Shown here piece after piece: positions 1-62,191 of a DNA stretch of 62,191 nucleotides. Origin of the DNA: a virus (Duplodnaviria > Caudoviricetes); the IMG/VR virus record IMGVR_UViG_3300032561_000021, positions 1 through 62,191 of that record; one strand, given 5' to 3'. How positions within the stretch are numbered: the stretch's first letter is position 1; every line of letters starts with the position of its first letter. Position numbers and translations under genes: made by a program. The notes beneath the pieces are model-generated. The model had not been told where the DNA came from and made no database searches. It saw nothing but the letters and a program-made list of their open reading frames with translations.

Positions 1-1
1 T

Positions 2-199
2 ATCGTAGAGTTAGTTGAAAACTACGACAAGGAGTCTAGAGCCATTAGAGATGAAGCGTTAAGAATGAGTTGGTATATGCGTGGGGGTATATCTTACGAT
101 GATGCTATGGCTTTAAGTTCTCAAGAACGAGAAATCATAGGAAACATTATTAAGAAAAATATGGAAACTACTAAAGAGAGCGGCCTTCCATTTTTTTAA
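2..199 (+). CDS. 5'-truncated baseplate hub assembly protein (T4 gp51-like), C-terminal part
   Basis: Read by hand in frame 2: IVELVENYDKESRAIRDEALRMSWYMRGGISYDDAMALSSQEREIIGNIIKKNMETTKESGLPFF*, TAA at 197-199. The WYMRGG-SY...ERE pattern resembles gp51-like proteins of large myoviruses. The start lies outside the window. Confidence 0.55.
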   Translation: MVELVENYDKESRAIRDEALRMSWYMRGGISYDDAMALSSQEREIIGNIIKKNMETTKESGLPFF

Positions 200-721
200 C
201 AGATTTAAGATCTACTTCGCAGATCTATTGCTTTCATTTCATTCAGCAATCGTTTTCTTCTTAAAGATATTAAACAGATAATGTTAAGACATACGTAAGT
301 CTTCTAGTATTATCCAGATTAATCAGTCACACTTTGCCCGATAAAGGGCAAAATGAAAATTGTAGCATTATCCGAGTAGCACAATCACATCACGTTACAC
401 TAATTACAGAGGCGGTCGTCCGGTACCTCGAAGTGCGTCTTTATTACGACGGCGGCTATTAAATATACGTGAACATATTTAATAACGTAGGAGTATTACT
501 CCTTCTTTTAGCCTTTCCTAAAATCTTTTCAAATAGCAAAACCGGTTGTTAATAGGCATATCCGATCATCGTCCTGTTAAGGATAGTTGCTAAGTGCTTG
601 CTACAGCGGCAAGACTTCCGTCCCCGTTATTATCCGGTTGTCATAGGCACATGATATTAACCTGTGCGAGTCACTACTGTATATTGATTGTTACTACTGA
701 GCAGACTTTGTGTCTATTGAA
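200..721 (-). ncRNA. putative large structured non-coding RNA (family not recognised)
   Basis: About 520 nt with no ORF >=60 aa in a gene-dense genome. Inverted repeats at 208-226, 227-250, 286-303, 333-352, 359-385, 398-435 (nested), 436-451, 457-484, 489-503, 534-592 (three-way junction), 592-617, 647-667 and 702-716. Several stems need G-U pairs that form only on the minus strand. Confidence 0.6.
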
Positions 722-1150
722 TTAAATCTTGTTGATAATGTGTGAGCCATGTACACGGACCTGGATGTGTCCGTTATAATAATCGTTGCTTTCTAATACT
801 CTACGAGCAAATTGTTCTCTTGCTTCAATGTAACTACATTCGGATTTTGATCGACAATAGTAAAGTATTTCTCTACTAAAGTTTTCGACCCCCAATGCAA
901 CTACATCTTTTGTTAGTTCCGGGCTAGAACCATAATAGTCTTGCCAGTCACTGTCAATCTTGCTACGAATCTTCTTTTTCTTCTTAGTTCCGTTCTTCAG
1001 CTTAACTACTTTATACGCTGTTTTACTAAACTTTGCGAGCTTTTTGCCAATATATTTTCTACCAGACAGTTTATTAGTAATCAAATAAACAAATCCGACA
1101 CAATCTTCGGGAAGAGATTCTACTAGAGAGGTTTCGTAAAGCCATGACAT
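722..1150 (-). CDS. minimal GIY-YIG (Seg-like) endonuclease, catalytic domain only
   Basis: Motifs GFVYLITN...KYIGKK, YYGSS, REIL, Glu in SYIEARE and YYN. Lys-rich insert KVVKLKNGTKKKKKIRSK. No C-terminal DNA-binding domain. Confidence 0.8.
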   Translation of the reverse strand: MSWLYETSLVESLPEDCVGFVYLITNKLSGRKYIGKKLAKFSKTAYKVVKLKNGTKKKKKIRSKIDSDWQDYYGSSPELTKDVVALGVENFSREILYYCRSKSECSYIEAREQFARRVLESNDYYNGHIQVRVHGSHIINKI

Positions 1151-1156
1151 GCATAG

Positions 1157-1164
1157 TAGTTATC
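1157..1164 (-). promoter_or_regulatory. putative late promoter variant GATAACTA, 6 nt before the GIY-YIG ATG
   Basis: One mismatch to the GATAAATA motif before structural genes, with similar short spacing to ATG as at 7771 and 13583. Confidence 0.45.
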
Positions 1165-1169
1165 TCTTT

Positions 1170-2192
1170 CTACCAGGAAGTTGCATATTCTTGATTTACT
1201 ACATTTCTGGTGCACTTAGTACGGCATTCTTGCCATGCAAACTGCTTAAAATCTCTAATCCAAAACTTGTCATTTACAGCATCTTGAAGAGTTCTAGTGT
1301 TTAAATTAAAACGACCAGCAATTTCCTGCCATTCTGTATTGTGGCTATAGCGATTAGCTACCCAACAACAAGGAAACAATCTACCTTGTGCATCTATGTA
1401 CAAGCCCTTGTTACCAATTTCGCATAAAGGAACTACATTAGGTACAACATCGCCTTGCGGCCGGGTCTTCTTAAATAATTCCAAATTGATCTGCTTAACT
1501 TCAGCATTAAGTCCGCGCTTGGTCAATACTACAACATCTCTTTCAAACCTGTGTGAACTACTTACATATCTATCGCTAGGTTGTAAGGGATCATCAATTC
1601 CGTAGCTAGGATATATCTTTCCAAACTTAGTACTACGAGTTAATTGGAAAGCATCCATTCCTAATTTTGTTGCTAAAGACTGCATGTATTCTATATGATC
1701 TTCGTTAAATTTAAACGCAATAGCGGCCCATACTAAACGACACCGGCTGGTAGCCCTTAGAGCCTCAATACCTTGGACAATAGACACGAAATCGCTGTTT
1801 ATCCTGTACAAATTGTTACTTGCATTGTCATACCCGTCCACGCTAAAGTGTACAGTATCTACTTCTGTGAGCACATTGCCTAGTGCTGTCCACCATTCTG
1901 TTTTCTTATGACTACCATTGGTAACAATAACAATCTCAACAGGTTTAATACTTTTGATATATTCAATTACTGCAATTAAATCGTGTGCATATATAGGATC
2001 GCCATCGTCGCCGCAGAACGTAATCTTCTCAACATTAGCAAGAATAAATTCTGATGTAAAATTTCTTTTAAAAAACTCTAAATCTAACTCAGTATTAACT
2101 AAACTATCTGGGACTTCTTGTCGGGCACACCGAGTACACCGTAAAGTACACTTACTAGATATTTCAATATGAAAATGCCACGTGGCTAGCAT
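1170..2192 (-). CDS. radical SAM enzyme with C-terminal SPASM/twitch-like Cys motifs
   Basis: CTLRCTRC (CxxxCxxC), GDDGDP, TNGS, FSVDG, and C-terminal C...LFPCCW...CRTKC. Confidence 0.85.
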   Translation of the reverse strand: MLATWHFHIEISSKCTLRCTRCARQEVPDSLVNTELDLEFFKRNFTSEFILANVEKITFCGDDGDPIYAHDLIAVIEYIKSIKPVEIVIVTNGSHKKTEWWTALGNVLTEVDTVHFSVDGYDNASNNLYRINSDFVSIVQGIEALRATSRCRLVWAAIAFKFNEDHIEYMQSLATKLGMDAFQLTRSTKFGKIYPSYGIDDPLQPSDRYVSSSHRFERDVVVLTKRGLNAEVKQINLELFKKTRPQGDVVPNVVPLCEIGNKGLYIDAQGRLFPCCWVANRYSHNTEWQEIAGRFNLNTRTLQDAVNDKFWIRDFKQFAWQECRTKCTRNVVNQEYATSW

Positions 2193-3058
2193 AGTTCAAC
2201 CTCGCGTTGCCATTGACTTTCAAATACAGTTATATTGGCCTTGGCGGTGCAAGTGATAACACACACAGGATCTGCCAATTCTGGGTTATCCCAGTGTATT
2301 GCAACTTGATTAATATCTGTGATAAAATCTTGTTGCCTTGCGCCTAACCAGCAACAAGGACTAATATTGCCTTGTGCATCTATGTAAATGCTTGCTTCTG
2401 CCAGTGCGTGACAATCGATTTTACCTGGGGTGTATGTTGGTCGTTGCCAATTGGCTGGTTCCTCTAGCCCGTTAATATATTCTCGCTTGCTAACCTTGGC
2501 ACGGAACCATTTGAACTTCATTCGTTTTGCTAGTGCTTCGCAAGCATCAACTTGATGTTCATTGTGTTTGTAGACCAGCATGTCCCAGTGGGCAGGGCCA
2601 CCGGCAGCAATAAATGATGCTACGTTGGCTTCTAGCACTTCCCAACTAACGTTTTTGCGGTATATGTGGTTGGTATCTTCTAACCCGTCTATACTGAACA
2701 CAACAAAATCGTTTGGCTTTCTGAGCAATCGTGCTAGTTTAATCCACCAGGTCATACTTTGTAATCCACCGTTGGTATTCATACCTAAGGTAATATCAGG
2801 ATTGATACTTCTAAAATATTCAAAAATTTCTAATGTGTATTTGCCTGCGGCAGGATCACCGTAGTTACCACACATAAACATTTTGTCCAGCCCGCGAATA
2901 AAGTCTTCGCTAAACTTTTCTTTAATTTGATCAACAGATAAATGATGTTTGATAGTTTTATCAAACGCAGGATCGATCTCACGAGCGCAAAGGGCACAGG
3001 CCGCCTGACAAACATCAGTTGGCTCAATGTGCAGTACTTTTATATCTCTGTTAAACAA
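2186..3058 (-). CDS. radical SAM enzyme with C-terminal SPASM/twitch-like Cys motifs
   Basis: CQAACALC, GNYGDP, TNGG, FSIDGLEDTNHIYR, SPCCW, CVITC. Paralogous to 1170..2192 and 45758..46756. Confidence 0.85.
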   Translation of the reverse strand: MFNRDIKVLHIEPTDVCQAACALCAREIDPAFDKTIKHHLSVDQIKEKFSEDFIRGLDKMFMCGNYGDPAAGKYTLEIFEYFRSINPDITLGMNTNGGLQSMTWWIKLARLLRKPNDFVVFSIDGLEDTNHIYRKNVSWEVLEANVASFIAAGGPAHWDMLVYKHNEHQVDACEALAKRMKFKWFRAKVSKREYINGLEEPANWQRPTYTPGKIDCHALAEASIYIDAQGNISPCCWLGARQQDFITDINQVAIHWDNPELADPVCVITCTAKANITVFESQWQREVELC

Positions 3059-4820
3059 TGTCTACGTCCGTATTATAACTTGTGTATCCGTTTTCTTTAA
3101 TAACATGCAAGGTATTGTTTACCCGGCCTGCCAGTTCGTCTTTGTGAGATACTAACCAAATTGACTTGTTGGCTTCACGGCTCATCTTTTTAAGAATACT
3201 TAAACTATTTTCAACACCGTTACTGTCCATGCCCGAATCGATTAGCTCGTCAATAAACAATAAGTTAATTGGTTGATATAAACTTTCCCATACATCACGG
3301 AACGACCAGGATAGAGATAAGATAAGTCTATTGCGCTCGCCTCTGGATAAATTATCAAAGTCTAGGTCACGTCCCAGTTCTGTAATGCTTACACTCAGAT
3401 CATTATTAAACTTAACTGTGTGTGGTAAGCCGATGCGATCCAGGTACTGCCCTAATCTGGCATTTAAATAACTTAAATTCTGATCAATGATACGCTTACG
3501 AATAAACGAATCTTTGTTTGTTAACAGTTTAAGCAAGAATTCTTGGTGATCTTTTAAGTTAGATAACTCGTTAATAACATCATATGTAACTTCTTCTAAT
3601 GCTGTAGTTTGCATTTCTGCAATTTGCTCATTATAAGGATCCGACTCTGCGGCTTTGGCAGTTAATTGTTTAATTAAATTATCTACCGTGGCTTGATGAT
3701 GAATAGCATCCGCTTCTTTATCGTAGAACATTACTGGACGGGTGCCGAGTTTGCCCAGCCCAGACTCAGCTTGTTGTAACTCAGCCAAAGTGGCAACATG
3801 AGATTCCGCACTCTCCCGTGCCACTGATAATTCTCTCTGCTTTGATCCCAGGACCTGTTGGTGCTTTTCGTCATGGAACTCTTGTCCGCACGTATGGCAC
3901 GTATGACTTTCCAACGAAACAAGTTCTGCTGATATCTTGCTAATCGTTTTCTCCTCGCGGTTACGGTCCAATTTGGTACGGCTAATCGCCGAAGATAATT
4001 CATTGAGATCCTTTCGAGTCTGATCCCAGGCTTTGAACGCTTGGTGTGCCTGAATCTCGGCCTGGATATCGATCTTCTGAAGCTCTTCGATCGCATCTTG
4101 TGTCTTGTTAATCTCTTCATCGTGCTTGTTGTTCCACAGGGTTTGTCTACGCTTCAATGCTTCGATCTGTTCTTGTATACGAACGTTGGCATCTGTTACG
4201 GCCTTAATGCGGAACTCCTCTGAGGTAATAGCATCCTTAGTTTTTTTGTTTAGCTCTTTTAAACTATCTGCTTTTTCTGACAATAAAGTAATGCCCAGTA
4301 ACTGTTCAATGATAGTACGTTGATCGTTTGATCTTAAACTAAGGAACGGTTCAGTGTAGGTGTTTAGTGCTACAATATGCTTGAACATATCGTGGCTCAT
4401 ACCCAACATACGTTCTATCTCTGCTTGTGTTTCTCTACTATCGCCCTGTGCATCATCGGTGATTTCTTTTTCTGTATCACCCACAAAGAACTTCATTATA
4501 TTTGGCTTGCGCCCACGTTCAATGCGGTAGTTAACTCCGTCTTTTTCAAAATCAATACAAACCATCATGTTTTTACCATTGGTCTTATTGATTAAGTTAT
4601 CTTTCTTAATGTTAGTAAGAGCATTGCCGTAAAGTGCAAAACTTAAGGCATTAATAATAGTAGTCTTACCTGTGCCATTCCGTGCACCAGAATCGTCGCC
4701 ACCCAGGTCCAAGTTTTCACCTAGTACCAGGGTTAAGTCTTGCCGGTCAAAGTTAACAGCCTGGGTAGTATTACCCACGCTCATAAAGTTCTTAACGGTT
4801 AAATCTTTTATTTTAAACAT
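3051..4820 (-). CDS. gp46: recombination endonuclease ATPase subunit (Rad50/SbcC-like)
   Basis: KNFMSVG, Walker A NGTGKTT, coiled coil with CHTC zinc hook, signature LSRGE, Walker B LLFIDE, VSH. Confidence 0.95.
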   Translation of the reverse strand: MFKIKDLTVKNFMSVGNTTQAVNFDRQDLTLVLGENLDLGGDDSGARNGTGKTTIINALSFALYGNALTNIKKDNLINKTNGKNMMVCIDFEKDGVNYRIERGRKPNIMKFFVGDTEKEITDDAQGDSRETQAEIERMLGMSHDMFKHIVALNTYTEPFLSLRSNDQRTIIEQLLGITLLSEKADSLKELNKKTKDAITSEEFRIKAVTDANVRIQEQIEALKRRQTLWNNKHDEEINKTQDAIEELQKIDIQAEIQAHQAFKAWDQTRKDLNELSSAISRTKLDRNREEKTISKISAELVSLESHTCHTCGQEFHDEKHQQVLGSKQRELSVARESAESHVATLAELQQAESGLGKLGTRPVMFYDKEADAIHHQATVDNLIKQLTAKAAESDPYNEQIAEMQTTALEEVTYDVINELSNLKDHQEFLLKLLTNKDSFIRKRIIDQNLSYLNARLGQYLDRIGLPHTVKFNNDLSVSITELGRDLDFDNLSRGERNRLILSLSWSFRDVWESLYQPINLLFIDELIDSGMDSNGVENSLSILKKMSREANKSIWLVSHKDELAGRVNNTLHVIKENGYTSYNTDVDIV

Positions 4821-5521
4821 AAGTGATTATATAATAATTCTGCCAAGTGAGTGTGACCAGCTTCTAATATGTGTCCATTTGGTCCACACGGAAATTTGTT
4901 ACATAAATCTTGAATATAAAACGCATTCCAATTATAAAACATTGATGTGTCGATTAGTTGTACATAGTACTGTATTTCGTTGTATTCGTCAAATATTTGT
5001 TCGTCAGTCATGATATTAAAATTGATTAACTCTCTGACAGAATCTATAAACTGCTCCTTAGGTGCAAACCATTTACCTATATTATTATGCATTGTATTGA
5101 TCATCAGACATGGTGCTTTGATAAAAGATTGTAATTGTATAATTTGCTGAAGCCATAATTTAAAAGCATACAGCTCGTTGTACCAAACATTGTATAGGGT
5201 CTCGCCCCAATTATGATAAAATGAGCTATTACCGTACATGCTGTTTTGCAATGCCGGATTAAAGTTTATCTCGTAATTGTTGTCTGACTTATAAAAAGTA
5301 AATCTGGTATTAGTGGTCCATGCTATAACGTACAAATCAAAATTATGTTGATATTGCTTAATGGTGCGGTATATAGTTCTATAATTTGTACCTCCACTCA
5401 CCCCATCGTTGACAGTTGTTGCACCTAATAGATTACCTAACAGCACTGGCCACGCAGATGTATCGGGTGACTGTAATTCGTCACCGTAAGTAAATGAACA
5501 TCCGTTGGTATAAATCCTCAT
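4808..5521 (-). CDS. SGNH/GDSL-like hydrolase or acyltransferase
   Basis: N-terminal GCSFTYG, G-x-x-N block, C-terminal GHILEAGH. Paralogous to 52602 and 53265. Confidence 0.65.
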   Translation of the reverse strand: MRIYTNGCSFTYGDELQSPDTSAWPVLLGNLLGATTVNDGVSGGTNYRTIYRTIKQYQHNFDLYVIAWTTNTRFTFYKSDNNYEINFNPALQNSMYGNSSFYHNWGETLYNVWYNELYAFKLWLQQIIQLQSFIKAPCLMINTMHNNIGKWFAPKEQFIDSVRELINFNIMTDEQIFDEYNEIQYYVQLIDTSMFYNWNAFYIQDLCNKFPCGPNGHILEAGHTHLAELLYNHLCLK

Positions 5522-6534
5522 AGATTCCTGTAGATATCCAATAATAAATTTGGATTGTACTGGTTACTGTCAATACTGCTTAACTGACTATACACAATCT
5601 GATCGACTGACTCGAATTCAATATTACCAGCTATTTCGTAATCGGTTAGATCAGTTACCTTGGCTGGAATAAGAGTAATCTCTCTCAGCTTGTATGTTTC
5701 AATAAATGTTTCTTTAATAAAGGTTGCTTCTTCGTAGCTAATATCTACATCTAAGTTTACACGAACATGCATATTTGGTTTAAGCATAGTTTCTGTATGA
5801 TTCAATACATCCTTTAAGCTGAACACACGATACATAGGTTGATCGGGCCAACTATGGTATACAGGGGGCTTGTCCCATTCTAAAATAGTTAACCCTCTAT
5901 CATCATCGCCGGCATCGGCATAGTTATGTGGGAACGCATTACCAATATAGGTAACGTTGCGCTGGGTTTGTCGTTTGTGAAAGTGGCCAGAAAAAACATG
6001 CTCAAACCCTTGCATATCATCTCCGGTGATCTCACCATGGTCCGGCATAGCAACCATGGCATTCATTAAATATCCGGGCAACTCAAAGTGCCCAAACATG
6101 TACTTACCTTTTAATTTTTTAAGTCGCTTGTGGTCATCTCCAACCAGCCACGGAGCAATAGTGACATCCCCGAAAGTAGTCCAATCGTTGCAAATGTGTA
6201 TATTGCTGAGGTGCTTGGCCCATTCCACAGACTGTACGTCACGCTTGTCGCGATAATAAAGATCATGATTGCCGGGAATGAAGTAAGTATTGTCAAAGTT
6301 TTCATTTAGGTGCTCTAATGCACGTAGGCTGTAGCCTAAGGTTAAAATATTAAGACTTGCTCTATTGTTATGCCAATCTCCCAAGAATAAACAGGTTTCG
6401 CATCCTTCTTCTTTGGCTTTGGCAGTGGCCCATTTTACAAATGCTAAACAGTCTTCATTGTGTAGCGTACTATTAGACTTCAACCCAAAGTGTATGTCAG
6501 TAAAGATTGCAGCTTTTTTAAATAGATTTGTCAT
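5518..6534 (-). CDS. gp47: recombination endonuclease nuclease subunit (Mre11/SbcD-like)
   Basis: Metallophosphoesterase motifs DIHFG, GDWHNNR, GNHD, GHFE, SGHFH. Start moved from 6570 (TTG) to ATG 6534 because a promoter occupies 6542-6570. Confidence 0.93.
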   Translation of the reverse strand: MTNLFKKAAIFTDIHFGLKSNSTLHNEDCLAFVKWATAKAKEEGCETCLFLGDWHNNRASLNILTLGYSLRALEHLNENFDNTYFIPGNHDLYYRDKRDVQSVEWAKHLSNIHICNDWTTFGDVTIAPWLVGDDHKRLKKLKGKYMFGHFELPGYLMNAMVAMPDHGEITGDDMQGFEHVFSGHFHKRQTQRNVTYIGNAFPHNYADAGDDDRGLTILEWDKPPVYHSWPDQPMYRVFSLKDVLNHTETMLKPNMHVRVNLDVDISYEEATFIKETFIETYKLREITLIPAKVTDLTDYEIAGNIEFESVDQIVYSQLSSIDSNQYNPNLLLDIYRNL

Positions 6535-6541
6535 AATAATC

Positions 6542-6570
6542 AGTATAGAGGAAAGATTGAGTAAACTCAA
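6542..6570 (-). promoter_or_regulatory. sigma70-type promoter for gp47 operon
   Basis: Minus strand TTGAGT (6570-6565), 17 nt, TATACT (6547-6542), then 7 nt to ATG 6534. Overlapped by inverted repeat 6553-6575. Confidence 0.55.
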
Positions 6571-6586
6571 ATCTTATTTTGCTCAA

Positions 6587-6763
6587 TTAGAATTGGTGAT
6601 CGACTATGTTAAATGGCCCAAGTTTAATACCGCCTGGGCCGCCACCTAAGGAAAAACAGTTCTTATTGGTAGGTACTCCTACTACACAGGCTTCGGGGAA
6701 ATCTGAGTGTAAGTTACTACACCCAGATAATGGTAAGAGTAATAAAAGTACTAGGTACTTCAA
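6587..6763 (-). CDS. small lipoprotein (58 aa, not in the ORF track)
   Basis: TTG start overlaps the gp55 stop (TTGA). Translation MKYLVLLLLLPLSGCSNLHSDFPEACVVGVPTNKNCFSLGGGPGGIKLGPFNIVDHQF* has a basic N-terminus, hydrophobic core and lipobox LSGC. Confidence 0.7.
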   Translation of the reverse strand: MKYLVLLLLLPLSGCSNLHSDFPEACVVGVPTNKNCFSLGGGPGGIKLGPFNIVDHQF

Positions 6764-7653
6764 TCATCGTATCCGCCGTCGCTGCCACCCGATGTGGAAC
6801 TAATCTTTTGTCCCTGGCGTGTGTAACTAGGCGTTAAATTATTCATTTCTAAAATATCATCGCGTAAGTTTTGGTTACGCTTTTCTATGTTAAGAACACG
6901 AGTAAAACTATTAGTGATAGCGGCAGTATAATAAGCAAAAGGGTTCTGGCTCTTAAACTCGTCGAACTGTAGTCCAATTTGCGATAGTTGTAGCAATGCT
7001 TGGCTACGCATCTCATCATTGTATGTATATCCTCTCCAGTTAGAGCGTGTAGCATAACGCTCGCACAGCTTAATAAACATATGAGCAAGTTTTGGTGTCA
7101 TTTTACCGTGTTCGCGGCTAAACACACCAGCAACAAAATCACCTTTCCAGTGACTACGTCCTACTAGCACAGGAGTACCATCTTCGGTAACTTGAAAATG
7201 TTCAAATGGTGGAAAATTTACTTTAACGTATTTGGTATTACCTGCAATATCTAATTCGTCGTCATCATATTCTGAACGAGCAGGACCATCATCTTCTAAT
7301 TCCATTGCCTTGACAGCAGCTTTACGGCTTTTAACATCGTCTACAGGAATATGGTCCCATGTCATTACACGGAACACAACATCGGTATCGGCAATCTCTT
7401 TTAATTTAATTTCAAATTCGTCCATTTTATGCTTAGTACCATCTGCACTAGCGGCTTCGTGGGCTAATTTTTGCAATCGGACAGCACGATCTTTACGTGC
7501 TTGCATGATATTCTTTTTATTAATTTTGCTTACGTCTGGCAAAATCATATCATAATCTGCAACAGATGGGTCTGTATAGTGGCAGTAAGTGTTTTTGCTT
7601 TTGTGAATTTCTTTGAGAATATCTTTGTTATTCAGATAATTATTGCGAGCCAT
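6760..7653 (-). CDS. gp55: late-transcription sigma factor (T4 gp55-like)
   Basis: NYLNNKDIL, NWRGYTYNDEM and FD..KSQNPFAYYT...NSF...IEKR. Adjacent to gp47/gp46 as in T4-like phages. RBS AAAGGA upstream. Confidence 0.85.
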   Translation of the reverse strand: MARNNYLNNKDILKEIHKSKNTYCHYTDPSVADYDMILPDVSKINKKNIMQARKDRAVRLQKLAHEAASADGTKHKMDEFEIKLKEIADTDVVFRVMTWDHIPVDDVKSRKAAVKAMELEDDGPARSEYDDDELDIAGNTKYVKVNFPPFEHFQVTEDGTPVLVGRSHWKGDFVAGVFSREHGKMTPKLAHMFIKLCERYATRSNWRGYTYNDEMRSQALLQLSQIGLQFDEFKSQNPFAYYTAAITNSFTRVLNIEKRNQNLRDDILEMNNLTPSYTRQGQKISSTSGGSDGGYDD

Positions 7654-7678
7654 CCGGTGATTCCTTTAAAGTTAGCAC

Positions 7679-7708
7679 ATACTAACATATTTAATTGCCA
7701 AAGGTCAA
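7679..7708 (-). promoter_or_regulatory. sigma70-type promoter for gp55
   Basis: Minus strand TTGACC, 18 nt, TAGTAT, with TG extended -10. Confidence 0.5.
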
Positions 7709-7743
7709 CCTAATTTTGAAATGTATCCTAAACATAATATGGG

Positions 7744-7765
7744 CATATTATACAGCCGATAAATA
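7744..7765 (+). promoter_or_regulatory. late promoter CATATTAT-N3-GCCGATAAATA
   Basis: T4-like TAAATA core 5 nt before ATG 7771. 19 of 22 nt identical to 13966-13987. Confidence 0.7.
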
Positions 7766-7770
7766 CTTGT

Positions 7771-8778
7771 ATGCCAGTGCTACCTAACCAACCTCTAAAT
7801 AATGCAGTAAACCAAAGCCAGGGTTTACTAACTCAGATTGGCCAAAGCGTCCTTAATTCAGTTGAGGGACAAGTTGGTTACAATCCTACAGCCAGTAGAC
7901 AAAATGTCAATGACATGTTTGCATATAGTACATCAAATCCCGGCGGTTCCAGAACAGTAGGACCACAGGTGGTAGTTAACTACCCGCAGGCAAACTATGA
8001 TTGGCGTGTGCGTATTACACTTCCGCCAAACAGCAAGTACTTCTACAATGATCCAACTAATAATTTACTATCGCCGCTACGCACAGAAACTAATAATGGT
8101 GTAACCAGCGCAGTGGCACAGGGAATGAACAGCTTATTTGGCCCAGCAGGACAAACCCGTGTTGGTGTAATTTTTCCATATACCCCATCAATCTCAGTTA
8201 CACACGTAGCAAACTATTCTGCACAAAAATTACTACACAATAACTATGCCCAGTACTTCTATGATAACTCAGAAGTGCAACCAATTACAATCACAGGCGA
8301 CTTTACAGTACAGAACGTAAATGAAGGTCAGTACTTATTGGCAACAATTTACTTTTTTAGATCATTGACAAAAATGTTCTTTGGTGCAGATCCACTAGCA
8401 GGTAATCCGCCACCGATTGTATACTTAAACGGATATGGTCAATACTACTTGCCCAACGTGCCTTGCGTGGTAACAAGTTTTAATCATGCTATGCCAACTG
8501 ACAGCGATTATATGGATATTCCAGAACCTGGCGTAACGTATAATCCTTTTGTAACCAATCCTGTATTGAATAGTACTAGATTACCAACAACCAGCACAAT
8601 AACATTAACAGTTCAACCTGTGTACAGTCGCCTGGCACAGAGCCAGAGATTTAGTTTACAAGATTTTGCCAAAGGTGCATTGATTAATAGTGCAGGCTCG
8701 GGCAACCCAGGAAGTGCATTTGGTGCTACACAACAAGCCAGCAATGGCGGAGTAGCTGGGCCTGGAGGATTCTTATAA
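7771..8778 (+). CDS. baseplate tail-tube initiator/cap protein (gp48/gp54-like)
   Basis: VIFPYTPSI, ITITGDFTVQN, PPPIVYLNGYG...NVPCVVTSF. First gene of the baseplate operon, followed by a gp53-like gene. Confidence 0.65.
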   Translation: MPVLPNQPLNNAVNQSQGLLTQIGQSVLNSVEGQVGYNPTASRQNVNDMFAYSTSNPGGSRTVGPQVVVNYPQANYDWRVRITLPPNSKYFYNDPTNNLLSPLRTETNNGVTSAVAQGMNSLFGPAGQTRVGVIFPYTPSISVTHVANYSAQKLLHNNYAQYFYDNSEVQPITITGDFTVQNVNEGQYLLATIYFFRSLTKMFFGADPLAGNPPPIVYLNGYGQYYLPNVPCVVTSFNHAMPTDSDYMDIPEPGVTYNPFVTNPVLNSTRLPTTSTITLTVQPVYSRLAQSQRFSLQDFAKGALINSAGSGNPGSAFGATQQASNGGVAGPGGFL

Positions 8779-9077
8779 TGGCAACATACGCAACAACTAG
8801 TCCTTATCGTAATACCCCTGTATGGGGACCGTTCCTTGACATTTGGAAAGGAATTGTATTCCCATCGGACGTAAGCGATGCGCTATATCAAATTGACCCA
8901 CCGTACAATCTACGTCCGGATTTGTTAGCATACGATATGTACCAAGATAGTAATCTGTGGTGGTTATTTGCAGTACGCAACCCAAATACACTGGTAGATC
9001 CGTTATTTGATTTTGTGGCACCAACTATTATATATGTTCCATCAATGTCAGTGGTAAAAGCAACCTTAGGATTGTAA
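8778..9077 (+). CDS. gp53: baseplate wedge protein, LysM-like (gp53-like)
   Basis: RPDLLAYDMYQDSNLWW..A..N motif and gene order. Confidence 0.75.
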   Translation: MATYATTSPYRNTPVWGPFLDIWKGIVFPSDVSDALYQIDPPYNLRPDLLAYDMYQDSNLWWLFAVRNPNTLVDPLFDFVAPTIIYVPSMSVVKATLGL

Positions 9078-9080
9078 CCA

Positions 9081-11501
9081 ATGGCAGATCCAACCCCAAT
9101 TTTTTCAGCTGACCAAGTTAATCAAGATTTAACTGGTGTTGTGGCCGCAGGTGTAACAGCGCCTATCGCTGGTGCAGCAAATTCAGCATTATCCAGCGGA
9201 GTTACTGCATTGGCTGGATCGGTGTCTGGACCAATTGGCGGCGCATTAGCAGGTGCGTTAAGCGGGGCATTGTCTGGTGGCCTAAGCGGCGGATTAAACG
9301 GTGCACTCAGTGGAGCATTGGCAGGACTTCTTGGTAGCGTTATCAAAGCTCCAGTGGCAGGATCTGCGATTCCAAATCCAATGCATCAATATGCTAGTTG
9401 GACCTATGCAACAAGTTTATGGTGGTTAGACATCAATGATTACAATGCATTAATTGATAGCGGCGATGCTGGTACAGGTACAACTACACCGTTATTAAAT
9501 AGTTATGTAATTGCTGAAGACAGTGGACTATACCCAGACCGTAGATTGCCAACGCAACGGGGCCTAAACTATAATATTCAAACAATAGATTTTAATACTG
9601 TAGTAGGACTAAACTCTACTAGTAAAAGTAGCAACATGACAGACGGTACATTAACTATAGCAGAACCGTATGGCGTTACTTTATTAGACACGCTAGTAAA
9701 AGCAGACACAGTACTAAACCCTTCAGGCAAATCAAATTATCTTCAGCAACCTTATATGTTGCAAATAGATTTTGTTGGATACGACGATGCAGGGAATCAA
9801 GTACCTGCAAGCCAAACCAGCATATACAGAAAACGTTTTCCGATTAATATTCGAGAATTTAAAATACAAGTATCTAACCGCGGCGCCGAATACGCACTTG
9901 CATTTACTGCCGCAGGACACGAAGCACACGCAGACGAAGTTGCTAAGATTCCCAAAAATATAACAGTAATCGCAAAAACAGTAGGTGAATTTTTTGATGC
10001 AACATTACCTAATTCATTTACTAGTCAATTGAATAAATTTTTACAACAAGAAGTAACTGATAAAAAAGCTGAATCTGCTCACAGTTATAAATTTGACATA
10101 GACTCGTCTATTGCCTCTAGTAAAATTGTTTATGACAAACAAATGAGCCTGAGCCAGGCCAACCCAAACGCTAGTTCAATTGACTTGTCAACTGGAAACT
10201 TTAGTATTGCATCGGGTACGTCAATACAGGAAATTATTAATAAAGTATTAATACAATCAGACTACCTGATAGGACAGCTTGGATTAGATTTACAAAGCTC
10301 AACACCAGACCAAGTACAAACGTCAATGACGCAAGTACTAAACACTTATAAAACGGTAGTTCAGACTACCTATGCAGGAACAAGTGCTGCTGGGGTAACA
10401 ACCAATGGAGTATTTGATTCTATCAGAAACATATATCCCAAGGTATACACCTACAACATACACCAATATAGTGTATACGACGCAAAGCATCCAGCAGCAC
10501 CATTATTGACAGACAGTAGACCATATACGTCAAAAGCATACAGCTATATATACACTGGACACAACATTGATATCCTAGATCTCAATATTCACTTTGACGC
10601 AACATTCTTTACAGCGGTAAATGCGTATACTTCATCTGTTGCTGCAACGCAACCTACTGCCAGTACTGGGCTAGATACTGTATTAGCTAGTGGGCCCGCA
10701 ATATCGTTAAGTTCTGCACTGATGGGAGCATTAAATTTGATTCCAAACTTTGGATCAATACAAAATCTCACACCATTGCGATACAAAAATATTGTAAACG
10801 ATCAACGCGATAATACTGGTATGAACATTATTGCTAATCCGGCTGCACAAACAACAGCGAACTTGATGAGAAGTGTATATAGTGAATTACAGGGCGATAT
10901 GCAGAATCTCGAGTTAACTATTGTTGGTGATCCTACGCTACTTAAACAGGACGATTGGCTATATAGTCCAAGCCCAACAACAAGTACTAACTGGTTGGCA
11001 GAAATATCTCAATCAGATTTTGCACAACAATATGGACATATTAAAATGGACAATGGTGACTTAATTGCATCTGTTACAATTAATACACCAGTGGATATAG
11101 ATATAGATCAGACCAACAAAGGATTAATGACACCAACAATTGGTACAGTACCTAGTTTGTTCAGCGGGCAGTATATTATAAAAACAATTAAAAACACGTT
11201 CACTGGCGGCACATTTACACAAGTATTAAGTATGATACGATTATCAAACGATGCACTTGTTGCTGCCGGCGGAGCTCCAAATACTGGACGTGGCGCAGTT
11301 GGTACAAGTCAACTAGCACAAGGCCTAGTCAATAGTGCGGTGCAAACATTGGGCGGACTAGTAAATACTGGACTAGGCGCAGTTGCTACAGCAGCAAGCG
11401 ATTTATATAATTCAGCAACAGGCAACAACGGACAAGCAACACTTAACTCATCTGGCGCAGTAGATTCAGCATACGACGCCACTAGATGGGGCGAAGGTTA
11501 A
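9081..11501 (+). CDS. baseplate hub protein (gp27-like)
   Basis: Lies between gp53-like and gp5-like genes. LTIVGDP and C-terminal FSGQYIIKTIKNTFTGGTFTQVL are typical of hub proteins. Gly/Ala-rich termini. Confidence 0.6.
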   Translation: MADPTPIFSADQVNQDLTGVVAAGVTAPIAGAANSALSSGVTALAGSVSGPIGGALAGALSGALSGGLSGGLNGALSGALAGLLGSVIKAPVAGSAIPNPMHQYASWTYATSLWWLDINDYNALIDSGDAGTGTTTPLLNSYVIAEDSGLYPDRRLPTQRGLNYNIQTIDFNTVVGLNSTSKSSNMTDGTLTIAEPYGVTLLDTLVKADTVLNPSGKSNYLQQPYMLQIDFVGYDDAGNQVPASQTSIYRKRFPINIREFKIQVSNRGAEYALAFTAAGHEAHADEVAKIPKNITVIAKTVGEFFDATLPNSFTSQLNKFLQQEVTDKKAESAHSYKFDIDSSIASSKIVYDKQMSLSQANPNASSIDLSTGNFSIASGTSIQEIINKVLIQSDYLIGQLGLDLQSSTPDQVQTSMTQVLNTYKTVVQTTYAGTSAAGVTTNGVFDSIRNIYPKVYTYNIHQYSVYDAKHPAAPLLTDSRPYTSKAYSYIYTGHNIDILDLNIHFDATFFTAVNAYTSSVAATQPTASTGLDTVLASGPAISLSSALMGALNLIPNFGSIQNLTPLRYKNIVNDQRDNTGMNIIANPAAQTTANLMRSVYSELQGDMQNLELTIVGDPTLLKQDDWLYSPSPTTSTNWLAEISQSDFAQQYGHIKMDNGDLIASVTINTPVDIDIDQTNKGLMTPTIGTVPSLFSGQYIIKTIKNTFTGGTFTQVLSMIRLSNDALVAAGGAPNTGRGAVGTSQLAQGLVNSAVQTLGGLVNTGLGAVATAASDLYNSATGNNGQATLNSSGAVDSAYDATRWGEG

Positions 11502-11517
11502 AGGAAAAATTCAATAA

Positions 11518-12924
11518 ATGGCAACAGGTCAATTTAGACGCTCGGGCGCAGATCCAGCTAGTAAAGCGGATAGTAAAAACACAGAATCCACAGTAGACTC
11601 TGGCCCCTATGAAGCGGTTGTAGTTTCTCACGTGGTTGGTACACGTATGGGCCAGTTAATGGTGTACATTCCGGACTTTGGTGGAGAAAAAACAGACCCA
11701 AACAATCAAATTCCTGTAAGCTATTGTAGTCCATACTATGGAACAACCTATAACACAGACTCGCAAGATTCAAGTGACACAGCACCCGACGCACAATTTA
11801 TCACAGGTCAGAGTTATGGCATGTGGATGGTACCTCCCGACATTGGTAATAAAGTTTTAGTGGTATTTGCTGCAGGGGATAGAAAGCGTGGCTATTGGAT
11901 TGGATGTATCTATGATAGTATGAGCCACCATATGGTTCCCGGGTTAGCTCGTAATATCAGTTCAGACAAAAGTAAAACACTACCGCCAAATCCAGCAGAC
12001 ACACTAACTCCTGCACTTAACAGTAAGAGTGTTAGTCCGGTAGTAGAAGCATACACTGGTGATTCATCTAGTTTTACTCCAGATGGAATTACAAGCACAC
12101 CGCGCTATGTACATGAGTACCAAAATATTATTTTAGTTGGACAGGGATTAGATCAAGACTTAGTACGCGGTGCAATTAGTTCTAGTAGTTTACGTGAATC
12201 GCCTAGTAATGTATACGGTATTAGTACTCCTGGGCGTTCAATGACCGGGAACAATCCGCAGGTTAGTGCTGCGCCTGGCGAAAATGCAAAACAAGCAGTT
12301 ATAGCACGTCAGGGCGGCCATAGTTTTGTAATGGATGACGGTGATGTTTCTGGAGTAGACAGATTAATCAGATTACGATCAAGTGGTGGTCATCAGATTT
12401 TAATGAATGACACAGAAGGTATTTTTTACATAGCTAGTGCCAGTGGTAATCAATGGATAGAGTTTGGATCCAACGGACAAATCAACATATTTGCAGATAC
12501 AGGTTTTAATGTCAGAACAAAAGGCGATTTAAATTTACATAGTGATGCAGCATTAAACATCAACAGCAATGATACTGTAAACATTAGTGGTGCAAAGGGT
12601 GTTAAAATCAGTAGTCCGCAAACTATTGATATTCAAGCATTGAGCTCGTTGACTGCAGGTACAAACGGACAAATAAAACTGTTTGGTGGCGGCGGCGCAA
12701 GTTTATTAAGCGGTGGCGGACTAAGTATGAGCTCCAATGGTCCTGCTACCATAGCCGGCCAATCAATTAACCTGGGCGGCGGGTCAGGCAATCCCCCATC
12801 TGCTACCATGCCAACTATGAATAGCTTACCAGATGTTTCGTTTAATGGCACAAACTGGACAGCGTCGGGATCAATCAGTAGTATTTGTACCATTGCTCCG
12901 GCACACGAACCTTGGAAAAGATAA
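11518..12924 (+). CDS. gp5: central spike (gp5/VgrG-like OB fold plus beta-helix)
   Basis: RMGQLMVYIP, YGMWMVPPDIGNKVLVVF, GHSFVMDD/GHQILMND, beta-helix-like repeats, terminal PAHEPW. Confidence 0.8.
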   Translation: MATGQFRRSGADPASKADSKNTESTVDSGPYEAVVVSHVVGTRMGQLMVYIPDFGGEKTDPNNQIPVSYCSPYYGTTYNTDSQDSSDTAPDAQFITGQSYGMWMVPPDIGNKVLVVFAAGDRKRGYWIGCIYDSMSHHMVPGLARNISSDKSKTLPPNPADTLTPALNSKSVSPVVEAYTGDSSSFTPDGITSTPRYVHEYQNIILVGQGLDQDLVRGAISSSSLRESPSNVYGISTPGRSMTGNNPQVSAAPGENAKQAVIARQGGHSFVMDDGDVSGVDRLIRLRSSGGHQILMNDTEGIFYIASASGNQWIEFGSNGQINIFADTGFNVRTKGDLNLHSDAALNINSNDTVNISGAKGVKISSPQTIDIQALSSLTAGTNGQIKLFGGGGASLLSGGGLSMSSNGPATIAGQSINLGGGSGNPPSATMPTMNSLPDVSFNGTNWTASGSISSICTIAPAHEPWKR

Positions 12925-13574
12925 TGGATGCAGGAATAGCCGCTTCTCTTGGGCAACCAATTGTTAATGCACTACCAACCAGTTTACTTGGTATTGCGGC
13001 CGCCACTACCTCTGCAGCACCAAGTTGGGCTACCATTGGTATTCTAACACCTACACAGATACAAAATTTACAAGCACAAATTGGGTACAGTCAAAGTAAC
13101 TGGAATTATAATTTAATTGGCGCAGGCAACGCACTTGGTCGTTATCAATTTACACCAGCTCTATTAGAATCATACGGACTGATTGCATTTGGATCCAATG
13201 CCGCATATGGCACTGATTGCGTAAACTATCGTCATTGCTGGCGCCCAACGTATGTAAACAAAGGATTAAATGTTTACGAAAACTATTTTTATAATATTAC
13301 TAGTCTAAACGGATTCTTAACAACCACTGTGGCACAAGATCATTTAGCATACCAGTATCTAAATGATTTATATGTTTCTGCTACACACGTGGGAGCAATA
13401 ACACATGATGATACTGCTGATGTAGTAGCTGGCATGCTTTACGTATGTTGGATACTTGGCACTGGATCACGAACAAGCGGAACAGGTGCATGGGCATGGC
13501 GCTACAATAATACTGGCGCCGGTACAAATGTCTTTAATGCAGGCCGTTATGCTGTGACAGTTTTAAGTAGGTAA
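12924..13574 (+). CDS. lysozyme-fold tail-associated protein
   Basis: GRYQF motif and position between gp5 and gp25. Start moved to ATG 12924 (TAATG overlap with the gp5 stop). Confidence 0.5.
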   Translation: MDAGIAASLGQPIVNALPTSLLGIAAATTSAAPSWATIGILTPTQIQNLQAQIGYSQSNWNYNLIGAGNALGRYQFTPALLESYGLIAFGSNAAYGTDCVNYRHCWRPTYVNKGLNVYENYFYNITSLNGFLTTTVAQDHLAYQYLNDLYVSATHVGAITHDDTADVVAGMLYVCWILGTGSRTSGTGAWAWRYNNTGAGTNVFNAGRYAVTVLSR

Positions 13575-13577
13575 ATA
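13571..13577 (+). promoter_or_regulatory. late promoter GTAAATA
   Basis: TAAATA core 5 nt before the gp25 ATG. Confidence 0.5.
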
Positions 13578-13582
13578 TTAAT

Positions 13583-13960
13583 ATGGCAATAGTATATCGC
13601 GGATTTAGCACCTTAGTTAACAAAAAACGTTATAGCCTAACGGACTATGCACTGGCCAAACAAGATTTAATGAATTACTTTAATATCCGTAAAGGATCTA
13701 AGCTAATGCAACCAAATTTTGGCACAATCATCTGGGATCAGCTGTTTGAGCCATTAAACGAAACAACTCAAGACATTATCACGTCGGATATCAAACGAAT
13801 TGTTAGTTATGATCCTAGATTAACTGTTTCTAGTATAAATGTTACACAGCAAACCAATGGATTGCAAATTCAAATATCTCTATCGTATATCCCGTCAAAT
13901 CAATCAGACACTATTCTGCTAAACTTTAATAAAAATGCATCAACTTTGACCACGAATTAA
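13583..13960 (+). CDS. gp25: baseplate wedge protein gp25
   Basis: KGSKLMQPNFGTIIWDQLFEP and YDPR. Confidence 0.9.
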   Translation: MAIVYRGFSTLVNKKRYSLTDYALAKQDLMNYFNIRKGSKLMQPNFGTIIWDQLFEPLNETTQDIITSDIKRIVSYDPRLTVSSINVTQQTNGLQIQISLSYIPSNQSDTILLNFNKNASTLTTN

Positions 13961-13965
13961 CTGCC

Positions 13966-13987
13966 CATATTATTTTGCCGATAAATA
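13966..13987 (+). promoter_or_regulatory. late promoter CATATTAT-N3-GCCGATAAATA
   Basis: Near-identical to 7744-7765, intergenic before gp6. Confidence 0.7.
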
Positions 13988-14009
13988 TACAATATAGGTA
14001 AACATTAAT

Positions 14010-17000
14010 ATGGCACAAACAACACGTCAAACAAATCTTTTAGTAAACCAGGACTGGACTAAGGTCTATCAGAGCTTTACTAATGCGGACTTCACTAGTT
14101 ACGACTTTGAAACACTTCGTAACTCAATGATCAACTACCTGCAGACCTATTATCCAGAAACATTCAATGACTTCTTAGAATCAAGTGAGTACCTGGCACT
14201 GATTGATATGATTGCGTTCTTGGGTCAAAGTTTGAGTTTCCGCACAGATCTAAACGCACGTGAAAACTTTATTGATACAGCGCAACGTCGCGACAGTATT
14301 CTAAAATTAGCACGTATGTTGAGCTATAATCCGACCCGTACACAAAGCGCAAGCGGTCTAATTAAATTTAACAGTATCAGTACAACAGAGAACATCACTG
14401 ACAGTAACGGCAATAGTCTAGCCAATACTACCATTTATTGGAACGATTTAACCAATACCAATTGGTTAGAGCAGTTCACTACAATTTTAAATGCTACCTT
14501 GGTTACTAACCAAGCAATCGGCAAACCTGGTAACACACAGGCTATCAATGGCGTACAAACTAGTGAATACACAATTAGTTTAAATCGCAATACATTACCC
14601 CTGGCACCATTTAGTGTTAATATTCAGAATACAAAAGTTAACTTTGAAGCTGTTAGTGCAAGTACACTAGGTCAAAGTTACATATATGAGCGCGACCCAA
14701 CTAACTTGGGTCAATTTAACATTCTTTACCAAAACGACAACAATGGTAATAACAGTAATAACACTGGCTTCTTCTTGTACTTTAAACAGGGAAGTATGCA
14801 GGCCACCAACTTTAAAATACAAAATGCTATTCCAAACAACTTTGTTACAGTTGCAACAAACAACATTAATAATTCCGATGGCTGGTTGTATAGCTTAAAC
14901 GTAAACAATGTTCCGCAAACACTATGGACTCAAGTGCCTGCGCTACCCGGTATCAATGTTGTTTTTAACCAATCAACAAACAAGAACTTGTACCAAGTTA
15001 ATACATTAAACAATGACCAGGTCAGTTTAGTGTTCGGTGACGGCTCTTTTGCCAACATTCCGCAAGGCGCATTTAATTTTTACTTCCGCACAAGCAATGG
15101 TCTTTCATACACTATTACTCCAGATGATTTATCAAACGTTGTAGTTGCTATTCCCTATGTTGATGCTCATGGTAACGGACAGACTCTAACAGTTGTGGCT
15201 AGTTTACAATATACTGTAACCAATGCAACAGCTACTCAAAGTTTACAAAGTATTAAAACATACGCACCGCAAAATTATTATACACAGAATCGTATGATCA
15301 CTGGTGAAGATTATAATATCTTTCCATTAACAAACTTTACTAGTATACAAAAAATTAAAGCAGTTAACCGCACAAGTAGTGGTGTAAGTCTATATCTTGA
15401 TACGCTAGATACAACCGGCAGTTTTAGTAGCACAAATATTTTTGCCGACGATGGTATATTGTATGCCAATGCTATCACTGGGTCAGAAACATTTAGTTTC
15501 TTAACCACTAACGATATCTACTCTGCAATCTATAATGACGTTATTCCTGTATTAAGTTCTACCGGAATGACAAACTACTACTATGCAAATTATCCACGCT
15601 ATGCGCCAACGCACAGTAATGTTACTTTTGTGCAAACAGGTAATACTACATCAAGTAGTTACGGTAATTTAACCTACAATGGTAACGTAATCAACGTGGG
15701 CAATGTTGCCAGTGGCAATTTAAAATATGTCACAACAGGATCAAGCGTAAAGTTCCTAACAAATGCCAATTCAAATGCAACATCATTCTATTCGTCAGTT
15801 ACTAACGTAGTTGGCAATTCACAAACCTACTTTGGCATGGTTGTACCAACCGGATCTATTGTAAGTTCTATTATTCCTCCAATTAAAAATGATTTAACTG
15901 GATCGGTGATTACAACTATAGCCACACAAATTCAGTCAATGGTCAACTTTGGCTTATATTTTGATCAAGTAAATCAAGTGTGGGCCAATATTCCTCCAAG
16001 TCAAATTGGTTCAAGTACCAATTGGTTATTGAAGTTTACATACAATGCCGGCTTATACAATATTCAATACAAAACATTACAGTATAGTTTTGCTAGTGCA
16101 TCTGAGACCAATTTCTACTTTGATCCAACTGTTAAAGTTTATGATTCAACAATTGGTGCTCCTGTTGCTGACTTAATTAAAATCTTAAAGATAAACTCAC
16201 ACCCTGGTAATAGTACCCCGCTTGGCACAGATATTATCTGGGATATATACGATGTCATCACAGCAAACGATGGCTATGTTAGTCGCAATGAAATTTTAGT
16301 ATCGTTCCCGCAAACACAAATGACCGGCACACCAGACAATCCTGATTTATATACTACAGTTGCCAACACCGCAACATCACGTAGCAGTCTATATTTCCAG
16401 TATAAACACAATAGCCCAAATCGTAATCGTGTTGATCCTACACCGGTTAACTTGATTGACCTATATGTATTAACAGCAGACTACACAACAAGCTATATGA
16501 ATTGGATACAGGATTTAACAGGTACTCTAGTAGAGCCTGTTGCACCAACTTCAAGTAGTTTAGAAATTGCCTATAGTAAATTAGACAATTTTAAAACAGT
16601 TAGTGATAGTTTAATTTACAATCCTGCTAAATTTAAACCACTCTTTGGATCTAAAGCTGATCCTAGTTTACGTGCTCGCTTCCAGGTTGTTATTAACCCT
16701 GCAGTTAGTATTACACCTAACGAAGTTAAGAGTCAGGTTATTGCTGCGATCAACGCATACTTTAACATTGCAAACTGGGACTTTGGTGACACATTCTATT
16801 TTAGTGAATTAGCGGCATACCTACATACAAGTTTAGTTCCTACTATTGCTAGTGTGTTAATTGTGCCAGCAGACGACAACTTGGTATTTGGTAACTACTT
16901 CCAGATTAACGCTGAACCTTGGGAAATTATTACAAGTGCAGCAACGGTCAATGACGTAGATATTATTAGCGCAGTAACAGCAGCACAACTTAATCTTGGC

Positions 17001-17024
17001 AACACTATCGTAGGCACATATTAA
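14010..17024 (+). CDS. gp6: baseplate wedge protein gp6
   Basis: DFTSYDFETLR, ENFIDTAQRRDSIL..A..LSY, FGDG, QNRMITGEDY, WDFGDTFYFSEL. Confidence 0.9.
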   Translation: MAQTTRQTNLLVNQDWTKVYQSFTNADFTSYDFETLRNSMINYLQTYYPETFNDFLESSEYLALIDMIAFLGQSLSFRTDLNARENFIDTAQRRDSILKLARMLSYNPTRTQSASGLIKFNSISTTENITDSNGNSLANTTIYWNDLTNTNWLEQFTTILNATLVTNQAIGKPGNTQAINGVQTSEYTISLNRNTLPLAPFSVNIQNTKVNFEAVSASTLGQSYIYERDPTNLGQFNILYQNDNNGNNSNNTGFFLYFKQGSMQATNFKIQNAIPNNFVTVATNNINNSDGWLYSLNVNNVPQTLWTQVPALPGINVVFNQSTNKNLYQVNTLNNDQVSLVFGDGSFANIPQGAFNFYFRTSNGLSYTITPDDLSNVVVAIPYVDAHGNGQTLTVVASLQYTVTNATATQSLQSIKTYAPQNYYTQNRMITGEDYNIFPLTNFTSIQKIKAVNRTSSGVSLYLDTLDTTGSFSSTNIFADDGILYANAITGSETFSFLTTNDIYSAIYNDVIPVLSSTGMTNYYYANYPRYAPTHSNVTFVQTGNTTSSSYGNLTYNGNVINVGNVASGNLKYVTTGSSVKFLTNANSNATSFYSSVTNVVGNSQTYFGMVVPTGSIVSSIIPPIKNDLTGSVITTIATQIQSMVNFGLYFDQVNQVWANIPPSQIGSSTNWLLKFTYNAGLYNIQYKTLQYSFASASETNFYFDPTVKVYDSTIGAPVADLIKILKINSHPGNSTPLGTDIIWDIYDVITANDGYVSRNEILVSFPQTQMTGTPDNPDLYTTVANTATSRSSLYFQYKHNSPNRNRVDPTPVNLIDLYVLTADYTTSYMNWIQDLTGTLVEPVAPTSSSLEIAYSKLDNFKTVSDSLIYNPAKFKPLFGSKADPSLRARFQVVINPAVSITPNEVKSQVIAAINAYFNIANWDFGDTFYFSELAAYLHTSLVPTIASVLIVPADDNLVFGNYFQINAEPWEIITSAATVNDVDIISAVTAAQLNLGNTIVGTY

Positions 17025-20000
17025 TGGCAATAAGATCAACACTTAATTTTTTACCAGATACCTTTAAATCGGTAACCAACCAACGCTTCCTTGGCGCAAC
17101 TATAGATCAGTTATTAACTGATGCAGTTAACATTCCGGTTAGTGGATATATTGGTCGAACATTTGCTCCAACATATAAACTAGGCGACAATTATGTTCCT
17201 GAGTTTAGTACTCAGCGTGCCAACTATCAACTTGAGCCAAGTGTTGTGGTTAAAGATAAAAACAACAATGTGGTATTAAACAGTGGATATATTGACCTAC
17301 TACAAAGTATTGCAAACAATGGCGGACTAGTAGATAATCATCAACGTTTATTTACATCTGACTATTATAATTTTGATGGACATTTTGATTACGATAAGTT
17401 TGTAAACTATAACAATTACTACTGGATACCAAATGGCCCGGACTCAGTTGAAGTAACATCCGGCGCAACTCCACTACTGGCAGACTACACAGTTACAAGA
17501 AATACAGCAGTGGGTGGTTTTACATTTAGTACCTATGGCGGACATCCTAATACGCAATTGACATTGGCTCGTGGGGGTACATATAAATTTATAGTTGACC
17601 AACCTGGCTTTAACTTCTGGATTCAAAGTGAAGAAGGCGTTAATGGCGTAGATCCCAACGTGGCAACTATTAATACCAGAGAAGTATATGGTGTTAGTAA
17701 CAACGGCACAGACTCTGGCGTAATACAATTTAATGTTCCGCAATCAAATGCACAAGACTTTTTTGTTAGTATGCCCACTAATGCTACAGTTAGTGCCGCA
17801 GTAACATTTAATTATACTGACATACAAAACGTATTATTAAGTACCTTCCTGAAGAACTTTCCCGAAGGCCTAGATGGCATTACTAATCAATTACAAAATA
17901 AAACATTTATTTTTATTAACAATGCACAAGACGATAGTTTCTGGACAGTGGCCGGCGGCCTAATGCCAGGCGTTGTTCCTACAGCTAACCGCCCGGGCGT
18001 ATGGCAAATTAATTTGGTACCCACAGGATCAGATTATACAATACAAATTCGTCCAACCGTTGGTGTAGCTTCATTACAAAAGATCTTTATTGGATCCGGT
18101 AAAACGTATGCATCAACTCAATTCTGGTTGAATCAAAATAACATATATCAACGTGTGCCATTGATCACAGCTCCTGCTGCTTACTTGTTTTATCAAGATA
18201 GTAGTAATCCAGAATTTGTAGGACAAATCAAATTAGTAGATAACGTATCAACACCAATTGATATTAATAACGACATTCTTGGTAAAACCAATTACACAAG
18301 TCCAAACGGCGTGATATTCACCAATGGACTTAAAGTTCAGTTTGATAGCTTAGTTGTCCCTGGCACCTATGCAGGCAATCAATATTATGTTGATGGTGTT
18401 GGCACTGGTATTGCACTTGCCCCAGTTGATCAATTGATTGTACCTGAATCGTTTGCATCAGAAATCGCAACAACCACAGATTATATAACTATTAATCGCT
18501 CTAGCCAGGATCGTAATGCCTGGAGCCGTAGTAACCGTTGGTTCCATAAAGATGTATTGAATGCCACAGCCGCATACAATAACACTTCAGTCAACTACGG
18601 GCCTAATATGTCCGGCCGTCGTGCTATCATTGAATTTGAACCCAACCTACAGTTATTCAACTTTGGATCACAAGCTAAGAATAGTGTTGATTTAATTACA
18701 TTTGATAGTACAGATGCCTTCGTTCACATTGAGGGACAGCAGTCGTATACGCTTGATGGAATATTGTTGACTCAAGGTATGCGTGTTATTTTTGCAAATG
18801 ACTACGATACCACCGTTGCAAATGAAATTTGGCAAGTTGACATTGAATATATTAATAGTCAATATTTCTTAAGATTAATTGAAACATCGGATGATCCAGT
18901 TATTGCTGGACAATCTGTTTTAATTTCTCAGGGTGCCAACGTTGGTAAAACATTCTGGTTTGATGGAACCAGCTGGCATAGCAGTCAAGAAAAAACAGCG
19001 TTTAACCAAGCACCACTGTTTGATCTAGTAGACAATAACGGATACAGTTTCAGCGACACTACAGTATATCCTAGCAGCACATTTAGTGGAACAACATTCT
19101 TTAGTTATCCAACTGTGGCAACAGGCACCAATGATTCTGTATTGGGCTTTCCTTTACAGTATCAAAACTTTAATAACATTGGCGATATTGTATTTGAAAA
19201 CTCATACGACACTGATACCTTTACTTACGAGTCTGGTGTAAACACCACATCAAAGATTGCATGTAACACAGGATACCTGGTTAAAAATAATGCCAATGGT
19301 GAAACAATCAAGTTGAATAATTGGTTGGTGGGTATTGAGCCAACTGAACAATATCAACTTATAACTAAGTTTTTTGATGGTCGCTCTTTATCTATTGTAC
19401 AAGATACTAGTGCAACATATCCAATTGGATCAATTACTCCAGCTGGTGCTTATGCAGCTATTCAACTTGATGCATTGCCTGTAGATTCTGCAACTATTCC
19501 GCATCTTAAGGTTTATGTAAATAATCAAATACTAGAACCTGGCAACGATTACAATTTAATACCTTATGGTGTTTACAATGTTATAGCATTGATGTCTACA
19601 CCGGCAGTTGGTGATAAAATTGACATTGCAGTATTCGGTGATAGCGTTAGTGCAATTGGGTTTTATCAGATTCCGCAGAACCTCGATCTTAATCCATTAA
19701 ATCAAGTATTCCCGGCAGTTGGTTCAGCGAACTCTGGGATTACACTTGGTCAAATTCGCACACACTATAATAAGTTACTTGAAAATACAACATTTAGTTC
19801 TAGTGCCACTATTCCTTCTCAAGACAGATATTTAAAAGCACAGGGCGGCACGCTACTACAACATAGTAGTCCGGCAATCTATGCAATGACTTTCATGACT
19901 GATCCAGTGGTTAATATCGTTAATGGCCTAACACTGGCAAGAAATGAATATCAGCGTTTTAAGAATAAGTTTTTACACCTGTGTCAAACGCTAAAAGGAT

Positions 20001-23000
20001 TAGATTATAACGATCCAATCTCTGGTGTTGACACAATCATGTCAAGTATTAACTCTGTTAAGAACAGTAGTTTTCCTTGGTATTATAGCGATATGGTACC
20101 ACAAGGTAGTAACTATTCTACAATTAACTATACTGTATTAAATGCTCGTCAGACAAACTACGAAATTAACAGCATCTTTGACACCACTGCGTTGAGCAAT
20201 CGCGCAGTTTTGGTATATCATAATGGCGTTCAATTAATTGGTGATGGCAATGATTATTCTTTTAATCCTGTTAGCCCAGAAGTTATAATTAATATACCGC
20301 TAACATTTGGTGACAAATTAATGATCCGCGATTACTCGGACACTGATGGAAATTATGTTCCTGAGACTCCAATCAAGTTGGGATTAGCACAAGACTACCC
20401 CCCGGCAATATTTACAGATACTACTTACCTAACCCCAGTCACGGCTATTCAAGGACACGATGGTAGTATTACTCCGGCGTTTGGAGACTTCAGAGACGAA
20501 TTCTTATTTGAACTTGAAAAACGTATCTACAACAATAACAAATCTACAGTTGAACGTGGTATTCTAAATCACTACGATGTGATCCCTGGGCGTTTCCGTA
20601 AAACCGATTATAGTTTGCCCGAGTGGACACAATTAATCACGCAGAATTTCTTGGAATGGGTTGGTAGTAACAACATTGATTATACATCAAACGAATCTTA
20701 CAATGAAAACAATCCGTGGACTTGGAACTACGACCAATGGACAGACAGCGTAGATGGTAGTTACTTACAGGGGTCTTGGAGAGCCATTTACAACTACTGG
20801 TTCGACACAGATACCCCACACACTAGTCCATGGAACATGTTGGGATTGACAAAAATACCATCATGGTGGGCAACTCGATATGGTCCTGCACCCTACACAA
20901 GTGGTAATACAACATTGTGGGCTGACTTAGAAGCTGGATATGTATGGAACGGCAGTAACGCTCTAGCATACCACGACGTAAGATTTGCTCGTCCGGGACT
21001 AACCAAGTTTATACCTGTTGATTCTGCCGGTAACCTATTAGATCCAACTGCAATTGGGATTGTTGGTAAACAAAATCCAACATCTGCTAGTAATAGTTTT
21101 CAAGTTGGGGAATATGGTCCTGTAGAAACAGCATGGCGCCGTAGTAGTGATTATCCTTTTGCTATTCAGCAGGCACTGGCATTGGCTCGTCCGGCGCAGT
21201 ATTTTCCTACAATGTTAGACTTGAGTCGCTTTTATAAAAATCCAGTTACCGGACAATTCAGTAATCTAGCTAATCAAAAGATTGCCCCAACATTATTGAC
21301 CGTAAATGGCGATACTATGACCAGTCCTGGCACAGTACTAAGAACATGTGGTTACTTAAACTGGATTGCTGACTATGTTAAGAATCTTGGCATGGATCCT
21401 GTTGCTAAAATTGAAAGTTACTTTAATAACTTTAGTGTACAACTAGCATATAAAGTTGCTGGATTTACAGATCAGAATCTGATTAGCATTACAGCCGAGC
21501 AAACAAGTCCCGGCAGTACCAATTCTAGTATTATTATTCCTACGGAAAATTATGTTGTTTATCTTGGCAAGCCGGTTCCTGTTAAAACTATTTCGTATAG
21601 CGGTGTAGTAGTAACAAAAACCAACAACGGTTATTCTGTGTCTGGATACGATACGTCACACCCATTCTTTAATATTTTACCAAGTGTTGCAAATAATAAT
21701 TCGCAAACAATTACTGTAAATAATTTAACAGCTAAGATATATCAGACAGGTAGTAAAACTCCGTTAACTATTCCATACGGGACTACATTTACTTCGCCAC
21801 AACAGGTAGCAGACTTTTTAATTAGTTATCAACGGTATTTGTCCAGTCAAGGTTTCTTGTTCACAACATTTGACATAGAGTTGCAAACCACACGAGATTG
21901 GATATTGAGTATACGTGAGTTCCTAACCTGGGCACAACAGGGTTGGGCCACTGGCACAATATTGGTATTAAATCCTGTAGTAGATGTGCTAGAAGTTAAT
22001 ACAATTGGGACTGTCATTGATGAAATTACTAATATTCCCAACGGTAGCCGTTTATTAAATACAAACTTTGCACCAATTAAGAGTACTAATTTTAATATTC
22101 TTAGAAGCGATAGCCCTACGGCACCATTGTACAATCAGTTCCAGGTTAGTACACTAGACACTACCGGTATTGCATTTGCAGAGTTGGACTTAATTCAATA
22201 CGAAACTACATTAATATTTGACAATATTGATGACTTTGGCGATATTATTTATATTCCCGAGCAAGGCACACGTCAATTCCGATTAAAACTAAACGGAGTA
22301 AAAACCGGTGGATGGGACGGCGCATTAAGTGCAGCTGGGTATATCTACAGCAATCCAAAAATTGCAAATTGGCAACCTGGCACTGATTACAAGCAAGGCG
22401 ACTTGGTAACCTATAACAATGCAACTTATACAGCACCTATAGATATTGTTGCTAGCCAGAACTTTGCATTAAGCAACTGGACACAAATCAATATTGGTGA
22501 TATTCAAACAGGTTTACTTCCTAGCTTTGGTCACAATGCACAAGTATTTGAAAATATCTATGACGTAGACAGTCCGCCACAAGATAAGAATTTCCAACTA
22601 TTCAGCGCAGGTTTAATTGGCTTCCGCGAACGCCCGTTCTTGAGCAATTTAGGAATTAGCGTCCCAACGCAGACTAAGTTCTACCAGGGATATATTAAAC
22701 AAAAAGGTACAATTGATGCTATCACAGCATTGACTAGTGCAACCTTTGACACGATTGCAGGCAACATCAACGTATACGAAGAATGGGCATTTCAAGTTGG
22801 GCAATACGGATCAGTTAATAGTAACCAATACACAGAATTTGTTTTAGACCAAAGTGTATTTTTAACAAACCCTGTGTCACTCACTGCAACTAATAATTAC
22901 AATACTGGAAACATCATTGTTAATTTAGCAGTAACTGGAAATACCACAACATCAAACGTGTATAATGCTAGTAACATATACAGTACTTCTACCTCATTGT

Positions 23001-26000
23001 ATAACAACAGAGCGAATGTTGCATACTCGTCGGACTTACCTACATCTGGTTACGTAAACTTAGCCGATGTTGATTATCAAATTTTTGATATTTCAACTAT
23101 TACTGCATTACCTGGTATTGTTGATGGTAATAAAATTTGGGTAGCCAAAGATTTTGGCGGCGGTTGGAACGTATATAGAACTAACGCAACACCATTGACT
23201 ACAGCAAACTTGAACTATTCATTAGGATCAACTGCACAATTGGTCTTTAATACTACACATAGTTTAACCCAAAATGAATTCTTTGTAGTACAAGGATTTA
23301 GTAGTGTATATGATGGTTTATATCAAGTTAATAGTATTCCAAATAATACAAGTGTAACAATTACAATACAAAACACCGCAAACATTATTGCGTCGGGTGG
23401 TAGTATATCAAGCACTGGTAATATCTTTACATTGCAATCTATGGTAATATCAAATGACGCATCAATTGGCAATAACCCTCCGCCCAACGGTTGGTTAACT
23501 AATGATCGTCAGTGGGTAAACACAGATACAAATGCTGGCGCAACAGGCTGGGCAGTATATACTTACAATGCTGGTTCAAGTACCTGGTCCCGCACAAGAC
23601 AACAAGCACCTACAGTAGATATCAACAGCATTGGTAGAACATTCATTTACAATAAGTCAAACAATGTTATATTATCTTCTATAGATTATATTGACCATGC
23701 TAAAGGAAAACTATTAAATGCAATTGGTGCGGATATTGATTACCAATTGACTTCCGATCCTGCGTTATATAATGCAGGAACTGGAACAATATATACAGAC
23801 TATCACTGGGGTCCTGATCAAGTTGGTAAAATTTGGTGGGACGTTGATGCAGTTAGATATATTAACTACGAACAAGATCAATTGATTTATAGATTAAACC
23901 AATGGGGCACAACATTCCCGGGCAGTCAGATTGCAGTTTATGAATGGGTACAAAGTCCTGTTCCGCCTAGTGAGTATGTGGCCACTGTTGGCAACGGCGT
24001 TCCGTTGGCCGCAGATGATAGCGCATTTAGTGCCATGGCATTTGTTGACGATACAGGTGCAGTACAAGTTGGGTACTATTTCTGGGTAGCAGGTAAGACA
24101 TCAATCAATACAGCAGCCGGAAAATCAAATAGCGTATACAACATTACTGCTGCAATTATAAATCCACAAGCACAGGGCATACCGTACGCAACAGTATTGC
24201 GCGACGATACCATTGCATTATATAATGTTAATTCTGCATTAACTGGACAAAATAGTGTTCTACACATTGGCGCACGTAACGTTCAATCTGGTGTAGTACA
24301 CAGTGAGTACCAATTGGTACAAGAAGGTAATCCGCACAGTCAAATTCCTGCTGTTATAAAGAGTAAAATCGTTGACAGTATAGTTGGACAAGACGCCGCT
24401 GGTAACGCAGTACCCGATCCAGCGTTAACCCCAGCACAAGCATACGGCATTGGTATTCGTCCTCGTGAAAGTATGTTTATTAACCAGTCGCTGGCACTGA
24501 GTAATTATCTAACATTTGTAAATGGGATTCTCGCAACATATCCAGTAGTTGAACGCAAGTTAATGACTGGGTTAAACAGTGAGCAAGCCATTCCAAATCC
24601 AAGTTCTGGCAGTTATAGCCGAGTAGTTGATACCTATGCCGAATTAGCGTATGTAGATGCAGGCCTGCTAACAATTGGTTATAAAATTTTAGTCAACAGC
24701 GATATTAATAATTTGGGCAAGTGGGCAATTTACGAATTAGCTACAAAGACTACAACCAATTCTGTAACAGTAGGAACATGGTCATTGGTTACAGTACAGA
24801 GTTTTAAGACTAATTTATATTGGACATTCCAAGATTGGTACCAGACTGGATATGATTATACAGTAACACCTGACATCGCGGTGGCCAATTTACTCGAATA
24901 CGGTAAACTAACACCAACAGCAAATACTTACGTTAAAGTACTGAATGCCAGTAACAATCAATTTGTTGTTTACTATGTTGATAGTAATTTAACATCATCT
25001 CTGGTAGGAATTCAGAATGGCACTATTCAAATTGAAACTGCAACAATTCCTCCGGCACTTGAGCTAAGAGAAATACTAACAGCAATAGAACATGACATTT
25101 TTGTTGATGATTTAGCACTAGACTATAACCAATTGTTTTTTACTATGGTTAAGTATGCATTGTCAGAACAAAAGAATCTTGATTGGGTATTTAAAACTAG
25201 TTTCTTAAGTGCAACTCAATACCTACGCCAGTTAGAACAGGTACCTGCGTATGTAGCAGATAACCAACAATACTACTTAGATTATATCAACGAAGTTAAA
25301 CCATACAGAACAACAATCCGTGAATTTGTTGTGGATTATCAAGGCAATGATCAATTCTCCGGAGACACAACCGACTTTGACTTGCCACCATACTGGGATG
25401 CAAACTTAAATGTATATCGTAGTCCAAATGGAGAACAAGCCGGTGATGCAAACTTATTAAGTACAACTAATAGCGTATATAGTCAGTGGTATCAAAACTA
25501 CACATACGATGTCGTTAATGTGATTGTAGAAACACCGGGCGAAGGCTTCTTATTTGCGCCTCAGATAATAATTACCGGTGGCGGCGCAACGGTTAATGCC
25601 ACTGCTTACGCTACACTCAATGGCACAGGCGGCATTGGTAGCATTGTAATTACAGATTCTGGTAAAGGGTACACAACCACTCCGACTATTTTAATCAATG
25701 GCACAGGCACCGGTGCAACTGCATATCCGGTATTGCGTAATGTGTTTGATAATAATAATTCTGGACATAATGTGATCAGAAGTATTGCAACCACGGTGAA
25801 GTTTGACCGTGTTAACTATACTGCGGCCAATACCTTTGTATTCTGGAGTAATATTACAACAGCAAACATAGGACAAACATTAACTGCCAATACTATTATT
25901 GTTAACAATGATATACTATATGTTCTAGCTAATGCTTACACGATTGATGCAAACGTTGATTTCCCGGTTGCTAATGTATCCACAATTAATGCTGGTGCAT

Positions 26001-27325
26001 TTAACAATGCAAACGATCGTATTGTTGCCTACAACGGGTATATCAATTTGGCAACAACACAGTCTGGATTAGAGTATCCGGGTGTGATTGTCGACGGCAA
26101 CACATTTACTAGTAACATATACGATTCTGTTATCCAAAGTTTCTATGGAAATACATTAGGAGTCAATCCTTATGATATTAACATTGATGGCGGATCATAT
26201 GTAAACACTTTTAACAGCCATGCACCTGAAGAATTAGTTCCGGGCCGTATGTTTGATAGTTTAAATTTAACTGTATATGATACATCTGGCTTAGATTATA
26301 GACTATTCAACAATATGACAGGTAACGTACAATCATATAGAATTGCAAAAGCCAATGTAACAACATTGTCCAGCAACCTACACTTAACAGACAGTACAAT
26401 CTCTGTGGTTAATGCTAGTATATTACCGTTGCCAAGTATTGCTCAAAATACTCCAGGTGTAGTGTTTATCAACGGTGAGAAGATTACATACTGGAGAAAC
26501 TACGCACTTGAAACACAAACTCCATGGACTGCAAATGCTGTCATTGCTACTAATACGTTAATTAGCTACAGTGGAAATACCTATATTACAATTGGTAATG
26601 TATACGGTTTGTTGTTTGCTAACATTGCAGCAAATGTGCAACAAGTAAGTATAAACACACTGGCACAAATTCGACGCGGGGTTGATGCAACATATTCGCC
26701 TGCTATCCAATTAGCAACGAGTCGTGTTGTTGATTCAAGTGTACAACAATTAATTCCAAACTCAACGATTATTTCATCTTCTACAACAGGAAATGTCGTT
26801 TATTCAACATCTGCATCTACCGCAGTGAGTTACGGATTAACTTTAAACTTGCCACTGAGTGCCAACTGTGGTGATATTATTACACAAAGAGATATGACTT
26901 CAAATGTAGTGACTGCTACTATGCGTGTACTGGAAACTGTTACAACTGCTAATGTAATTCCGGTTATTATTCTAAGTGGCGCAGTCAATGGACCTGTATT
27001 CTACGACGACGGAATTGGATTTGACGAAGAATTATTTGATAACACGTCTGCATCGGCATTCGTTAACGGGGTACAAACAACCAGCTACATTAAAGGTGTG
27101 TATATGTTAGGCAATCCTGCAAACATAGCAACCCCAGGATTAATAACTACCAGCGGTGCAATAACAGTTCTAGTAAATACAGCAATATCTGTTGGTAACT
27201 GTTGGTACACACCAGGAACCGGCGTTCCTGCAAACGGATTTGGATTAGATGCAAGCACAACCGCACAAGCTACCTTCTTACTAGCTAGTTTAGGATTTGT
27301 TGCAACCCCAGGAACTACACCATGA
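17024..27325 (+). CDS. giant baseplate wedge/virion protein (gp7-like position), 3433 aa
   Basis: Follows gp6. DKFVNYNNYYW and YINEVKPYRT motifs, carbohydrate-binding-like W..G..Y..GD.V.Y modules, G.GY...P repeats. Confidence 0.65.
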   Translation: MAIRSTLNFLPDTFKSVTNQRFLGATIDQLLTDAVNIPVSGYIGRTFAPTYKLGDNYVPEFSTQRANYQLEPSVVVKDKNNNVVLNSGYIDLLQSIANNGGLVDNHQRLFTSDYYNFDGHFDYDKFVNYNNYYWIPNGPDSVEVTSGATPLLADYTVTRNTAVGGFTFSTYGGHPNTQLTLARGGTYKFIVDQPGFNFWIQSEEGVNGVDPNVATINTREVYGVSNNGTDSGVIQFNVPQSNAQDFFVSMPTNATVSAAVTFNYTDIQNVLLSTFLKNFPEGLDGITNQLQNKTFIFINNAQDDSFWTVAGGLMPGVVPTANRPGVWQINLVPTGSDYTIQIRPTVGVASLQKIFIGSGKTYASTQFWLNQNNIYQRVPLITAPAAYLFYQDSSNPEFVGQIKLVDNVSTPIDINNDILGKTNYTSPNGVIFTNGLKVQFDSLVVPGTYAGNQYYVDGVGTGIALAPVDQLIVPESFASEIATTTDYITINRSSQDRNAWSRSNRWFHKDVLNATAAYNNTSVNYGPNMSGRRAIIEFEPNLQLFNFGSQAKNSVDLITFDSTDAFVHIEGQQSYTLDGILLTQGMRVIFANDYDTTVANEIWQVDIEYINSQYFLRLIETSDDPVIAGQSVLISQGANVGKTFWFDGTSWHSSQEKTAFNQAPLFDLVDNNGYSFSDTTVYPSSTFSGTTFFSYPTVATGTNDSVLGFPLQYQNFNNIGDIVFENSYDTDTFTYESGVNTTSKIACNTGYLVKNNANGETIKLNNWLVGIEPTEQYQLITKFFDGRSLSIVQDTSATYPIGSITPAGAYAAIQLDALPVDSATIPHLKVYVNNQILEPGNDYNLIPYGVYNVIALMSTPAVGDKIDIAVFGDSVSAIGFYQIPQNLDLNPLNQVFPAVGSANSGITLGQIRTHYNKLLENTTFSSSATIPSQDRYLKAQGGTLLQHSSPAIYAMTFMTDPVVNIVNGLTLARNEYQRFKNKFLHLCQTLKGLDYNDPISGVDTIMSSINSVKNSSFPWYYSDMVPQGSNYSTINYTVLNARQTNYEINSIFDTTALSNRAVLVYHNGVQLIGDGNDYSFNPVSPEVIINIPLTFGDKLMIRDYSDTDGNYVPETPIKLGLAQDYPPAIFTDTTYLTPVTAIQGHDGSITPAFGDFRDEFLFELEKRIYNNNKSTVERGILNHYDVIPGRFRKTDYSLPEWTQLITQNFLEWVGSNNIDYTSNESYNENNPWTWNYDQWTDSVDGSYLQGSWRAIYNYWFDTDTPHTSPWNMLGLTKIPSWWATRYGPAPYTSGNTTLWADLEAGYVWNGSNALAYHDVRFARPGLTKFIPVDSAGNLLDPTAIGIVGKQNPTSASNSFQVGEYGPVETAWRRSSDYPFAIQQALALARPAQYFPTMLDLSRFYKNPVTGQFSNLANQKIAPTLLTVNGDTMTSPGTVLRTCGYLNWIADYVKNLGMDPVAKIESYFNNFSVQLAYKVAGFTDQNLISITAEQTSPGSTNSSIIIPTENYVVYLGKPVPVKTISYSGVVVTKTNNGYSVSGYDTSHPFFNILPSVANNNSQTITVNNLTAKIYQTGSKTPLTIPYGTTFTSPQQVADFLISYQRYLSSQGFLFTTFDIELQTTRDWILSIREFLTWAQQGWATGTILVLNPVVDVLEVNTIGTVIDEITNIPNGSRLLNTNFAPIKSTNFNILRSDSPTAPLYNQFQVSTLDTTGIAFAELDLIQYETTLIFDNIDDFGDIIYIPEQGTRQFRLKLNGVKTGGWDGALSAAGYIYSNPKIANWQPGTDYKQGDLVTYNNATYTAPIDIVASQNFALSNWTQINIGDIQTGLLPSFGHNAQVFENIYDVDSPPQDKNFQLFSAGLIGFRERPFLSNLGISVPTQTKFYQGYIKQKGTIDAITALTSATFDTIAGNINVYEEWAFQVGQYGSVNSNQYTEFVLDQSVFLTNPVSLTATNNYNTGNIIVNLAVTGNTTTSNVYNASNIYSTSTSLYNNRANVAYSSDLPTSGYVNLADVDYQIFDISTITALPGIVDGNKIWVAKDFGGGWNVYRTNATPLTTANLNYSLGSTAQLVFNTTHSLTQNEFFVVQGFSSVYDGLYQVNSIPNNTSVTITIQNTANIIASGGSISSTGNIFTLQSMVISNDASIGNNPPPNGWLTNDRQWVNTDTNAGATGWAVYTYNAGSSTWSRTRQQAPTVDINSIGRTFIYNKSNNVILSSIDYIDHAKGKLLNAIGADIDYQLTSDPALYNAGTGTIYTDYHWGPDQVGKIWWDVDAVRYINYEQDQLIYRLNQWGTTFPGSQIAVYEWVQSPVPPSEYVATVGNGVPLAADDSAFSAMAFVDDTGAVQVGYYFWVAGKTSINTAAGKSNSVYNITAAIINPQAQGIPYATVLRDDTIALYNVNSALTGQNSVLHIGARNVQSGVVHSEYQLVQEGNPHSQIPAVIKSKIVDSIVGQDAAGNAVPDPALTPAQAYGIGIRPRESMFINQSLALSNYLTFVNGILATYPVVERKLMTGLNSEQAIPNPSSGSYSRVVDTYAELAYVDAGLLTIGYKILVNSDINNLGKWAIYELATKTTTNSVTVGTWSLVTVQSFKTNLYWTFQDWYQTGYDYTVTPDIAVANLLEYGKLTPTANTYVKVLNASNNQFVVYYVDSNLTSSLVGIQNGTIQIETATIPPALELREILTAIEHDIFVDDLALDYNQLFFTMVKYALSEQKNLDWVFKTSFLSATQYLRQLEQVPAYVADNQQYYLDYINEVKPYRTTIREFVVDYQGNDQFSGDTTDFDLPPYWDANLNVYRSPNGEQAGDANLLSTTNSVYSQWYQNYTYDVVNVIVETPGEGFLFAPQIIITGGGATVNATAYATLNGTGGIGSIVITDSGKGYTTTPTILINGTGTGATAYPVLRNVFDNNNSGHNVIRSIATTVKFDRVNYTAANTFVFWSNITTANIGQTLTANTIIVNNDILYVLANAYTIDANVDFPVANVSTINAGAFNNANDRIVAYNGYINLATTQSGLEYPGVIVDGNTFTSNIYDSVIQSFYGNTLGVNPYDINIDGGSYVNTFNSHAPEELVPGRMFDSLNLTVYDTSGLDYRLFNNMTGNVQSYRIAKANVTTLSSNLHLTDSTISVVNASILPLPSIAQNTPGVVFINGEKITYWRNYALETQTPWTANAVIATNTLISYSGNTYITIGNVYGLLFANIAANVQQVSINTLAQIRRGVDATYSPAIQLATSRVVDSSVQQLIPNSTIISSSTTGNVVYSTSASTAVSYGLTLNLPLSANCGDIITQRDMTSNVVTATMRVLETVTTANVIPVIILSGAVNGPVFYDDGIGFDEELFDNTSASAFVNGVQTTSYIKGVYMLGNPANIATPGLITTSGAITVLVNTAISVGNCWYTPGTGVPANGFGLDASTTAQATFLLASLGFVATPGTTP

Positions 27326-27331
27326 TAAATA
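27324..27331 (+). promoter_or_regulatory. late promoter GATAAATA
   Basis: Exact core motif upstream of a GAGG RBS and GTG 27367. Confidence 0.55.
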
Positions 27332-27366
27332 CTGATAACAACCAAACAAAATTAGAGGAAAACGCA

Positions 27367-28011
27367 GTGGAAAATAAACAAAAACGCCCAGATGAACAGT
27401 CTGGAATCTATGTACGTGGTCATATTAAGATTTTTGACCCAGTATCAAAGGAAGTCTTCATTGACAAACCTAATGCTATCCACTACGAAAACTTTAGTGT
27501 TGCTTTGGCTAGTGCCATTGCAGATAAAGGACAAAACTTTATCTATGAAATGGACTTTGGCAATGGCGGTACAAGTGTTGACCCTACTGGGATTATTACT
27601 TACTTGCCTACTAATACTGTGGGTCAAAATGCCAACTTATATAATCCTACTTATAGTAAGATTGTTGATGATACAGCTATTGCTAACCCAGATCCAGTTA
27701 ATAATAAAATGACTGTTACGCATATTCCTGGCACAGTTTATACAGACATCTTGGTTAGTTGTTTATTAGATTACGGCGAACCAAACGGCCAAGCAAACTT
27801 TGACAACAGTCAAAATTTAAACGGTGAATTTGTGTTTGACGAATTGGGTCTACGTGGTCGTAGTGTAGATGGCACAAGCGGTTTAACTTCAACTGGGTTA
27901 CTATTAACTCATGTTGTATTCATGCCAGTACAAAAATCCCTAAACAGATTAATTCAAATTGACTATACCGTGCGAGTTCAAACATTAACTAATTTAAGCT
28001 CACAAGGATAA
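27367..28011 (+). CDS. virion/baseplate structural protein
   Basis: FVFDELGL...LLTHVVFMPVQKSLNRLIQIDYTVR resembles baseplate/fibre-attachment domains. GTG 27367 with GAGG RBS preferred over ATG 27322, which overlaps the promoter. Confidence 0.6.
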   Translation: MENKQKRPDEQSGIYVRGHIKIFDPVSKEVFIDKPNAIHYENFSVALASAIADKGQNFIYEMDFGNGGTSVDPTGIITYLPTNTVGQNANLYNPTYSKIVDDTAIANPDPVNNKMTVTHIPGTVYTDILVSCLLDYGEPNGQANFDNSQNLNGEFVFDELGLRGRSVDGTSGLTSTGLLLTHVVFMPVQKSLNRLIQIDYTVRVQTLTNLSSQG

Positions 28012-28017
28012 TAGACA

Positions 28018-29394
28018 ATGAGTTATATTATCAACTTAACCAGTGGTAACGTTTTTGCAACAATTCAAGACGGAACCACTAATACCACAACCGGTCTAAC
28101 ATTAATCGGCCGTAACTATAGCAGCTACGGTGACTCACAAAACGAAAACTTTGTAAAGCTACTAGAAAACTTTGCAGACAATGTTCCGCCTACGCAGAGC
28201 CAATTGGCATTAACGCCATTGATTGGAACATTATGGTACGATTCCGTTGGAAAAAGATTACGTGTATATGATGGATTAAACTGGGATTCGGTTAGTGAAC
28301 GTTATGTTGCTAATACAGCTCCAACATCGGCTACATACACTCTTAAGAGCGGCGACCAATGGTGGGACTCAGTTAACTATCAACTAAGCACATGGACAGG
28401 TAGTGCATGGCAATTGGTAGGCCCTGCCTACACAGCAAGTGAAGGCAAGTCTGGCGCTATCGTTGAAACCTTGCTTGATAATCATGGTGGAACTCACACA
28501 GTAGTAAGCGACTACACAAACGGCAATCTAATTGCTATTACTAGTCACGATTCGTTTACCCTGGCCAGTCAGTACAATGGATTTGCTGTTATTGCTGACG
28601 GTATCAATGTGGCCAATAATGTTGTTATAAGCGATAATCTATCTGTTGGTGGAACAACCACCTTGACAGGTGATACTACAATTAATGGACAAGTAACATT
28701 AAGCCCAACGGATTCTGGATCTGCATTAGTTCCTGGATCAGCTAATGCATACAGTATTGGATCTACGACACAACCATTTAAAGACGTATTCCTGGGCGGC
28801 AACGTAGTCATGGGATATGCTAATGTACATTTTACTAGCAACAATAATTTAGTATTTCATAACCATGCATACAAAGGAAACATTGATGCATACGTGAATT
28901 CCACGCTTGGAAATGTTAATGCAATGCATGTGGATGGTAGTTCTGGATTAATTAGTGTATTTGCTGACCCACAACAACCTGCACAGATCAGCACTAAAAA
29001 TTATACAGATACTAGTGTAGCAGTAGTTAATGCCGCACTTAACACTACAGCCGGACTTATTAATGCCAATGTAACTGCATTAACTTCCAATGTAAATACC
29101 AACTTTGGTATTATCTATGCAAACATCGCTAGTCTTCAACTTGGACTAGCAACAGAAACAACAGCTCGTGCCAATGCTATTGTTACCGCAACTGCTACAA
29201 AAGCAAATATTGCAAGTCCTGCACTTACAGGAACCCCAACTGCGCCAACACCAGCATTTGGAGATGCAACTACAAAACTTGCAACTACAGCGTTTGTGGC
29301 CAATGCTATATCTAGCTCTGCGTTTAATTATACAGTTTCCACCTTACCCCCAAGTGGTGGTAATCCTGGTGACTTCTGGTTCCAAGTAGGATAA
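28018..29394 (+). CDS. tail fibre protein (paralog 1)
   Basis: N-terminal LIGRNY..YG...NENFVKLLENFA domain shared with 33808 and 35999. SPALTGTPTAPT...ATTAFV fibre repeat. Confidence 0.75.
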   Translation: MSYIINLTSGNVFATIQDGTTNTTTGLTLIGRNYSSYGDSQNENFVKLLENFADNVPPTQSQLALTPLIGTLWYDSVGKRLRVYDGLNWDSVSERYVANTAPTSATYTLKSGDQWWDSVNYQLSTWTGSAWQLVGPAYTASEGKSGAIVETLLDNHGGTHTVVSDYTNGNLIAITSHDSFTLASQYNGFAVIADGINVANNVVISDNLSVGGTTTLTGDTTINGQVTLSPTDSGSALVPGSANAYSIGSTTQPFKDVFLGGNVVMGYANVHFTSNNNLVFHNHAYKGNIDAYVNSTLGNVNAMHVDGSSGLISVFADPQQPAQISTKNYTDTSVAVVNAALNTTAGLINANVTALTSNVNTNFGIIYANIASLQLGLATETTARANAIVTATATKANIASPALTGTPTAPTPAFGDATTKLATTAFVANAISSSAFNYTVSTLPPSGGNPGDFWFQVG

Positions 29395-29397
29395 GCA

Positions 29398-30627
29398 ATG
29401 GCAATTGAACCACGCGGCATTTTTGTTAACCAACCCGACGGAACATGGGTTGAAGTATTACAACCCAAAGTTAAACAAAATTCAACATGGGCTAACGTTA
29501 GATACGGTTACACAAAAGTTGATGGCGATTGGAAATTATTTTTCCCTGCGAGCGGAACACAAGAATTTACTGAACCCGGCACATATACATTTACAGTCCC
29601 TGGCGGAATCTATAGCATTACTTTAGACGCCACTGGCGGTGGCGGTGGTGGCGGCGGCAGCACTGGACCAGCAAATAGCAATTCAGGACAAACGGTTGTT
29701 GATGGTACTACAGTAATTCCGGTTCAGTATTCCAATTTTGCAAACAATTCAGGGTTAAGTTTAGCCGTAGTAAATGAAGTAGCTTCATTATATACTACAT
29801 CTGGATTAATTTCGGGTGTATATGGATTAAATAGAAAACCTGAATCTGGTGGCTTGATTTATTGGATTCAACAATATATTATTCATGGCAATAGCTTATC
29901 GGCCATTGCTCCTTTGTTTAGTGCCGCAGCAATAGCCGAAGGTAGTGGCAATGATTACATAAATGCTACGCAAGGTCCAGCTGGTAACTTACCGTTTAAT
30001 GCTGGACCGTATCAAGGCGATTTTCTTGATATACCAGATCAGATAATTACTAGCTATAAAGACATAAATGATAACGGTGGCAACACAGGCGGCTCGGGAG
30101 CAGGAGGAGCAAGCGGATTCTTTAGTCAAAATAATACAATGACTGTAGTGCCCGGTGAAACAATAACAATAGTAGTTGGTACAGGTGGTCTTGGTGGGCA
30201 TATTGCTGGCAACGGACAACCCGGCAGTCAGACATACGTAGTTGGGCAAAATGGTTCGCGTATTTTCTCGGGCGGCCCCGGCGGTAATGGAAATCACGGT
30301 GTTTATATACCTCCACCACCACCCCCTCCACCATATGTTCCACCCCCACCCCCACTACCGCCATTTGTGTATCCACCGCCACCACCACCCCCACCCCCAT
30401 ATGTTCCACCACCGGTGGTTCCTCCTGTAGTGGTTCCTCCTGCACCTACACCCCCTCCTGCACCAATTCCTGAACCACCACCACCAGCAGATAGTGGTTC
30501 AGGCGACGGAACTGGTCCTGGTAGCAGCGATGGTGGAGAAGGCGACGGGAACGGAGACGGCTCGGGCGATGGTTCAGGCGATGGCGGCGATGGCGGAGGC
30601 GGCGGAGGCGGCGCAGGCGGCGATTAA
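29398..30627 (+). CDS. glycine-rich fibre-tip protein (N-terminal half of the domain) with polyproline and Gly/Asp tail
   Basis: FTEPGTYTFTVP...GGGGGGG...VVPGETITIVVGTGG, then 41 Pro in 59 residues, then a DG-rich tail. Confidence 0.7.
   Translation: MAIEPRGIFVNQPDGTWVEVLQPKVKQNSTWANVRYGYTKVDGDWKLFFPASGTQEFTEPGTYTFTVPGGIYSITLDATGGGGGGGGSTGPANSNSGQTVVDGTTVIPVQYSNFANNSGLSLAVVNEVASLYTTSGLISGVYGLNRKPESGGLIYWIQQYIIHGNSLSAIAPLFSAAAIAEGSGNDYINATQGPAGNLPFNAGPYQGDFLDIPDQIITSYKDINDNGGNTGGSGAGGASGFFSQNNTMTVVPGETITIVVGTGGLGGHIAGNGQPGSQTYVVGQNGSRIFSGGPGGNGNHGVYIPPPPPPPPYVPPPPPLPPFVYPPPPPPPPPYVPPPVVPPVVVPPAPTPPPAPIPEPPPPADSGSGDGTGPGSSDGGEGDGNGDGSGDGSGDGGDGGGGGGGAGGD
30310..30624 (+). repeat. low-complexity coding repeats (CCN polyproline, then GGC/GAY Gly-Asp)
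   Basis: Directly visible. (Y/F)V-P(n) units followed by GDGSGDG units. Confidence 0.9.
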
Positions 30628-30652
30628 AATAATTTCCCGGGCAACTTGTTAC

Positions 30653-30659
30653 GTAAATA
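30653..30659 (+). promoter_or_regulatory. late promoter GTAAATA for the inserted cassette
   Basis: TAAATA core in the intergenic gap before 30681. Confidence 0.45.
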
Positions 30660-30680
30660 ATAACAAACCCTGGAAATTAT

Positions 30681-31388
30681 ATGTCTACACTAACCAATTT
30701 TTTAGAATTGCCCCGAAAATACAAAAAACAGCAAAATATATCAAAATTTGATTACCATGCTGTTTTTGATATTTCAACCTATCGTATTGTTTCTGTTTCG
30801 CGTAATATATCCAGTGTTAAAAAAATTAATGACAGTATCCTAAATACTGGACTATTCCTGTTTTTAAATAACTATTCATTACCTGCAGATTTTAATAATC
30901 TGGCTCCGTACTGTTCCCAAGTTAACGATCCCTATGGGCAATCCTCTATCAGTAGTTCAACTACAGTACTAAACGACGACGATTTGGAATACTACGCTTT
31001 GATAACAGAAAAAGGGTTCGCACTTGAGTATCTACTAAACACTATAGCAAATCATCGTAGACGACAATATTCTAGTACTATATTACAATACGAAGTTTAT
31101 GCAATGAAACACCAAGAAGCACAACGAGTATTATCAACAGGCGCAACAGAATTAGATGAGCTTAACTATCCGTTTGTGACGGATTATGCTCAACTTGAAA
31201 ACTTGTCTCTAGTAGAATCGGCAAAAGAAATATCCTTCCAGCATAACTTATTCTATACAAAAATGTCAACGATAGAATCGATGAGATTGCGTTATAGTAA
31301 ACAGATAATTGAATGTGATAACATTACTCAAATACCAGCTATTGTAGCAGATTTCTTAAACCGGAGTCGTTTGTATGCAATATCCTAA
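30681..31388 (+). CDS. putative tail-fibre assembly/chaperone-like protein
   Basis: C-terminal Y..K..EA...YPF...A......A..I...IE..R pattern resembles proteins encoded after tail fibres. Weak call. Confidence 0.4.
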   Translation: MSTLTNFLELPRKYKKQQNISKFDYHAVFDISTYRIVSVSRNISSVKKINDSILNTGLFLFLNNYSLPADFNNLAPYCSQVNDPYGQSSISSSTTVLNDDDLEYYALITEKGFALEYLLNTIANHRRRQYSSTILQYEVYAMKHQEAQRVLSTGATELDELNYPFVTDYAQLENLSLVESAKEISFQHNLFYTKMSTIESMRLRYSKQIIECDNITQIPAIVADFLNRSRLYAIS

Positions 31389-32490
31389 GTTAAATTGGTA
31401 TTACAGTATAGACTTAGTAACAGATACTACCAACAAACAGTATAGAGATCTTCCGGGATTTGCTAATTACAAAGATATACATAAATTTTTTGCAGCCAAT
31501 TTAAGTTTAACAGACAGATATCAAACAACTCAATTACCTATACAAACCAATATACTTGATGTTTGCAAACCGCCAGCATTTGTTAAACAAACCTTAGAGT
31601 ACGACGAAATATGTTTGTTTCGTGCCAAGCAGTTAATGAATCATGCTATTAATACAAATAGAAAACTGTTTATTATGTACAGTGGGGGAATTGATTCATC
31701 TGCAATTATTTGCAGTTTTCTATTGGCATGCACCCCAGACGAAATTAAAAATAATATTGTAGTGGGATTGTCAGAATCCAGTATTAAAGAAAATCCTATA
31801 CTATACAAAAAATTCATAGTTGGTAAATTTGAACGAGTTTCAAGCAATGTATTTTCGTACTACCTGGGGCATCCTGATTATATTACTATCAATGGGGAAG
31901 GTAACGATCAGCTATTTGGATCAGACCTAATACAAAGTTTGACTCTCAGATTTGGAGAAGGAATATTACATACACCTCGCACTGATGCAATCATATACGA
32001 TTGTTTTAATAATGGATCTATATCTGCAAAGACCTGCGATAAATTCATTGAAGTATTTAACAAGGCAACTAGCCGCGCCCCTGTTGGTATAGATACAGTA
32101 TTCCACTATTTTTGGTGGATTAATTTTCAATACAAGTGGCAAAATGTTTATATGCGTATGTTGTCATTTGCCAAGGCTGAAAACGTCAGCGCAATTAAAC
32201 CAAATGATAATTATTTTTCGTTTTTCCAAACAGACGAGTTTCAGTTGTGGACGTTAAATAATACTAACAGCTTAATCAAAGACACATGGAAATCCTACAA
32301 ATATGTATGCAAGGACTTTATCTATTCTGTTACTAACGATGCTAACTACCGAGATAGAAAATCAAAGTTTGGTAGTCTTAGCCAAGTGACAATGTATAAG
32401 CCAGTATTTCATACTATTGATGAAAACTTTGTACCAAGCAATACCCCAGTAGATACAGCATATTGGAATATGCAGAATGATTTTATTTAA
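31375..32490 (+). CDS. asparagine-synthetase-like PP-loop ATP pyrophosphatase lacking a glutaminase domain
   Basis: MYSGGIDSS PP-loop and NGEGNDQLFG motif. No N-terminal Cys Ntn domain. Confidence 0.7.
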   Translation: MQYPKLNWYYSIDLVTDTTNKQYRDLPGFANYKDIHKFFAANLSLTDRYQTTQLPIQTNILDVCKPPAFVKQTLEYDEICLFRAKQLMNHAINTNRKLFIMYSGGIDSSAIICSFLLACTPDEIKNNIVVGLSESSIKENPILYKKFIVGKFERVSSNVFSYYLGHPDYITINGEGNDQLFGSDLIQSLTLRFGEGILHTPRTDAIIYDCFNNGSISAKTCDKFIEVFNKATSRAPVGIDTVFHYFWWINFQYKWQNVYMRMLSFAKAENVSAIKPNDNYFSFFQTDEFQLWTLNNTNSLIKDTWKSYKYVCKDFIYSVTNDANYRDRKSKFGSLSQVTMYKPVFHTIDENFVPSNTPVDTAYWNMQNDFI

Positions 32491-33482
32491 TGACTATACA
32501 AACATTTGAAAATTTCTTACCTGCACAGTTAATTGAAGGAGTAGCAGATCAGATAGACAGTATTGGACATCGTTACGGGTGGAAGTCTAATCCTAAATTT
32601 GACCAATATCACTGGAATTGCGATCTAGCCAAAACAGGCGGTATAATGAATGGCATAGACATATCTGCAGAACTTGATGGGGTAGCATTGGAATGCTGGC
32701 GCCACATACAGCAAAACTATTTCCCAAATACAGTATTGTTACGTTGTTATTCAAATGCACATACCTACGGTGTTGAAGGATATCCGCATACAGATTCTCG
32801 TAGACCCCAAGATCAAACCATTGTGGTGTATCTAAATAAACAATGGCGCAGAGAATGGGGCGGAGAAACAATGATATACAATGGGCAGGATATTGCTAAT
32901 GCAAGTTTGCCGGCATACAATCGTGCTATAAGTTTTCCCGGGATGTCTTGGCACACAGCTCGGGGTGTATCTAGAGTATGTAAAGTGCTACGAACTACGT
33001 TGATGTTTAAATTTGCTCCTGCTGATAGCGACCCAACGAGAGATAAAATACAACAATTTTTACAATCACTTGGTACAGATACCAAAGCACATTCAGGTCG
33101 TACACTTTTTGTTCACTTGTTATCAGTATATGACTTATTAAAATTAGCTGGGCAAGATGAAATTACATGCTGTGCTGGCGCAGTCCATAGTATTTTTGGA
33201 ACAACTGCATTCACTGATCAAACACTCACATTGGATGATCGTAAACAAGTAATTGATATAGTTGGCGCACGTGCCACTGAACTTGCTGCAATATTTTCAC
33301 GTTTAGATAGACCATTGGTATTAGAAAATTATTTAACTACAGGTGCAAGTACAGGATTCAACGACGAAACAACCCGCATTTTATGCGCTATTGAGGGAGC
33401 GAATTTATACGATCAAAAAGCACTAACTTCGTACCCAAAATTAAAGGAATTTTGGAATAATATTTTTAAGTATGACTGTTAA
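32490..33482 (+). CDS. 2OG-Fe(II) oxygenase (prolyl-hydroxylase-like) fused to a DUF6817-like domain
   Basis: HTD...YLN..W..EWGGET...WH...R facial-triad pattern. C-terminal HSGRTLFVHL...AGAVHSIFGT. Confidence 0.75.
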   Translation: MTIQTFENFLPAQLIEGVADQIDSIGHRYGWKSNPKFDQYHWNCDLAKTGGIMNGIDISAELDGVALECWRHIQQNYFPNTVLLRCYSNAHTYGVEGYPHTDSRRPQDQTIVVYLNKQWRREWGGETMIYNGQDIANASLPAYNRAISFPGMSWHTARGVSRVCKVLRTTLMFKFAPADSDPTRDKIQQFLQSLGTDTKAHSGRTLFVHLLSVYDLLKLAGQDEITCCAGAVHSIFGTTAFTDQTLTLDDRKQVIDIVGARATELAAIFSRLDRPLVLENYLTTGASTGFNDETTRILCAIEGANLYDQKALTSYPKLKEFWNNIFKYDC

Positions 33483-33500
33483 AAGCAATGGTTATTTAGT

Positions 33501-33523
33501 GATAAGTAAGTAATAATAGGAGA
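33501..33523 (+). promoter_or_regulatory. late promoter variant GATAAGTA plus RBS AGGAGA
   Basis: GATAAGTA at 33501-33508 and AGGAGA at 33518-33523. The same variant occurs at 33780-33787. Confidence 0.55.
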
Positions 33524-33527
33524 TTAT

Positions 33528-33764
33528 ATGTCAGGAGTTAATAATCCAGGTCACCCGGGCTCGGGACAAAATGGCGGAGAAGGCGGTGCCACACCGTTTG
33601 GTGCAGGCGGAACACCTTCTATGACTGATGGAAATAATGCAACAGGCGCAGGCGCAGGTGGCGGCGGTGCAGGAGATACTATTTCTGCAATAGGCGGCAA
33701 CGGCGCCAACGGATACGTAAAAATCTACTGGGGTCCAAATAATGACCCAAATTGGGTTACCTAA
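33528..33764 (+). CDS. 78-aa glycine-rich peptide, C-terminal half of the Gly-rich fibre domain
   Basis: Strong RBS. GEGGATPFGAGG...GAGAGGGGAG...GGNGANGYVKIYW is the usual ending of the domain begun in 29398..30627. Confidence 0.75.
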   Translation: MSGVNNPGHPGSGQNGGEGGATPFGAGGTPSMTDGNNATGAGAGGGGAGDTISAIGGNGANGYVKIYWGPNNDPNWVT

Positions 33765-33779
33765 TAATAATCCGTTTTT

Positions 33780-33787
33780 GATAAGTA
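33780..33787 (+). promoter_or_regulatory. late promoter variant GATAAGTA
   Basis: Intergenic, upstream of fibre gene 33808. Confidence 0.5.
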
Positions 33788-33807
33788 TACTATAAAGAGA
33801 TATAAAA

Positions 33808-35961
33808 ATGGCATATACAATAACAAAAAGCGATGGAACAACATTAACCACTATCAATGATGGCGGATTAGATACTGTATCATCTAGCTTGCAATTACCC
33901 GGTCCTAATTTTGTAGGATATGGACAAAAACTCAATGAAAATTTAGTATACCTACTAGAAAATTTTGCATCTAATACAGCACCTAGTGGAACAAATTTAC
34001 AAGGGCAGTTATGGTTTAACAAAAGTAACCAAACATTAAACGTATTTACTAATCAGGGATATTTACCCGTTAATGGTATTATTATATCTGGTACACAGCC
34101 ATCAAACGTTAACGCTGGCAACACCTGGTTTAACACATCGACTAATCAATTCTCACTATATGACGGAACCAATTGGAATCTAATTGGCCCAGTTTATACA
34201 AAAGCTCAAGGAGTAAGTGGTGCAATACCAACAGTAGTTGCTGATGCAGTATTAGTGGGTACCACACATAACATTTTACAATTACAATACGGTAATACAG
34301 TTTTTGCCACCATCAGTGCAGATCCTGCATTTATGCCAACACCGGCAATTCCTGGATTTACTACAATTAATTCTGGTATTACTATTAATAACACAATTAC
34401 TAATCCTGTTATTAACACCAATGTTCTTGGTAACTTGACCGGTAATGTTACTGGTAATTTAATAGGTACCACGGTTGTTGCTAGTACGTTGGCTGGAAAT
34501 TTAACTGGAAACGTTGTTGGTAACGTAACCGGTAATGTTGTAGGCACAACTGTTACCGCAACTACACTGACAGGTACACATTTTGGTAACGTATATTCCA
34601 CAATTGGTATTATTAATAATCTTACTTCGAGTAATATTTTAGTCACTGGCGGAAGTATTAGCGGATTGGCCTCCTTGAATACAGGCACCTTAACAACTGG
34701 TGCAATCACAGGAACAACTGCAATCTTTACTGGTGCTGTTACATCATATAATTCAGTACTTAACGGTGCACCAACTGCAACTACTGCTGCTCCTGGTACA
34801 AATACTTCACAGGTTGCTAGTACAGCATTTGTTCAAACTGCTATTACTCTTGCAACTAGTTCACTAGGAACAATGTCAACTCAAAACGCCAATGCTGTTG
34901 TAATCAGTGGCGGGTCCGCACAAAATTTAACAACATTATCGGCGTCAACTGGAGCTGTTACTAACTTAACATCAAATGTTCAAACTGTTAACTACTCAAA
35001 CGTGGTAAACTTGTCAACGGCCAATGCGTTAATCACTGGTGGCAATATCAGTAGCATTGTAAATCTTGGTGCAACTAATTTAACAGTGACAAAATCTACA
35101 GTTGGTACAGAAGTTGTTGCTAATTTCTCTACCGGCAATGCTCAAATTACCGGTGGTAACATTACCGGTGCTACTAGCATTAGTGCAACTAGTGGAACAT
35201 TTACTAACATTACCACAGGAGTTATTACTGTCACAGGTGGTAACATTAGCGGAACAGCAGTTTCAAATACCACATTGTCTAATGTTAATGTAGTGGGTTC
35301 TACAGCAACTACTAAAACCTACAGCGATAATAGTACCGCTATTGCTACTACGGCATTTGTACAAAGTTCTGTGCCGGCTGGTGTTATTTGGATGTGGAAT
35401 AGTTCAGTTAACCCAATTCCAACAGGTTTCCAACTTTGTGATGGTACAAATAATACTCCAGATTTACGTGATAGATTTATTGTTGGCGCCGGCGGCCTAC
35501 TAGCCAACGGCGCAACTGGCGGCGTAGGGTTATCAACATTAACTATAAACAATTTACCCTCGCATACTCACGCAGTTAGTCTAACAGGAACTTCTGCAAC
35601 AGGTGGCGGACATAGTCATACAGCAGTATCGAGCTCGTCGGTATCAGACCCAACCCATGCACATATTTTCCCTGGTGATGATCAGCTGATATTTGCCGCA
35701 GGGTACGCAGGGTGGGCTGGCGCAAGTGCTGGCGGATTCCCGTATGATGCAGTATCGCAACATGCTGGCGGAGCTCAAATGTGGTATACTACAGAAGCTT
35801 CTACAGGTATTACAGTAGCAACAGCAACTACCATCAGTTCTGTGGGCGATCATACACACGGTGTTACCCTAGCTGGGACAACAAGCCCTACAGGTAGCGG
35901 AGCATCATTTGAAAATCGTCCTCCATTCTATGCCCTATGTTTCATACAGAAGATGTTCTAA
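33808..35961 (+). CDS. tail fibre protein (paralog 2) with collar domain and HxH tip
   Basis: Shared N-terminal domain, GNLTGNV repeats, collar PAGVIWMW...GFQLCDG...PDLRDRFIVGAG, HTH/HSH/HAH/HTH motifs, terminal NRPPFYALCFIQK. Confidence 0.85.
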   Translation: MAYTITKSDGTTLTTINDGGLDTVSSSLQLPGPNFVGYGQKLNENLVYLLENFASNTAPSGTNLQGQLWFNKSNQTLNVFTNQGYLPVNGIIISGTQPSNVNAGNTWFNTSTNQFSLYDGTNWNLIGPVYTKAQGVSGAIPTVVADAVLVGTTHNILQLQYGNTVFATISADPAFMPTPAIPGFTTINSGITINNTITNPVINTNVLGNLTGNVTGNLIGTTVVASTLAGNLTGNVVGNVTGNVVGTTVTATTLTGTHFGNVYSTIGIINNLTSSNILVTGGSISGLASLNTGTLTTGAITGTTAIFTGAVTSYNSVLNGAPTATTAAPGTNTSQVASTAFVQTAITLATSSLGTMSTQNANAVVISGGSAQNLTTLSASTGAVTNLTSNVQTVNYSNVVNLSTANALITGGNISSIVNLGATNLTVTKSTVGTEVVANFSTGNAQITGGNITGATSISATSGTFTNITTGVITVTGGNISGTAVSNTTLSNVNVVGSTATTKTYSDNSTAIATTAFVQSSVPAGVIWMWNSSVNPIPTGFQLCDGTNNTPDLRDRFIVGAGGLLANGATGGVGLSTLTINNLPSHTHAVSLTGTSATGGGHSHTAVSSSSVSDPTHAHIFPGDDQLIFAAGYAGWAGASAGGFPYDAVSQHAGGAQMWYTTEASTGITVATATTISSVGDHTHGVTLAGTTSPTGSGASFENRPPFYALCFIQKMF

Positions 35962-35967
35962 ACAATG

Positions 35968-35975
35968 CATAAATA
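35968..35975 (+). promoter_or_regulatory. late promoter CATAAATA
   Basis: Intergenic, followed by AAGGA RBS and ATG 35999. Confidence 0.6.
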
Positions 35976-35998
35976 TAACAAGCATACAAGGATAGAGC

Positions 35999-37525
35999 AT
36001 GTCTTATACAATTAATTTAACCAATGGTACATCACTAGTTCCGGGCGGATTGTCCGACGGTACAGTTGATACTACGCACTCAAGTTTAACTCTAATCGGC
36101 CGCGATTATGCCGGTTATGGTCAATTTTTAAACGAAAACTTTGTGTATCTGTTGGAAAATTTTGCCAACGGGGCAAGTCCAGCAAATCCTTTAAAAGGAC
36201 AATTATGGTGGGACACTACTAATAATATTCTACGTGTTTGGTCCGGCGCAACATGGAAGATTAGTACTGGTGCAACATCGGGTAATACAGCCCCCGGTGA
36301 TCTAAGCGCACTAGGCGGCGATTTATGGTTTGATACAGCAAATCAACAGTTAAAAGTATACTCTGGAACAGCATGGATTGTAGTTGGACCTGCTGCTACA
36401 TCGGCTACAGGTAATACTGGTGCTGTACCTGCGTTGATGAATGATACATCATCTGCATCACACATTGTTATTCAGTTTACAATCAATGGCACAATTTATG
36501 CTATTTTATCCAAGGATATTTTTAGTACAACAGTACCAGGATTCAATTCAATTGGTGCCGGCCTAAATTTCAGTACTACTGCATCTCCAGCATGGGGATT
36601 AAGTACACAAGCAATAGCTGCAACACCAAGCACATTGGTTCAAAGAGATACAGTTGGAAATATTAACGTTGTTGGTATTACTGCATCTGGTGCCATTTCT
36701 GCAGGATCTATTACAGCCACTACAATTAATTCCCCAAGCGGAACTGCAACATTTACTGGCAATTTAAACGGTAACGTAATTGCAACATCAGTTACATCTA
36801 CAACAATTCAAACTCAGGGTATCAACGCTAGTTCGGGATACACTGGTACAATATTAACAGCAAGTCAACCAAACATTACAACTTTATCTGGCTTAACATC
36901 GGTTACTATCAATGGTAGTGCAACATTAAACGGTGTTGCGATTGCCACAGTTGGGGGTAGTGCTAGTTTTAGTTCTATCAATAGTACCCCAATTGGCAAC
37001 GCTACTCCAAGTACAGGTGTGTTTACTACTGTAACCGCAACTACAAGTATTCTTCCGGTATCAAACGTAGCAGTAAATATCGGTAGTGCGTCTGCTTGGT
37101 TTAATAACATTTATGGTACTGCTATCCACGCTCAATACGCCGACTTAGCAGAACGCTTCCATGCCGATGCAGAATATGCTCCTGGTACCGTTGTTGAAAT
37201 GGGCGGAGCCAACGAAATCACCAAAGTGGTAGCTGAATTAAGTGATAAAGTGTTTGGAGTGATAAGTACTAATGCTGCATACTTAATGAACTCTGGTGCA
37301 GGTGAAGATGCAACACATCCACCGATTGCTATGAGCGGGCGAGTTCCTGTTAGAGTAGTTGGTCTTATTAACAAAGGTGATCGTTTAGTGAGTGCTGGTA
37401 ATGGGTTAGCCCGATCAGCACTAGTATCAGAATTAACCCCATTCAATGTGATTGGACGTGCATTAGTTGACAAGACTGAAGCATCTGAGGGTATAATTGA
37501 AGCAATAGTTAAAATTAATTCATAG
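35999..37525 (+). CDS. tail fibre/spike protein (paralog 3) with C-terminal autocleaving chaperone (peptidase G2-like)
   Basis: Shared N-terminal domain. C-terminal ADLAE...GTVV...GVIST..AYLMN...GRVPVRV.G...KGD.LVS. Confidence 0.8.
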   Translation: MSYTINLTNGTSLVPGGLSDGTVDTTHSSLTLIGRDYAGYGQFLNENFVYLLENFANGASPANPLKGQLWWDTTNNILRVWSGATWKISTGATSGNTAPGDLSALGGDLWFDTANQQLKVYSGTAWIVVGPAATSATGNTGAVPALMNDTSSASHIVIQFTINGTIYAILSKDIFSTTVPGFNSIGAGLNFSTTASPAWGLSTQAIAATPSTLVQRDTVGNINVVGITASGAISAGSITATTINSPSGTATFTGNLNGNVIATSVTSTTIQTQGINASSGYTGTILTASQPNITTLSGLTSVTINGSATLNGVAIATVGGSASFSSINSTPIGNATPSTGVFTTVTATTSILPVSNVAVNIGSASAWFNNIYGTAIHAQYADLAERFHADAEYAPGTVVEMGGANEITKVVAELSDKVFGVISTNAAYLMNSGAGEDATHPPIAMSGRVPVRVVGLINKGDRLVSAGNGLARSALVSELTPFNVIGRALVDKTEASEGIIEAIVKINS

Positions 37526-37537
37526 GAATAAAGAAAA

Positions 37538-38503
37538 ATGGCGTATTCATCAGGCGGGCTAATTGCCGCAACAGACTACAATGGCTTTGTTGGAGCAAAC
37601 CCAGTAACTGGTTCTGGTAGTATCAACGCAGTATGGGGAATCGGAAACGGACAATACGGATACGGACAAACCGCGGTTACTCAAGCTGCTGCTTCTGCAG
37701 GATTAATTACTGCTACACAATGGGCATCATTGATCAACACTATGAATAGTGTTAGTACTCACCAAAGTGGTAGTGGATCTGGATTAACTATCCCAACCAC
37801 TGGCGCAACTGTTACCTATTTAAGTGCGCTTAGTACAAACCTTGGTACTTATTATACCAACGCTTTAAGTGCAGCAACCAACGGTGCAACCACAACTGGT
37901 TCAGTTATTGCTGGTACAGCAATTACAGCCACTAACAATACCACATACGGCCCAACAACATTTGCAACACGCACAGTAACATTTGCATCAGGAGATGCTG
38001 CACGTTACTTCTTTAATGCAGGCGGCAAATTAAATTTAGTTATCACCGGTGTAGTCAACGGTGATAGTACTGCTCGTAGTACTGACGCAGTAAACACAAT
38101 TCTTACATACTTTGGCGGCGTGTCAGCATTCAACGCAACTACAAACGGTGGACGCACTGGTACTGGTGGTACAGTAACTACTAATACCACAGCATTTGGT
38201 TATTATAACTTAACTACAACTTCTACACAGATTTGTAAGATAACTACAACTAGTGCAACTTACACAGGCGACTACGTTGCATTAAACGTATTTTCAAACG
38301 GTGTTAACTTGGCCGGACACGGCGACGCAGGTAGTGTAATCTCATTTGCATTGTCTTACTATTCAGCACACACTAGTACAACATCCGGTTTATATGGCAG
38401 TTCTGGAGACACGTTAAACGTAACTCCAAGTATGCGTATTGACATTGTATATCCAGAATCAACCAACTTAACATCAAGTTGGGGAACTCCAACAGTCGCT
38501 TAA
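37538..38503 (+). CDS. virion structural protein
   Basis: Thr/Gly/Ser-rich, ARYFFNAGG motif, AGGA RBS, last gene of the structural block. Confidence 0.6.
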   Translation: MAYSSGGLIAATDYNGFVGANPVTGSGSINAVWGIGNGQYGYGQTAVTQAAASAGLITATQWASLINTMNSVSTHQSGSGSGLTIPTTGATVTYLSALSTNLGTYYTNALSAATNGATTTGSVIAGTAITATNNTTYGPTTFATRTVTFASGDAARYFFNAGGKLNLVITGVVNGDSTARSTDAVNTILTYFGGVSAFNATTNGGRTGTGGTVTTNTTAFGYYNLTTTSTQICKITTTSATYTGDYVALNVFSNGVNLAGHGDAGSVISFALSYYSAHTSTTSGLYGSSGDTLNVTPSMRIDIVYPESTNLTSSWGTPTVA

Positions 38504-38514
38504 TCCATTTTGAG

Positions 38515-38543
38515 TTGACCTTAAGGGTGTAGTATAGTATAAT
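38515..38543 (+). promoter_or_regulatory. near-consensus sigma70 promoter
   Basis: TTGACC (38515-38520), 17 nt, TATAAT (38538-38543). Confidence 0.75.
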
Positions 38544-38565
38544 TGCTATCTACACCTTTTATTCT
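38523..38565 (+). terminator. intrinsic terminator-like hairpin
   Basis: AAGGGTGTAG...CTACACCTTT stem with inner ATAGTA/TGCTAT, followed by T-rich sequence, just after the last structural gene. Confidence 0.65.
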
Positions 38566-38568
38566 ATT

Positions 38569-38883
38569 ATGAGCGAACTCGAAAAACTTACAGCTGAAAT
38601 TAAATTAGCAACTGATTACCAGATTAATAAACGTATCCTGCGTGAGAAGATCCAAACGGACTTGCACATAGCACACAAGGGAGGCTTGTTTAAGATTACT
38701 CCCGAGCTGTTGGCATTTATGCAGGGTTGGCCCATTGATGATATGTATTTAGAAGATACATATGGCAATCCTATACAAATTGATCGTCATGTATTTCTAG
38801 TAATAGCCCAACAACACTATCAAAAAGTAATGAACACGTGGCATCAACAACATGAAGAACTCAAAAAAATCCGCCGAGTCTAA
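38569..38883 (+). CDS. hypothetical protein
   Basis: 104-aa ORF directly after the promoter, overlapping the next gene. Confidence 0.7.
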   Translation: MSELEKLTAEIKLATDYQINKRILREKIQTDLHIAHKGGLFKITPELLAFMQGWPIDDMYLEDTYGNPIQIDRHVFLVIAQQHYQKVMNTWHQQHEELKKIRRV

Positions 38884-39670
38884 GGGTGTTGTAGTATTTG
38901 CATTTAACACACACATAGACTACGTTGCTATAGCTGATCAGACTAGTCGTTTAATTGCACACTCTCTGAACTTACCTATTACGTTGGTCACTGACAACGA
39001 TAGTGACCCTAAGTTTGTATACGATAATATCGTACGCATCAACAATAATGATGGAAATAATTTTATAGGTAGTGATACAACAAAACAGTGGCGAAACTTT
39101 GGCAGATACCTAGCATATGACCTGAGCCCGTACGATAACACTATTCTTATTGACACAGACTACCTTGTATTAGATGATAGCCTTCTTACATTATTTAAAA
39201 CAGACTTTGATTATCGGCTAATGCATCATAATCAAACACCTGCAGGACCTAGTCCAGAATCAATGGGCGAAACAAGTTTGCCATTTGTATGGGCAACTGT
39301 AGTACTTTTTAGAAAGACAGAACGTGCAAGATTATTTTTCAACCTTATCGGCCGCATACAAAGAAACTATTCGTACTATCGTGCCTTATACAATGTTCGC
39401 GAAAGAAATTACAGAAATGATTATGCTTTTGCTATTGCTAATTGTATTATCAGTGGCTACACGTTAAACGAACAGCAAGGAATTCCTTGGACAATGTTTA
39501 CCATAGAAAAAACTATTAACCGCATAATGCTCACAGACAATTTTATACAAGTCTATCACGACGGCGAAGCTACCATGGTACCATACCAAAACATACACGT
39601 GATGGATAAAGAATACCTACAGAGTAGAGACTTTGAACAAGTAGTGGAGGCCATCTGTGAGCCAGCATAA
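38852..39670 (+). CDS. GT-A-fold glycosyltransferase-like protein
   Basis: GVVVFA, SPYDNTILIDTDY (DxD), WATVVLFRK, RNDYAFAIA. Confidence 0.6.
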   Translation: MKNSKKSAESKGVVVFAFNTHIDYVAIADQTSRLIAHSLNLPITLVTDNDSDPKFVYDNIVRINNNDGNNFIGSDTTKQWRNFGRYLAYDLSPYDNTILIDTDYLVLDDSLLTLFKTDFDYRLMHHNQTPAGPSPESMGETSLPFVWATVVLFRKTERARLFFNLIGRIQRNYSYYRALYNVRERNYRNDYAFAIANCIISGYTLNEQQGIPWTMFTIEKTINRIMLTDNFIQVYHDGEATMVPYQNIHVMDKEYLQSRDFEQVVEAICEPA

Positions 39671-40514
39671 AGAACAACAAGGTTTTGTAACCTTTGCTAT
39701 CAACAACACAGATACCGATTACTTAGAACTTGCATACTTGCAATGCCTAAATGTTAAGGCAACACAGAAGCACAACAAGTATGCGGTCTTGGTTGATACA
39801 GAAACATTGAACTCGGTAACTGATCGACAGCGTCGAGTATTTGATTACATTATTGAATTAGATAATGTAAGTAGTGAACACGCAGATGGATCTATATATG
39901 CCTGGAGCAAGGAACCTGATGTTTTTCGCAAAACTCCGTTTAAAGAAACTATCAAGTTGGAAGCAGACTTGCTGTTTACTAGGTCAATTGACCATTGGTG
40001 GACGGCATTTAGATTACGTAATGTTTGTTTAAGTACAGGCGCACTAAATTATCGTTCGTTAAAAAGTGATGTGCGAAAATATAGAGAAGTATTTGATGCC
40101 AATCAACTGCCTGATGTGTATAATGGCCTGATGTATTTTAGATACAGTCAAGAAGCTGCGGCCTTTTTCAATCTAGCCGGGCTTATTTTTCATTACTGGG
40201 CGGACATATCTAAAGAGTTAAAGACATGTGAAGATGAACCAAGCACAGATGTTGTATATGCTATAGCCGCACGGATACTAGGAGAAGAATTAGTAACTAT
40301 GCCTAGCATGGACTTTATTAACTTTGTGCATATGAAATCTGGATTTAATAAATGGAGTGATGCACGTAGTTGGATAGAAACTGTTATGGCTGAACACGAC
40401 GGCGATGTTATTCGAATTAACAATATAAATCAACTCAACCCTGTACATTATCACGAAAAGACCTACGCTACTCACGAACTAATCAAATACTATGAATCCA
40501 GAATACCTAGCTGA
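39657..40514 (+). CDS. GT-A-fold glycosyltransferase-like protein (paralog of 38852)
   Basis: GFVTFA, TPFKETIKLEADL, YNGLMYF, STDVVYAIA, FVHMK, HYH. Confidence 0.6.
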   Translation: MSQHKEQQGFVTFAINNTDTDYLELAYLQCLNVKATQKHNKYAVLVDTETLNSVTDRQRRVFDYIIELDNVSSEHADGSIYAWSKEPDVFRKTPFKETIKLEADLLFTRSIDHWWTAFRLRNVCLSTGALNYRSLKSDVRKYREVFDANQLPDVYNGLMYFRYSQEAAAFFNLAGLIFHYWADISKELKTCEDEPSTDVVYAIAARILGEELVTMPSMDFINFVHMKSGFNKWSDARSWIETVMAEHDGDVIRINNINQLNPVHYHEKTYATHELIKYYESRIPS

Positions 40515-40845
40515 ATTACACGCACTAATCAAATTACCAGTGCAACCAACTATTGAATATCGGTTATACTATAATCAATTTGGCGAAATAACTATGGGGT
40601 CAATGACCATGGATACGTTGACCACGGATCCGTATGTTATAGTTACTCAGCAGGAATACGATCGGTATTTTGATTACAAAATAGTTGCTGGAAAACTTAA
40701 AAAGATTGACCATGATGCTGGTTATCGTGTAAAATTACAAAAGTCTAATAATGGTTATTGCGTAGTTAAAAACCACGCAGGATTATTGCTGGAACCCGAA
40801 GATACACACACAACAATAGAATACTATGCCCACAGAAATAATTGA
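40492..40845 (+). CDS. hypothetical protein
   Basis: 117-aa ORF overlapping both neighbours in the operon. Confidence 0.65.
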   Translation: MNPEYLAELHALIKLPVQPTIEYRLYYNQFGEITMGSMTMDTLTTDPYVIVTQQEYDRYFDYKIVAGKLKKIDHDAGYRVKLQKSNNGYCVVKNHAGLLLEPEDTHTTIEYYAHRNN

Positions 40846-41722
40846 TGTAGCAGACTTAGACTGCATTTACTTGACCTATGATGAACCTAATAAAGAACAA
40901 AACTGGATACATATACAAAATATGGTCCCTTGGGCAAAACGAGTGGACGGCGTTAAGGGTTCAGATGCTGCACATAAAGCAGCCGCTGATGCGAGTGACA
41001 GTGATCGCTTTGTACTTATTGACGGCGACAATATTCCAGATCCTGCTTTCTTCAATCTCCAACTCACATTAGATGATAATAACCGAGATTGTGTATTTCG
41101 GTGGAAAGCTCGTAATATCGTTAACGGCCTTTTATACGGTAACGGGGGAATGAGTTGCTGGACTAAAGACTTTATCTACAATATGCGTACACATGAAGCA
41201 ACGGATGGCACAGCAGAGAACGATGTAGAGTTTTGTTTTTATCCTAACTACTGGGCAATGAATGATTGCTACTCAACTACATTCCCTAACGCTACTCCTT
41301 TCCAAGCATGGCGAGCCGGCTTCCGTGAGGGTGTAAAGATGGCATTAGACCGTGGAGCAAAAATATCTGCAGCAGAATTTGAAAAGCGAGTTCATGGTCG
41401 CAACTATGATCATTTGTGTGTTTGGCAAACAGTAGGAGCAGATGCAGACAATGGTTTCTGGGCTATATACGGAGCACGTCTTGGCACATACATGATGATG
41501 TTAGAAGGATGGGATCATCGTCAAGTACAAGACTTTGACACGCTTGCTAAGTTGTGGGAAGTATTTAAAGATGATGATCAAGATGCATGTAGACGTATAG
41601 GCAGTACGCTACGCACACGCTTGGGATTGCCTATTGTAGACATGGACGCAGAAGAAAGCAAATTCTTTAAGCATCATTACAAAGCAGTATTTAAAAACTT
41701 AGGACCAATGGCACGTGAGTAA
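40826..41722 (+). CDS. glycosyltransferase-like protein (GT-A-like)
   Basis: YLTYDEP, RVDGVKGSDAAHKAAA, IDGDN (DxD), NGLLYGNGG, AWRAGFREGVK. Homologous to the C-terminal domain of 58151..61192. Confidence 0.55.
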   Translation: MPTEIIDVADLDCIYLTYDEPNKEQNWIHIQNMVPWAKRVDGVKGSDAAHKAAADASDSDRFVLIDGDNIPDPAFFNLQLTLDDNNRDCVFRWKARNIVNGLLYGNGGMSCWTKDFIYNMRTHEATDGTAENDVEFCFYPNYWAMNDCYSTTFPNATPFQAWRAGFREGVKMALDRGAKISAAEFEKRVHGRNYDHLCVWQTVGADADNGFWAIYGARLGTYMMMLEGWDHRQVQDFDTLAKLWEVFKDDDQDACRRIGSTLRTRLGLPIVDMDAEESKFFKHHYKAVFKNLGPMARE

Positions 41723-43100
41723 ATCAGATTTTATGGCATCGGCAGAGTTTATGAAGGACAACTTAGGTCCTGCACTCTGTTTAGCCAAATGGAAGCAAGT
41801 AAGCCTGCACTTACCAACAGGACTTAATAACTCCTGTTACCATCCGCCACTACATCAAATTGATGCAGACGCACTTAAAGACAATCCTGGCGCATTACAT
41901 AATACTGAGCATAAGAAACAACAACGTGTTATCATGCTCAAACAAGAAAAACCTAGTGAGTGTAGTTATTGTTGGAATATAGAAGCACACGGCCAATTAA
42001 GTGATCGTCATTATAGATCCGGTGAGCCCTGGGCAGCAAGTGATTACGATGCAATCATAAACAGTACCGGAGAAGAAAATGACGTTATTCCTAGTTATGT
42101 GGAAGTTAATTTTAACCACGCTTGCAATTTGTCTTGTAGTTACTGTAGCCCGCAGTTTAGTTCAACTTGGCAAGCAGAAGTTGATAAGTGGGGAGGATAT
42201 CCTACAAGCACTATTCATAACGATAGCAGTCACTTTACTGGTCGTAACCGTCCTATACCTAGTCGCGACACCAATCCCTATGTTGATGCATTTTGGCAGT
42301 GGTGGCCCGAGCTGTACCCAAAACTAAAACATTTCCGTATGACCGGTGGTGAACCGCTAATGGATAAGAATACATACAAAGTATTTGACTATGTATTAGC
42401 ATTACCCAATCCCGAACTACACTTAAACGTAACCAGTAACTTTAGTGTGGAGCCAGCATTAATGGAGAAGTACTTAGGTTACGTTAAGCAACTTTGTAAT
42501 ACCCAAATTGAACACTTCATGCAGTTTGTTAGTTTGGATTCCGGAATTCCTGCACATGCCGAATATATCAGGCACGGGATGAATGCAAATCGTGTGGTCG
42601 ACAACGTAGAACGTTTCTTAACAGAAATTCCATATCGCAATAGTTTGACATTTATTATTACAATGAATAATTTAAGTGTATTAGGAATACAACGTCAGCT
42701 AGATTATATACTAAGTCTACGTAGAACACACAGTACAACATATCAGCGTGTCTGGTTCGATACTCCCTTACTACGCACACCTACATGGCAAAGTATACAG
42801 ATACTACCTGAAGTATATGTAGGTGTACTAGAGCGTGTAGCAGACTGGATGGAACTCAATTTAGAAACCGCAGATAAACCATTCCAAGGATTTAAAGATT
42901 ACGAAGTACAACGTATGCGTCGTGACATAGACTGGATGCGAGAAGGTCGTAATTTAGACCCAAACTATGTTAAACTACAAAGAGCAGATTTTTATCGTTT
43001 CTTTAATGAACACGATAAACGTCGCAAGACTAATTTTTTAGAAACCTTTCCTGAAATGAAAGAGTTTTGGAACGAATGTAAATACCATGCCCAGAATTAA
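41715..43100 (+). CDS. radical SAM enzyme with N-terminal twitch-like Cys domain
   Basis: CLAKW...SCYH...CSYCW N-domain, CNLSCSYC, TGGEPL. Confidence 0.88.
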   Translation: MSKSDFMASAEFMKDNLGPALCLAKWKQVSLHLPTGLNNSCYHPPLHQIDADALKDNPGALHNTEHKKQQRVIMLKQEKPSECSYCWNIEAHGQLSDRHYRSGEPWAASDYDAIINSTGEENDVIPSYVEVNFNHACNLSCSYCSPQFSSTWQAEVDKWGGYPTSTIHNDSSHFTGRNRPIPSRDTNPYVDAFWQWWPELYPKLKHFRMTGGEPLMDKNTYKVFDYVLALPNPELHLNVTSNFSVEPALMEKYLGYVKQLCNTQIEHFMQFVSLDSGIPAHAEYIRHGMNANRVVDNVERFLTEIPYRNSLTFIITMNNLSVLGIQRQLDYILSLRRTHSTTYQRVWFDTPLLRTPTWQSIQILPEVYVGVLERVADWMELNLETADKPFQGFKDYEVQRMRRDIDWMREGRNLDPNYVKLQRADFYRFFNEHDKRRKTNFLETFPEMKEFWNECKYHAQN

Positions 43101-44436
43101 TAACGAAACAGATTTTGAATACAAGCGCAGAGTAATTGACATCAAGTCAGAAAGCTTCTGTGGCGCCAAATGGTACAACGCTACTATATGGCTGGGATCA
43201 GGGCAGACTACTAGTTGTCATCATCCCTTACCGCACCAAGTTAGTATAGCAGATGTTCAAGCAAATCCTAAAGCATTACATAACACAGCTAAGAAGAAAT
43301 CTGAACGTGCAATGATGCAAAAAGGCGAACGCCCTGCAGGTTGCGAGTACTGCTGGAAGATAGAAGACATTGGCCGCGATAACATTAGTGATCGTGTTTA
43401 CAAAACAGTTATATACGAAGACAAGGATTTAGATGATGCGTTCAACTTGGATAGCAATGCAGACGTGGATTTGCAAACACTTGAAATTGCCTTTGACCGC
43501 ACCTGCCAGTTTGCTTGCTCTTACTGTAATCCGGCGTTTAGTAGTACTTGGGTTAAAGATATCAAGCAGAATGGTCCTTATACTAATCTTACTAGCGACG
43601 GTCGTAATCACTTTACTCACATACATGATAGCAGTCAGTTATACCGCTTTGGAGAAGTTAATCCGTATGTTGAAGCGTTCCACAAATGGTGGGAAACCGA
43701 CCTGCACAAAACATTAAAAGAACTACGTGTCACTGGCGGCGAACCGCTCATGTCCGGTGATACATGGAAGCTATTAGATTGGTTTAAGACCAACAAGGGT
43801 AAGAGTAATACACGCTTGGCATTTAACAGTAACTTAGGCACAGATGTTGATGTTGATCGGTTACTAGCAAGCATTGATGGAGTAGTATTTGATCTTTACA
43901 CCAGTAACGAAGCAATGAATCTGCAAGCAGAATATATACGTGATGGCCTAGTATTTGATGATTGGGCAAACAATGCTGAGAAATTAATGACGTCGGGTAA
44001 ATTGCGTGGGTTTCATGTGATGTGTACAATTAATGCATTGTGTTTAGATTCATTGGATAGTTTCCTGGAATGCATGATGAACTGGAAACGCGAATATGGA
44101 AAAGACTTCCCTACATTTTCGCTAAATATATTACGCTTTCCAAGTTTTCAAAGTCCATTAGTTCTTCCAGATAATATTCGTACACACTTTAAAATTCGTT
44201 TGCAAGATTGGCTCGATACCAATTGCAATGATCCTATGCTTCACGAGTTTGAACGCAATCAATTGCAACGCTTGATTGATTATCTTGATGTGGTTAAAAC
44301 ACCGCACATGGGCGCAGCAGAACAATCAGTACTACAGCAAGACTTTAAACAATTTTACATACAATATGATCAGCGTCGCGGTAAGAACTTTGCAGACACA
44401 TTTCCTATATTAGCCAATTGGTACAATTCAATATGA
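43087..44436 (+). CDS. radical SAM enzyme with N-terminal twitch-like Cys domain
   Basis: CGAKW...SCHH...CEYCW, CQFACSYC, TGGEPL. Confidence 0.88.
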   Translation: MPRINNETDFEYKRRVIDIKSESFCGAKWYNATIWLGSGQTTSCHHPLPHQVSIADVQANPKALHNTAKKKSERAMMQKGERPAGCEYCWKIEDIGRDNISDRVYKTVIYEDKDLDDAFNLDSNADVDLQTLEIAFDRTCQFACSYCNPAFSSTWVKDIKQNGPYTNLTSDGRNHFTHIHDSSQLYRFGEVNPYVEAFHKWWETDLHKTLKELRVTGGEPLMSGDTWKLLDWFKTNKGKSNTRLAFNSNLGTDVDVDRLLASIDGVVFDLYTSNEAMNLQAEYIRDGLVFDDWANNAEKLMTSGKLRGFHVMCTINALCLDSLDSFLECMMNWKREYGKDFPTFSLNILRFPSFQSPLVLPDNIRTHFKIRLQDWLDTNCNDPMLHEFERNQLQRLIDYLDVVKTPHMGAAEQSVLQQDFKQFYIQYDQRRGKNFADTFPILANWYNSI

Positions 44437-45761
44437 CAGACAATACAGTAGCAGGATTTTACGATAAAGGGTACGACTATAATGCACGTGCTCCGTATTT
44501 CATTGAACGCAGTGAATTAACAGAAGACGAATATCGTAAACTAACACACAGTGACACATTCTGTATGTTACCATGGATGCACATGCATGCCTTTCCGGAT
44601 GGTCGGGTGTATCCTTGCTGTTTAGCAGACTACTGGCACCCTGTCGGAGACCTGCGTAAGAATACAATGAAGGAAGTATGGAATCAAGACAAGTACAAGA
44701 CTATGCGTAGCAATATGCTACAGGATAAACCTTGTGTTGAATGTACCAAGTGCTACGAGCAAGAGAAGCACGGTGCGTTTAGTATGCGTAACGATGCTAA
44801 CCGTAACTACGGGCATATGATCAAAGAGATAAAGGACACCAAAGATGATGGCACACATGAAGAATTCAAGATTCGTTATTGGGATGTGCGTTTTAGCAAT
44901 CTCTGCAATTTCCGCTGCCGTTCCTGCGGTCCTATTTTCAGCAGTAACTGGTACAACGATCATGTTAAGTTATACAAGCGTGTACCCGATGTTCTTGGTC
45001 GCGACATGGCACGAGTGGAATATGCTACAGGAACAGAAGATGGCATGCTTGAACAAATGGAAGAACATATCCCCCACCTAGAGCAAGTGTACTTTGCTGG
45101 TGGCGAGCCGCTGATTATGAAAGAGCATTATTACTTGCTAGAGAAGCTAATTGACGCAGGTAAAACAGATATTCGTTTACAGTACAATACAAACTTTAGC
45201 GAAATGCGCTATAAAGATAAACACGTATTTGAATACTGGAAACACTTTAAAAACGTAAGTGTTGGTGCTAGTTTAGATGGCATGGGCCCACAAGCAGAAT
45301 TAATACGCAAGGGTGCAGACTGGAAGCAAACAATAGAGAACCGCGAACGCATGATGAAGGAAGTCCCGCACGTGGACTTTTATGTTAGCTCCACAGTTAG
45401 CTCCATGAACATAATGCATGTATTAGACTTTCACAAAGAATGGACAAAGTTGGGATTGATTCAAGCAAAGGATTGGAATATCAATATTTGCCAAAGTCCC
45501 GAGTGGTATCGTTGTGATATATTTCCCCAGGAGTTCAAAGAGCGTGTAATCTATCCTGCATATGAAGAACATATTGCCTGGCTAGATCCACAGGATACGT
45601 TACGTAGAGCAACCACTGGGTATCAGAGTTTGTTAAGTCTAATGAAAGACAATCATGCTACGGAACACTGGCCACGTTTTGTAGAAGAAACACGTGTATT
45701 AGATGAATTACGAAAAGAAAGTTTCTGGGACTTATTTCCAGAGTTTAAAGAATTGCAATGA
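44433..45761 (+). CDS. radical SAM enzyme with N-terminal twitch-like Cys domain
   Basis: CMLPW...PCC...CTKC, CNFRCRSC, AGGEPL, YNTN. Start moved to ATG 44433 (ATGA overlap). Confidence 0.88.
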   Translation: MTDNTVAGFYDKGYDYNARAPYFIERSELTEDEYRKLTHSDTFCMLPWMHMHAFPDGRVYPCCLADYWHPVGDLRKNTMKEVWNQDKYKTMRSNMLQDKPCVECTKCYEQEKHGAFSMRNDANRNYGHMIKEIKDTKDDGTHEEFKIRYWDVRFSNLCNFRCRSCGPIFSSNWYNDHVKLYKRVPDVLGRDMARVEYATGTEDGMLEQMEEHIPHLEQVYFAGGEPLIMKEHYYLLEKLIDAGKTDIRLQYNTNFSEMRYKDKHVFEYWKHFKNVSVGASLDGMGPQAELIRKGADWKQTIENRERMMKEVPHVDFYVSSTVSSMNIMHVLDFHKEWTKLGLIQAKDWNINICQSPEWYRCDIFPQEFKERVIYPAYEEHIAWLDPQDTLRRATTGYQSLLSLMKDNHATEHWPRFVEETRVLDELRKESFWDLFPEFKELQ

Positions 45762-46756
45762 TTGAGTATAAAGATATACAGCAAGTGCATTTAGAAATAA
45801 GCACACGATGTAATGCTGCCTGTCCAGATTGTCCTCGTAATTTTCGTGGAGTTGATGTAATAGAAGGCACGTATCCTTTATGTGATATGAAGTTAGAACA
45901 GGTAAAGAAGATTTTCTCTGTGGCCTTTATTCGTCAGTTAAACAAACTATTGATAAATGGCAATCACGGTGACTTTGTTACTGCAAGTGATGGGTTAGCC
46001 ATTGTTGAATATTTTATTGATGCTAATCCTGATATTGAAATAGAAATCAGCACCAATGGCAGCGCAAAACCTAATATATGGGCCAAGCTAGGGCAACTAT
46101 CTCAAGTTAAAATTGATTTTAGAATTGATGGACTTGTTGACACACATCATTTGTATAGACAAAATACCGATTGGCAGTTTATAATAGATAACGCAACTAA
46201 GTTTATCACAGCAGGCGGCCGTGCAACCTGGGCAATGATAGTATTTGATCATAATCAACATCAAGTTGAAGAGTGCCGTGAGTTGAGTAAGCAACTAGGA
46301 TTTGAAAACTTTTGGTTAGTGGATAACGGAAGAAACTCGTTCCCTGTGTTTACTTCAGACAAAAGGTTAAGTCATATAGTTGGTAACTATCAAGGTAAAA
46401 CAGACTTTGATGAATTATGGGATGATAGTCACACATATCTCACAGACCCCGGCGGTGCAGTCCGTAATGAAAAAAGTAATAGACGTATAGATTGTTACTC
46501 AATAAAGAATAAAGAAATTTATGTAAGTGCTAACGGAGAAGTATATCCCTGTTGCTGGTTGGGATTTTATCCGCTTAACAGTACTAGAAGATCTAGTAAT
46601 GCACAATTACAACCATTGATATCAAACAATAATGCTTTAGAATACAGCATCGAAGATGCTATTAAATGGTTTAATAAGATAGAAACAACATGGCAACTAA
46701 GTGTGCCGGAAGGCAAAATATTTGCCTGTAACGAACAATGCGGAATTAAAGAATGA
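45758..46756 (+). CDS. radical SAM enzyme with C-terminal SPASM/twitch-like Cys motifs
   Basis: CNAACPDC, GNHGD, TNGS, YPCCW, CNEQC. Confidence 0.85.
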   Translation: MIEYKDIQQVHLEISTRCNAACPDCPRNFRGVDVIEGTYPLCDMKLEQVKKIFSVAFIRQLNKLLINGNHGDFVTASDGLAIVEYFIDANPDIEIEISTNGSAKPNIWAKLGQLSQVKIDFRIDGLVDTHHLYRQNTDWQFIIDNATKFITAGGRATWAMIVFDHNQHQVEECRELSKQLGFENFWLVDNGRNSFPVFTSDKRLSHIVGNYQGKTDFDELWDDSHTYLTDPGGAVRNEKSNRRIDCYSIKNKEIYVSANGEVYPCCWLGFYPLNSTRRSSNAQLQPLISNNNALEYSIEDAIKWFNKIETTWQLSVPEGKIFACNEQCGIKE

Positions 46757-47967
46757 CACTACCAAAAACAATCTGTATGCTACCCTGGGTTAGTATTGAA
46801 ACAAGCCCGATGGGAACAACACGCCCTTGTTGTATGGCGCACGATGAAATCACAGATGAGAACGGAAAAAAGTACGATCTCAAAGAAACAAACTTAGAAG
46901 TTGCATACCATAGTGAGTATATGCAAGACCTTCGCCGTCAATTCCGGCGAGGTGAAAAACCAGCAACATGTAGTCGTTGTTGGGAAGAAGAAGATGCAGG
47001 CCGTGATAGTAAACGTATACACAGTCAAGTCAGACTCAAAGAACTATACAAGCAAGTTGACTGGCAAAACGACGACCCAGATCAACTATGGTTTGTTGAT
47101 TTAAAGCTAGGTAATATTTGTAATCTTGCATGTCGTATATGTGGGTCATGGTCTAGTAGTACCTGGGCCGCAGAAGAACTTGCATATATGCCCAAGGACT
47201 TCAATAAGAAAGAACATATTGCTTATACTTGGTTAAAGTCGGGAGCATGGCCGCGCAAGACCGAAACGTTCTGGGATAACATGCGAGACCTGTTGCCCAA
47301 CATCAAGTACTTTGAATTCACCGGCGGTGAGCCATGGATGATACAAGAACATTTTGATTTATTAAAATATGCAGCAGCCATGGGACATAGTAAACATATT
47401 GATATTCATTACAACACTAATGCTACACAAGAGCTAAGTGATAACACACAGATATGGAATCAATTTGGACGAGTAGATATTGCATTTAGTATCGACAACG
47501 TGGGCAAAAGATTCGAGTACGAACGTTATGGCGCTAAATGGGATCTAGCAAATAAAATTATTGACGATGTGCATCTAGCTCGCCGTATAGATACTCCAAA
47601 CATTACTACACAGTTATGCTTTACTATTAACATACAGAACGTTTATTACCTAGATGAACTACTTGCTTGGGCAGATACCAAACCGTTTGGTAGTATTTAC
47701 TTCAATATGATGCACAGCCCAGATCATATGAGCATACAAAAAATGACTCCTACCGCGCAGGAGTTGGTATTAAACAAACTGAAAACAACCTTCTGGTCGT
47801 CTGCCAAGTATCAACAAGAAATAAACAATGTAATTAAGTTTATTGAAAATGGTACAGGTAGCGACGGCAGTGAGTTCTTATTTAAAATGCAACGTACAGA
47901 TGCCCATCGCAAACAATGTTTTACAGATACACATCCTGAAATAGCTCGAGCTATGGGATATGAATAA
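46753..47967 (+). CDS. radical SAM enzyme with N-terminal twitch-like Cys domain
   Basis: CMLPW...PCC...CSRCW, CNLACRIC, TGGEP, YNTN. Confidence 0.88.
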   Translation: MTLPKTICMLPWVSIETSPMGTTRPCCMAHDEITDENGKKYDLKETNLEVAYHSEYMQDLRRQFRRGEKPATCSRCWEEEDAGRDSKRIHSQVRLKELYKQVDWQNDDPDQLWFVDLKLGNICNLACRICGSWSSSTWAAEELAYMPKDFNKKEHIAYTWLKSGAWPRKTETFWDNMRDLLPNIKYFEFTGGEPWMIQEHFDLLKYAAAMGHSKHIDIHYNTNATQELSDNTQIWNQFGRVDIAFSIDNVGKRFEYERYGAKWDLANKIIDDVHLARRIDTPNITTQLCFTINIQNVYYLDELLAWADTKPFGSIYFNMMHSPDHMSIQKMTPTAQELVLNKLKTTFWSSAKYQQEINNVIKFIENGTGSDGSEFLFKMQRTDAHRKQCFTDTHPEIARAMGYE

Positions 47968-48973
47968 AAAAACAATTCTGTATCATCCAGTAACTGGATT
48001 ACAATCTCTTGTTTGTAACAAAAAGTGGCATCCGTACTTGCTTGACTATTTTAATATAGAACCATATGACGTAACTGCTACCTACAACAAAGTTGATTAT
48101 GTATTATGGGCGTGGTGGAAAGAATCAAATTGGTATCAAGATTTAGTTGATGACGGATACAAACTAGTTCATGATTATCTGTGGGATCATTCTGGTACGC
48201 CAGTAACCACCAACAATGTGTTAAATTTAAAATCCCCAAATTGGATAATTGCCAATCAAAGTCTATTAAGAGATAACAATACTATAATACCTATTCCAAC
48301 AAAGCCGACCAAGTTTATGTTATGTCTTATGAATGCCGAAAGAGATCATAGAACACAATTATATGATAATATAAAACAGTATCATGCATCTTCATTGATA
48401 AGCTATGCATCTCGCAATGTGTTTATTCCCGACGATATTGCATACAATAATGCCAGTGGCGAATGGCAAACCTACGTAAATCAATCTTGGTATTCTACTA
48501 CACAATTTAGTTTAGTAGCAGAAACAACCATGGAAGACGACGAGTTTATAAGTGAAAAAAGTATTAAACCTTTTGCATACAAACATCCAATGATTATACT
48601 AGGGCACACCGGAATACTGGATAGATTTAAAAAATTAGGATTTGCAACATTTAGTCACAAAATAAATGAATCGTATGACACTATCCCGAGTGATGTTACA
48701 ATAGAAAAGAAATTTATCGACAAATCGTATTATTACAGCTCAACATATCACGGTACATCAAGAATAACTGCGGTAACAGAAGTAGTAGCAGAGTTATATA
48801 AGTTATATAGAGAATACGCAGATTCGGGCAATAGCGTTTCATTATTTGGGGATAGTCTATCTGCAGAGATAATTGAGCACAATTTTAATCATTTATATAG
48901 TGAAACATTTATCTCAGGCATAATACAAAAAGAAATATTAGATCCTATTTTGGAGTTTATAAATACCCTATGA
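47960..48973 (+). CDS. glycosyltransferase-like protein (GT10-like C-terminal motif)
   Basis: FSLVAET...FISEKSIKP...GFATF...ESYD. Paralog of 57001..58152. Confidence 0.5.
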   Translation: MNKKTILYHPVTGLQSLVCNKKWHPYLLDYFNIEPYDVTATYNKVDYVLWAWWKESNWYQDLVDDGYKLVHDYLWDHSGTPVTTNNVLNLKSPNWIIANQSLLRDNNTIIPIPTKPTKFMLCLMNAERDHRTQLYDNIKQYHASSLISYASRNVFIPDDIAYNNASGEWQTYVNQSWYSTTQFSLVAETTMEDDEFISEKSIKPFAYKHPMIILGHTGILDRFKKLGFATFSHKINESYDTIPSDVTIEKKFIDKSYYYSSTYHGTSRITAVTEVVAELYKLYREYADSGNSVSLFGDSLSAEIIEHNFNHLYSETFISGIIQKEILDPILEFINTL

Positions 48974-49644
48974 ATGCAATCATTGGCACACATGGATTAA
49001 TTGGCGGATATCTCAAAGAGACAATTCCGTATACACATGAGTTTAATTCAAGTAATATTAATCAGATTTCCGATTATAAATTTGATAAAGTGTATATAGC
49101 AGCCCCAACAGGCAACAGGCTAGTGGCCAATGCTGATGCCAATGCTGATCTTGTTAATATTCAGAATCTCGCTACTGCACTAAAAGCTACAGAAATTGGC
49201 ACAGTAATATTGATCGGTACAGTAGATAGTATCTTGCGTCCCAATTTACCTTACGGTAAAAATAGACTATGGTTAGAGGAATTTGTTAAATCCAATTTTA
49301 ATTCGTATATACCAAGATTAAGTTCATTGATACACAAGGACCTTAAAAAGAACCCGTTGTATGATCTCAAGCATAACGTGTACACCGATAAAATAAATCT
49401 AGATTATACGCTACAATGGTACGATTTAACCAACATAGAATTTGATATTAGTAACATGATCAACTCCGGCACACGAGAACAAAATTTAGTATCGGAACCA
49501 ATTGCCAATAGAGAAATTGTTGATAAATTTTTCCCCAGCTTAAATTTAACATACAGTCGGGTAGAAAACATTACGCTATTGACTCCGTATTTGTACACCA
49601 AAGATCAAATCTTTAATTCAATTGAGCAGTATCTACATGTCTAA
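48970..49644 (+). CDS. NAD(P)-dependent sugar epimerase/reductase-like protein
   Basis: IIGTHGLIG Rossmann motif and YGKNR (SDR YxxxK-like). Confidence 0.65.
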   Translation: MNAIIGTHGLIGGYLKETIPYTHEFNSSNINQISDYKFDKVYIAAPTGNRLVANADANADLVNIQNLATALKATEIGTVILIGTVDSILRPNLPYGKNRLWLEEFVKSNFNSYIPRLSSLIHKDLKKNPLYDLKHNVYTDKINLDYTLQWYDLTNIEFDISNMINSGTREQNLVSEPIANREIVDKFFPSLNLTYSRVENITLLTPYLYTKDQIFNSIEQYLHV

Positions 49645-50254
49645 GTCTGTCTATATATGTGGTGATAGTTTTGCAGTAAGCGATCCAGAATACGGTCCTT
49701 GCTGGGTTGACATGTTATCTAACCAGTTTAACATTACTAATTTGGCCAGGGTGTGTTCGAGTAACTTATTAATTTCTATGCAGGTCGATCAAGCGATTGC
49801 AAACGACCCGGATTACATTATCTGTTTAGGTACAAGTTGTACTAGACAAGAGGTACGATTTAATAATACAATAGTATCATACTCTATTCATTCTATAGAT
49901 GATACTACACAGTTTAGTATGCCACAACGGAAATTATTACGCAACTATGTGTCAGAGTTTTTTGACTTGGAAGTATCTATATACCAAAGTAAGTGTATTA
50001 TTGAAAATACTTTACAAAAATTAATCAACAGCAATATTCCATTTAAATTTGATCAAGGTGGATTTGAGCATAAATCATTTGCTAATGCTGGCGCTCAATA
50101 CTTTGAACAGTATCAAAATTTTATAGCCGACATTAACTTGTGGGACTATCCAGTTACAAAGACATTTAGGCCTTTTTACCACATTACAGAATTGGCAACT
50201 CATACTATGATAGCCGAATACTATACTAATCTAATAGAACGCATTAATGAATAA
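49637..50254 (+). CDS. SGNH-like protein
   Basis: ICGDSF, NLA...SN, C-terminal H.....H. Start moved to ATG 49637. Confidence 0.55.
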   Translation: MSKSVYICGDSFAVSDPEYGPCWVDMLSNQFNITNLARVCSSNLLISMQVDQAIANDPDYIICLGTSCTRQEVRFNNTIVSYSIHSIDDTTQFSMPQRKLLRNYVSEFFDLEVSIYQSKCIIENTLQKLINSNIPFKFDQGGFEHKSFANAGAQYFEQYQNFIADINLWDYPVTKTFRPFYHITELATHTMIAEYYTNLIERINE

Positions 50255-51539
50255 ACCAGAAACACTATGCATGGCACCGTGGGTACACACTTACCTAAGT
50301 CCTCAGACTGAACGTCGTATGTGTTGTGCAAGTCGCGAACCAGCACAAAACTTTGAACAGTACATAGATACAAAGGCAGGCACTGGCCGATATATACCAA
50401 TTACTCTGGATGAACATTGGAACAGCGACCACATGAAATCGGTACGTCAGCGTATGATGGCCGGGGAAACCTTACCCGAGTGCGAAGTATGTAATGACAA
50501 GCTATTAAACACAGACGTTTACCGTAGTTATTTTAACCAACTGTTTGGTCATAAGTACTTACAAGCTATGGAACATACTGATGTGACAGGCTACACGACA
50601 ATGAAACCAGTATCGTGGGATTACAGATTTAGCAATCTTTGTAATTTTAAATGCCGCATGTGCGGTGACATGTTGTCAAGTGCTTGGGAGAGTGAGCAGA
50701 AGCAACACGGGATGATCGACTTAACAAATCCAAAAAATAATTGGATGCGTCCTGAAGTCAAGGTAGAAATTGAAAAGTTTCAAGACACCCAGGTAGAGCA
50801 AGAGTTTGCTACTGCTGTTGAGGAACACCGAGTGGAAGAGGTGTATTGGGTGGGAGGTGAGCCGCTAATGTACGAGCAACACTGGCGCTACATGAAACGG
50901 ATTATAGAACTTGGAGATGGAAAAAATGTTTATGCTAGATATAACACAAATCTTAGTCACATCAATTATCGCGGTATCAATCTGTATAGGGATATTTTAT
51001 CTGGGCTACGTGACTGGCAAATCTGTGCAAGCATCGATGGTACAGGCAGAATTGGAGAGTATATTAGATCAGGTCTTGATTTTACTTCATGGCTTGAGAA
51101 CATCCGCGAAGGACTTGCATACAGCACTCACCGCCGCCAGGTCCGTTTGGACTTCACTCTTACTACACCAGGACTCTTTGAAGTACAAAAGATACAAGAA
51201 CTCGCGCAAGAACTCGGAGTAGATGTTTTAGCAAAAGTGGTGTTCTCGTTTAGTCCGGACATCATTATGTCACCGCTGGCACTACCTAGGGACGTATTAC
51301 ATCCTTGGGTAGACGAAATCTTGCACACCATTGATAAAGGTGCTCTACACGACATACTTGTTCAACTTAAAACAAGACCCACTTTTGCCGAACACTGGCC
51401 CAACGAATACCAAGCAGGACTCAAAAAGGGCAAAGCCCGTGTATTAGAACTTGAAAAAATTCGAAAAGATGTGTATACTTTTAGAGATATAATGTCTGAA
51501 AGACCCGAAGCACTTGAATGGTATGACTCAATTAATTGA
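50247..51539 (+). CDS. radical SAM enzyme with N-terminal twitch-like Cys domain
   Basis: CMAPW...MCC...CEVC, CNFKCRMC, VGGEPL, YNTN. Confidence 0.88.
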   Translation: MNKPETLCMAPWVHTYLSPQTERRMCCASREPAQNFEQYIDTKAGTGRYIPITLDEHWNSDHMKSVRQRMMAGETLPECEVCNDKLLNTDVYRSYFNQLFGHKYLQAMEHTDVTGYTTMKPVSWDYRFSNLCNFKCRMCGDMLSSAWESEQKQHGMIDLTNPKNNWMRPEVKVEIEKFQDTQVEQEFATAVEEHRVEEVYWVGGEPLMYEQHWRYMKRIIELGDGKNVYARYNTNLSHINYRGINLYRDILSGLRDWQICASIDGTGRIGEYIRSGLDFTSWLENIREGLAYSTHRRQVRLDFTLTTPGLFEVQKIQELAQELGVDVLAKVVFSFSPDIIMSPLALPRDVLHPWVDEILHTIDKGALHDILVQLKTRPTFAEHWPNEYQAGLKKGKARVLELEKIRKDVYTFRDIMSERPEALEWYDSIN

Positions 51540-52605
51540 TCAAATAACAATGATATTAAAGGATGATCGCTCGGGCGATTTACTACCTGTATATATCAAC
51601 GTCCACAACAACAGTCTAAGTCGTAAATGGCTTACTGCACTAAACGAACTAATTAAAAATAACTATCATCTAGAAAAGAATTATTGCTTTTTAGGATTTA
51701 CTGAAAGTACTCGCAACGCAGGGTATATAATGAATCAAGTAAACCATAGTATATCTGCTATTAATCTAGCTGGGCTTGGCTATCAAATCGATGATTACTT
51801 TAGTGTGGACAATACTATTGTTCCTGGGGAGATCACTGAGGAATCCTTGGGCGGAACACTAGTACATGACAAGTTAAACCGGTTACATAGATATTTTGAA
51901 GATCTACAAGGTGTTAGTGGAAGTATGTCTCCTTTTTACGATAAAGCAGATAACACTATACGTTGGCATATACGTCAACTAAACTTATTATGCCACGAAT
52001 ACGAAAGTCTTGTGCTTAGTATGCGTAAGGCAGTACACGCACCCGAATGGCGCAGGCCTAGTCAACTAATGTGTTGGTTACACGCACCACGTTTTGTGCT
52101 CGACGAAGAAGATTACGAACTATTTGGTATAGATACAATCAATAGACCATTAGGCGGTGTGTTTGTTGGGGTAAACAAAGCGGTAGGAAAACATCATTAT
52201 GAAGTATTCCAAGACGAAGGTAGAGATAGTCGCATAGGTGAACTTACAACCACTACCTTACGTGGGCAGACAGAAGCTGCTGGAGACTTTGATATAGAAT
52301 GGGCAAACAATCCCGGTGAATACCATTGGCAACAAACAAAACTAACAGAATTTAAAGAATGGTTAATTGCAAATAAATTTGATCCCGATGATAAAACATT
52401 AACCATTGGTCATCCGCAGGTTGGGCAAGTAGACTTAGCACGTAGCTTTAATTCTGCCGACTACCGAGATATATGGGCATTGCTGGGCAATCACTTAAAC
52501 GTGTACAGCATTGAAACTAGCGATAGTAAAGCAACGTATAACTATAACTGGTCAGACAAAAATTACACAGATCAACAAGTTAAAATAATTTACAAAAACA
52601 GATGA
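51523..52605 (+). CDS. hypothetical protein
   Basis: 360-aa ORF overlapping both neighbours. ATG 51523 preferred. No motif recognised. Confidence 0.75.
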   Translation: MTQLIDQITMILKDDRSGDLLPVYINVHNNSLSRKWLTALNELIKNNYHLEKNYCFLGFTESTRNAGYIMNQVNHSISAINLAGLGYQIDDYFSVDNTIVPGEITEESLGGTLVHDKLNRLHRYFEDLQGVSGSMSPFYDKADNTIRWHIRQLNLLCHEYESLVLSMRKAVHAPEWRRPSQLMCWLHAPRFVLDEEDYELFGIDTINRPLGGVFVGVNKAVGKHHYEVFQDEGRDSRIGELTTTTLRGQTEAAGDFDIEWANNPGEYHWQQTKLTEFKEWLIANKFDPDDKTLTIGHPQVGQVDLARSFNSADYRDIWALLGNHLNVYSIETSDSKATYNYNWSDKNYTDQQVKIIYKNR

Positions 52606-53201
52606 TTATAGTAGGCGCCGGGGATAGCTTTATATTCGGTAGTGAATTAACAGATTCACCCGACGGCAGACAAACAAGCTACAGTCGCAATACCTTTACT
52701 GCCTTGTTAGCTGAAGATAACGAATACGTATGTGTTGCATATCCCGGGATGAGTAATAAGGGTATTGTTGAATCGGTTAAGGGTTATTGTGATAACGTGA
52801 GAGAACATTACCCTTTGTTACTAGGAGAGTTATTTGTTATTGTATGCTGGACTTGGCCTAGTCGTGATAACAAGATTGATGCCATAGACGAAATCTTTGG
52901 GTTACAGTTTTATCTGCAGAAGCATGGCATACCGTTTATGTTTACTTGTGCAGATAACTGTGCGTACCCAACACTATTAGACAAAGTAACTAATTCAGAT
53001 TTTGAACATTGGTTTATGTTTCCGGCTGGTATTATGCCGCACGAAACTATGGATCCAAGAGGTTTTTACCAGTGGGCAGTAGAGAATAAATACGATGTAG
53101 GTCCGCAAGATCACCCCTTAGAACAAGCACATATAGACGCATCCAAATTGATGCAGGAGAAATTCAATGAATTGGTTAAAAAGCATATACAACAGAATTA
53201 A
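52602..53201 (+). CDS. SGNH-like protein
   Basis: GDSFIFG, GMSN, WTWPSR, HPLEQAH. Confidence 0.65.
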   Translation: MIIVGAGDSFIFGSELTDSPDGRQTSYSRNTFTALLAEDNEYVCVAYPGMSNKGIVESVKGYCDNVREHYPLLLGELFVIVCWTWPSRDNKIDAIDEIFGLQFYLQKHGIPFMFTCADNCAYPTLLDKVTNSDFEHWFMFPAGIMPHETMDPRGFYQWAVENKYDVGPQDHPLEQAHIDASKLMQEKFNELVKKHIQQN

Positions 53202-53268
53202 GTTAGAAATAAGCTATCGCAAGAAATTAAAAGAGTTGCGTAAAAGAGATCCTTTTATCTACAAATGA
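53167..53268 (+). CDS. 33-aa basic peptide (not in the ORF track)
   Basis: MNWLKSIYNRIKLEISYRKKLKELRKRDPFIYK*. AGGAGA RBS upstream. Fills the gap and ends in an ATGA overlap with 53265. Confidence 0.7.
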   Translation: MNWLKSIYNRIKLEISYRKKLKELRKRDPFIYK

Positions 53269-53891
53269 TCTTAACAGTAGGCGATAGTTTTACATATGGT
53301 GAAGAACTGACTAACAGAACTTTGGATGCATGGCCGTATGTATTGTCTCGATTATTAAGCAATGAAGTATTAAACTTAGGTAAAGGTGCTGGTAGTAATC
53401 AATATATAGTTCGCACAGTAATCGAAGAAACTGCTAAACAAAAGTTTGATTTAGTTATCATTGGGTGGAGCGATACTAGCAGAATTGAAACGTGGACTAA
53501 CGGTATGCCTATTTGTATTAATCACAATGGCCGTCGCGGTATACCGTGGGTACCAGCATATTACAAGTACAGCTATGATGAAAAGTTTAGTTTTCGCACA
53601 TGGTTTACGCAGGTATTAGTATTACAACAATATCTAATTAGTATCAATCAACCGTATTTATTTGTAAATGTTGCAGGATTGCAAGGTCACTTTGAATTAT
53701 ACAAAGATGATTTTTTGTTCTTGTGGGACAAATATAAAGTTGAAAATTATGTAGGTTGGCCAATTAATGGCATGTTAGAGTTTCAGGGCGATTGTCCCAA
53801 AGGTCCAGGCGGTCATCCTCTAGAATTAGGACACGAACGAATAGCAGAAAAAATCAATGAACATATTAGGAATCTCGGCTGGCTTCCATGA
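53265..53891 (+). CDS. SGNH-like protein
   Basis: GDSFTYG, GAGSN, WSDTSR, GHPLELGH. Confidence 0.65.
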   Translation: MILTVGDSFTYGEELTNRTLDAWPYVLSRLLSNEVLNLGKGAGSNQYIVRTVIEETAKQKFDLVIIGWSDTSRIETWTNGMPICINHNGRRGIPWVPAYYKYSYDEKFSFRTWFTQVLVLQQYLISINQPYLFVNVAGLQGHFELYKDDFLFLWDKYKVENYVGWPINGMLEFQGDCPKGPGGHPLELGHERIAEKINEHIRNLGWLP

Positions 53892-55347
53892 TGCTGCCGC
53901 TACAGTATTAAACAATCAAGGTGAAATCTTATTTGCTGGGCATTCAGAACGCTACAGCAGAATCAAGAACGATCCCAACATTGACACAGGACTTATTGTA
54001 GATATCCGCGGCTACTGTAGTTATAACGATATTGAATCGATTGCCTACTACGAAACTCCCTGGAAGAAACAACTACGACAATTATACAGCGGGCAAGGCT
54101 TTGAATGGAATAAACTAAGTGCTCGTCGGATTGTGCAGGATCAACTACACTCAATGCTAACACACAAGGTTCCTGTTATTACTTGCAATCATCATTTAAG
54201 TCACGCGGCCGCAGGATTCCAAACAAGCCCATTTGATCGTGCTACAGTGGTTGTTATTGATGCTATAGGTGAATGGGACACTATCAGTATTATTGGTGCA
54301 GAGTATGTTGATGGTCGTGCAACATATAAAGTGTTGTGGAAGCAAAAATATCCGCATAGCATTGGGCTATTTTATAGTGCAATGACACAAGAAGCAGGAC
54401 TAAAGCCCAACGAAGATGAATACATCTTAATGGGCATGAGCGCATATGGTAGTCGGGTAGCAAGCGCCTGGATGAAGATGCGGTTAGTGGCCGATGAGAA
54501 TGAAGTGATATTCAGAGAAAACTTACATACCGGATCCAATTACGAGTGGGGCAGACATTTTGACGACAAAGACGTTGCCAGTTCTGCACAGGATTTATGT
54601 GAGAATTTGATATATAATGTAATGCGTCGTGCAAAGGATTTTAACTGGAGCACGAACTTGTGTTACATGGGCGGTGTTGCCCTTAACTGTTTAGCTAATA
54701 GAAACCTCGGTGAGTATTTTGAAAAAATTTGGATCATGCCTAATCCTGGCGATGCTGGTAGTAGCCTTGGTGCAGCCGCGCTTGCTTACGGCGGACGAGT
54801 TGAGTTTAAAGACGCATTTCTTGGTACAGACATTAGCGGACCGTACCCTGTCAATGCCGTCCTTGATAGTTTACTCAGCGATAAAATCACTGGAGTTGCT
54901 TCCGGAAGAGCAGAATTTGGACCCAGAGCTCTCGGCAACCGAAGTCTCCTTGCCGACCCAAGAGGACCCGATATAAAGGATCGAGTAAATGCAATTAAAA
55001 AACGACAAGAATTTAGACCTTTCGCCCCAATTATTTTGGAGGAGCATGTTAATGATTATTTTAATATGCCTCGTAGCTTCGTTAATACTAGGTATATGCA
55101 AGTCATCGGTACTTGTCGGTATCCTGACTTATTTCCTGCTATCGTTCATTATGATGGGACTAGTCGTATACAGACAGTACCAAAAGATGGTTCGGGAATC
55201 CGCGAACTACTAGAAAAGTGGTATGTGGTAACAGGCTGTCCTATGTTACTTAACACTAGCTTAAACATCAAAGGCGAGCCATTAGTAAACACCCGTGCAG
55301 ATGCTGAAGCATTTGAAAAACATTATGGAGTAAGAGTACATTCCTAA
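53857..55347 (+). CDS. O-carbamoyltransferase (CmcH/NodU/TobZ family)
   Basis: HDAAA, HHLSHAA, DAIGE, GGVALNC, GDAGSSLGAA, EFGPRALGNRS, FRPFAP, LLNTSLN. Confidence 0.93.
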   Translation: MNILGISAGFHDAAATVLNNQGEILFAGHSERYSRIKNDPNIDTGLIVDIRGYCSYNDIESIAYYETPWKKQLRQLYSGQGFEWNKLSARRIVQDQLHSMLTHKVPVITCNHHLSHAAAGFQTSPFDRATVVVIDAIGEWDTISIIGAEYVDGRATYKVLWKQKYPHSIGLFYSAMTQEAGLKPNEDEYILMGMSAYGSRVASAWMKMRLVADENEVIFRENLHTGSNYEWGRHFDDKDVASSAQDLCENLIYNVMRRAKDFNWSTNLCYMGGVALNCLANRNLGEYFEKIWIMPNPGDAGSSLGAAALAYGGRVEFKDAFLGTDISGPYPVNAVLDSLLSDKITGVASGRAEFGPRALGNRSLLADPRGPDIKDRVNAIKKRQEFRPFAPIILEEHVNDYFNMPRSFVNTRYMQVIGTCRYPDLFPAIVHYDGTSRIQTVPKDGSGIRELLEKWYVVTGCPMLLNTSLNIKGEPLVNTRADAEAFEKHYGVRVHS

Positions 55348-55384
55348 ATGTTAGGTTAATGGCATAAATGTTAGGTTAATGGCA
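55345..55384 (+). repeat. perfect 20-bp tandem duplication TAAATGTTAGGTTAATGGCA x2
   Basis: 55345-55364 is identical to 55365-55384. Confidence 0.95.
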
Positions 55385-55390
55385 CAGAAT

Positions 55391-55411
55391 GATAAATATC
55401 TATGCAGGAGA
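55391..55411 (+). promoter_or_regulatory. late promoter GATAAATA plus RBS AGGAGA
   Basis: Directly before ATG 55418. Confidence 0.65.
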
Positions 55412-55417
55412 AAAGAT

Positions 55418-56032
55418 ATGGACTCATTCGTTTATAAATGGACAAATAAAACATTAAACAAGATTTACGTAGGATTTCACAAAGGGACAGAGACCGATGG
55501 ATATGTATGTTCCTCTGCGTCGAACAAATTTTGGGAAGATTTTAATAACCCCGAATATATTTGGCAGAGAGAAATATTATATAAAGGTACTATGAAAGAA
55601 TGCCAGGAATACGAAAGTTCTCTATTAGATAAGTTAGATATTACGTCAGAGGATATTTATAACCAGAGAAATAATATAATGTTTAATTTAGACGATGAAG
55701 TAAGAACTAAATTAAGCAAATCTGCTAAAAAAAGAAATCAAAACCCAGAATATATCAAAAAATTGAGAGACGCATCGGTTGCCCTATGGAAAGACCCTGC
55801 ACATAGAAAAAGAATAACCGAAACGCACACAGGGAAAACCGTAAGCGCAGAGACCAAAGAAAAAATACGACAAGCCCGTACAAAGCAAATTATTACTAAA
55901 GAATCTCGGGAAAAATCTGCAAATACTATTAAATCAAAATCTAACGTAGTATGCCCGCATTGTAAAACAGAAGGCAGATACCCGGGGAGTATGAAAAAAC
56001 ATCATTTTGATAATTGTAAGGAGAAATTATGA
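55418..56032 (+). mobile_element. free-standing Seg-like GIY-YIG homing endonuclease with NUMOD3-like and CPHC tail
   Basis: FVYKWTN...YVGFH...GYVCSS...REIL...YN, then HTGKTVSAETKEKI and CPHC...HFDNC. Own promoter and RBS support a start at 55418. Confidence 0.8.
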
Positions 56033-56388
56033 GTTTTGATTGGAAGGCACCAACAACTATGCTACTCGGGAGGTGGCAACCATGGCATGCAGGCCATCGT
56101 GCGCTATTTGATCGTGCCGTTGCTAAAACTGGACAAGTGTGTATTATGATTCGAGACTGTGAAGGATGGAATGACAGTAATCCTTTTAAAAAAGAAGAAG
56201 TAGAAAACTTTATACACGCAAACTTAAAGGAAAAATATGACGGACAGTATTGCATTTTATTTGTTCCTAACATTACAAATATCACTTATGGTCGTAATGT
56301 TGGTTATAAAATTGAAAACGAAGTATTCGACGAAGATACCCACGCAATCTCAGCAACCGATATTAGAAAGTCGATGGGCCTCAAATGA
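56029..56388 (+). CDS. cytidylyltransferase-like (HxGH) nucleotidyltransferase
   Basis: GRWQPWHAGH and terminal ISATDIR. Confidence 0.75.
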   Translation: MSFDWKAPTTMLLGRWQPWHAGHRALFDRAVAKTGQVCIMIRDCEGWNDSNPFKKEEVENFIHANLKEKYDGQYCILFVPNITNITYGRNVGYKIENEVFDEDTHAISATDIRKSMGLK

Positions 56389-57008
56389 CAAAAAAAATAC
56401 TTGTGATGGGACTACCGGGCTCTGGTAAAACTACACTGAGTCAAGAACTAGTTAAGAAGTTGATGCTTAACCACACAGTTGCGTGGTTTAATGCAGATAC
56501 AGTACGTGAACAATTTAACGACTGGGACTTTAGTGTAGAAGGAAGAACACGACAAGTTGAGCGTATGAGTAAGTTAGCAGATGAATCCAATGCAGACTTT
56601 GCTATATGTGACTTTGTGTGCCCTACAGAAGAACTGAGAAAAATATTTAAAGCAGATATTTTAATCTGGATGGACACAATTGAAGCAGGTCGATTTGAAG
56701 ATACCAACAAGGTATTTGTTAAACCTACTAGTGCTACTTACCACGTAACTGATTGGTCTGATAAATGGGTTCGAGCAATTGCCGCAGACTTAACACAAGC
56801 ACCTAGTGATAGCAATTTACGCAGTATAGTAAAAGCCATAAGTTGGCGTACTCTTGGAACGTTTGATACCTTTGTGCTTAGTTGGTTAATTACTGGCGAA
56901 GTTAAACTGGCTGTGGCCATTGGCGGAACGGAAGTATTTACCAAGATGTTCTTGTACTGGGCCCACGAGCGTGTATGGAATAAAATTAAATTTGGAAAAA
57001 CTACCTAA
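56385..57008 (+). CDS. adenylylsulfate-kinase-like P-loop kinase fused to a DUF2061-like membrane domain
   Basis: GLPGSGKTT, D.VR, DFS.EGR, FVCP. C-terminal RSIVKAISWR...YWAHERVW. Confidence 0.7.
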   Translation: MTKKILVMGLPGSGKTTLSQELVKKLMLNHTVAWFNADTVREQFNDWDFSVEGRTRQVERMSKLADESNADFAICDFVCPTEELRKIFKADILIWMDTIEAGRFEDTNKVFVKPTSATYHVTDWSDKWVRAIAADLTQAPSDSNLRSIVKAISWRTLGTFDTFVLSWLITGEVKLAVAIGGTEVFTKMFLYWAHERVWNKIKFGKTT

Positions 57009-58152
57009 GATATTCAGGCATAGCATTTTTAAGATTAGTAACTAGTTCGTTCCAACAGTCATCTAAGAATTCGTTACTATAAAATCTATTATAATTGTGA
57101 TCTAGTACTTCTTGCATATCAATTAACATGTCCTGCAATTCTTCTAAGCTATATGCACAGATCTTATTCATAGTATTACCAATTGCAGTCATGCGCTCAA
57201 TGGGATCTTCTATATCGTCATAACTTTCGTCGATCCACTTATCAAATGTTTTAAATCCATACTCACGTAGGTATTTTAAATTATGTGCAGGCCCTACTAA
57301 TACAAAAGGCATTTTACTTATAATAGGTTTAAATATTTTTTCTGTTAGATGGTGTTTACTTTCCCAGTAGCAGGTTTCAGTTACCAAGTAGCAAAAACTT
57401 TCTTGGGTTTCTTTTACTGCACTTAATACAAAACTATGATTTGGAATAAATGCTTGGTCTTGATAATCGATGCGTAATGGCAATGATATATTTGCAATAT
57501 TTGCTTCTGCTTCTGTAGCAAGTTCGGCCGTAATTAACTTGTTGGTAACTGCCAGTGCTAAGTTTTCTTGATATGTGCCACCATCGGGACATACATCATT
57601 ATAACTAACGTAACCTTGATCTAGTAGATCTCGTTTGCATAGTTCGTTAATCAGTATAGTACGATATACTCGTGTGCTACTGGTTAACCGATTAAACGAA
57701 ATATATTTTTTGGTTAATTTACGGTCTGCCGGCGCTACCAAGTCGGCACAATAGCGATACCCGCGGAACCAATCGTGTGCAGCAAATGCATGATGGAAGT
57801 AGTAGGCAGTTTCCCATTTGTATTTTTCTTTAAGTTTATCTAATGGTACACTATTTTTTTCGGTCGTAACAAGAACAAATGGGCCGGCATAGTTGTTTTG
57901 GATATAATCAAACAAGCCGTGATTATATTCACCATAAATTGGTTCTTGGTCGTAGAAGATAAACATTGGGTTATTGTATACTGTTTGAGCAGGATCAAAT
58001 GGGTCAAACGATGGGTGAACATCGTCGGATATGCGCTCTACATTCTCTGGTTGAGTTGAACCATAAGGTGTTAGGTAAATTAGCCGTCGATATGCTACAA
58101 TGTTTTTTAATTGCAGGAAAATGTTTTCGTAATGACTATGGATATTATACAT
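57001..58152 (-). CDS. glycosyltransferase-like protein (paralog of 47960)
   Basis: LVTET...HLTEKIFKPI...YGFKTF..WIDESYD. Confidence 0.55.
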   Translation of the reverse strand: MYNIHSHYENIFLQLKNIVAYRRLIYLTPYGSTQPENVERISDDVHPSFDPFDPAQTVYNNPMFIFYDQEPIYGEYNHGLFDYIQNNYAGPFVLVTTEKNSVPLDKLKEKYKWETAYYFHHAFAAHDWFRGYRYCADLVAPADRKLTKKYISFNRLTSSTRVYRTILINELCKRDLLDQGYVSYNDVCPDGGTYQENLALAVTNKLITAELATEAEANIANISLPLRIDYQDQAFIPNHSFVLSAVKETQESFCYLVTETCYWESKHHLTEKIFKPIISKMPFVLVGPAHNLKYLREYGFKTFDKWIDESYDDIEDPIERMTAIGNTMNKICAYSLEELQDMLIDMQEVLDHNYNRFYSNEFLDDCWNELVTNLKNAMPEYLR

Positions 58153-61100
58153 GTTTGATGTTTTTTATTGTGGACCAAAACCGGGCTTGTTTGCTTTTGA
58201 ACAACCTGCGACTAGCCTTGAGGATGCGGCCAGTAAGAGTAGAACAACATACTACTGGTATATTTATGGACTCAATGATTACACAGGATTTGATTTTGAT
58301 TATGTTCCTGTTCCGTGGCAAAGTCAATTTATTCATGTATGGCCCAATCAGTATCAACCCAACGGAGAAGTGTACCTAGCGCAAAAGACCAACAGTGGCG
58401 AGTTCCATTTCCATAGTGAACAAGGTGTGCATAGACTGCCGGACCCTACCTACTGGAATATTCCCAACACCGTGGATCCCGCAAGCATTGATTGGCGTTG
58501 GTGCCCGGACCCAGCAGATCCTCCTTACAATTATGTGTTTGGTAACCAATGGCATCCTGGCACAATAGATCCTACTGCTACGTATTGTATTCCTGGCGCT
58601 ACAGAATCTAAGTTCGTGCATGACTTTGTTGTAACTGTTAAGCCCAACATGGAACGATGGGAAATCCTAGACGATATCACTGGATTTGATTATAGTTGGA
58701 AACCAGATCCTACAGAGCCTCCTTACATTTATGTATTTGGTAATCAATGGCTAACTCCTGAACAACGTCCTGCACTACAATATCGGGTAGCTGGAGCCAC
58801 ACAATACAAATACCTAGATGAACCTAAAGCAACACGCATGGACCATCCTGGTAAGTTTAAGACACATTATCTCTGTGAGTTCGATTACTCGTGGGAGCCT
58901 GATCCCGGAAGCCCTCCTTACAATTATGTGTTTGGTAACCAGTGGTATCCTGGCGAAGTTATGCCCACGGTAGAATATCCCATGATAGGTGCAACAGAAA
59001 CCAAGTTCATGGATATACCTGCTAGGCTATTAGAGAAACATGATAATCACTGGCATACACTAGTAGATTGTGAGTTTGATTATAGTTGGCTACCAGATCC
59101 GGGCGATACACCTTACATATATGTGTTTGGTAACCAGTGGTACCCTGCAGAAGTAATGCCCACAGTAGAATATACTGTACCCGGGGCAACTGAACGCAAG
59201 TACATGGATGTAAATCCTGCTCGGCTAATAGCAGATATGTCTCTATGGACCGTCCCCGAGGAAATTGATCAAACTAATATAGACTTTACATGGTGTCCGC
59301 ATCCTAACGATGAACCCTACATACATCACTTTGGGTCAGACTATCAGATTAGTACCGGACTCATGTATACAGTCCCTGGTGCAACAGAGCCCAAGTTTGA
59401 AAGCGAGCCTCCTAAATTAGAAAAAGAAAAGACTGCGGTTACTGCGCTAGATATCTTCTTTATAGATAAGAATAACGCTACAGCACAGACCAGATTCGAA
59501 CTGTTAAAACAGAAGTATCCTAAAATACACAAGGTACGTTATGCCAACAACATAATGGATACTATCAGTCGTTGTGTTACCCGTGCAAAGACCAATAAGT
59601 TCTGGATCGTAAGTAGTGAATATAACTACACCAACTTTGATTTTGCATGGCATGCAGAACCCTGGCAAACCTACATGACTCATGTATTTCCAAGCCAACA
59701 TCAGAAGTGGTCCGATACATTCTTAATAAACAAATTTGAATTTAACAGACATACCAAGTGGGCAACTACCTTAGAACAATTTCCTAACTTGAACTTTGTA
59801 ACAGATCAAACTGTAAGCAAGCCGGATAACCTGCATAATATCTATTATGTTGATCACGGTAATCCTACTAGCCGTCACCAATATGAATACTTACGCACTC
59901 AGCACCCTGATATTGTCATGACACGTTTCGTAGACAATTATCTAGATACGTTTAAGCGTATTATGACAACAGCGGAAACGGAATACGTGTGGATTGTTAA
60001 CAGCGTATGCGATTACACCCAATTTGATTTTACATGGCAACCTGAGCCTTGGCAAAAAGAAATGATTCATGTATTCCCTAGCGGTATGGAAGATCGTGGA
60101 GACACATTCTATATACACGTAGAATCATTTAAGAAACAAATGATTGAATTAGACCTACTAGATTGGTTTAATGTTATCAATTATTGTCATGACCAAGTGG
60201 TGGAACGATTTGATGCACCTGTGCATTATTACGACACAGACGATCTTGTAACCGAAATTAAAAACTACAAGTTTGAAACTCCCTATGTGACATTTACAAA
60301 CCAAAAAGATATACAGATAGTAATTGCACCCTGCTTATGGACCAAGAAAGACCGCGTAGTTCAGCGGTTATCGCGTGCCGGAGCTACCTGTGTAGTACCA
60401 AGAGATATCAAGGCTGATTTGAAGACGCAAATCTACGATTACCCCTTCATTAGTGACAAGAAACCTATACTAAACGACTACTTTGGCAGCCGCAAAGTTG
60501 GTGGCCTAGACATAGTATACATTAGTAACGGCGAACCAGATGAAGAACGTTGGTACGATCATTTATGCTATCAAAGTAACCATTGGGCAAAATGGGTACG
60601 TGGTGTTAATGGGCGTACAGCCGCTTATCAAGAAGCTGCACGTCAAAGTTCAACACCCTGGTTCTTTGCGGTGTTTGCCAAGTTGGAAGTTTTGGGTAAT
60701 CAATTCCCCTGGTACGACTGGACTCCAGATTACTTCCAAGAGCCCAAACATTATATCTTCAACAGTCGTAACCCTGTAAATGGATTAGAGTATGGGCATC
60801 AGGGAGTAATTTGTTATAACAAGCGACTAGTGCTAGAAAACAATAACCCGGGCATTGACTTTACACTAAGTCAACCACACGAATCAGTTCCTATCCTAAG
60901 TGGCATAGCACACTATAATCAAAGTGAGTGGATGACATGGCGTACTGCGTTCCGCGAAGTAGTTAAGTTAAAACACTTTATGGCAACTGACCCTACCGTA
61001 GAAACAGAACATCGTTTACGTGTATGGTCAGATGAGAATTATCTTAAACATGCAGAATTTGCTGAGTGGAGTGTGCGTGGCGCACTAGATGCTATTGCTT

Positions 61101-61192
61101 ACTATGATGAAGTTGGTGGAGACTACGAGCGGTTAAAACTGAGTTTCGAATGGGCCTGGTTGGAACAACGTTTTAATTCAAGTAAGCGGTAA
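58151..61192 (+). CDS. multidomain repeat protein with several glycosyltransferase-like domains
   Basis: Five W.P.P...PY..FG repeats, three FDF..P.PWQ...HV(F/W)P domains, and a C-terminal domain homologous to 40826..41722. Confidence 0.65.
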   Translation: MFDVFYCGPKPGLFAFEQPATSLEDAASKSRTTYYWYIYGLNDYTGFDFDYVPVPWQSQFIHVWPNQYQPNGEVYLAQKTNSGEFHFHSEQGVHRLPDPTYWNIPNTVDPASIDWRWCPDPADPPYNYVFGNQWHPGTIDPTATYCIPGATESKFVHDFVVTVKPNMERWEILDDITGFDYSWKPDPTEPPYIYVFGNQWLTPEQRPALQYRVAGATQYKYLDEPKATRMDHPGKFKTHYLCEFDYSWEPDPGSPPYNYVFGNQWYPGEVMPTVEYPMIGATETKFMDIPARLLEKHDNHWHTLVDCEFDYSWLPDPGDTPYIYVFGNQWYPAEVMPTVEYTVPGATERKYMDVNPARLIADMSLWTVPEEIDQTNIDFTWCPHPNDEPYIHHFGSDYQISTGLMYTVPGATEPKFESEPPKLEKEKTAVTALDIFFIDKNNATAQTRFELLKQKYPKIHKVRYANNIMDTISRCVTRAKTNKFWIVSSEYNYTNFDFAWHAEPWQTYMTHVFPSQHQKWSDTFLINKFEFNRHTKWATTLEQFPNLNFVTDQTVSKPDNLHNIYYVDHGNPTSRHQYEYLRTQHPDIVMTRFVDNYLDTFKRIMTTAETEYVWIVNSVCDYTQFDFTWQPEPWQKEMIHVFPSGMEDRGDTFYIHVESFKKQMIELDLLDWFNVINYCHDQVVERFDAPVHYYDTDDLVTEIKNYKFETPYVTFTNQKDIQIVIAPCLWTKKDRVVQRLSRAGATCVVPRDIKADLKTQIYDYPFISDKKPILNDYFGSRKVGGLDIVYISNGEPDEERWYDHLCYQSNHWAKWVRGVNGRTAAYQEAARQSSTPWFFAVFAKLEVLGNQFPWYDWTPDYFQEPKHYIFNSRNPVNGLEYGHQGVICYNKRLVLENNNPGIDFTLSQPHESVPILSGIAHYNQSEWMTWRTAFREVVKLKHFMATDPTVETEHRLRVWSDENYLKHAEFAEWSVRGALDAIAYYDEVGGDYERLKLSFEWAWLEQRFNSSKR
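58487..59400 (+). repeat. five ~65-70-aa coding repeats
   Basis: Consensus FDYSWxPDPxxPPYxYVFGNQWxPxxxxPTVEYxxPGATExK, with recurring nucleotide block TATGTGTTTGGTAACCA. Confidence 0.85.
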
Positions 61193-62191
61193 TACTGTCA
61201 ACTACATGTTCTACTTCGTAGTTGGTCATTTCGGGATAGATCGGAAGGCTTAATGCTTCTTGTGCGTGAGCACTACTACCACGCATTAAATCTCGTGCGT
61301 AATCAATATAATCCCACCCCACTGGATGTTCAAATAAAGGTTGCTCGTAATGTATCTTAGTTTCGATACCTTTACTAGCTAAGTAACCTTGCATTTGACT
61401 ACGATTGCCTGTACGCATAACAAATTTGTGCCAGGCATGTTCTACATCTTGATTAGGCAACATAACATCTACCCAATCAGTTAAGTGTTCTGCATAGTAA
61501 TCGGCAATTTCTGCACGACGGCGTTGCCATGTATCAAAGTATTTTAACTTAACTAACATTTGAGCACAATCAGATTCTGACATCTTGCTGTTGGTTCCAG
61601 CAAAGTCGTGACCTGCAATCTTACCATTATCACGTAACGATAAACATGCTTGATAGATATCGTAATTGTCGGTTAATATCATGCCGCCTGATCCGTAATT
61701 GGGTAAGTTCTTTGTAGGATCAAAACTAAGCACACTAACATCGCCTAGTTTACCACTAGGGATACCGTTATATGTAGCACCAAAAGATTGTGCCGCATCT
61801 TCAATAATCATAACATCTTCATTAAAGAACTTGGTTACGTTTAGTAATCGATCGTAATCTAATACATTACCAAATATATTAACGTACATAACAGTATCAA
61901 CATTGCCATCTAATGCATAATCGATACTGTCAATATCTAATAGGGCATTGTGATCTACATCACAGTATACAGGTTTATTGCCAGCCATTAGTACAGAGTT
62001 AAGTGTAGCAATAAAACTAATACCCGGAATCATTATGTTTTCAAAGTTTTCGCTACGTGATGTAGCCATTTGGGCAAACACAAGAGCTTGTGTCCCGGAG
62101 TTAACTGCTACTGCATATTGACGCATACAACGTTGAGCTATATGTCGTTCAAACATCTGGGTATAAGGACCATCTAACACATGTCCGCTTA
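61173..62191 (-). CDS. DegT/DnrJ/EryC1/StrS PLP-dependent sugar aminotransferase (5'-truncated)
   Basis: NSGTQAL, IEDAAQSFGA, SFDPTKNL (PLP Lys), GGMILT, LSLPIYP. The frame stays open to the window edge (SGHVLDGP). Confidence 0.93.
   Translation of the reverse strand, partial: SGHVLDGPYTQMFERHIAQRCMRQYAVAVNSGTQALVFAQMATSRSENFENIMIPGISFIATLNSVLMAGNKPVYCDVDHNALLDIDSIDYALDGNVDTVMYVNIFGNVLDYDRLLNVTKFFNEDVMIIEDAAQSFGATYNGIPSGKLGDVSVLSFDPTKNLPNYGSGGMILTDNYDIYQACLSLRDNGKIAGHDFAGTNSKMSESDCAQMLVKLKYFDTWQRRRAEIADYYAEHLTDWVDVMLPNQDVEHAWHKFVMRTGNRSQMQGYLASKGIETKIHYEQPLFEHPVGWDYIDYARDLMRGSSAHAQEALSLPIYPEMTNYEVEHVVDSITAYLN

Follow-up and report, generated by a model that had tools for sequence, protein, structure and literature searches.

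Large ornate RNAs of the GOLLD, ROOL and OLE type are associated with phages. The guide RNAs of the OMEGA nucleases comprise the omega RNAs of IscB and TnpB and HEARO, and protein-titrating or repeat-bearing RNAs include the CsrB and RsmZ sponges and type III antitoxin repeats such as ToxI. GOLLD, ROOL and OLE are named as large ornate RNAs of unknown function in a preprint (bioRxiv 10.1101/2024.12.08.627333). The Polynucleobacter-1 motif was catalogued in 2010 (Weinberg et al., Genome Biol 11:R31; PMC2864571); its table row in that paper carries the entries 'y' for cis-reg and '?' for switch, and gives its occurrence as Burkholderiales, fresh water or estuary. Rfam types this family (RF01718) as gene/sRNA. 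It has been an orphan motif since 2010, and we now find it as one domain of an RNA that occurs on hundreds of contigs from uncultured T4-like phages.

The window analyzed here is a stretch of 62,191 nucleotides, positions 1 to 62,191 of the IMG/VR record IMGVR_UViG_3300032561_000021 (Duplodnaviria; Caudoviricetes). Between the stop codon of a plus-strand gene (199) and that of a minus-strand GIY-YIG gene (722) lies a gap (200-721) without a conserved ORF. A preliminary description of the window had singled this out as its largest ORF-free gap, which is borne out: the second-largest measures about 325 nt (33483-33807) and is overlapped by a minus-strand ORF in the list of ORFs of at least 80 aa. 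One conserved minus-strand element, from about 690 to 205, fills the gap; it is very probably a single gene for a structured non-coding RNA, borne by uncultured phages of T4-like (Kyanoviridae-like) type. The features of the RNA and the flanking genes are listed in Table 1.

Table 1. Features of the RNA and its flanks, ordered 5' to 3' along the minus strand
Feature	Positions	Strand	Remarks
GIY-YIG protein gene, 142 aa	722..1150	-	Context, outside the RNA; catalytic domain alone; Pfam PF19835 SegE_GIY-YIG
Small hairpin UAGAC/GUCUG	702..716	-	716-712 with 706-702; just past the GIY-YIG stop; U-G closure on the minus strand only
5' domain (RF01718)	531..672	-	Three hairpins (P1, P2, P3), then P4 enclosing P5 and P6
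P1	667-663/651-647	-	98.6% of cells paired (69 relatives)
P2	637-635/626-624	-	RF01718 model helix
P3	613-610/600-597	-	94.0% of cells paired (69 relatives)
P4	592-588/538-534	-	79-87% of cells paired (69 relatives)
P5	582-581/574-573 plus 586/570	-	RF01718 model helix
P6	567-562/545-540	-	94.3% of cells paired (69 relatives)
A-rich linker between domains	505..530	-	AAAGGCUAAA at 507-516; alignment A1 consensus
Hairpin H7	489..503	-	GGAGU AAU ACUCC; sequence and length variable among relatives; 6 of 6 pairs change on both sides
Hairpin H8	457..484	-	10-bp stem 484-475/466-457; inner stem 87% paired; loop 472-467
Knotted core	390..450	-	H9a, H9b, H10, pseudoknot B; pseudoknot A takes its 3' strand from 390-395
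H9a	450-446/419-415	-	98.2% of cells paired
H10	436-432/401-397	-	73.4% of cells paired
H9b	429-426/412-409	-	Outer pairs 97.1% of cells paired
Hairpin H11	358..386	-	Provisional helix; stem 386-380/364-358, box R1 in loop
Box R1, GGAUAAU	373-367	-	H11 loop
Hairpin H12	333..352	-	UUUGCCC UUUAUC GGGCAAA; between boxes R1 and R2
Repeat unit 2, GUGUGACUGAUUAAUCU	306..330	-	Holds box R2, GGAUAAU (315-309); 58 nt past R1
Variable linker	262..305	-	Local hairpin 303-299/290-286, A-rich tail; one candidate 3' end
Hairpin A	227..250	-	Stem 250-245/232-227, GA, inner 2-bp stem 242-241/237-236, GAA; found with hairpin B
Hairpin B	208..226	-	AGAUCU GCGAAGU AGAUCU; other candidate 3' end; T-rich tail on the plus strand
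Convergent 73-aa-family gene, 3' end	2..199	+	Context, outside the RNA; clusters 2 and 3 of relatives

A catalogued motif within a larger minus-strand RNA

Of 195 viral loci fetched, an nhmmer search recovered the element in 163; it was present in 108 of 110 further loci found by a pattern of the 3' domain, and its 3' two thirds are conserved in more than 250 viral contigs. All of these relatives are uncultured contigs found with patterns from the same family, the near-complete ones measuring 260-400 kb, and the counts describe that sample, not all phages. A search for cultured relatives, by blastn of positions 1-1300 against 50,697 GenBank phage records, returned no match.

RNAalifold, run on the raw MAFFT alignment, gave 29 pairs, with the variable hairpins misaligned. 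The structure was instead drawn up manually, with mutual information and the sequence of the window as its basis. For 69 sequences less than 92% identical, the 76 pairs of this structure are formed in 79.1% of cells, versus 64.1% in shuffles. The covariation score of 0.421 compares to 0.176 after shuffling (0 of 500 shuffles reach it) and to 0.076-0.100 with slid partners. H7, the outer part of H8, H11 and H12 are paired in 46-59% of cells in the MAFFT columns, which we attribute to misalignment. In single-sequence folding the minus strand scores z = -2.9 (0 of 100 shuffles as good) and the plus strand z = -2.1 (3 of 100); this evidence is modest alone, and the comparative evidence is strong. 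The helices of the 3' domain contain 149 G-U versus 20 A-C combinations, and because G-U is in such excess the RNA is assigned to the minus strand. The large ornate minus-strand RNA put forward in the preliminary description is thus upheld, and two of the checks it had named, covariation in relatives and fold energy against shuffles, came out in its favor, the second modestly.

Relative to the window row, indel lengths leave a remainder of 1, 2 and 0 on division by three in 802, 327 and 174 cases, respectively. Indels that do not come in threes speak for a non-coding region. Among closed ORFs, the longest reach a median of 53 aa, with scattered starts and mostly the opposite orientation; a coding role was rejected. 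Ribosome hopping between matched sites was also rejected, as there is no reading frame.

In a cmscan search, positions 531-672 of the minus strand gave the sole match in the window to reach an Rfam gathering score, RF01718, with 102.1 bits against a cut-off of 37. The E value is 1.2e-22 to 5.7e-21, and the match spans model positions 1-141 of 141 without truncation. These 142 nt of the ~485-nt RNA are the first 29% of a conserved RNA of 400-485 nt. The consensus structure is present in full, with all six helices and the stretches GGGA.GGAA, ACUAUCC and GGAC. Nearly every pair in these helices changes on both sides among the 69 relatives, and P6 has 112 G-U versus a single A-C.

The three-way junction noted earlier from the sequence (TAGCAA 534-539 with TTGCTA 587-592, around 540-567 and 572-583) corresponds in the Rfam model to P4 with P6 and P5 inside it, and the helix placed at 592-617 holds P3 (597-613). 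Two G-U closures, GAUCGG/CCGGUU (P6) and UAGAC/GUCUG, do form on the minus strand only. The small UAGAC/GUCUG hairpin is also present in two relatives (L130 and L131). The preliminary description had further assigned the RNA to an unrecognized class and had named a known Rfam hit as what would remove the novelty. For 531-672, the best-described part, that claim falls with the match to RF01718; it holds for the other two thirds, which covary as RNA and have no Rfam match above noise (E <= 10, positions 1-1300). Our literature searches found no publication on these two thirds, and apart from the 2010 paper RF01718 appeared as a mere accession string in two genome reports.

The 5'-leader position suggested for the catalogued motif does not apply here: the motif comes after a gene, and ~300 nt of conserved RNA separate it from the convergent genes beyond. 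Since cis-regulatory position is a suggested and not a defining property, the membership in RF01718 stands. A cis-regulatory leader or riboswitch acting on the downstream gene would accord with the table row of 2010, with a compact pseudoknot that might form a ligand pocket, and with some relatives, where the gene beyond hairpin B has the orientation of the RNA. However, the next genes are convergent in the window and in most relatives (153 ORFs, in cluster 3 with 65 members and cluster 2 with 88, all on the opposite strand), and the catalogued motif leads into 300 nt more of conserved RNA rather than into a ribosome-binding site. We consider a leader or riboswitch highly improbable.

In 26 of 80 GIY-YIG loci the 3' domain is kept behind an alternative 5' part without an Rfam match; scans of such variant loci gave no gathering-score match in 20 loci and none at E <= 1 in 8 loci. 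Because the 5' part is swapped in these loci and the 3' domain is retained, the 3' domain is the constant core. The Polynucleobacter-1 motif is an exchangeable module within a far larger RNA, which corrects both the catalogued motif boundaries and the suggested cis-regulatory role.

Among 185,579 species genomes there were 58 pattern matches, of which 7 are real; all 7 are in MAG or uncultured bins, one of them labelled Polynucleobacter. Given this bin and contigs of one lake-water metatranscriptome (X1) that are identical to the flanks of the RNA, a freshwater setting of the RNA is plausible. In this one run that shares words with the window (share 0.11), two contigs cover 1-118 and 1031-1185 and none lies over the RNA; contigs cannot show absence.

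The 3' domain and its twin boxes

The 3' domain (about 504-306) is uncatalogued and comprises two pseudoknots, a near-invariant core and twin 7-nt boxes set apart by a hairpin. In pseudoknot A, the H8 loop (472-467) pairs with 390-395; 94.7% of cells are paired, compensatory changes affect both sides of all 6 pairs, and mutual information links 471/391, 470/392, 469/393 and 468/394, which are Watson-Crick or G-U in 93-97%. Pseudoknot B arises where H9a, which likewise shows compensatory changes, crosses H9b and H10. The G-U to A-C ratios of the knotted-core helices are 14 to 2, 4 to 2, and 58 to 4. The core GGUAC.G....ACCGCC (427-411) spans 17 nt, and its 12 specified positions are invariant or nearly so in the 69 diverged sequences. 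An HDV-like or group I topology was rejected for this core, the helix order being unfit.

Three stems of the preliminary description, at 457-484, 398-435 (nested) and 333-352, are recovered as the 10-bp stem H8, as H10 plus H9b, and as hairpin H12, respectively. The variable hairpins align less well. H7 is paired in 52.7% of cells, with the MAFFT columns misaligned there, and H11 can be seen by eye in every lineage, at shifted columns, with 46-47% of cells paired in alignment A1. The RNAalifold pair in H12 (columns 522/531) is CG in 52 sequences, GC in 8, UA in 6 and UG in 3, and the window row is off by one column in A1, which lowers the pairing count of this hairpin. The AAAGGCUAAA motif of the linker between the domains was considered as a phage-wide signal, AAAGGCWAAA, and was rejected (9 window matches versus 14.5 expected).

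The twin boxes R1 and R2 belong to two imperfect repeat units of ~28 nt each, with a hairpin between them. The box word differs by lineage, and R1 equals R2 within each RNA; the words include GGAUAAU, GGAUGAU, GGAUGAA, AGAUAAU, GCAUAAU, GGUCAAG, AGACAAG and others. This lineage-variable word is 6-10 nt long (median 7), present twice and internal to the RNA. In 23 of 69 RNAs, both boxes have AGA where the others have GGA or another form. The window contains 9 copies of GGATAAT versus 9.7 expected, and 3 of the 9 are inside the RNA.

The identity of the two boxes covaries: columns 487/555 are GG in 39 and AA in 23 sequences, columns 491/559 AA in 33 and GG in 23, and columns 493/561 UU in 45 and AA in 9. 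In tree-independent pairs, R1 and R2 changed together in 10 of 10, 7 of 7 and 6 of 6 cases (p 0.002, 0.016 and 0.031, respectively). On a tree built without the box columns, the minimum number of changes at the first box position is 18 for R1 and 19 for R2. Within the main clade few box positions vary, and therefore there are few distinct word states. Boxes that are kept identical through many independent changes are a rare constraint, which predicts a two-sited reader.

Scans of each of the 69 RNAs for runs of at least 7 complementary bases revealed no pairing partner of the boxes within the RNA, nor is the reverse complement of a box enriched in its own locus. That no partner in cis was found points to a reader that acts in trans. 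The one stretch that came up, at the U/G-rich end of P4 (29 sequences), can pair with any purine-rich word and shows no covariation. A role of the boxes as mimics of the start region of the nuclease gene was rejected too, the own-box match being 0.679 versus 0.685 for the boxes of other loci.

Neighboring genes and the ends of the RNA

The GIY-YIG protein matches PF19835 (SegE_GIY-YIG; E 7e-32, residues 3-129) and phrog_447 (E 2e-36). Since the domain covers residues 3-129 of 142 aa, the protein has no DNA-binding module. A comparison with solved structures by sequence gave no significant match, the best (E 0.33) being an unrelated neuraminidase. The gene immediately before the RNA is a homologue in 84 of 93 pattern-found loci with room for it and in 83 of 86 loci of a second set, and the nuclease stop codon precedes helix P1 by a median of 17 nt (quartiles 8-32, n = 170). 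The preliminary description had linked the RNA with the GIY-YIG gene; the two are indeed neighbors, which does not in itself make the link a functional one.

The RNA could be a dedicated partner, guide or regulator of this nuclease in an OMEGA-like ribonucleoprotein, as the small catalytic-domain protein and the constancy and closeness of its gene might lead one to expect. The same family, however, occurs in 473 GenBank phage records, 339 of them named Synechococcus phage (tblastn), and the GenBank phages that carry it gave no blastn match to the window. In Melnitz-3, S-SSM7 and phiM12, the three examined, the gene after GIY-YIG follows within 148 nt or overlaps, leaving no RNA-sized gap. Moreover, 8 RNA loci have an unrelated PDDEXK nuclease with the PHROG label Holliday-junction resolvase in the GIY-YIG position. 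The RNA has no long hypervariable guide, its sole variable word being short and present twice, and that word does not track the start region of the nuclease gene. The tempting reading as an RNA-guided GIY-YIG nuclease is poorly supported by these comparisons, and we regard it as very unlikely.

Upstream of the nuclease gene are Metallophos (SbcD-like) and AAA_23 (SbcC-like) recombination genes, which we read as the counterparts of T4 gp47 and gp46. T4 uses R-loop origins. A structured transcript that stays on the DNA or recruits the replication machinery could likewise mark or prime a replication origin, and the site has features that would suit one: it ends this recombination module, the linker past R2 is A-rich and easily melted, and a nuclease gene (GIY-YIG or the PDDEXK type) is always found upstream. 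Yet priming from an R-loop does not call for a conserved tertiary fold, and a lasting RNA-DNA hybrid is at odds with tight intramolecular pairing; an origin is, in our judgment, quite unlikely. Transcription changes direction at this site, which would confound a skew-based analysis of an origin.

On the other side of the RNA, a T4 baseplate-hub-like gene precedes the 73-aa-family gene in relatives, and a 290-aa member of the downstream genes matches PF12322 (T4_baseplate, 1e-10) and phrog_150 (baseplate hub). The linker at 262-305 cannot be aligned across the family; in many relatives it contains a short hairpin (~4-bp stem, loop UUC) followed by U's, and in others an A-rich stretch alone. Hairpins A and B occur together in 99 of 125 unique downstream stretches, as found by a script requiring the stems. 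In 57 stretches, a sample selected for stems and hence biased towards pairing, the inner stem of hairpin A is 100% paired (GC 45, AU 12; CG 53, UA 4) and its outer stem 81.4%, and hairpin B is 86.6% paired, with 7 of 7 pairs changing on both sides. A hammerhead or kink-turn reading of hairpin A was rejected because the strand lengths are unfit.

The strand of hairpin B is undecided from its pairs (G-U 32 versus A-C 20); from its position and its T-rich plus-strand tail it is probably the terminator of the convergent plus-strand gene. H7, read on the plus strand, also scores as an intrinsic terminator, with the tail TCTTTT. Both hairpins can be read as plus-strand terminators, and part of the conservation may serve termination. 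Taken further, the whole region could be a cis-acting transcription boundary, with an mRNA-stabilizing 3' tail and terminators that separate convergent late (plus) and early (minus) transcripts, and with no RNA acting in trans. Its location between convergent genes and the start of the RNA so close behind a stop codon fit such a boundary as well. Terminators, however, need neither two pseudoknots and a near-invariant 17-nt core, nor strand-specific G-U pairs, nor co-changing boxes, and the 5' domain belongs to a curated RNA family of type gene/sRNA. A mere boundary appears unlikely.

The best overall explanation, to which we give a little less than an even chance, is that of a structured phage RNA acting in trans as a scaffold or decoy for a two-sited partner. 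No promoter of its own was accepted: the lone sigma-70-like match on the minus strand (716-687, 9 of 12) overlaps the hairpin at 702-716, and 5 such matches were found versus 3.7 expected in shuffles. The RNA would probably be transcribed by read-through from the recombination-gene operon and probably end at one of two hairpins, that near 286-303 or hairpin B. R1 would be presented by the knotted core in a hairpin loop, with R2 single-stranded 58 nt away, and one two-sited partner, for instance an RNA-binding protein dimer or a nucleic-acid word present in two copies, may read both boxes. During infection, the RNA would serve in trans as a scaffold or decoy for this putative partner. This particular mode of action, from read-through transcript through twin boxes for one partner to scaffold or decoy, is offered tentatively and is rather doubtful as a whole.

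Comparison with known RNA classes

The preliminary description had seen no signature of tRNA, tmRNA or group I intron, in agreement with our searches: ARAGORN reports no tRNA or tmRNA gene in the whole window, and no Rfam intron family matches even at E <= 10. A group I intron was rejected also as no same-strand gene lies downstream in the window. A type III antitoxin RNA was rejected since the two imperfect units surround a hairpin and are not in tandem upstream of a toxin, the next genes being convergent genes of the baseplate module. An OMEGA-type guide RNA should have an obligate pairing with one nuclease and a long guide (~12-20 nt or more) at the scaffold end; neither was found.

The RNA shares the full 141-position model with Polynucleobacter-1, but here the motif is carried by T4-like phage contigs, behind a gene and before convergent genes. 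As in OMEGA systems, a small nuclease gene is followed on the same strand by a long structured RNA; unlike in those systems, the nuclease family is common without the RNA and is replaceable, and the RNA has no long variable guide and no transposon ends. The likeness to CsrB/RsmZ and ToxI consists in a short word shown repeatedly, in a loop and a putative single strand, at a distance within reach of a dimer, and many boxes contain GGA. In contrast to these, the word is present in two or three copies within a large knotted fold, the AGA form replaces GGA in a third of the RNAs, and no toxin gene follows. For a conserved host protein, coupled drift of the word would be unexpected.

With GOLLD, ROOL and OLE, the RNA has in common a length of several hundred nt, multiple pseudoknots, strong covariation, carriage by phages and an orphan function. 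It differs in architecture, and none of the Rfam models for GOLLD, ROOL, OLE, HEARO and raiA matches the window at gathering score. That it makes up a novel class of large ornate phage RNAs, equal in rank to GOLLD and ROOL, with a knotted core that positions identical, fast-drifting 7-nt boxes for a co-evolving two-sited reader, seems to us a long shot, about on a level with the transcription boundary. If true, the reader might for example be a nucleic-acid word of phage or host, or a dimeric protein, that controls recombination-dependent replication or host defense, and the RNA would be a programmable decoy or cofactor rather than a passive structure. The RNA joins the few large ornate RNAs of unknown function as a candidate, and its twin boxes offer a direct experimental handle; we know of no identity-coupled box pair in GOLLD, ROOL or OLE.

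The convergent gap and its catalogued domain

The gap at 200-721 is bounded by the stop codon of a plus-strand gene (199) and that of the GIY-YIG gene (722), and is therefore a 3'-to-3' junction. The genes of the window point to a T4-like phage, and the IMG/VR record of 62,191 bases is rated 15% complete. We read the SbcD-like and SbcC-like genes as the counterparts of T4 gp47 and gp46, respectively. The slot that holds radical-SAM genes in the window contains other genes or none in relatives.

Each of the stems listed in the preliminary description is present in the sequence at the coordinates given there, and the G-U closures it named occur on the minus strand only. Neither a tRNA nor a tmRNA was detected, as that description had indicated. 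The folding energy of the gap beats that of shuffled sequences (z = -2.9 for the minus strand and -2.1 for the plus strand), but it is only modestly unusual, and the real support for an RNA is comparative. In a cmscan search, the full model of RF01718 (Polynucleobacter-1 RNA) matched the minus strand with 102.1 bits, where the gathering score is 37. The window thus belongs to this family, and the match explains the three-way junction (P4 around P5 and P6, in the P1-P6 helix numbering of the Rfam model) and the 592-617 helix (P3). The earlier assignment to an unrecognised class therefore fails for the matched region and is only partly supported overall. Our literature search found no published account of an RNA extending beyond the catalogued motif.

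Coordinates of features in the window
Feature	Position	Strand	Remarks
Hairpin B	226-208
Hairpin A	250-227
Box R2	315-309	minus	GGAUAAU
Box R1	373-367	minus	GGAUAAU
H8 loop with 3' strand	472-467 / 395-390		94.7% of cells pair; both-side changes in 6/6 pairs
H10	436-432 / 401-397		73.4% paired
H9b, outer pairs	429-428 / 409-410		97.1% paired
H9a	450-446 / 419-415		98.2% paired
RF01718 match	531-672	minus	Polynucleobacter-1
Third GGAUAAU copy	635-629	minus	P2 loop of Polynucleobacter-1 domain
GIY-YIG gene	722-1150	minus	142 aa
Two radical-SAM genes	1170-3058	minus	one with SPASM domain; between SbcC-like (AAA_23) and GIY-YIG genes
Metallophos (SbcD-like) and AAA_23/SMC_N (SbcC-like) genes		minus	upstream of GIY-YIG gene
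Baseplate module		plus	includes Phage_base_V protein; T4_baseplate protein there in relatives
Single 3433-aa ORF	17024-27325	plus	structural-gene region

A knotted 3' domain with two coupled boxes

The window was aligned using MAFFT (alignment A1) with 68 relatives less than 92% identical, chosen from 104 unique full-length copies among 125; in A1 the window represents its 98%-identical relative, locus L079. Mutual information recovered the Rfam helices plus new ones. We specified 76 pairs on the basis of the window and counted them over A1: 79.1% of the cells were paired, compared to 64.1% after shuffling and 35.4-45.9% with slid partners. The covariation score was 0.421, against 0.176 after shuffling (reached in 0 of 500 shuffles) and 0.076-0.100 with slid partners; the covariation that the preliminary description had proposed to look for in relatives is thus present, far above the shuffled value. 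Next to P5, positions 583 and 571 of the minus strand (A1 columns 150/162) covary in a non-canonical manner, with U opposite C in 50 sequences, C opposite U in 19, and a standard pair in none.

In the uncatalogued 3' domain (helices H7-H12), the H8-loop helix, H9a, the outer pairs of H9b, and H10 are well-supported predictions of new helices. Their strand order creates two pseudoknots, the inner of which contains the invariant GGUAC.G....ACCGCC. Only 46-59% of the cells are paired in H7, H11, H12, and the outer part of H8, which we attribute to variable helix length and misplacement by MAFFT; H12 is backed by RNAalifold, and H11 is provisional. Indel lengths ruled out a coding region. In four relatives (L027, L073, L183, and L164), insertions of ~15-50 nt lie between the 3' strands of H9b and H10 (A1 columns ~397-453), so that the knotted core expands at this point. 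On the plus strand, H7 (489-503) and the conserved A-rich linker before it have the pattern of an intrinsic terminator (stem, then TCTTTT), and H7 may also halt late transcripts heading antisense into the RNA gene.

Further 3' are two copies of a ~28-nt unit, spaced by 58 nt and separated by hairpin H12. Each unit consists of GUGAYU, a spacer, and a 7-nt word, which forms boxes R1 and R2. The word varies between lineages, but within each RNA it is identical in both units. The couplings between R1 and R2, which are among the strongest mutual-information signals, are couplings of identity, not of base pairing. When the box columns were left out of tree building, the tree required at least 18 changes of the first box position in R1 and at least 19 in R2, and tree-independent pairs changed jointly in 10/10, 7/7, and 6/6 cases at three box positions. 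Adjacent variable columns lack such coupling, so simple linkage is insufficient as an explanation. A complementary partner of the boxes was found neither in the RNA nor in its locus or the window. Most simply, the coupling would reflect either a single reader that has two equivalent sites or a complementary word present in two copies in trans. The P2 loop is box-like in relatives as well, yet it does not strictly track the boxes.

Extent, distribution, and neighbors

A blastn comparison of window 1-760 with the fetched loci gave a conserved block from ~306 to 687, with an abrupt end near 306-308. It is followed 3' by a variable A-rich linker and then by terminal hairpins A and B, both of which were found in 99 of the 125 unique downstream sequences; the element therefore occupies nearly the entire gap, from ~690 to 205. 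In L076, the linker after box R2 contains a 10-nt unit (TCAAATGTGA) in ~4 tandem copies. The two hairpins covary (86.5% paired, a figure inflated because the 57 sequences were picked by a script demanding stems; score 0.548 vs. 0.195). The minus strand is established for both domains by the excess of G-U over A-C pairs (149 to 20 among the helices of the 3' domain, 112 to 1 for P6). In the terminal hairpins, a ratio of 32 to 20 leaves the strand undecided. A rival reading of the gap is a boundary or terminator region that acts purely in cis.

A motif-derived pattern matched at least 115 viral contigs, and a GIY-YIG protein query matched at least 590 viral stretches, the best 80 of which were used. 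Two nhmmer rounds placed the element in 163 of these 195 loci. Both domains were present in 86 of the 115 pattern loci; nine were cut by the contig end, none was partial or had the 3' domain only, and the 20 without a match are chance pattern matches. Among the 80 GIY-YIG loci, 40 had both domains, none was cut by the contig end, 26 had the 3' domain only, two were partial, and 12 had no match, six of which stop within 224 nt past the gene. The 26 3'-only loci have a different 5' part, and an Rfam scan of 20 variant loci gave zero matches at the gathering score. In a second RNA type (L130, L131, L153, L132, L145, L139, L127, and L138, at ~3430-3600), the Polynucleobacter-1 domain is swapped for another conserved 5' part of ~165 nt, for which Rfam gives no match down to E <= 1. 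This type retains the knotted core, the boxes, and the terminal hairpins. A 3'-domain pattern added 110 viral loci, 101 with both domains. In species-representative genomes it matched 58 places; seven were real, all in MAG or uncultured bins, which fits a virulent phage origin.

The RNA follows a GIY-YIG homologue in 84 of 93 pattern-found loci that offer enough space and, in a second sample, in 83 of 86; a median of 17 nt (n = 170) separates the stop codon from P1, compared with 54 nt in the window. The flanks are syntenic, with SbcD- and SbcC-like genes upstream and a 73-aa gene plus a baseplate-hub-like gene convergent downstream. This proximity bears on a rival explanation, that the RNA is a cofactor of the nuclease. 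However, eight loci have a PDDEXK nuclease (PF24608) instead. The GIY-YIG family (phrog_447) occurs in 473 GenBank phage records, for the most part cyanophages; the three records inspected lack an RNA-sized gap 3' of the gene, and blastn of the window gave no match to the GenBank phages carrying phrog_447. Thus, the nuclease is a conserved neighbor of the RNA in this lineage of phages without being its obligate partner. PHROGs and many GenBank cyanophage and rhizobiophage records label phrog_447 as 'NAD synthetase', which looks like a propagated mislabel.

L079, 97-98% identical to the window, has an extra 239-aa ORF (L079:4149-4868) with a NUMOD3 DNA-binding motif, which is typical of homing endonucleases. 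Its insertion point falls precisely between the stop codon of the convergent gene and hairpin B (window-equivalent 199-203); true mobile endonuclease genes thus land beside the RNA gene.

Possible function and relation to the published motif

We are highly confident that the gap harbors one conserved minus-strand RNA, composed of the catalogued 5' domain, the knotted 3' domain, the coupled boxes, and the terminal hairpins. The mechanism we propose is tentative and, taken as a whole, rather doubtful. The RNA would be transcribed by read-through from the nuclease gene and would terminate at one of two places, hairpin B or a hairpin near 286-303. It might then work in trans by offering its two identical boxes to a partner with two sites, for which it would be a scaffold or decoy. 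Further rival explanations are an origin or primer RNA and a 5' leader.

In our literature search, the one paper to name the Polynucleobacter-1 motif was Weinberg et al. 2010 (PMC2864571); its row in their table has 'y' for RNA and for cis-regulatory, '?' for switch, and lists Burkholderiales and fresh water/estuary. Besides that paper, the search found the accession RF01718 only as a bare string in two genome reports. Relative to print, what is new is the full-length architecture of the RNA.
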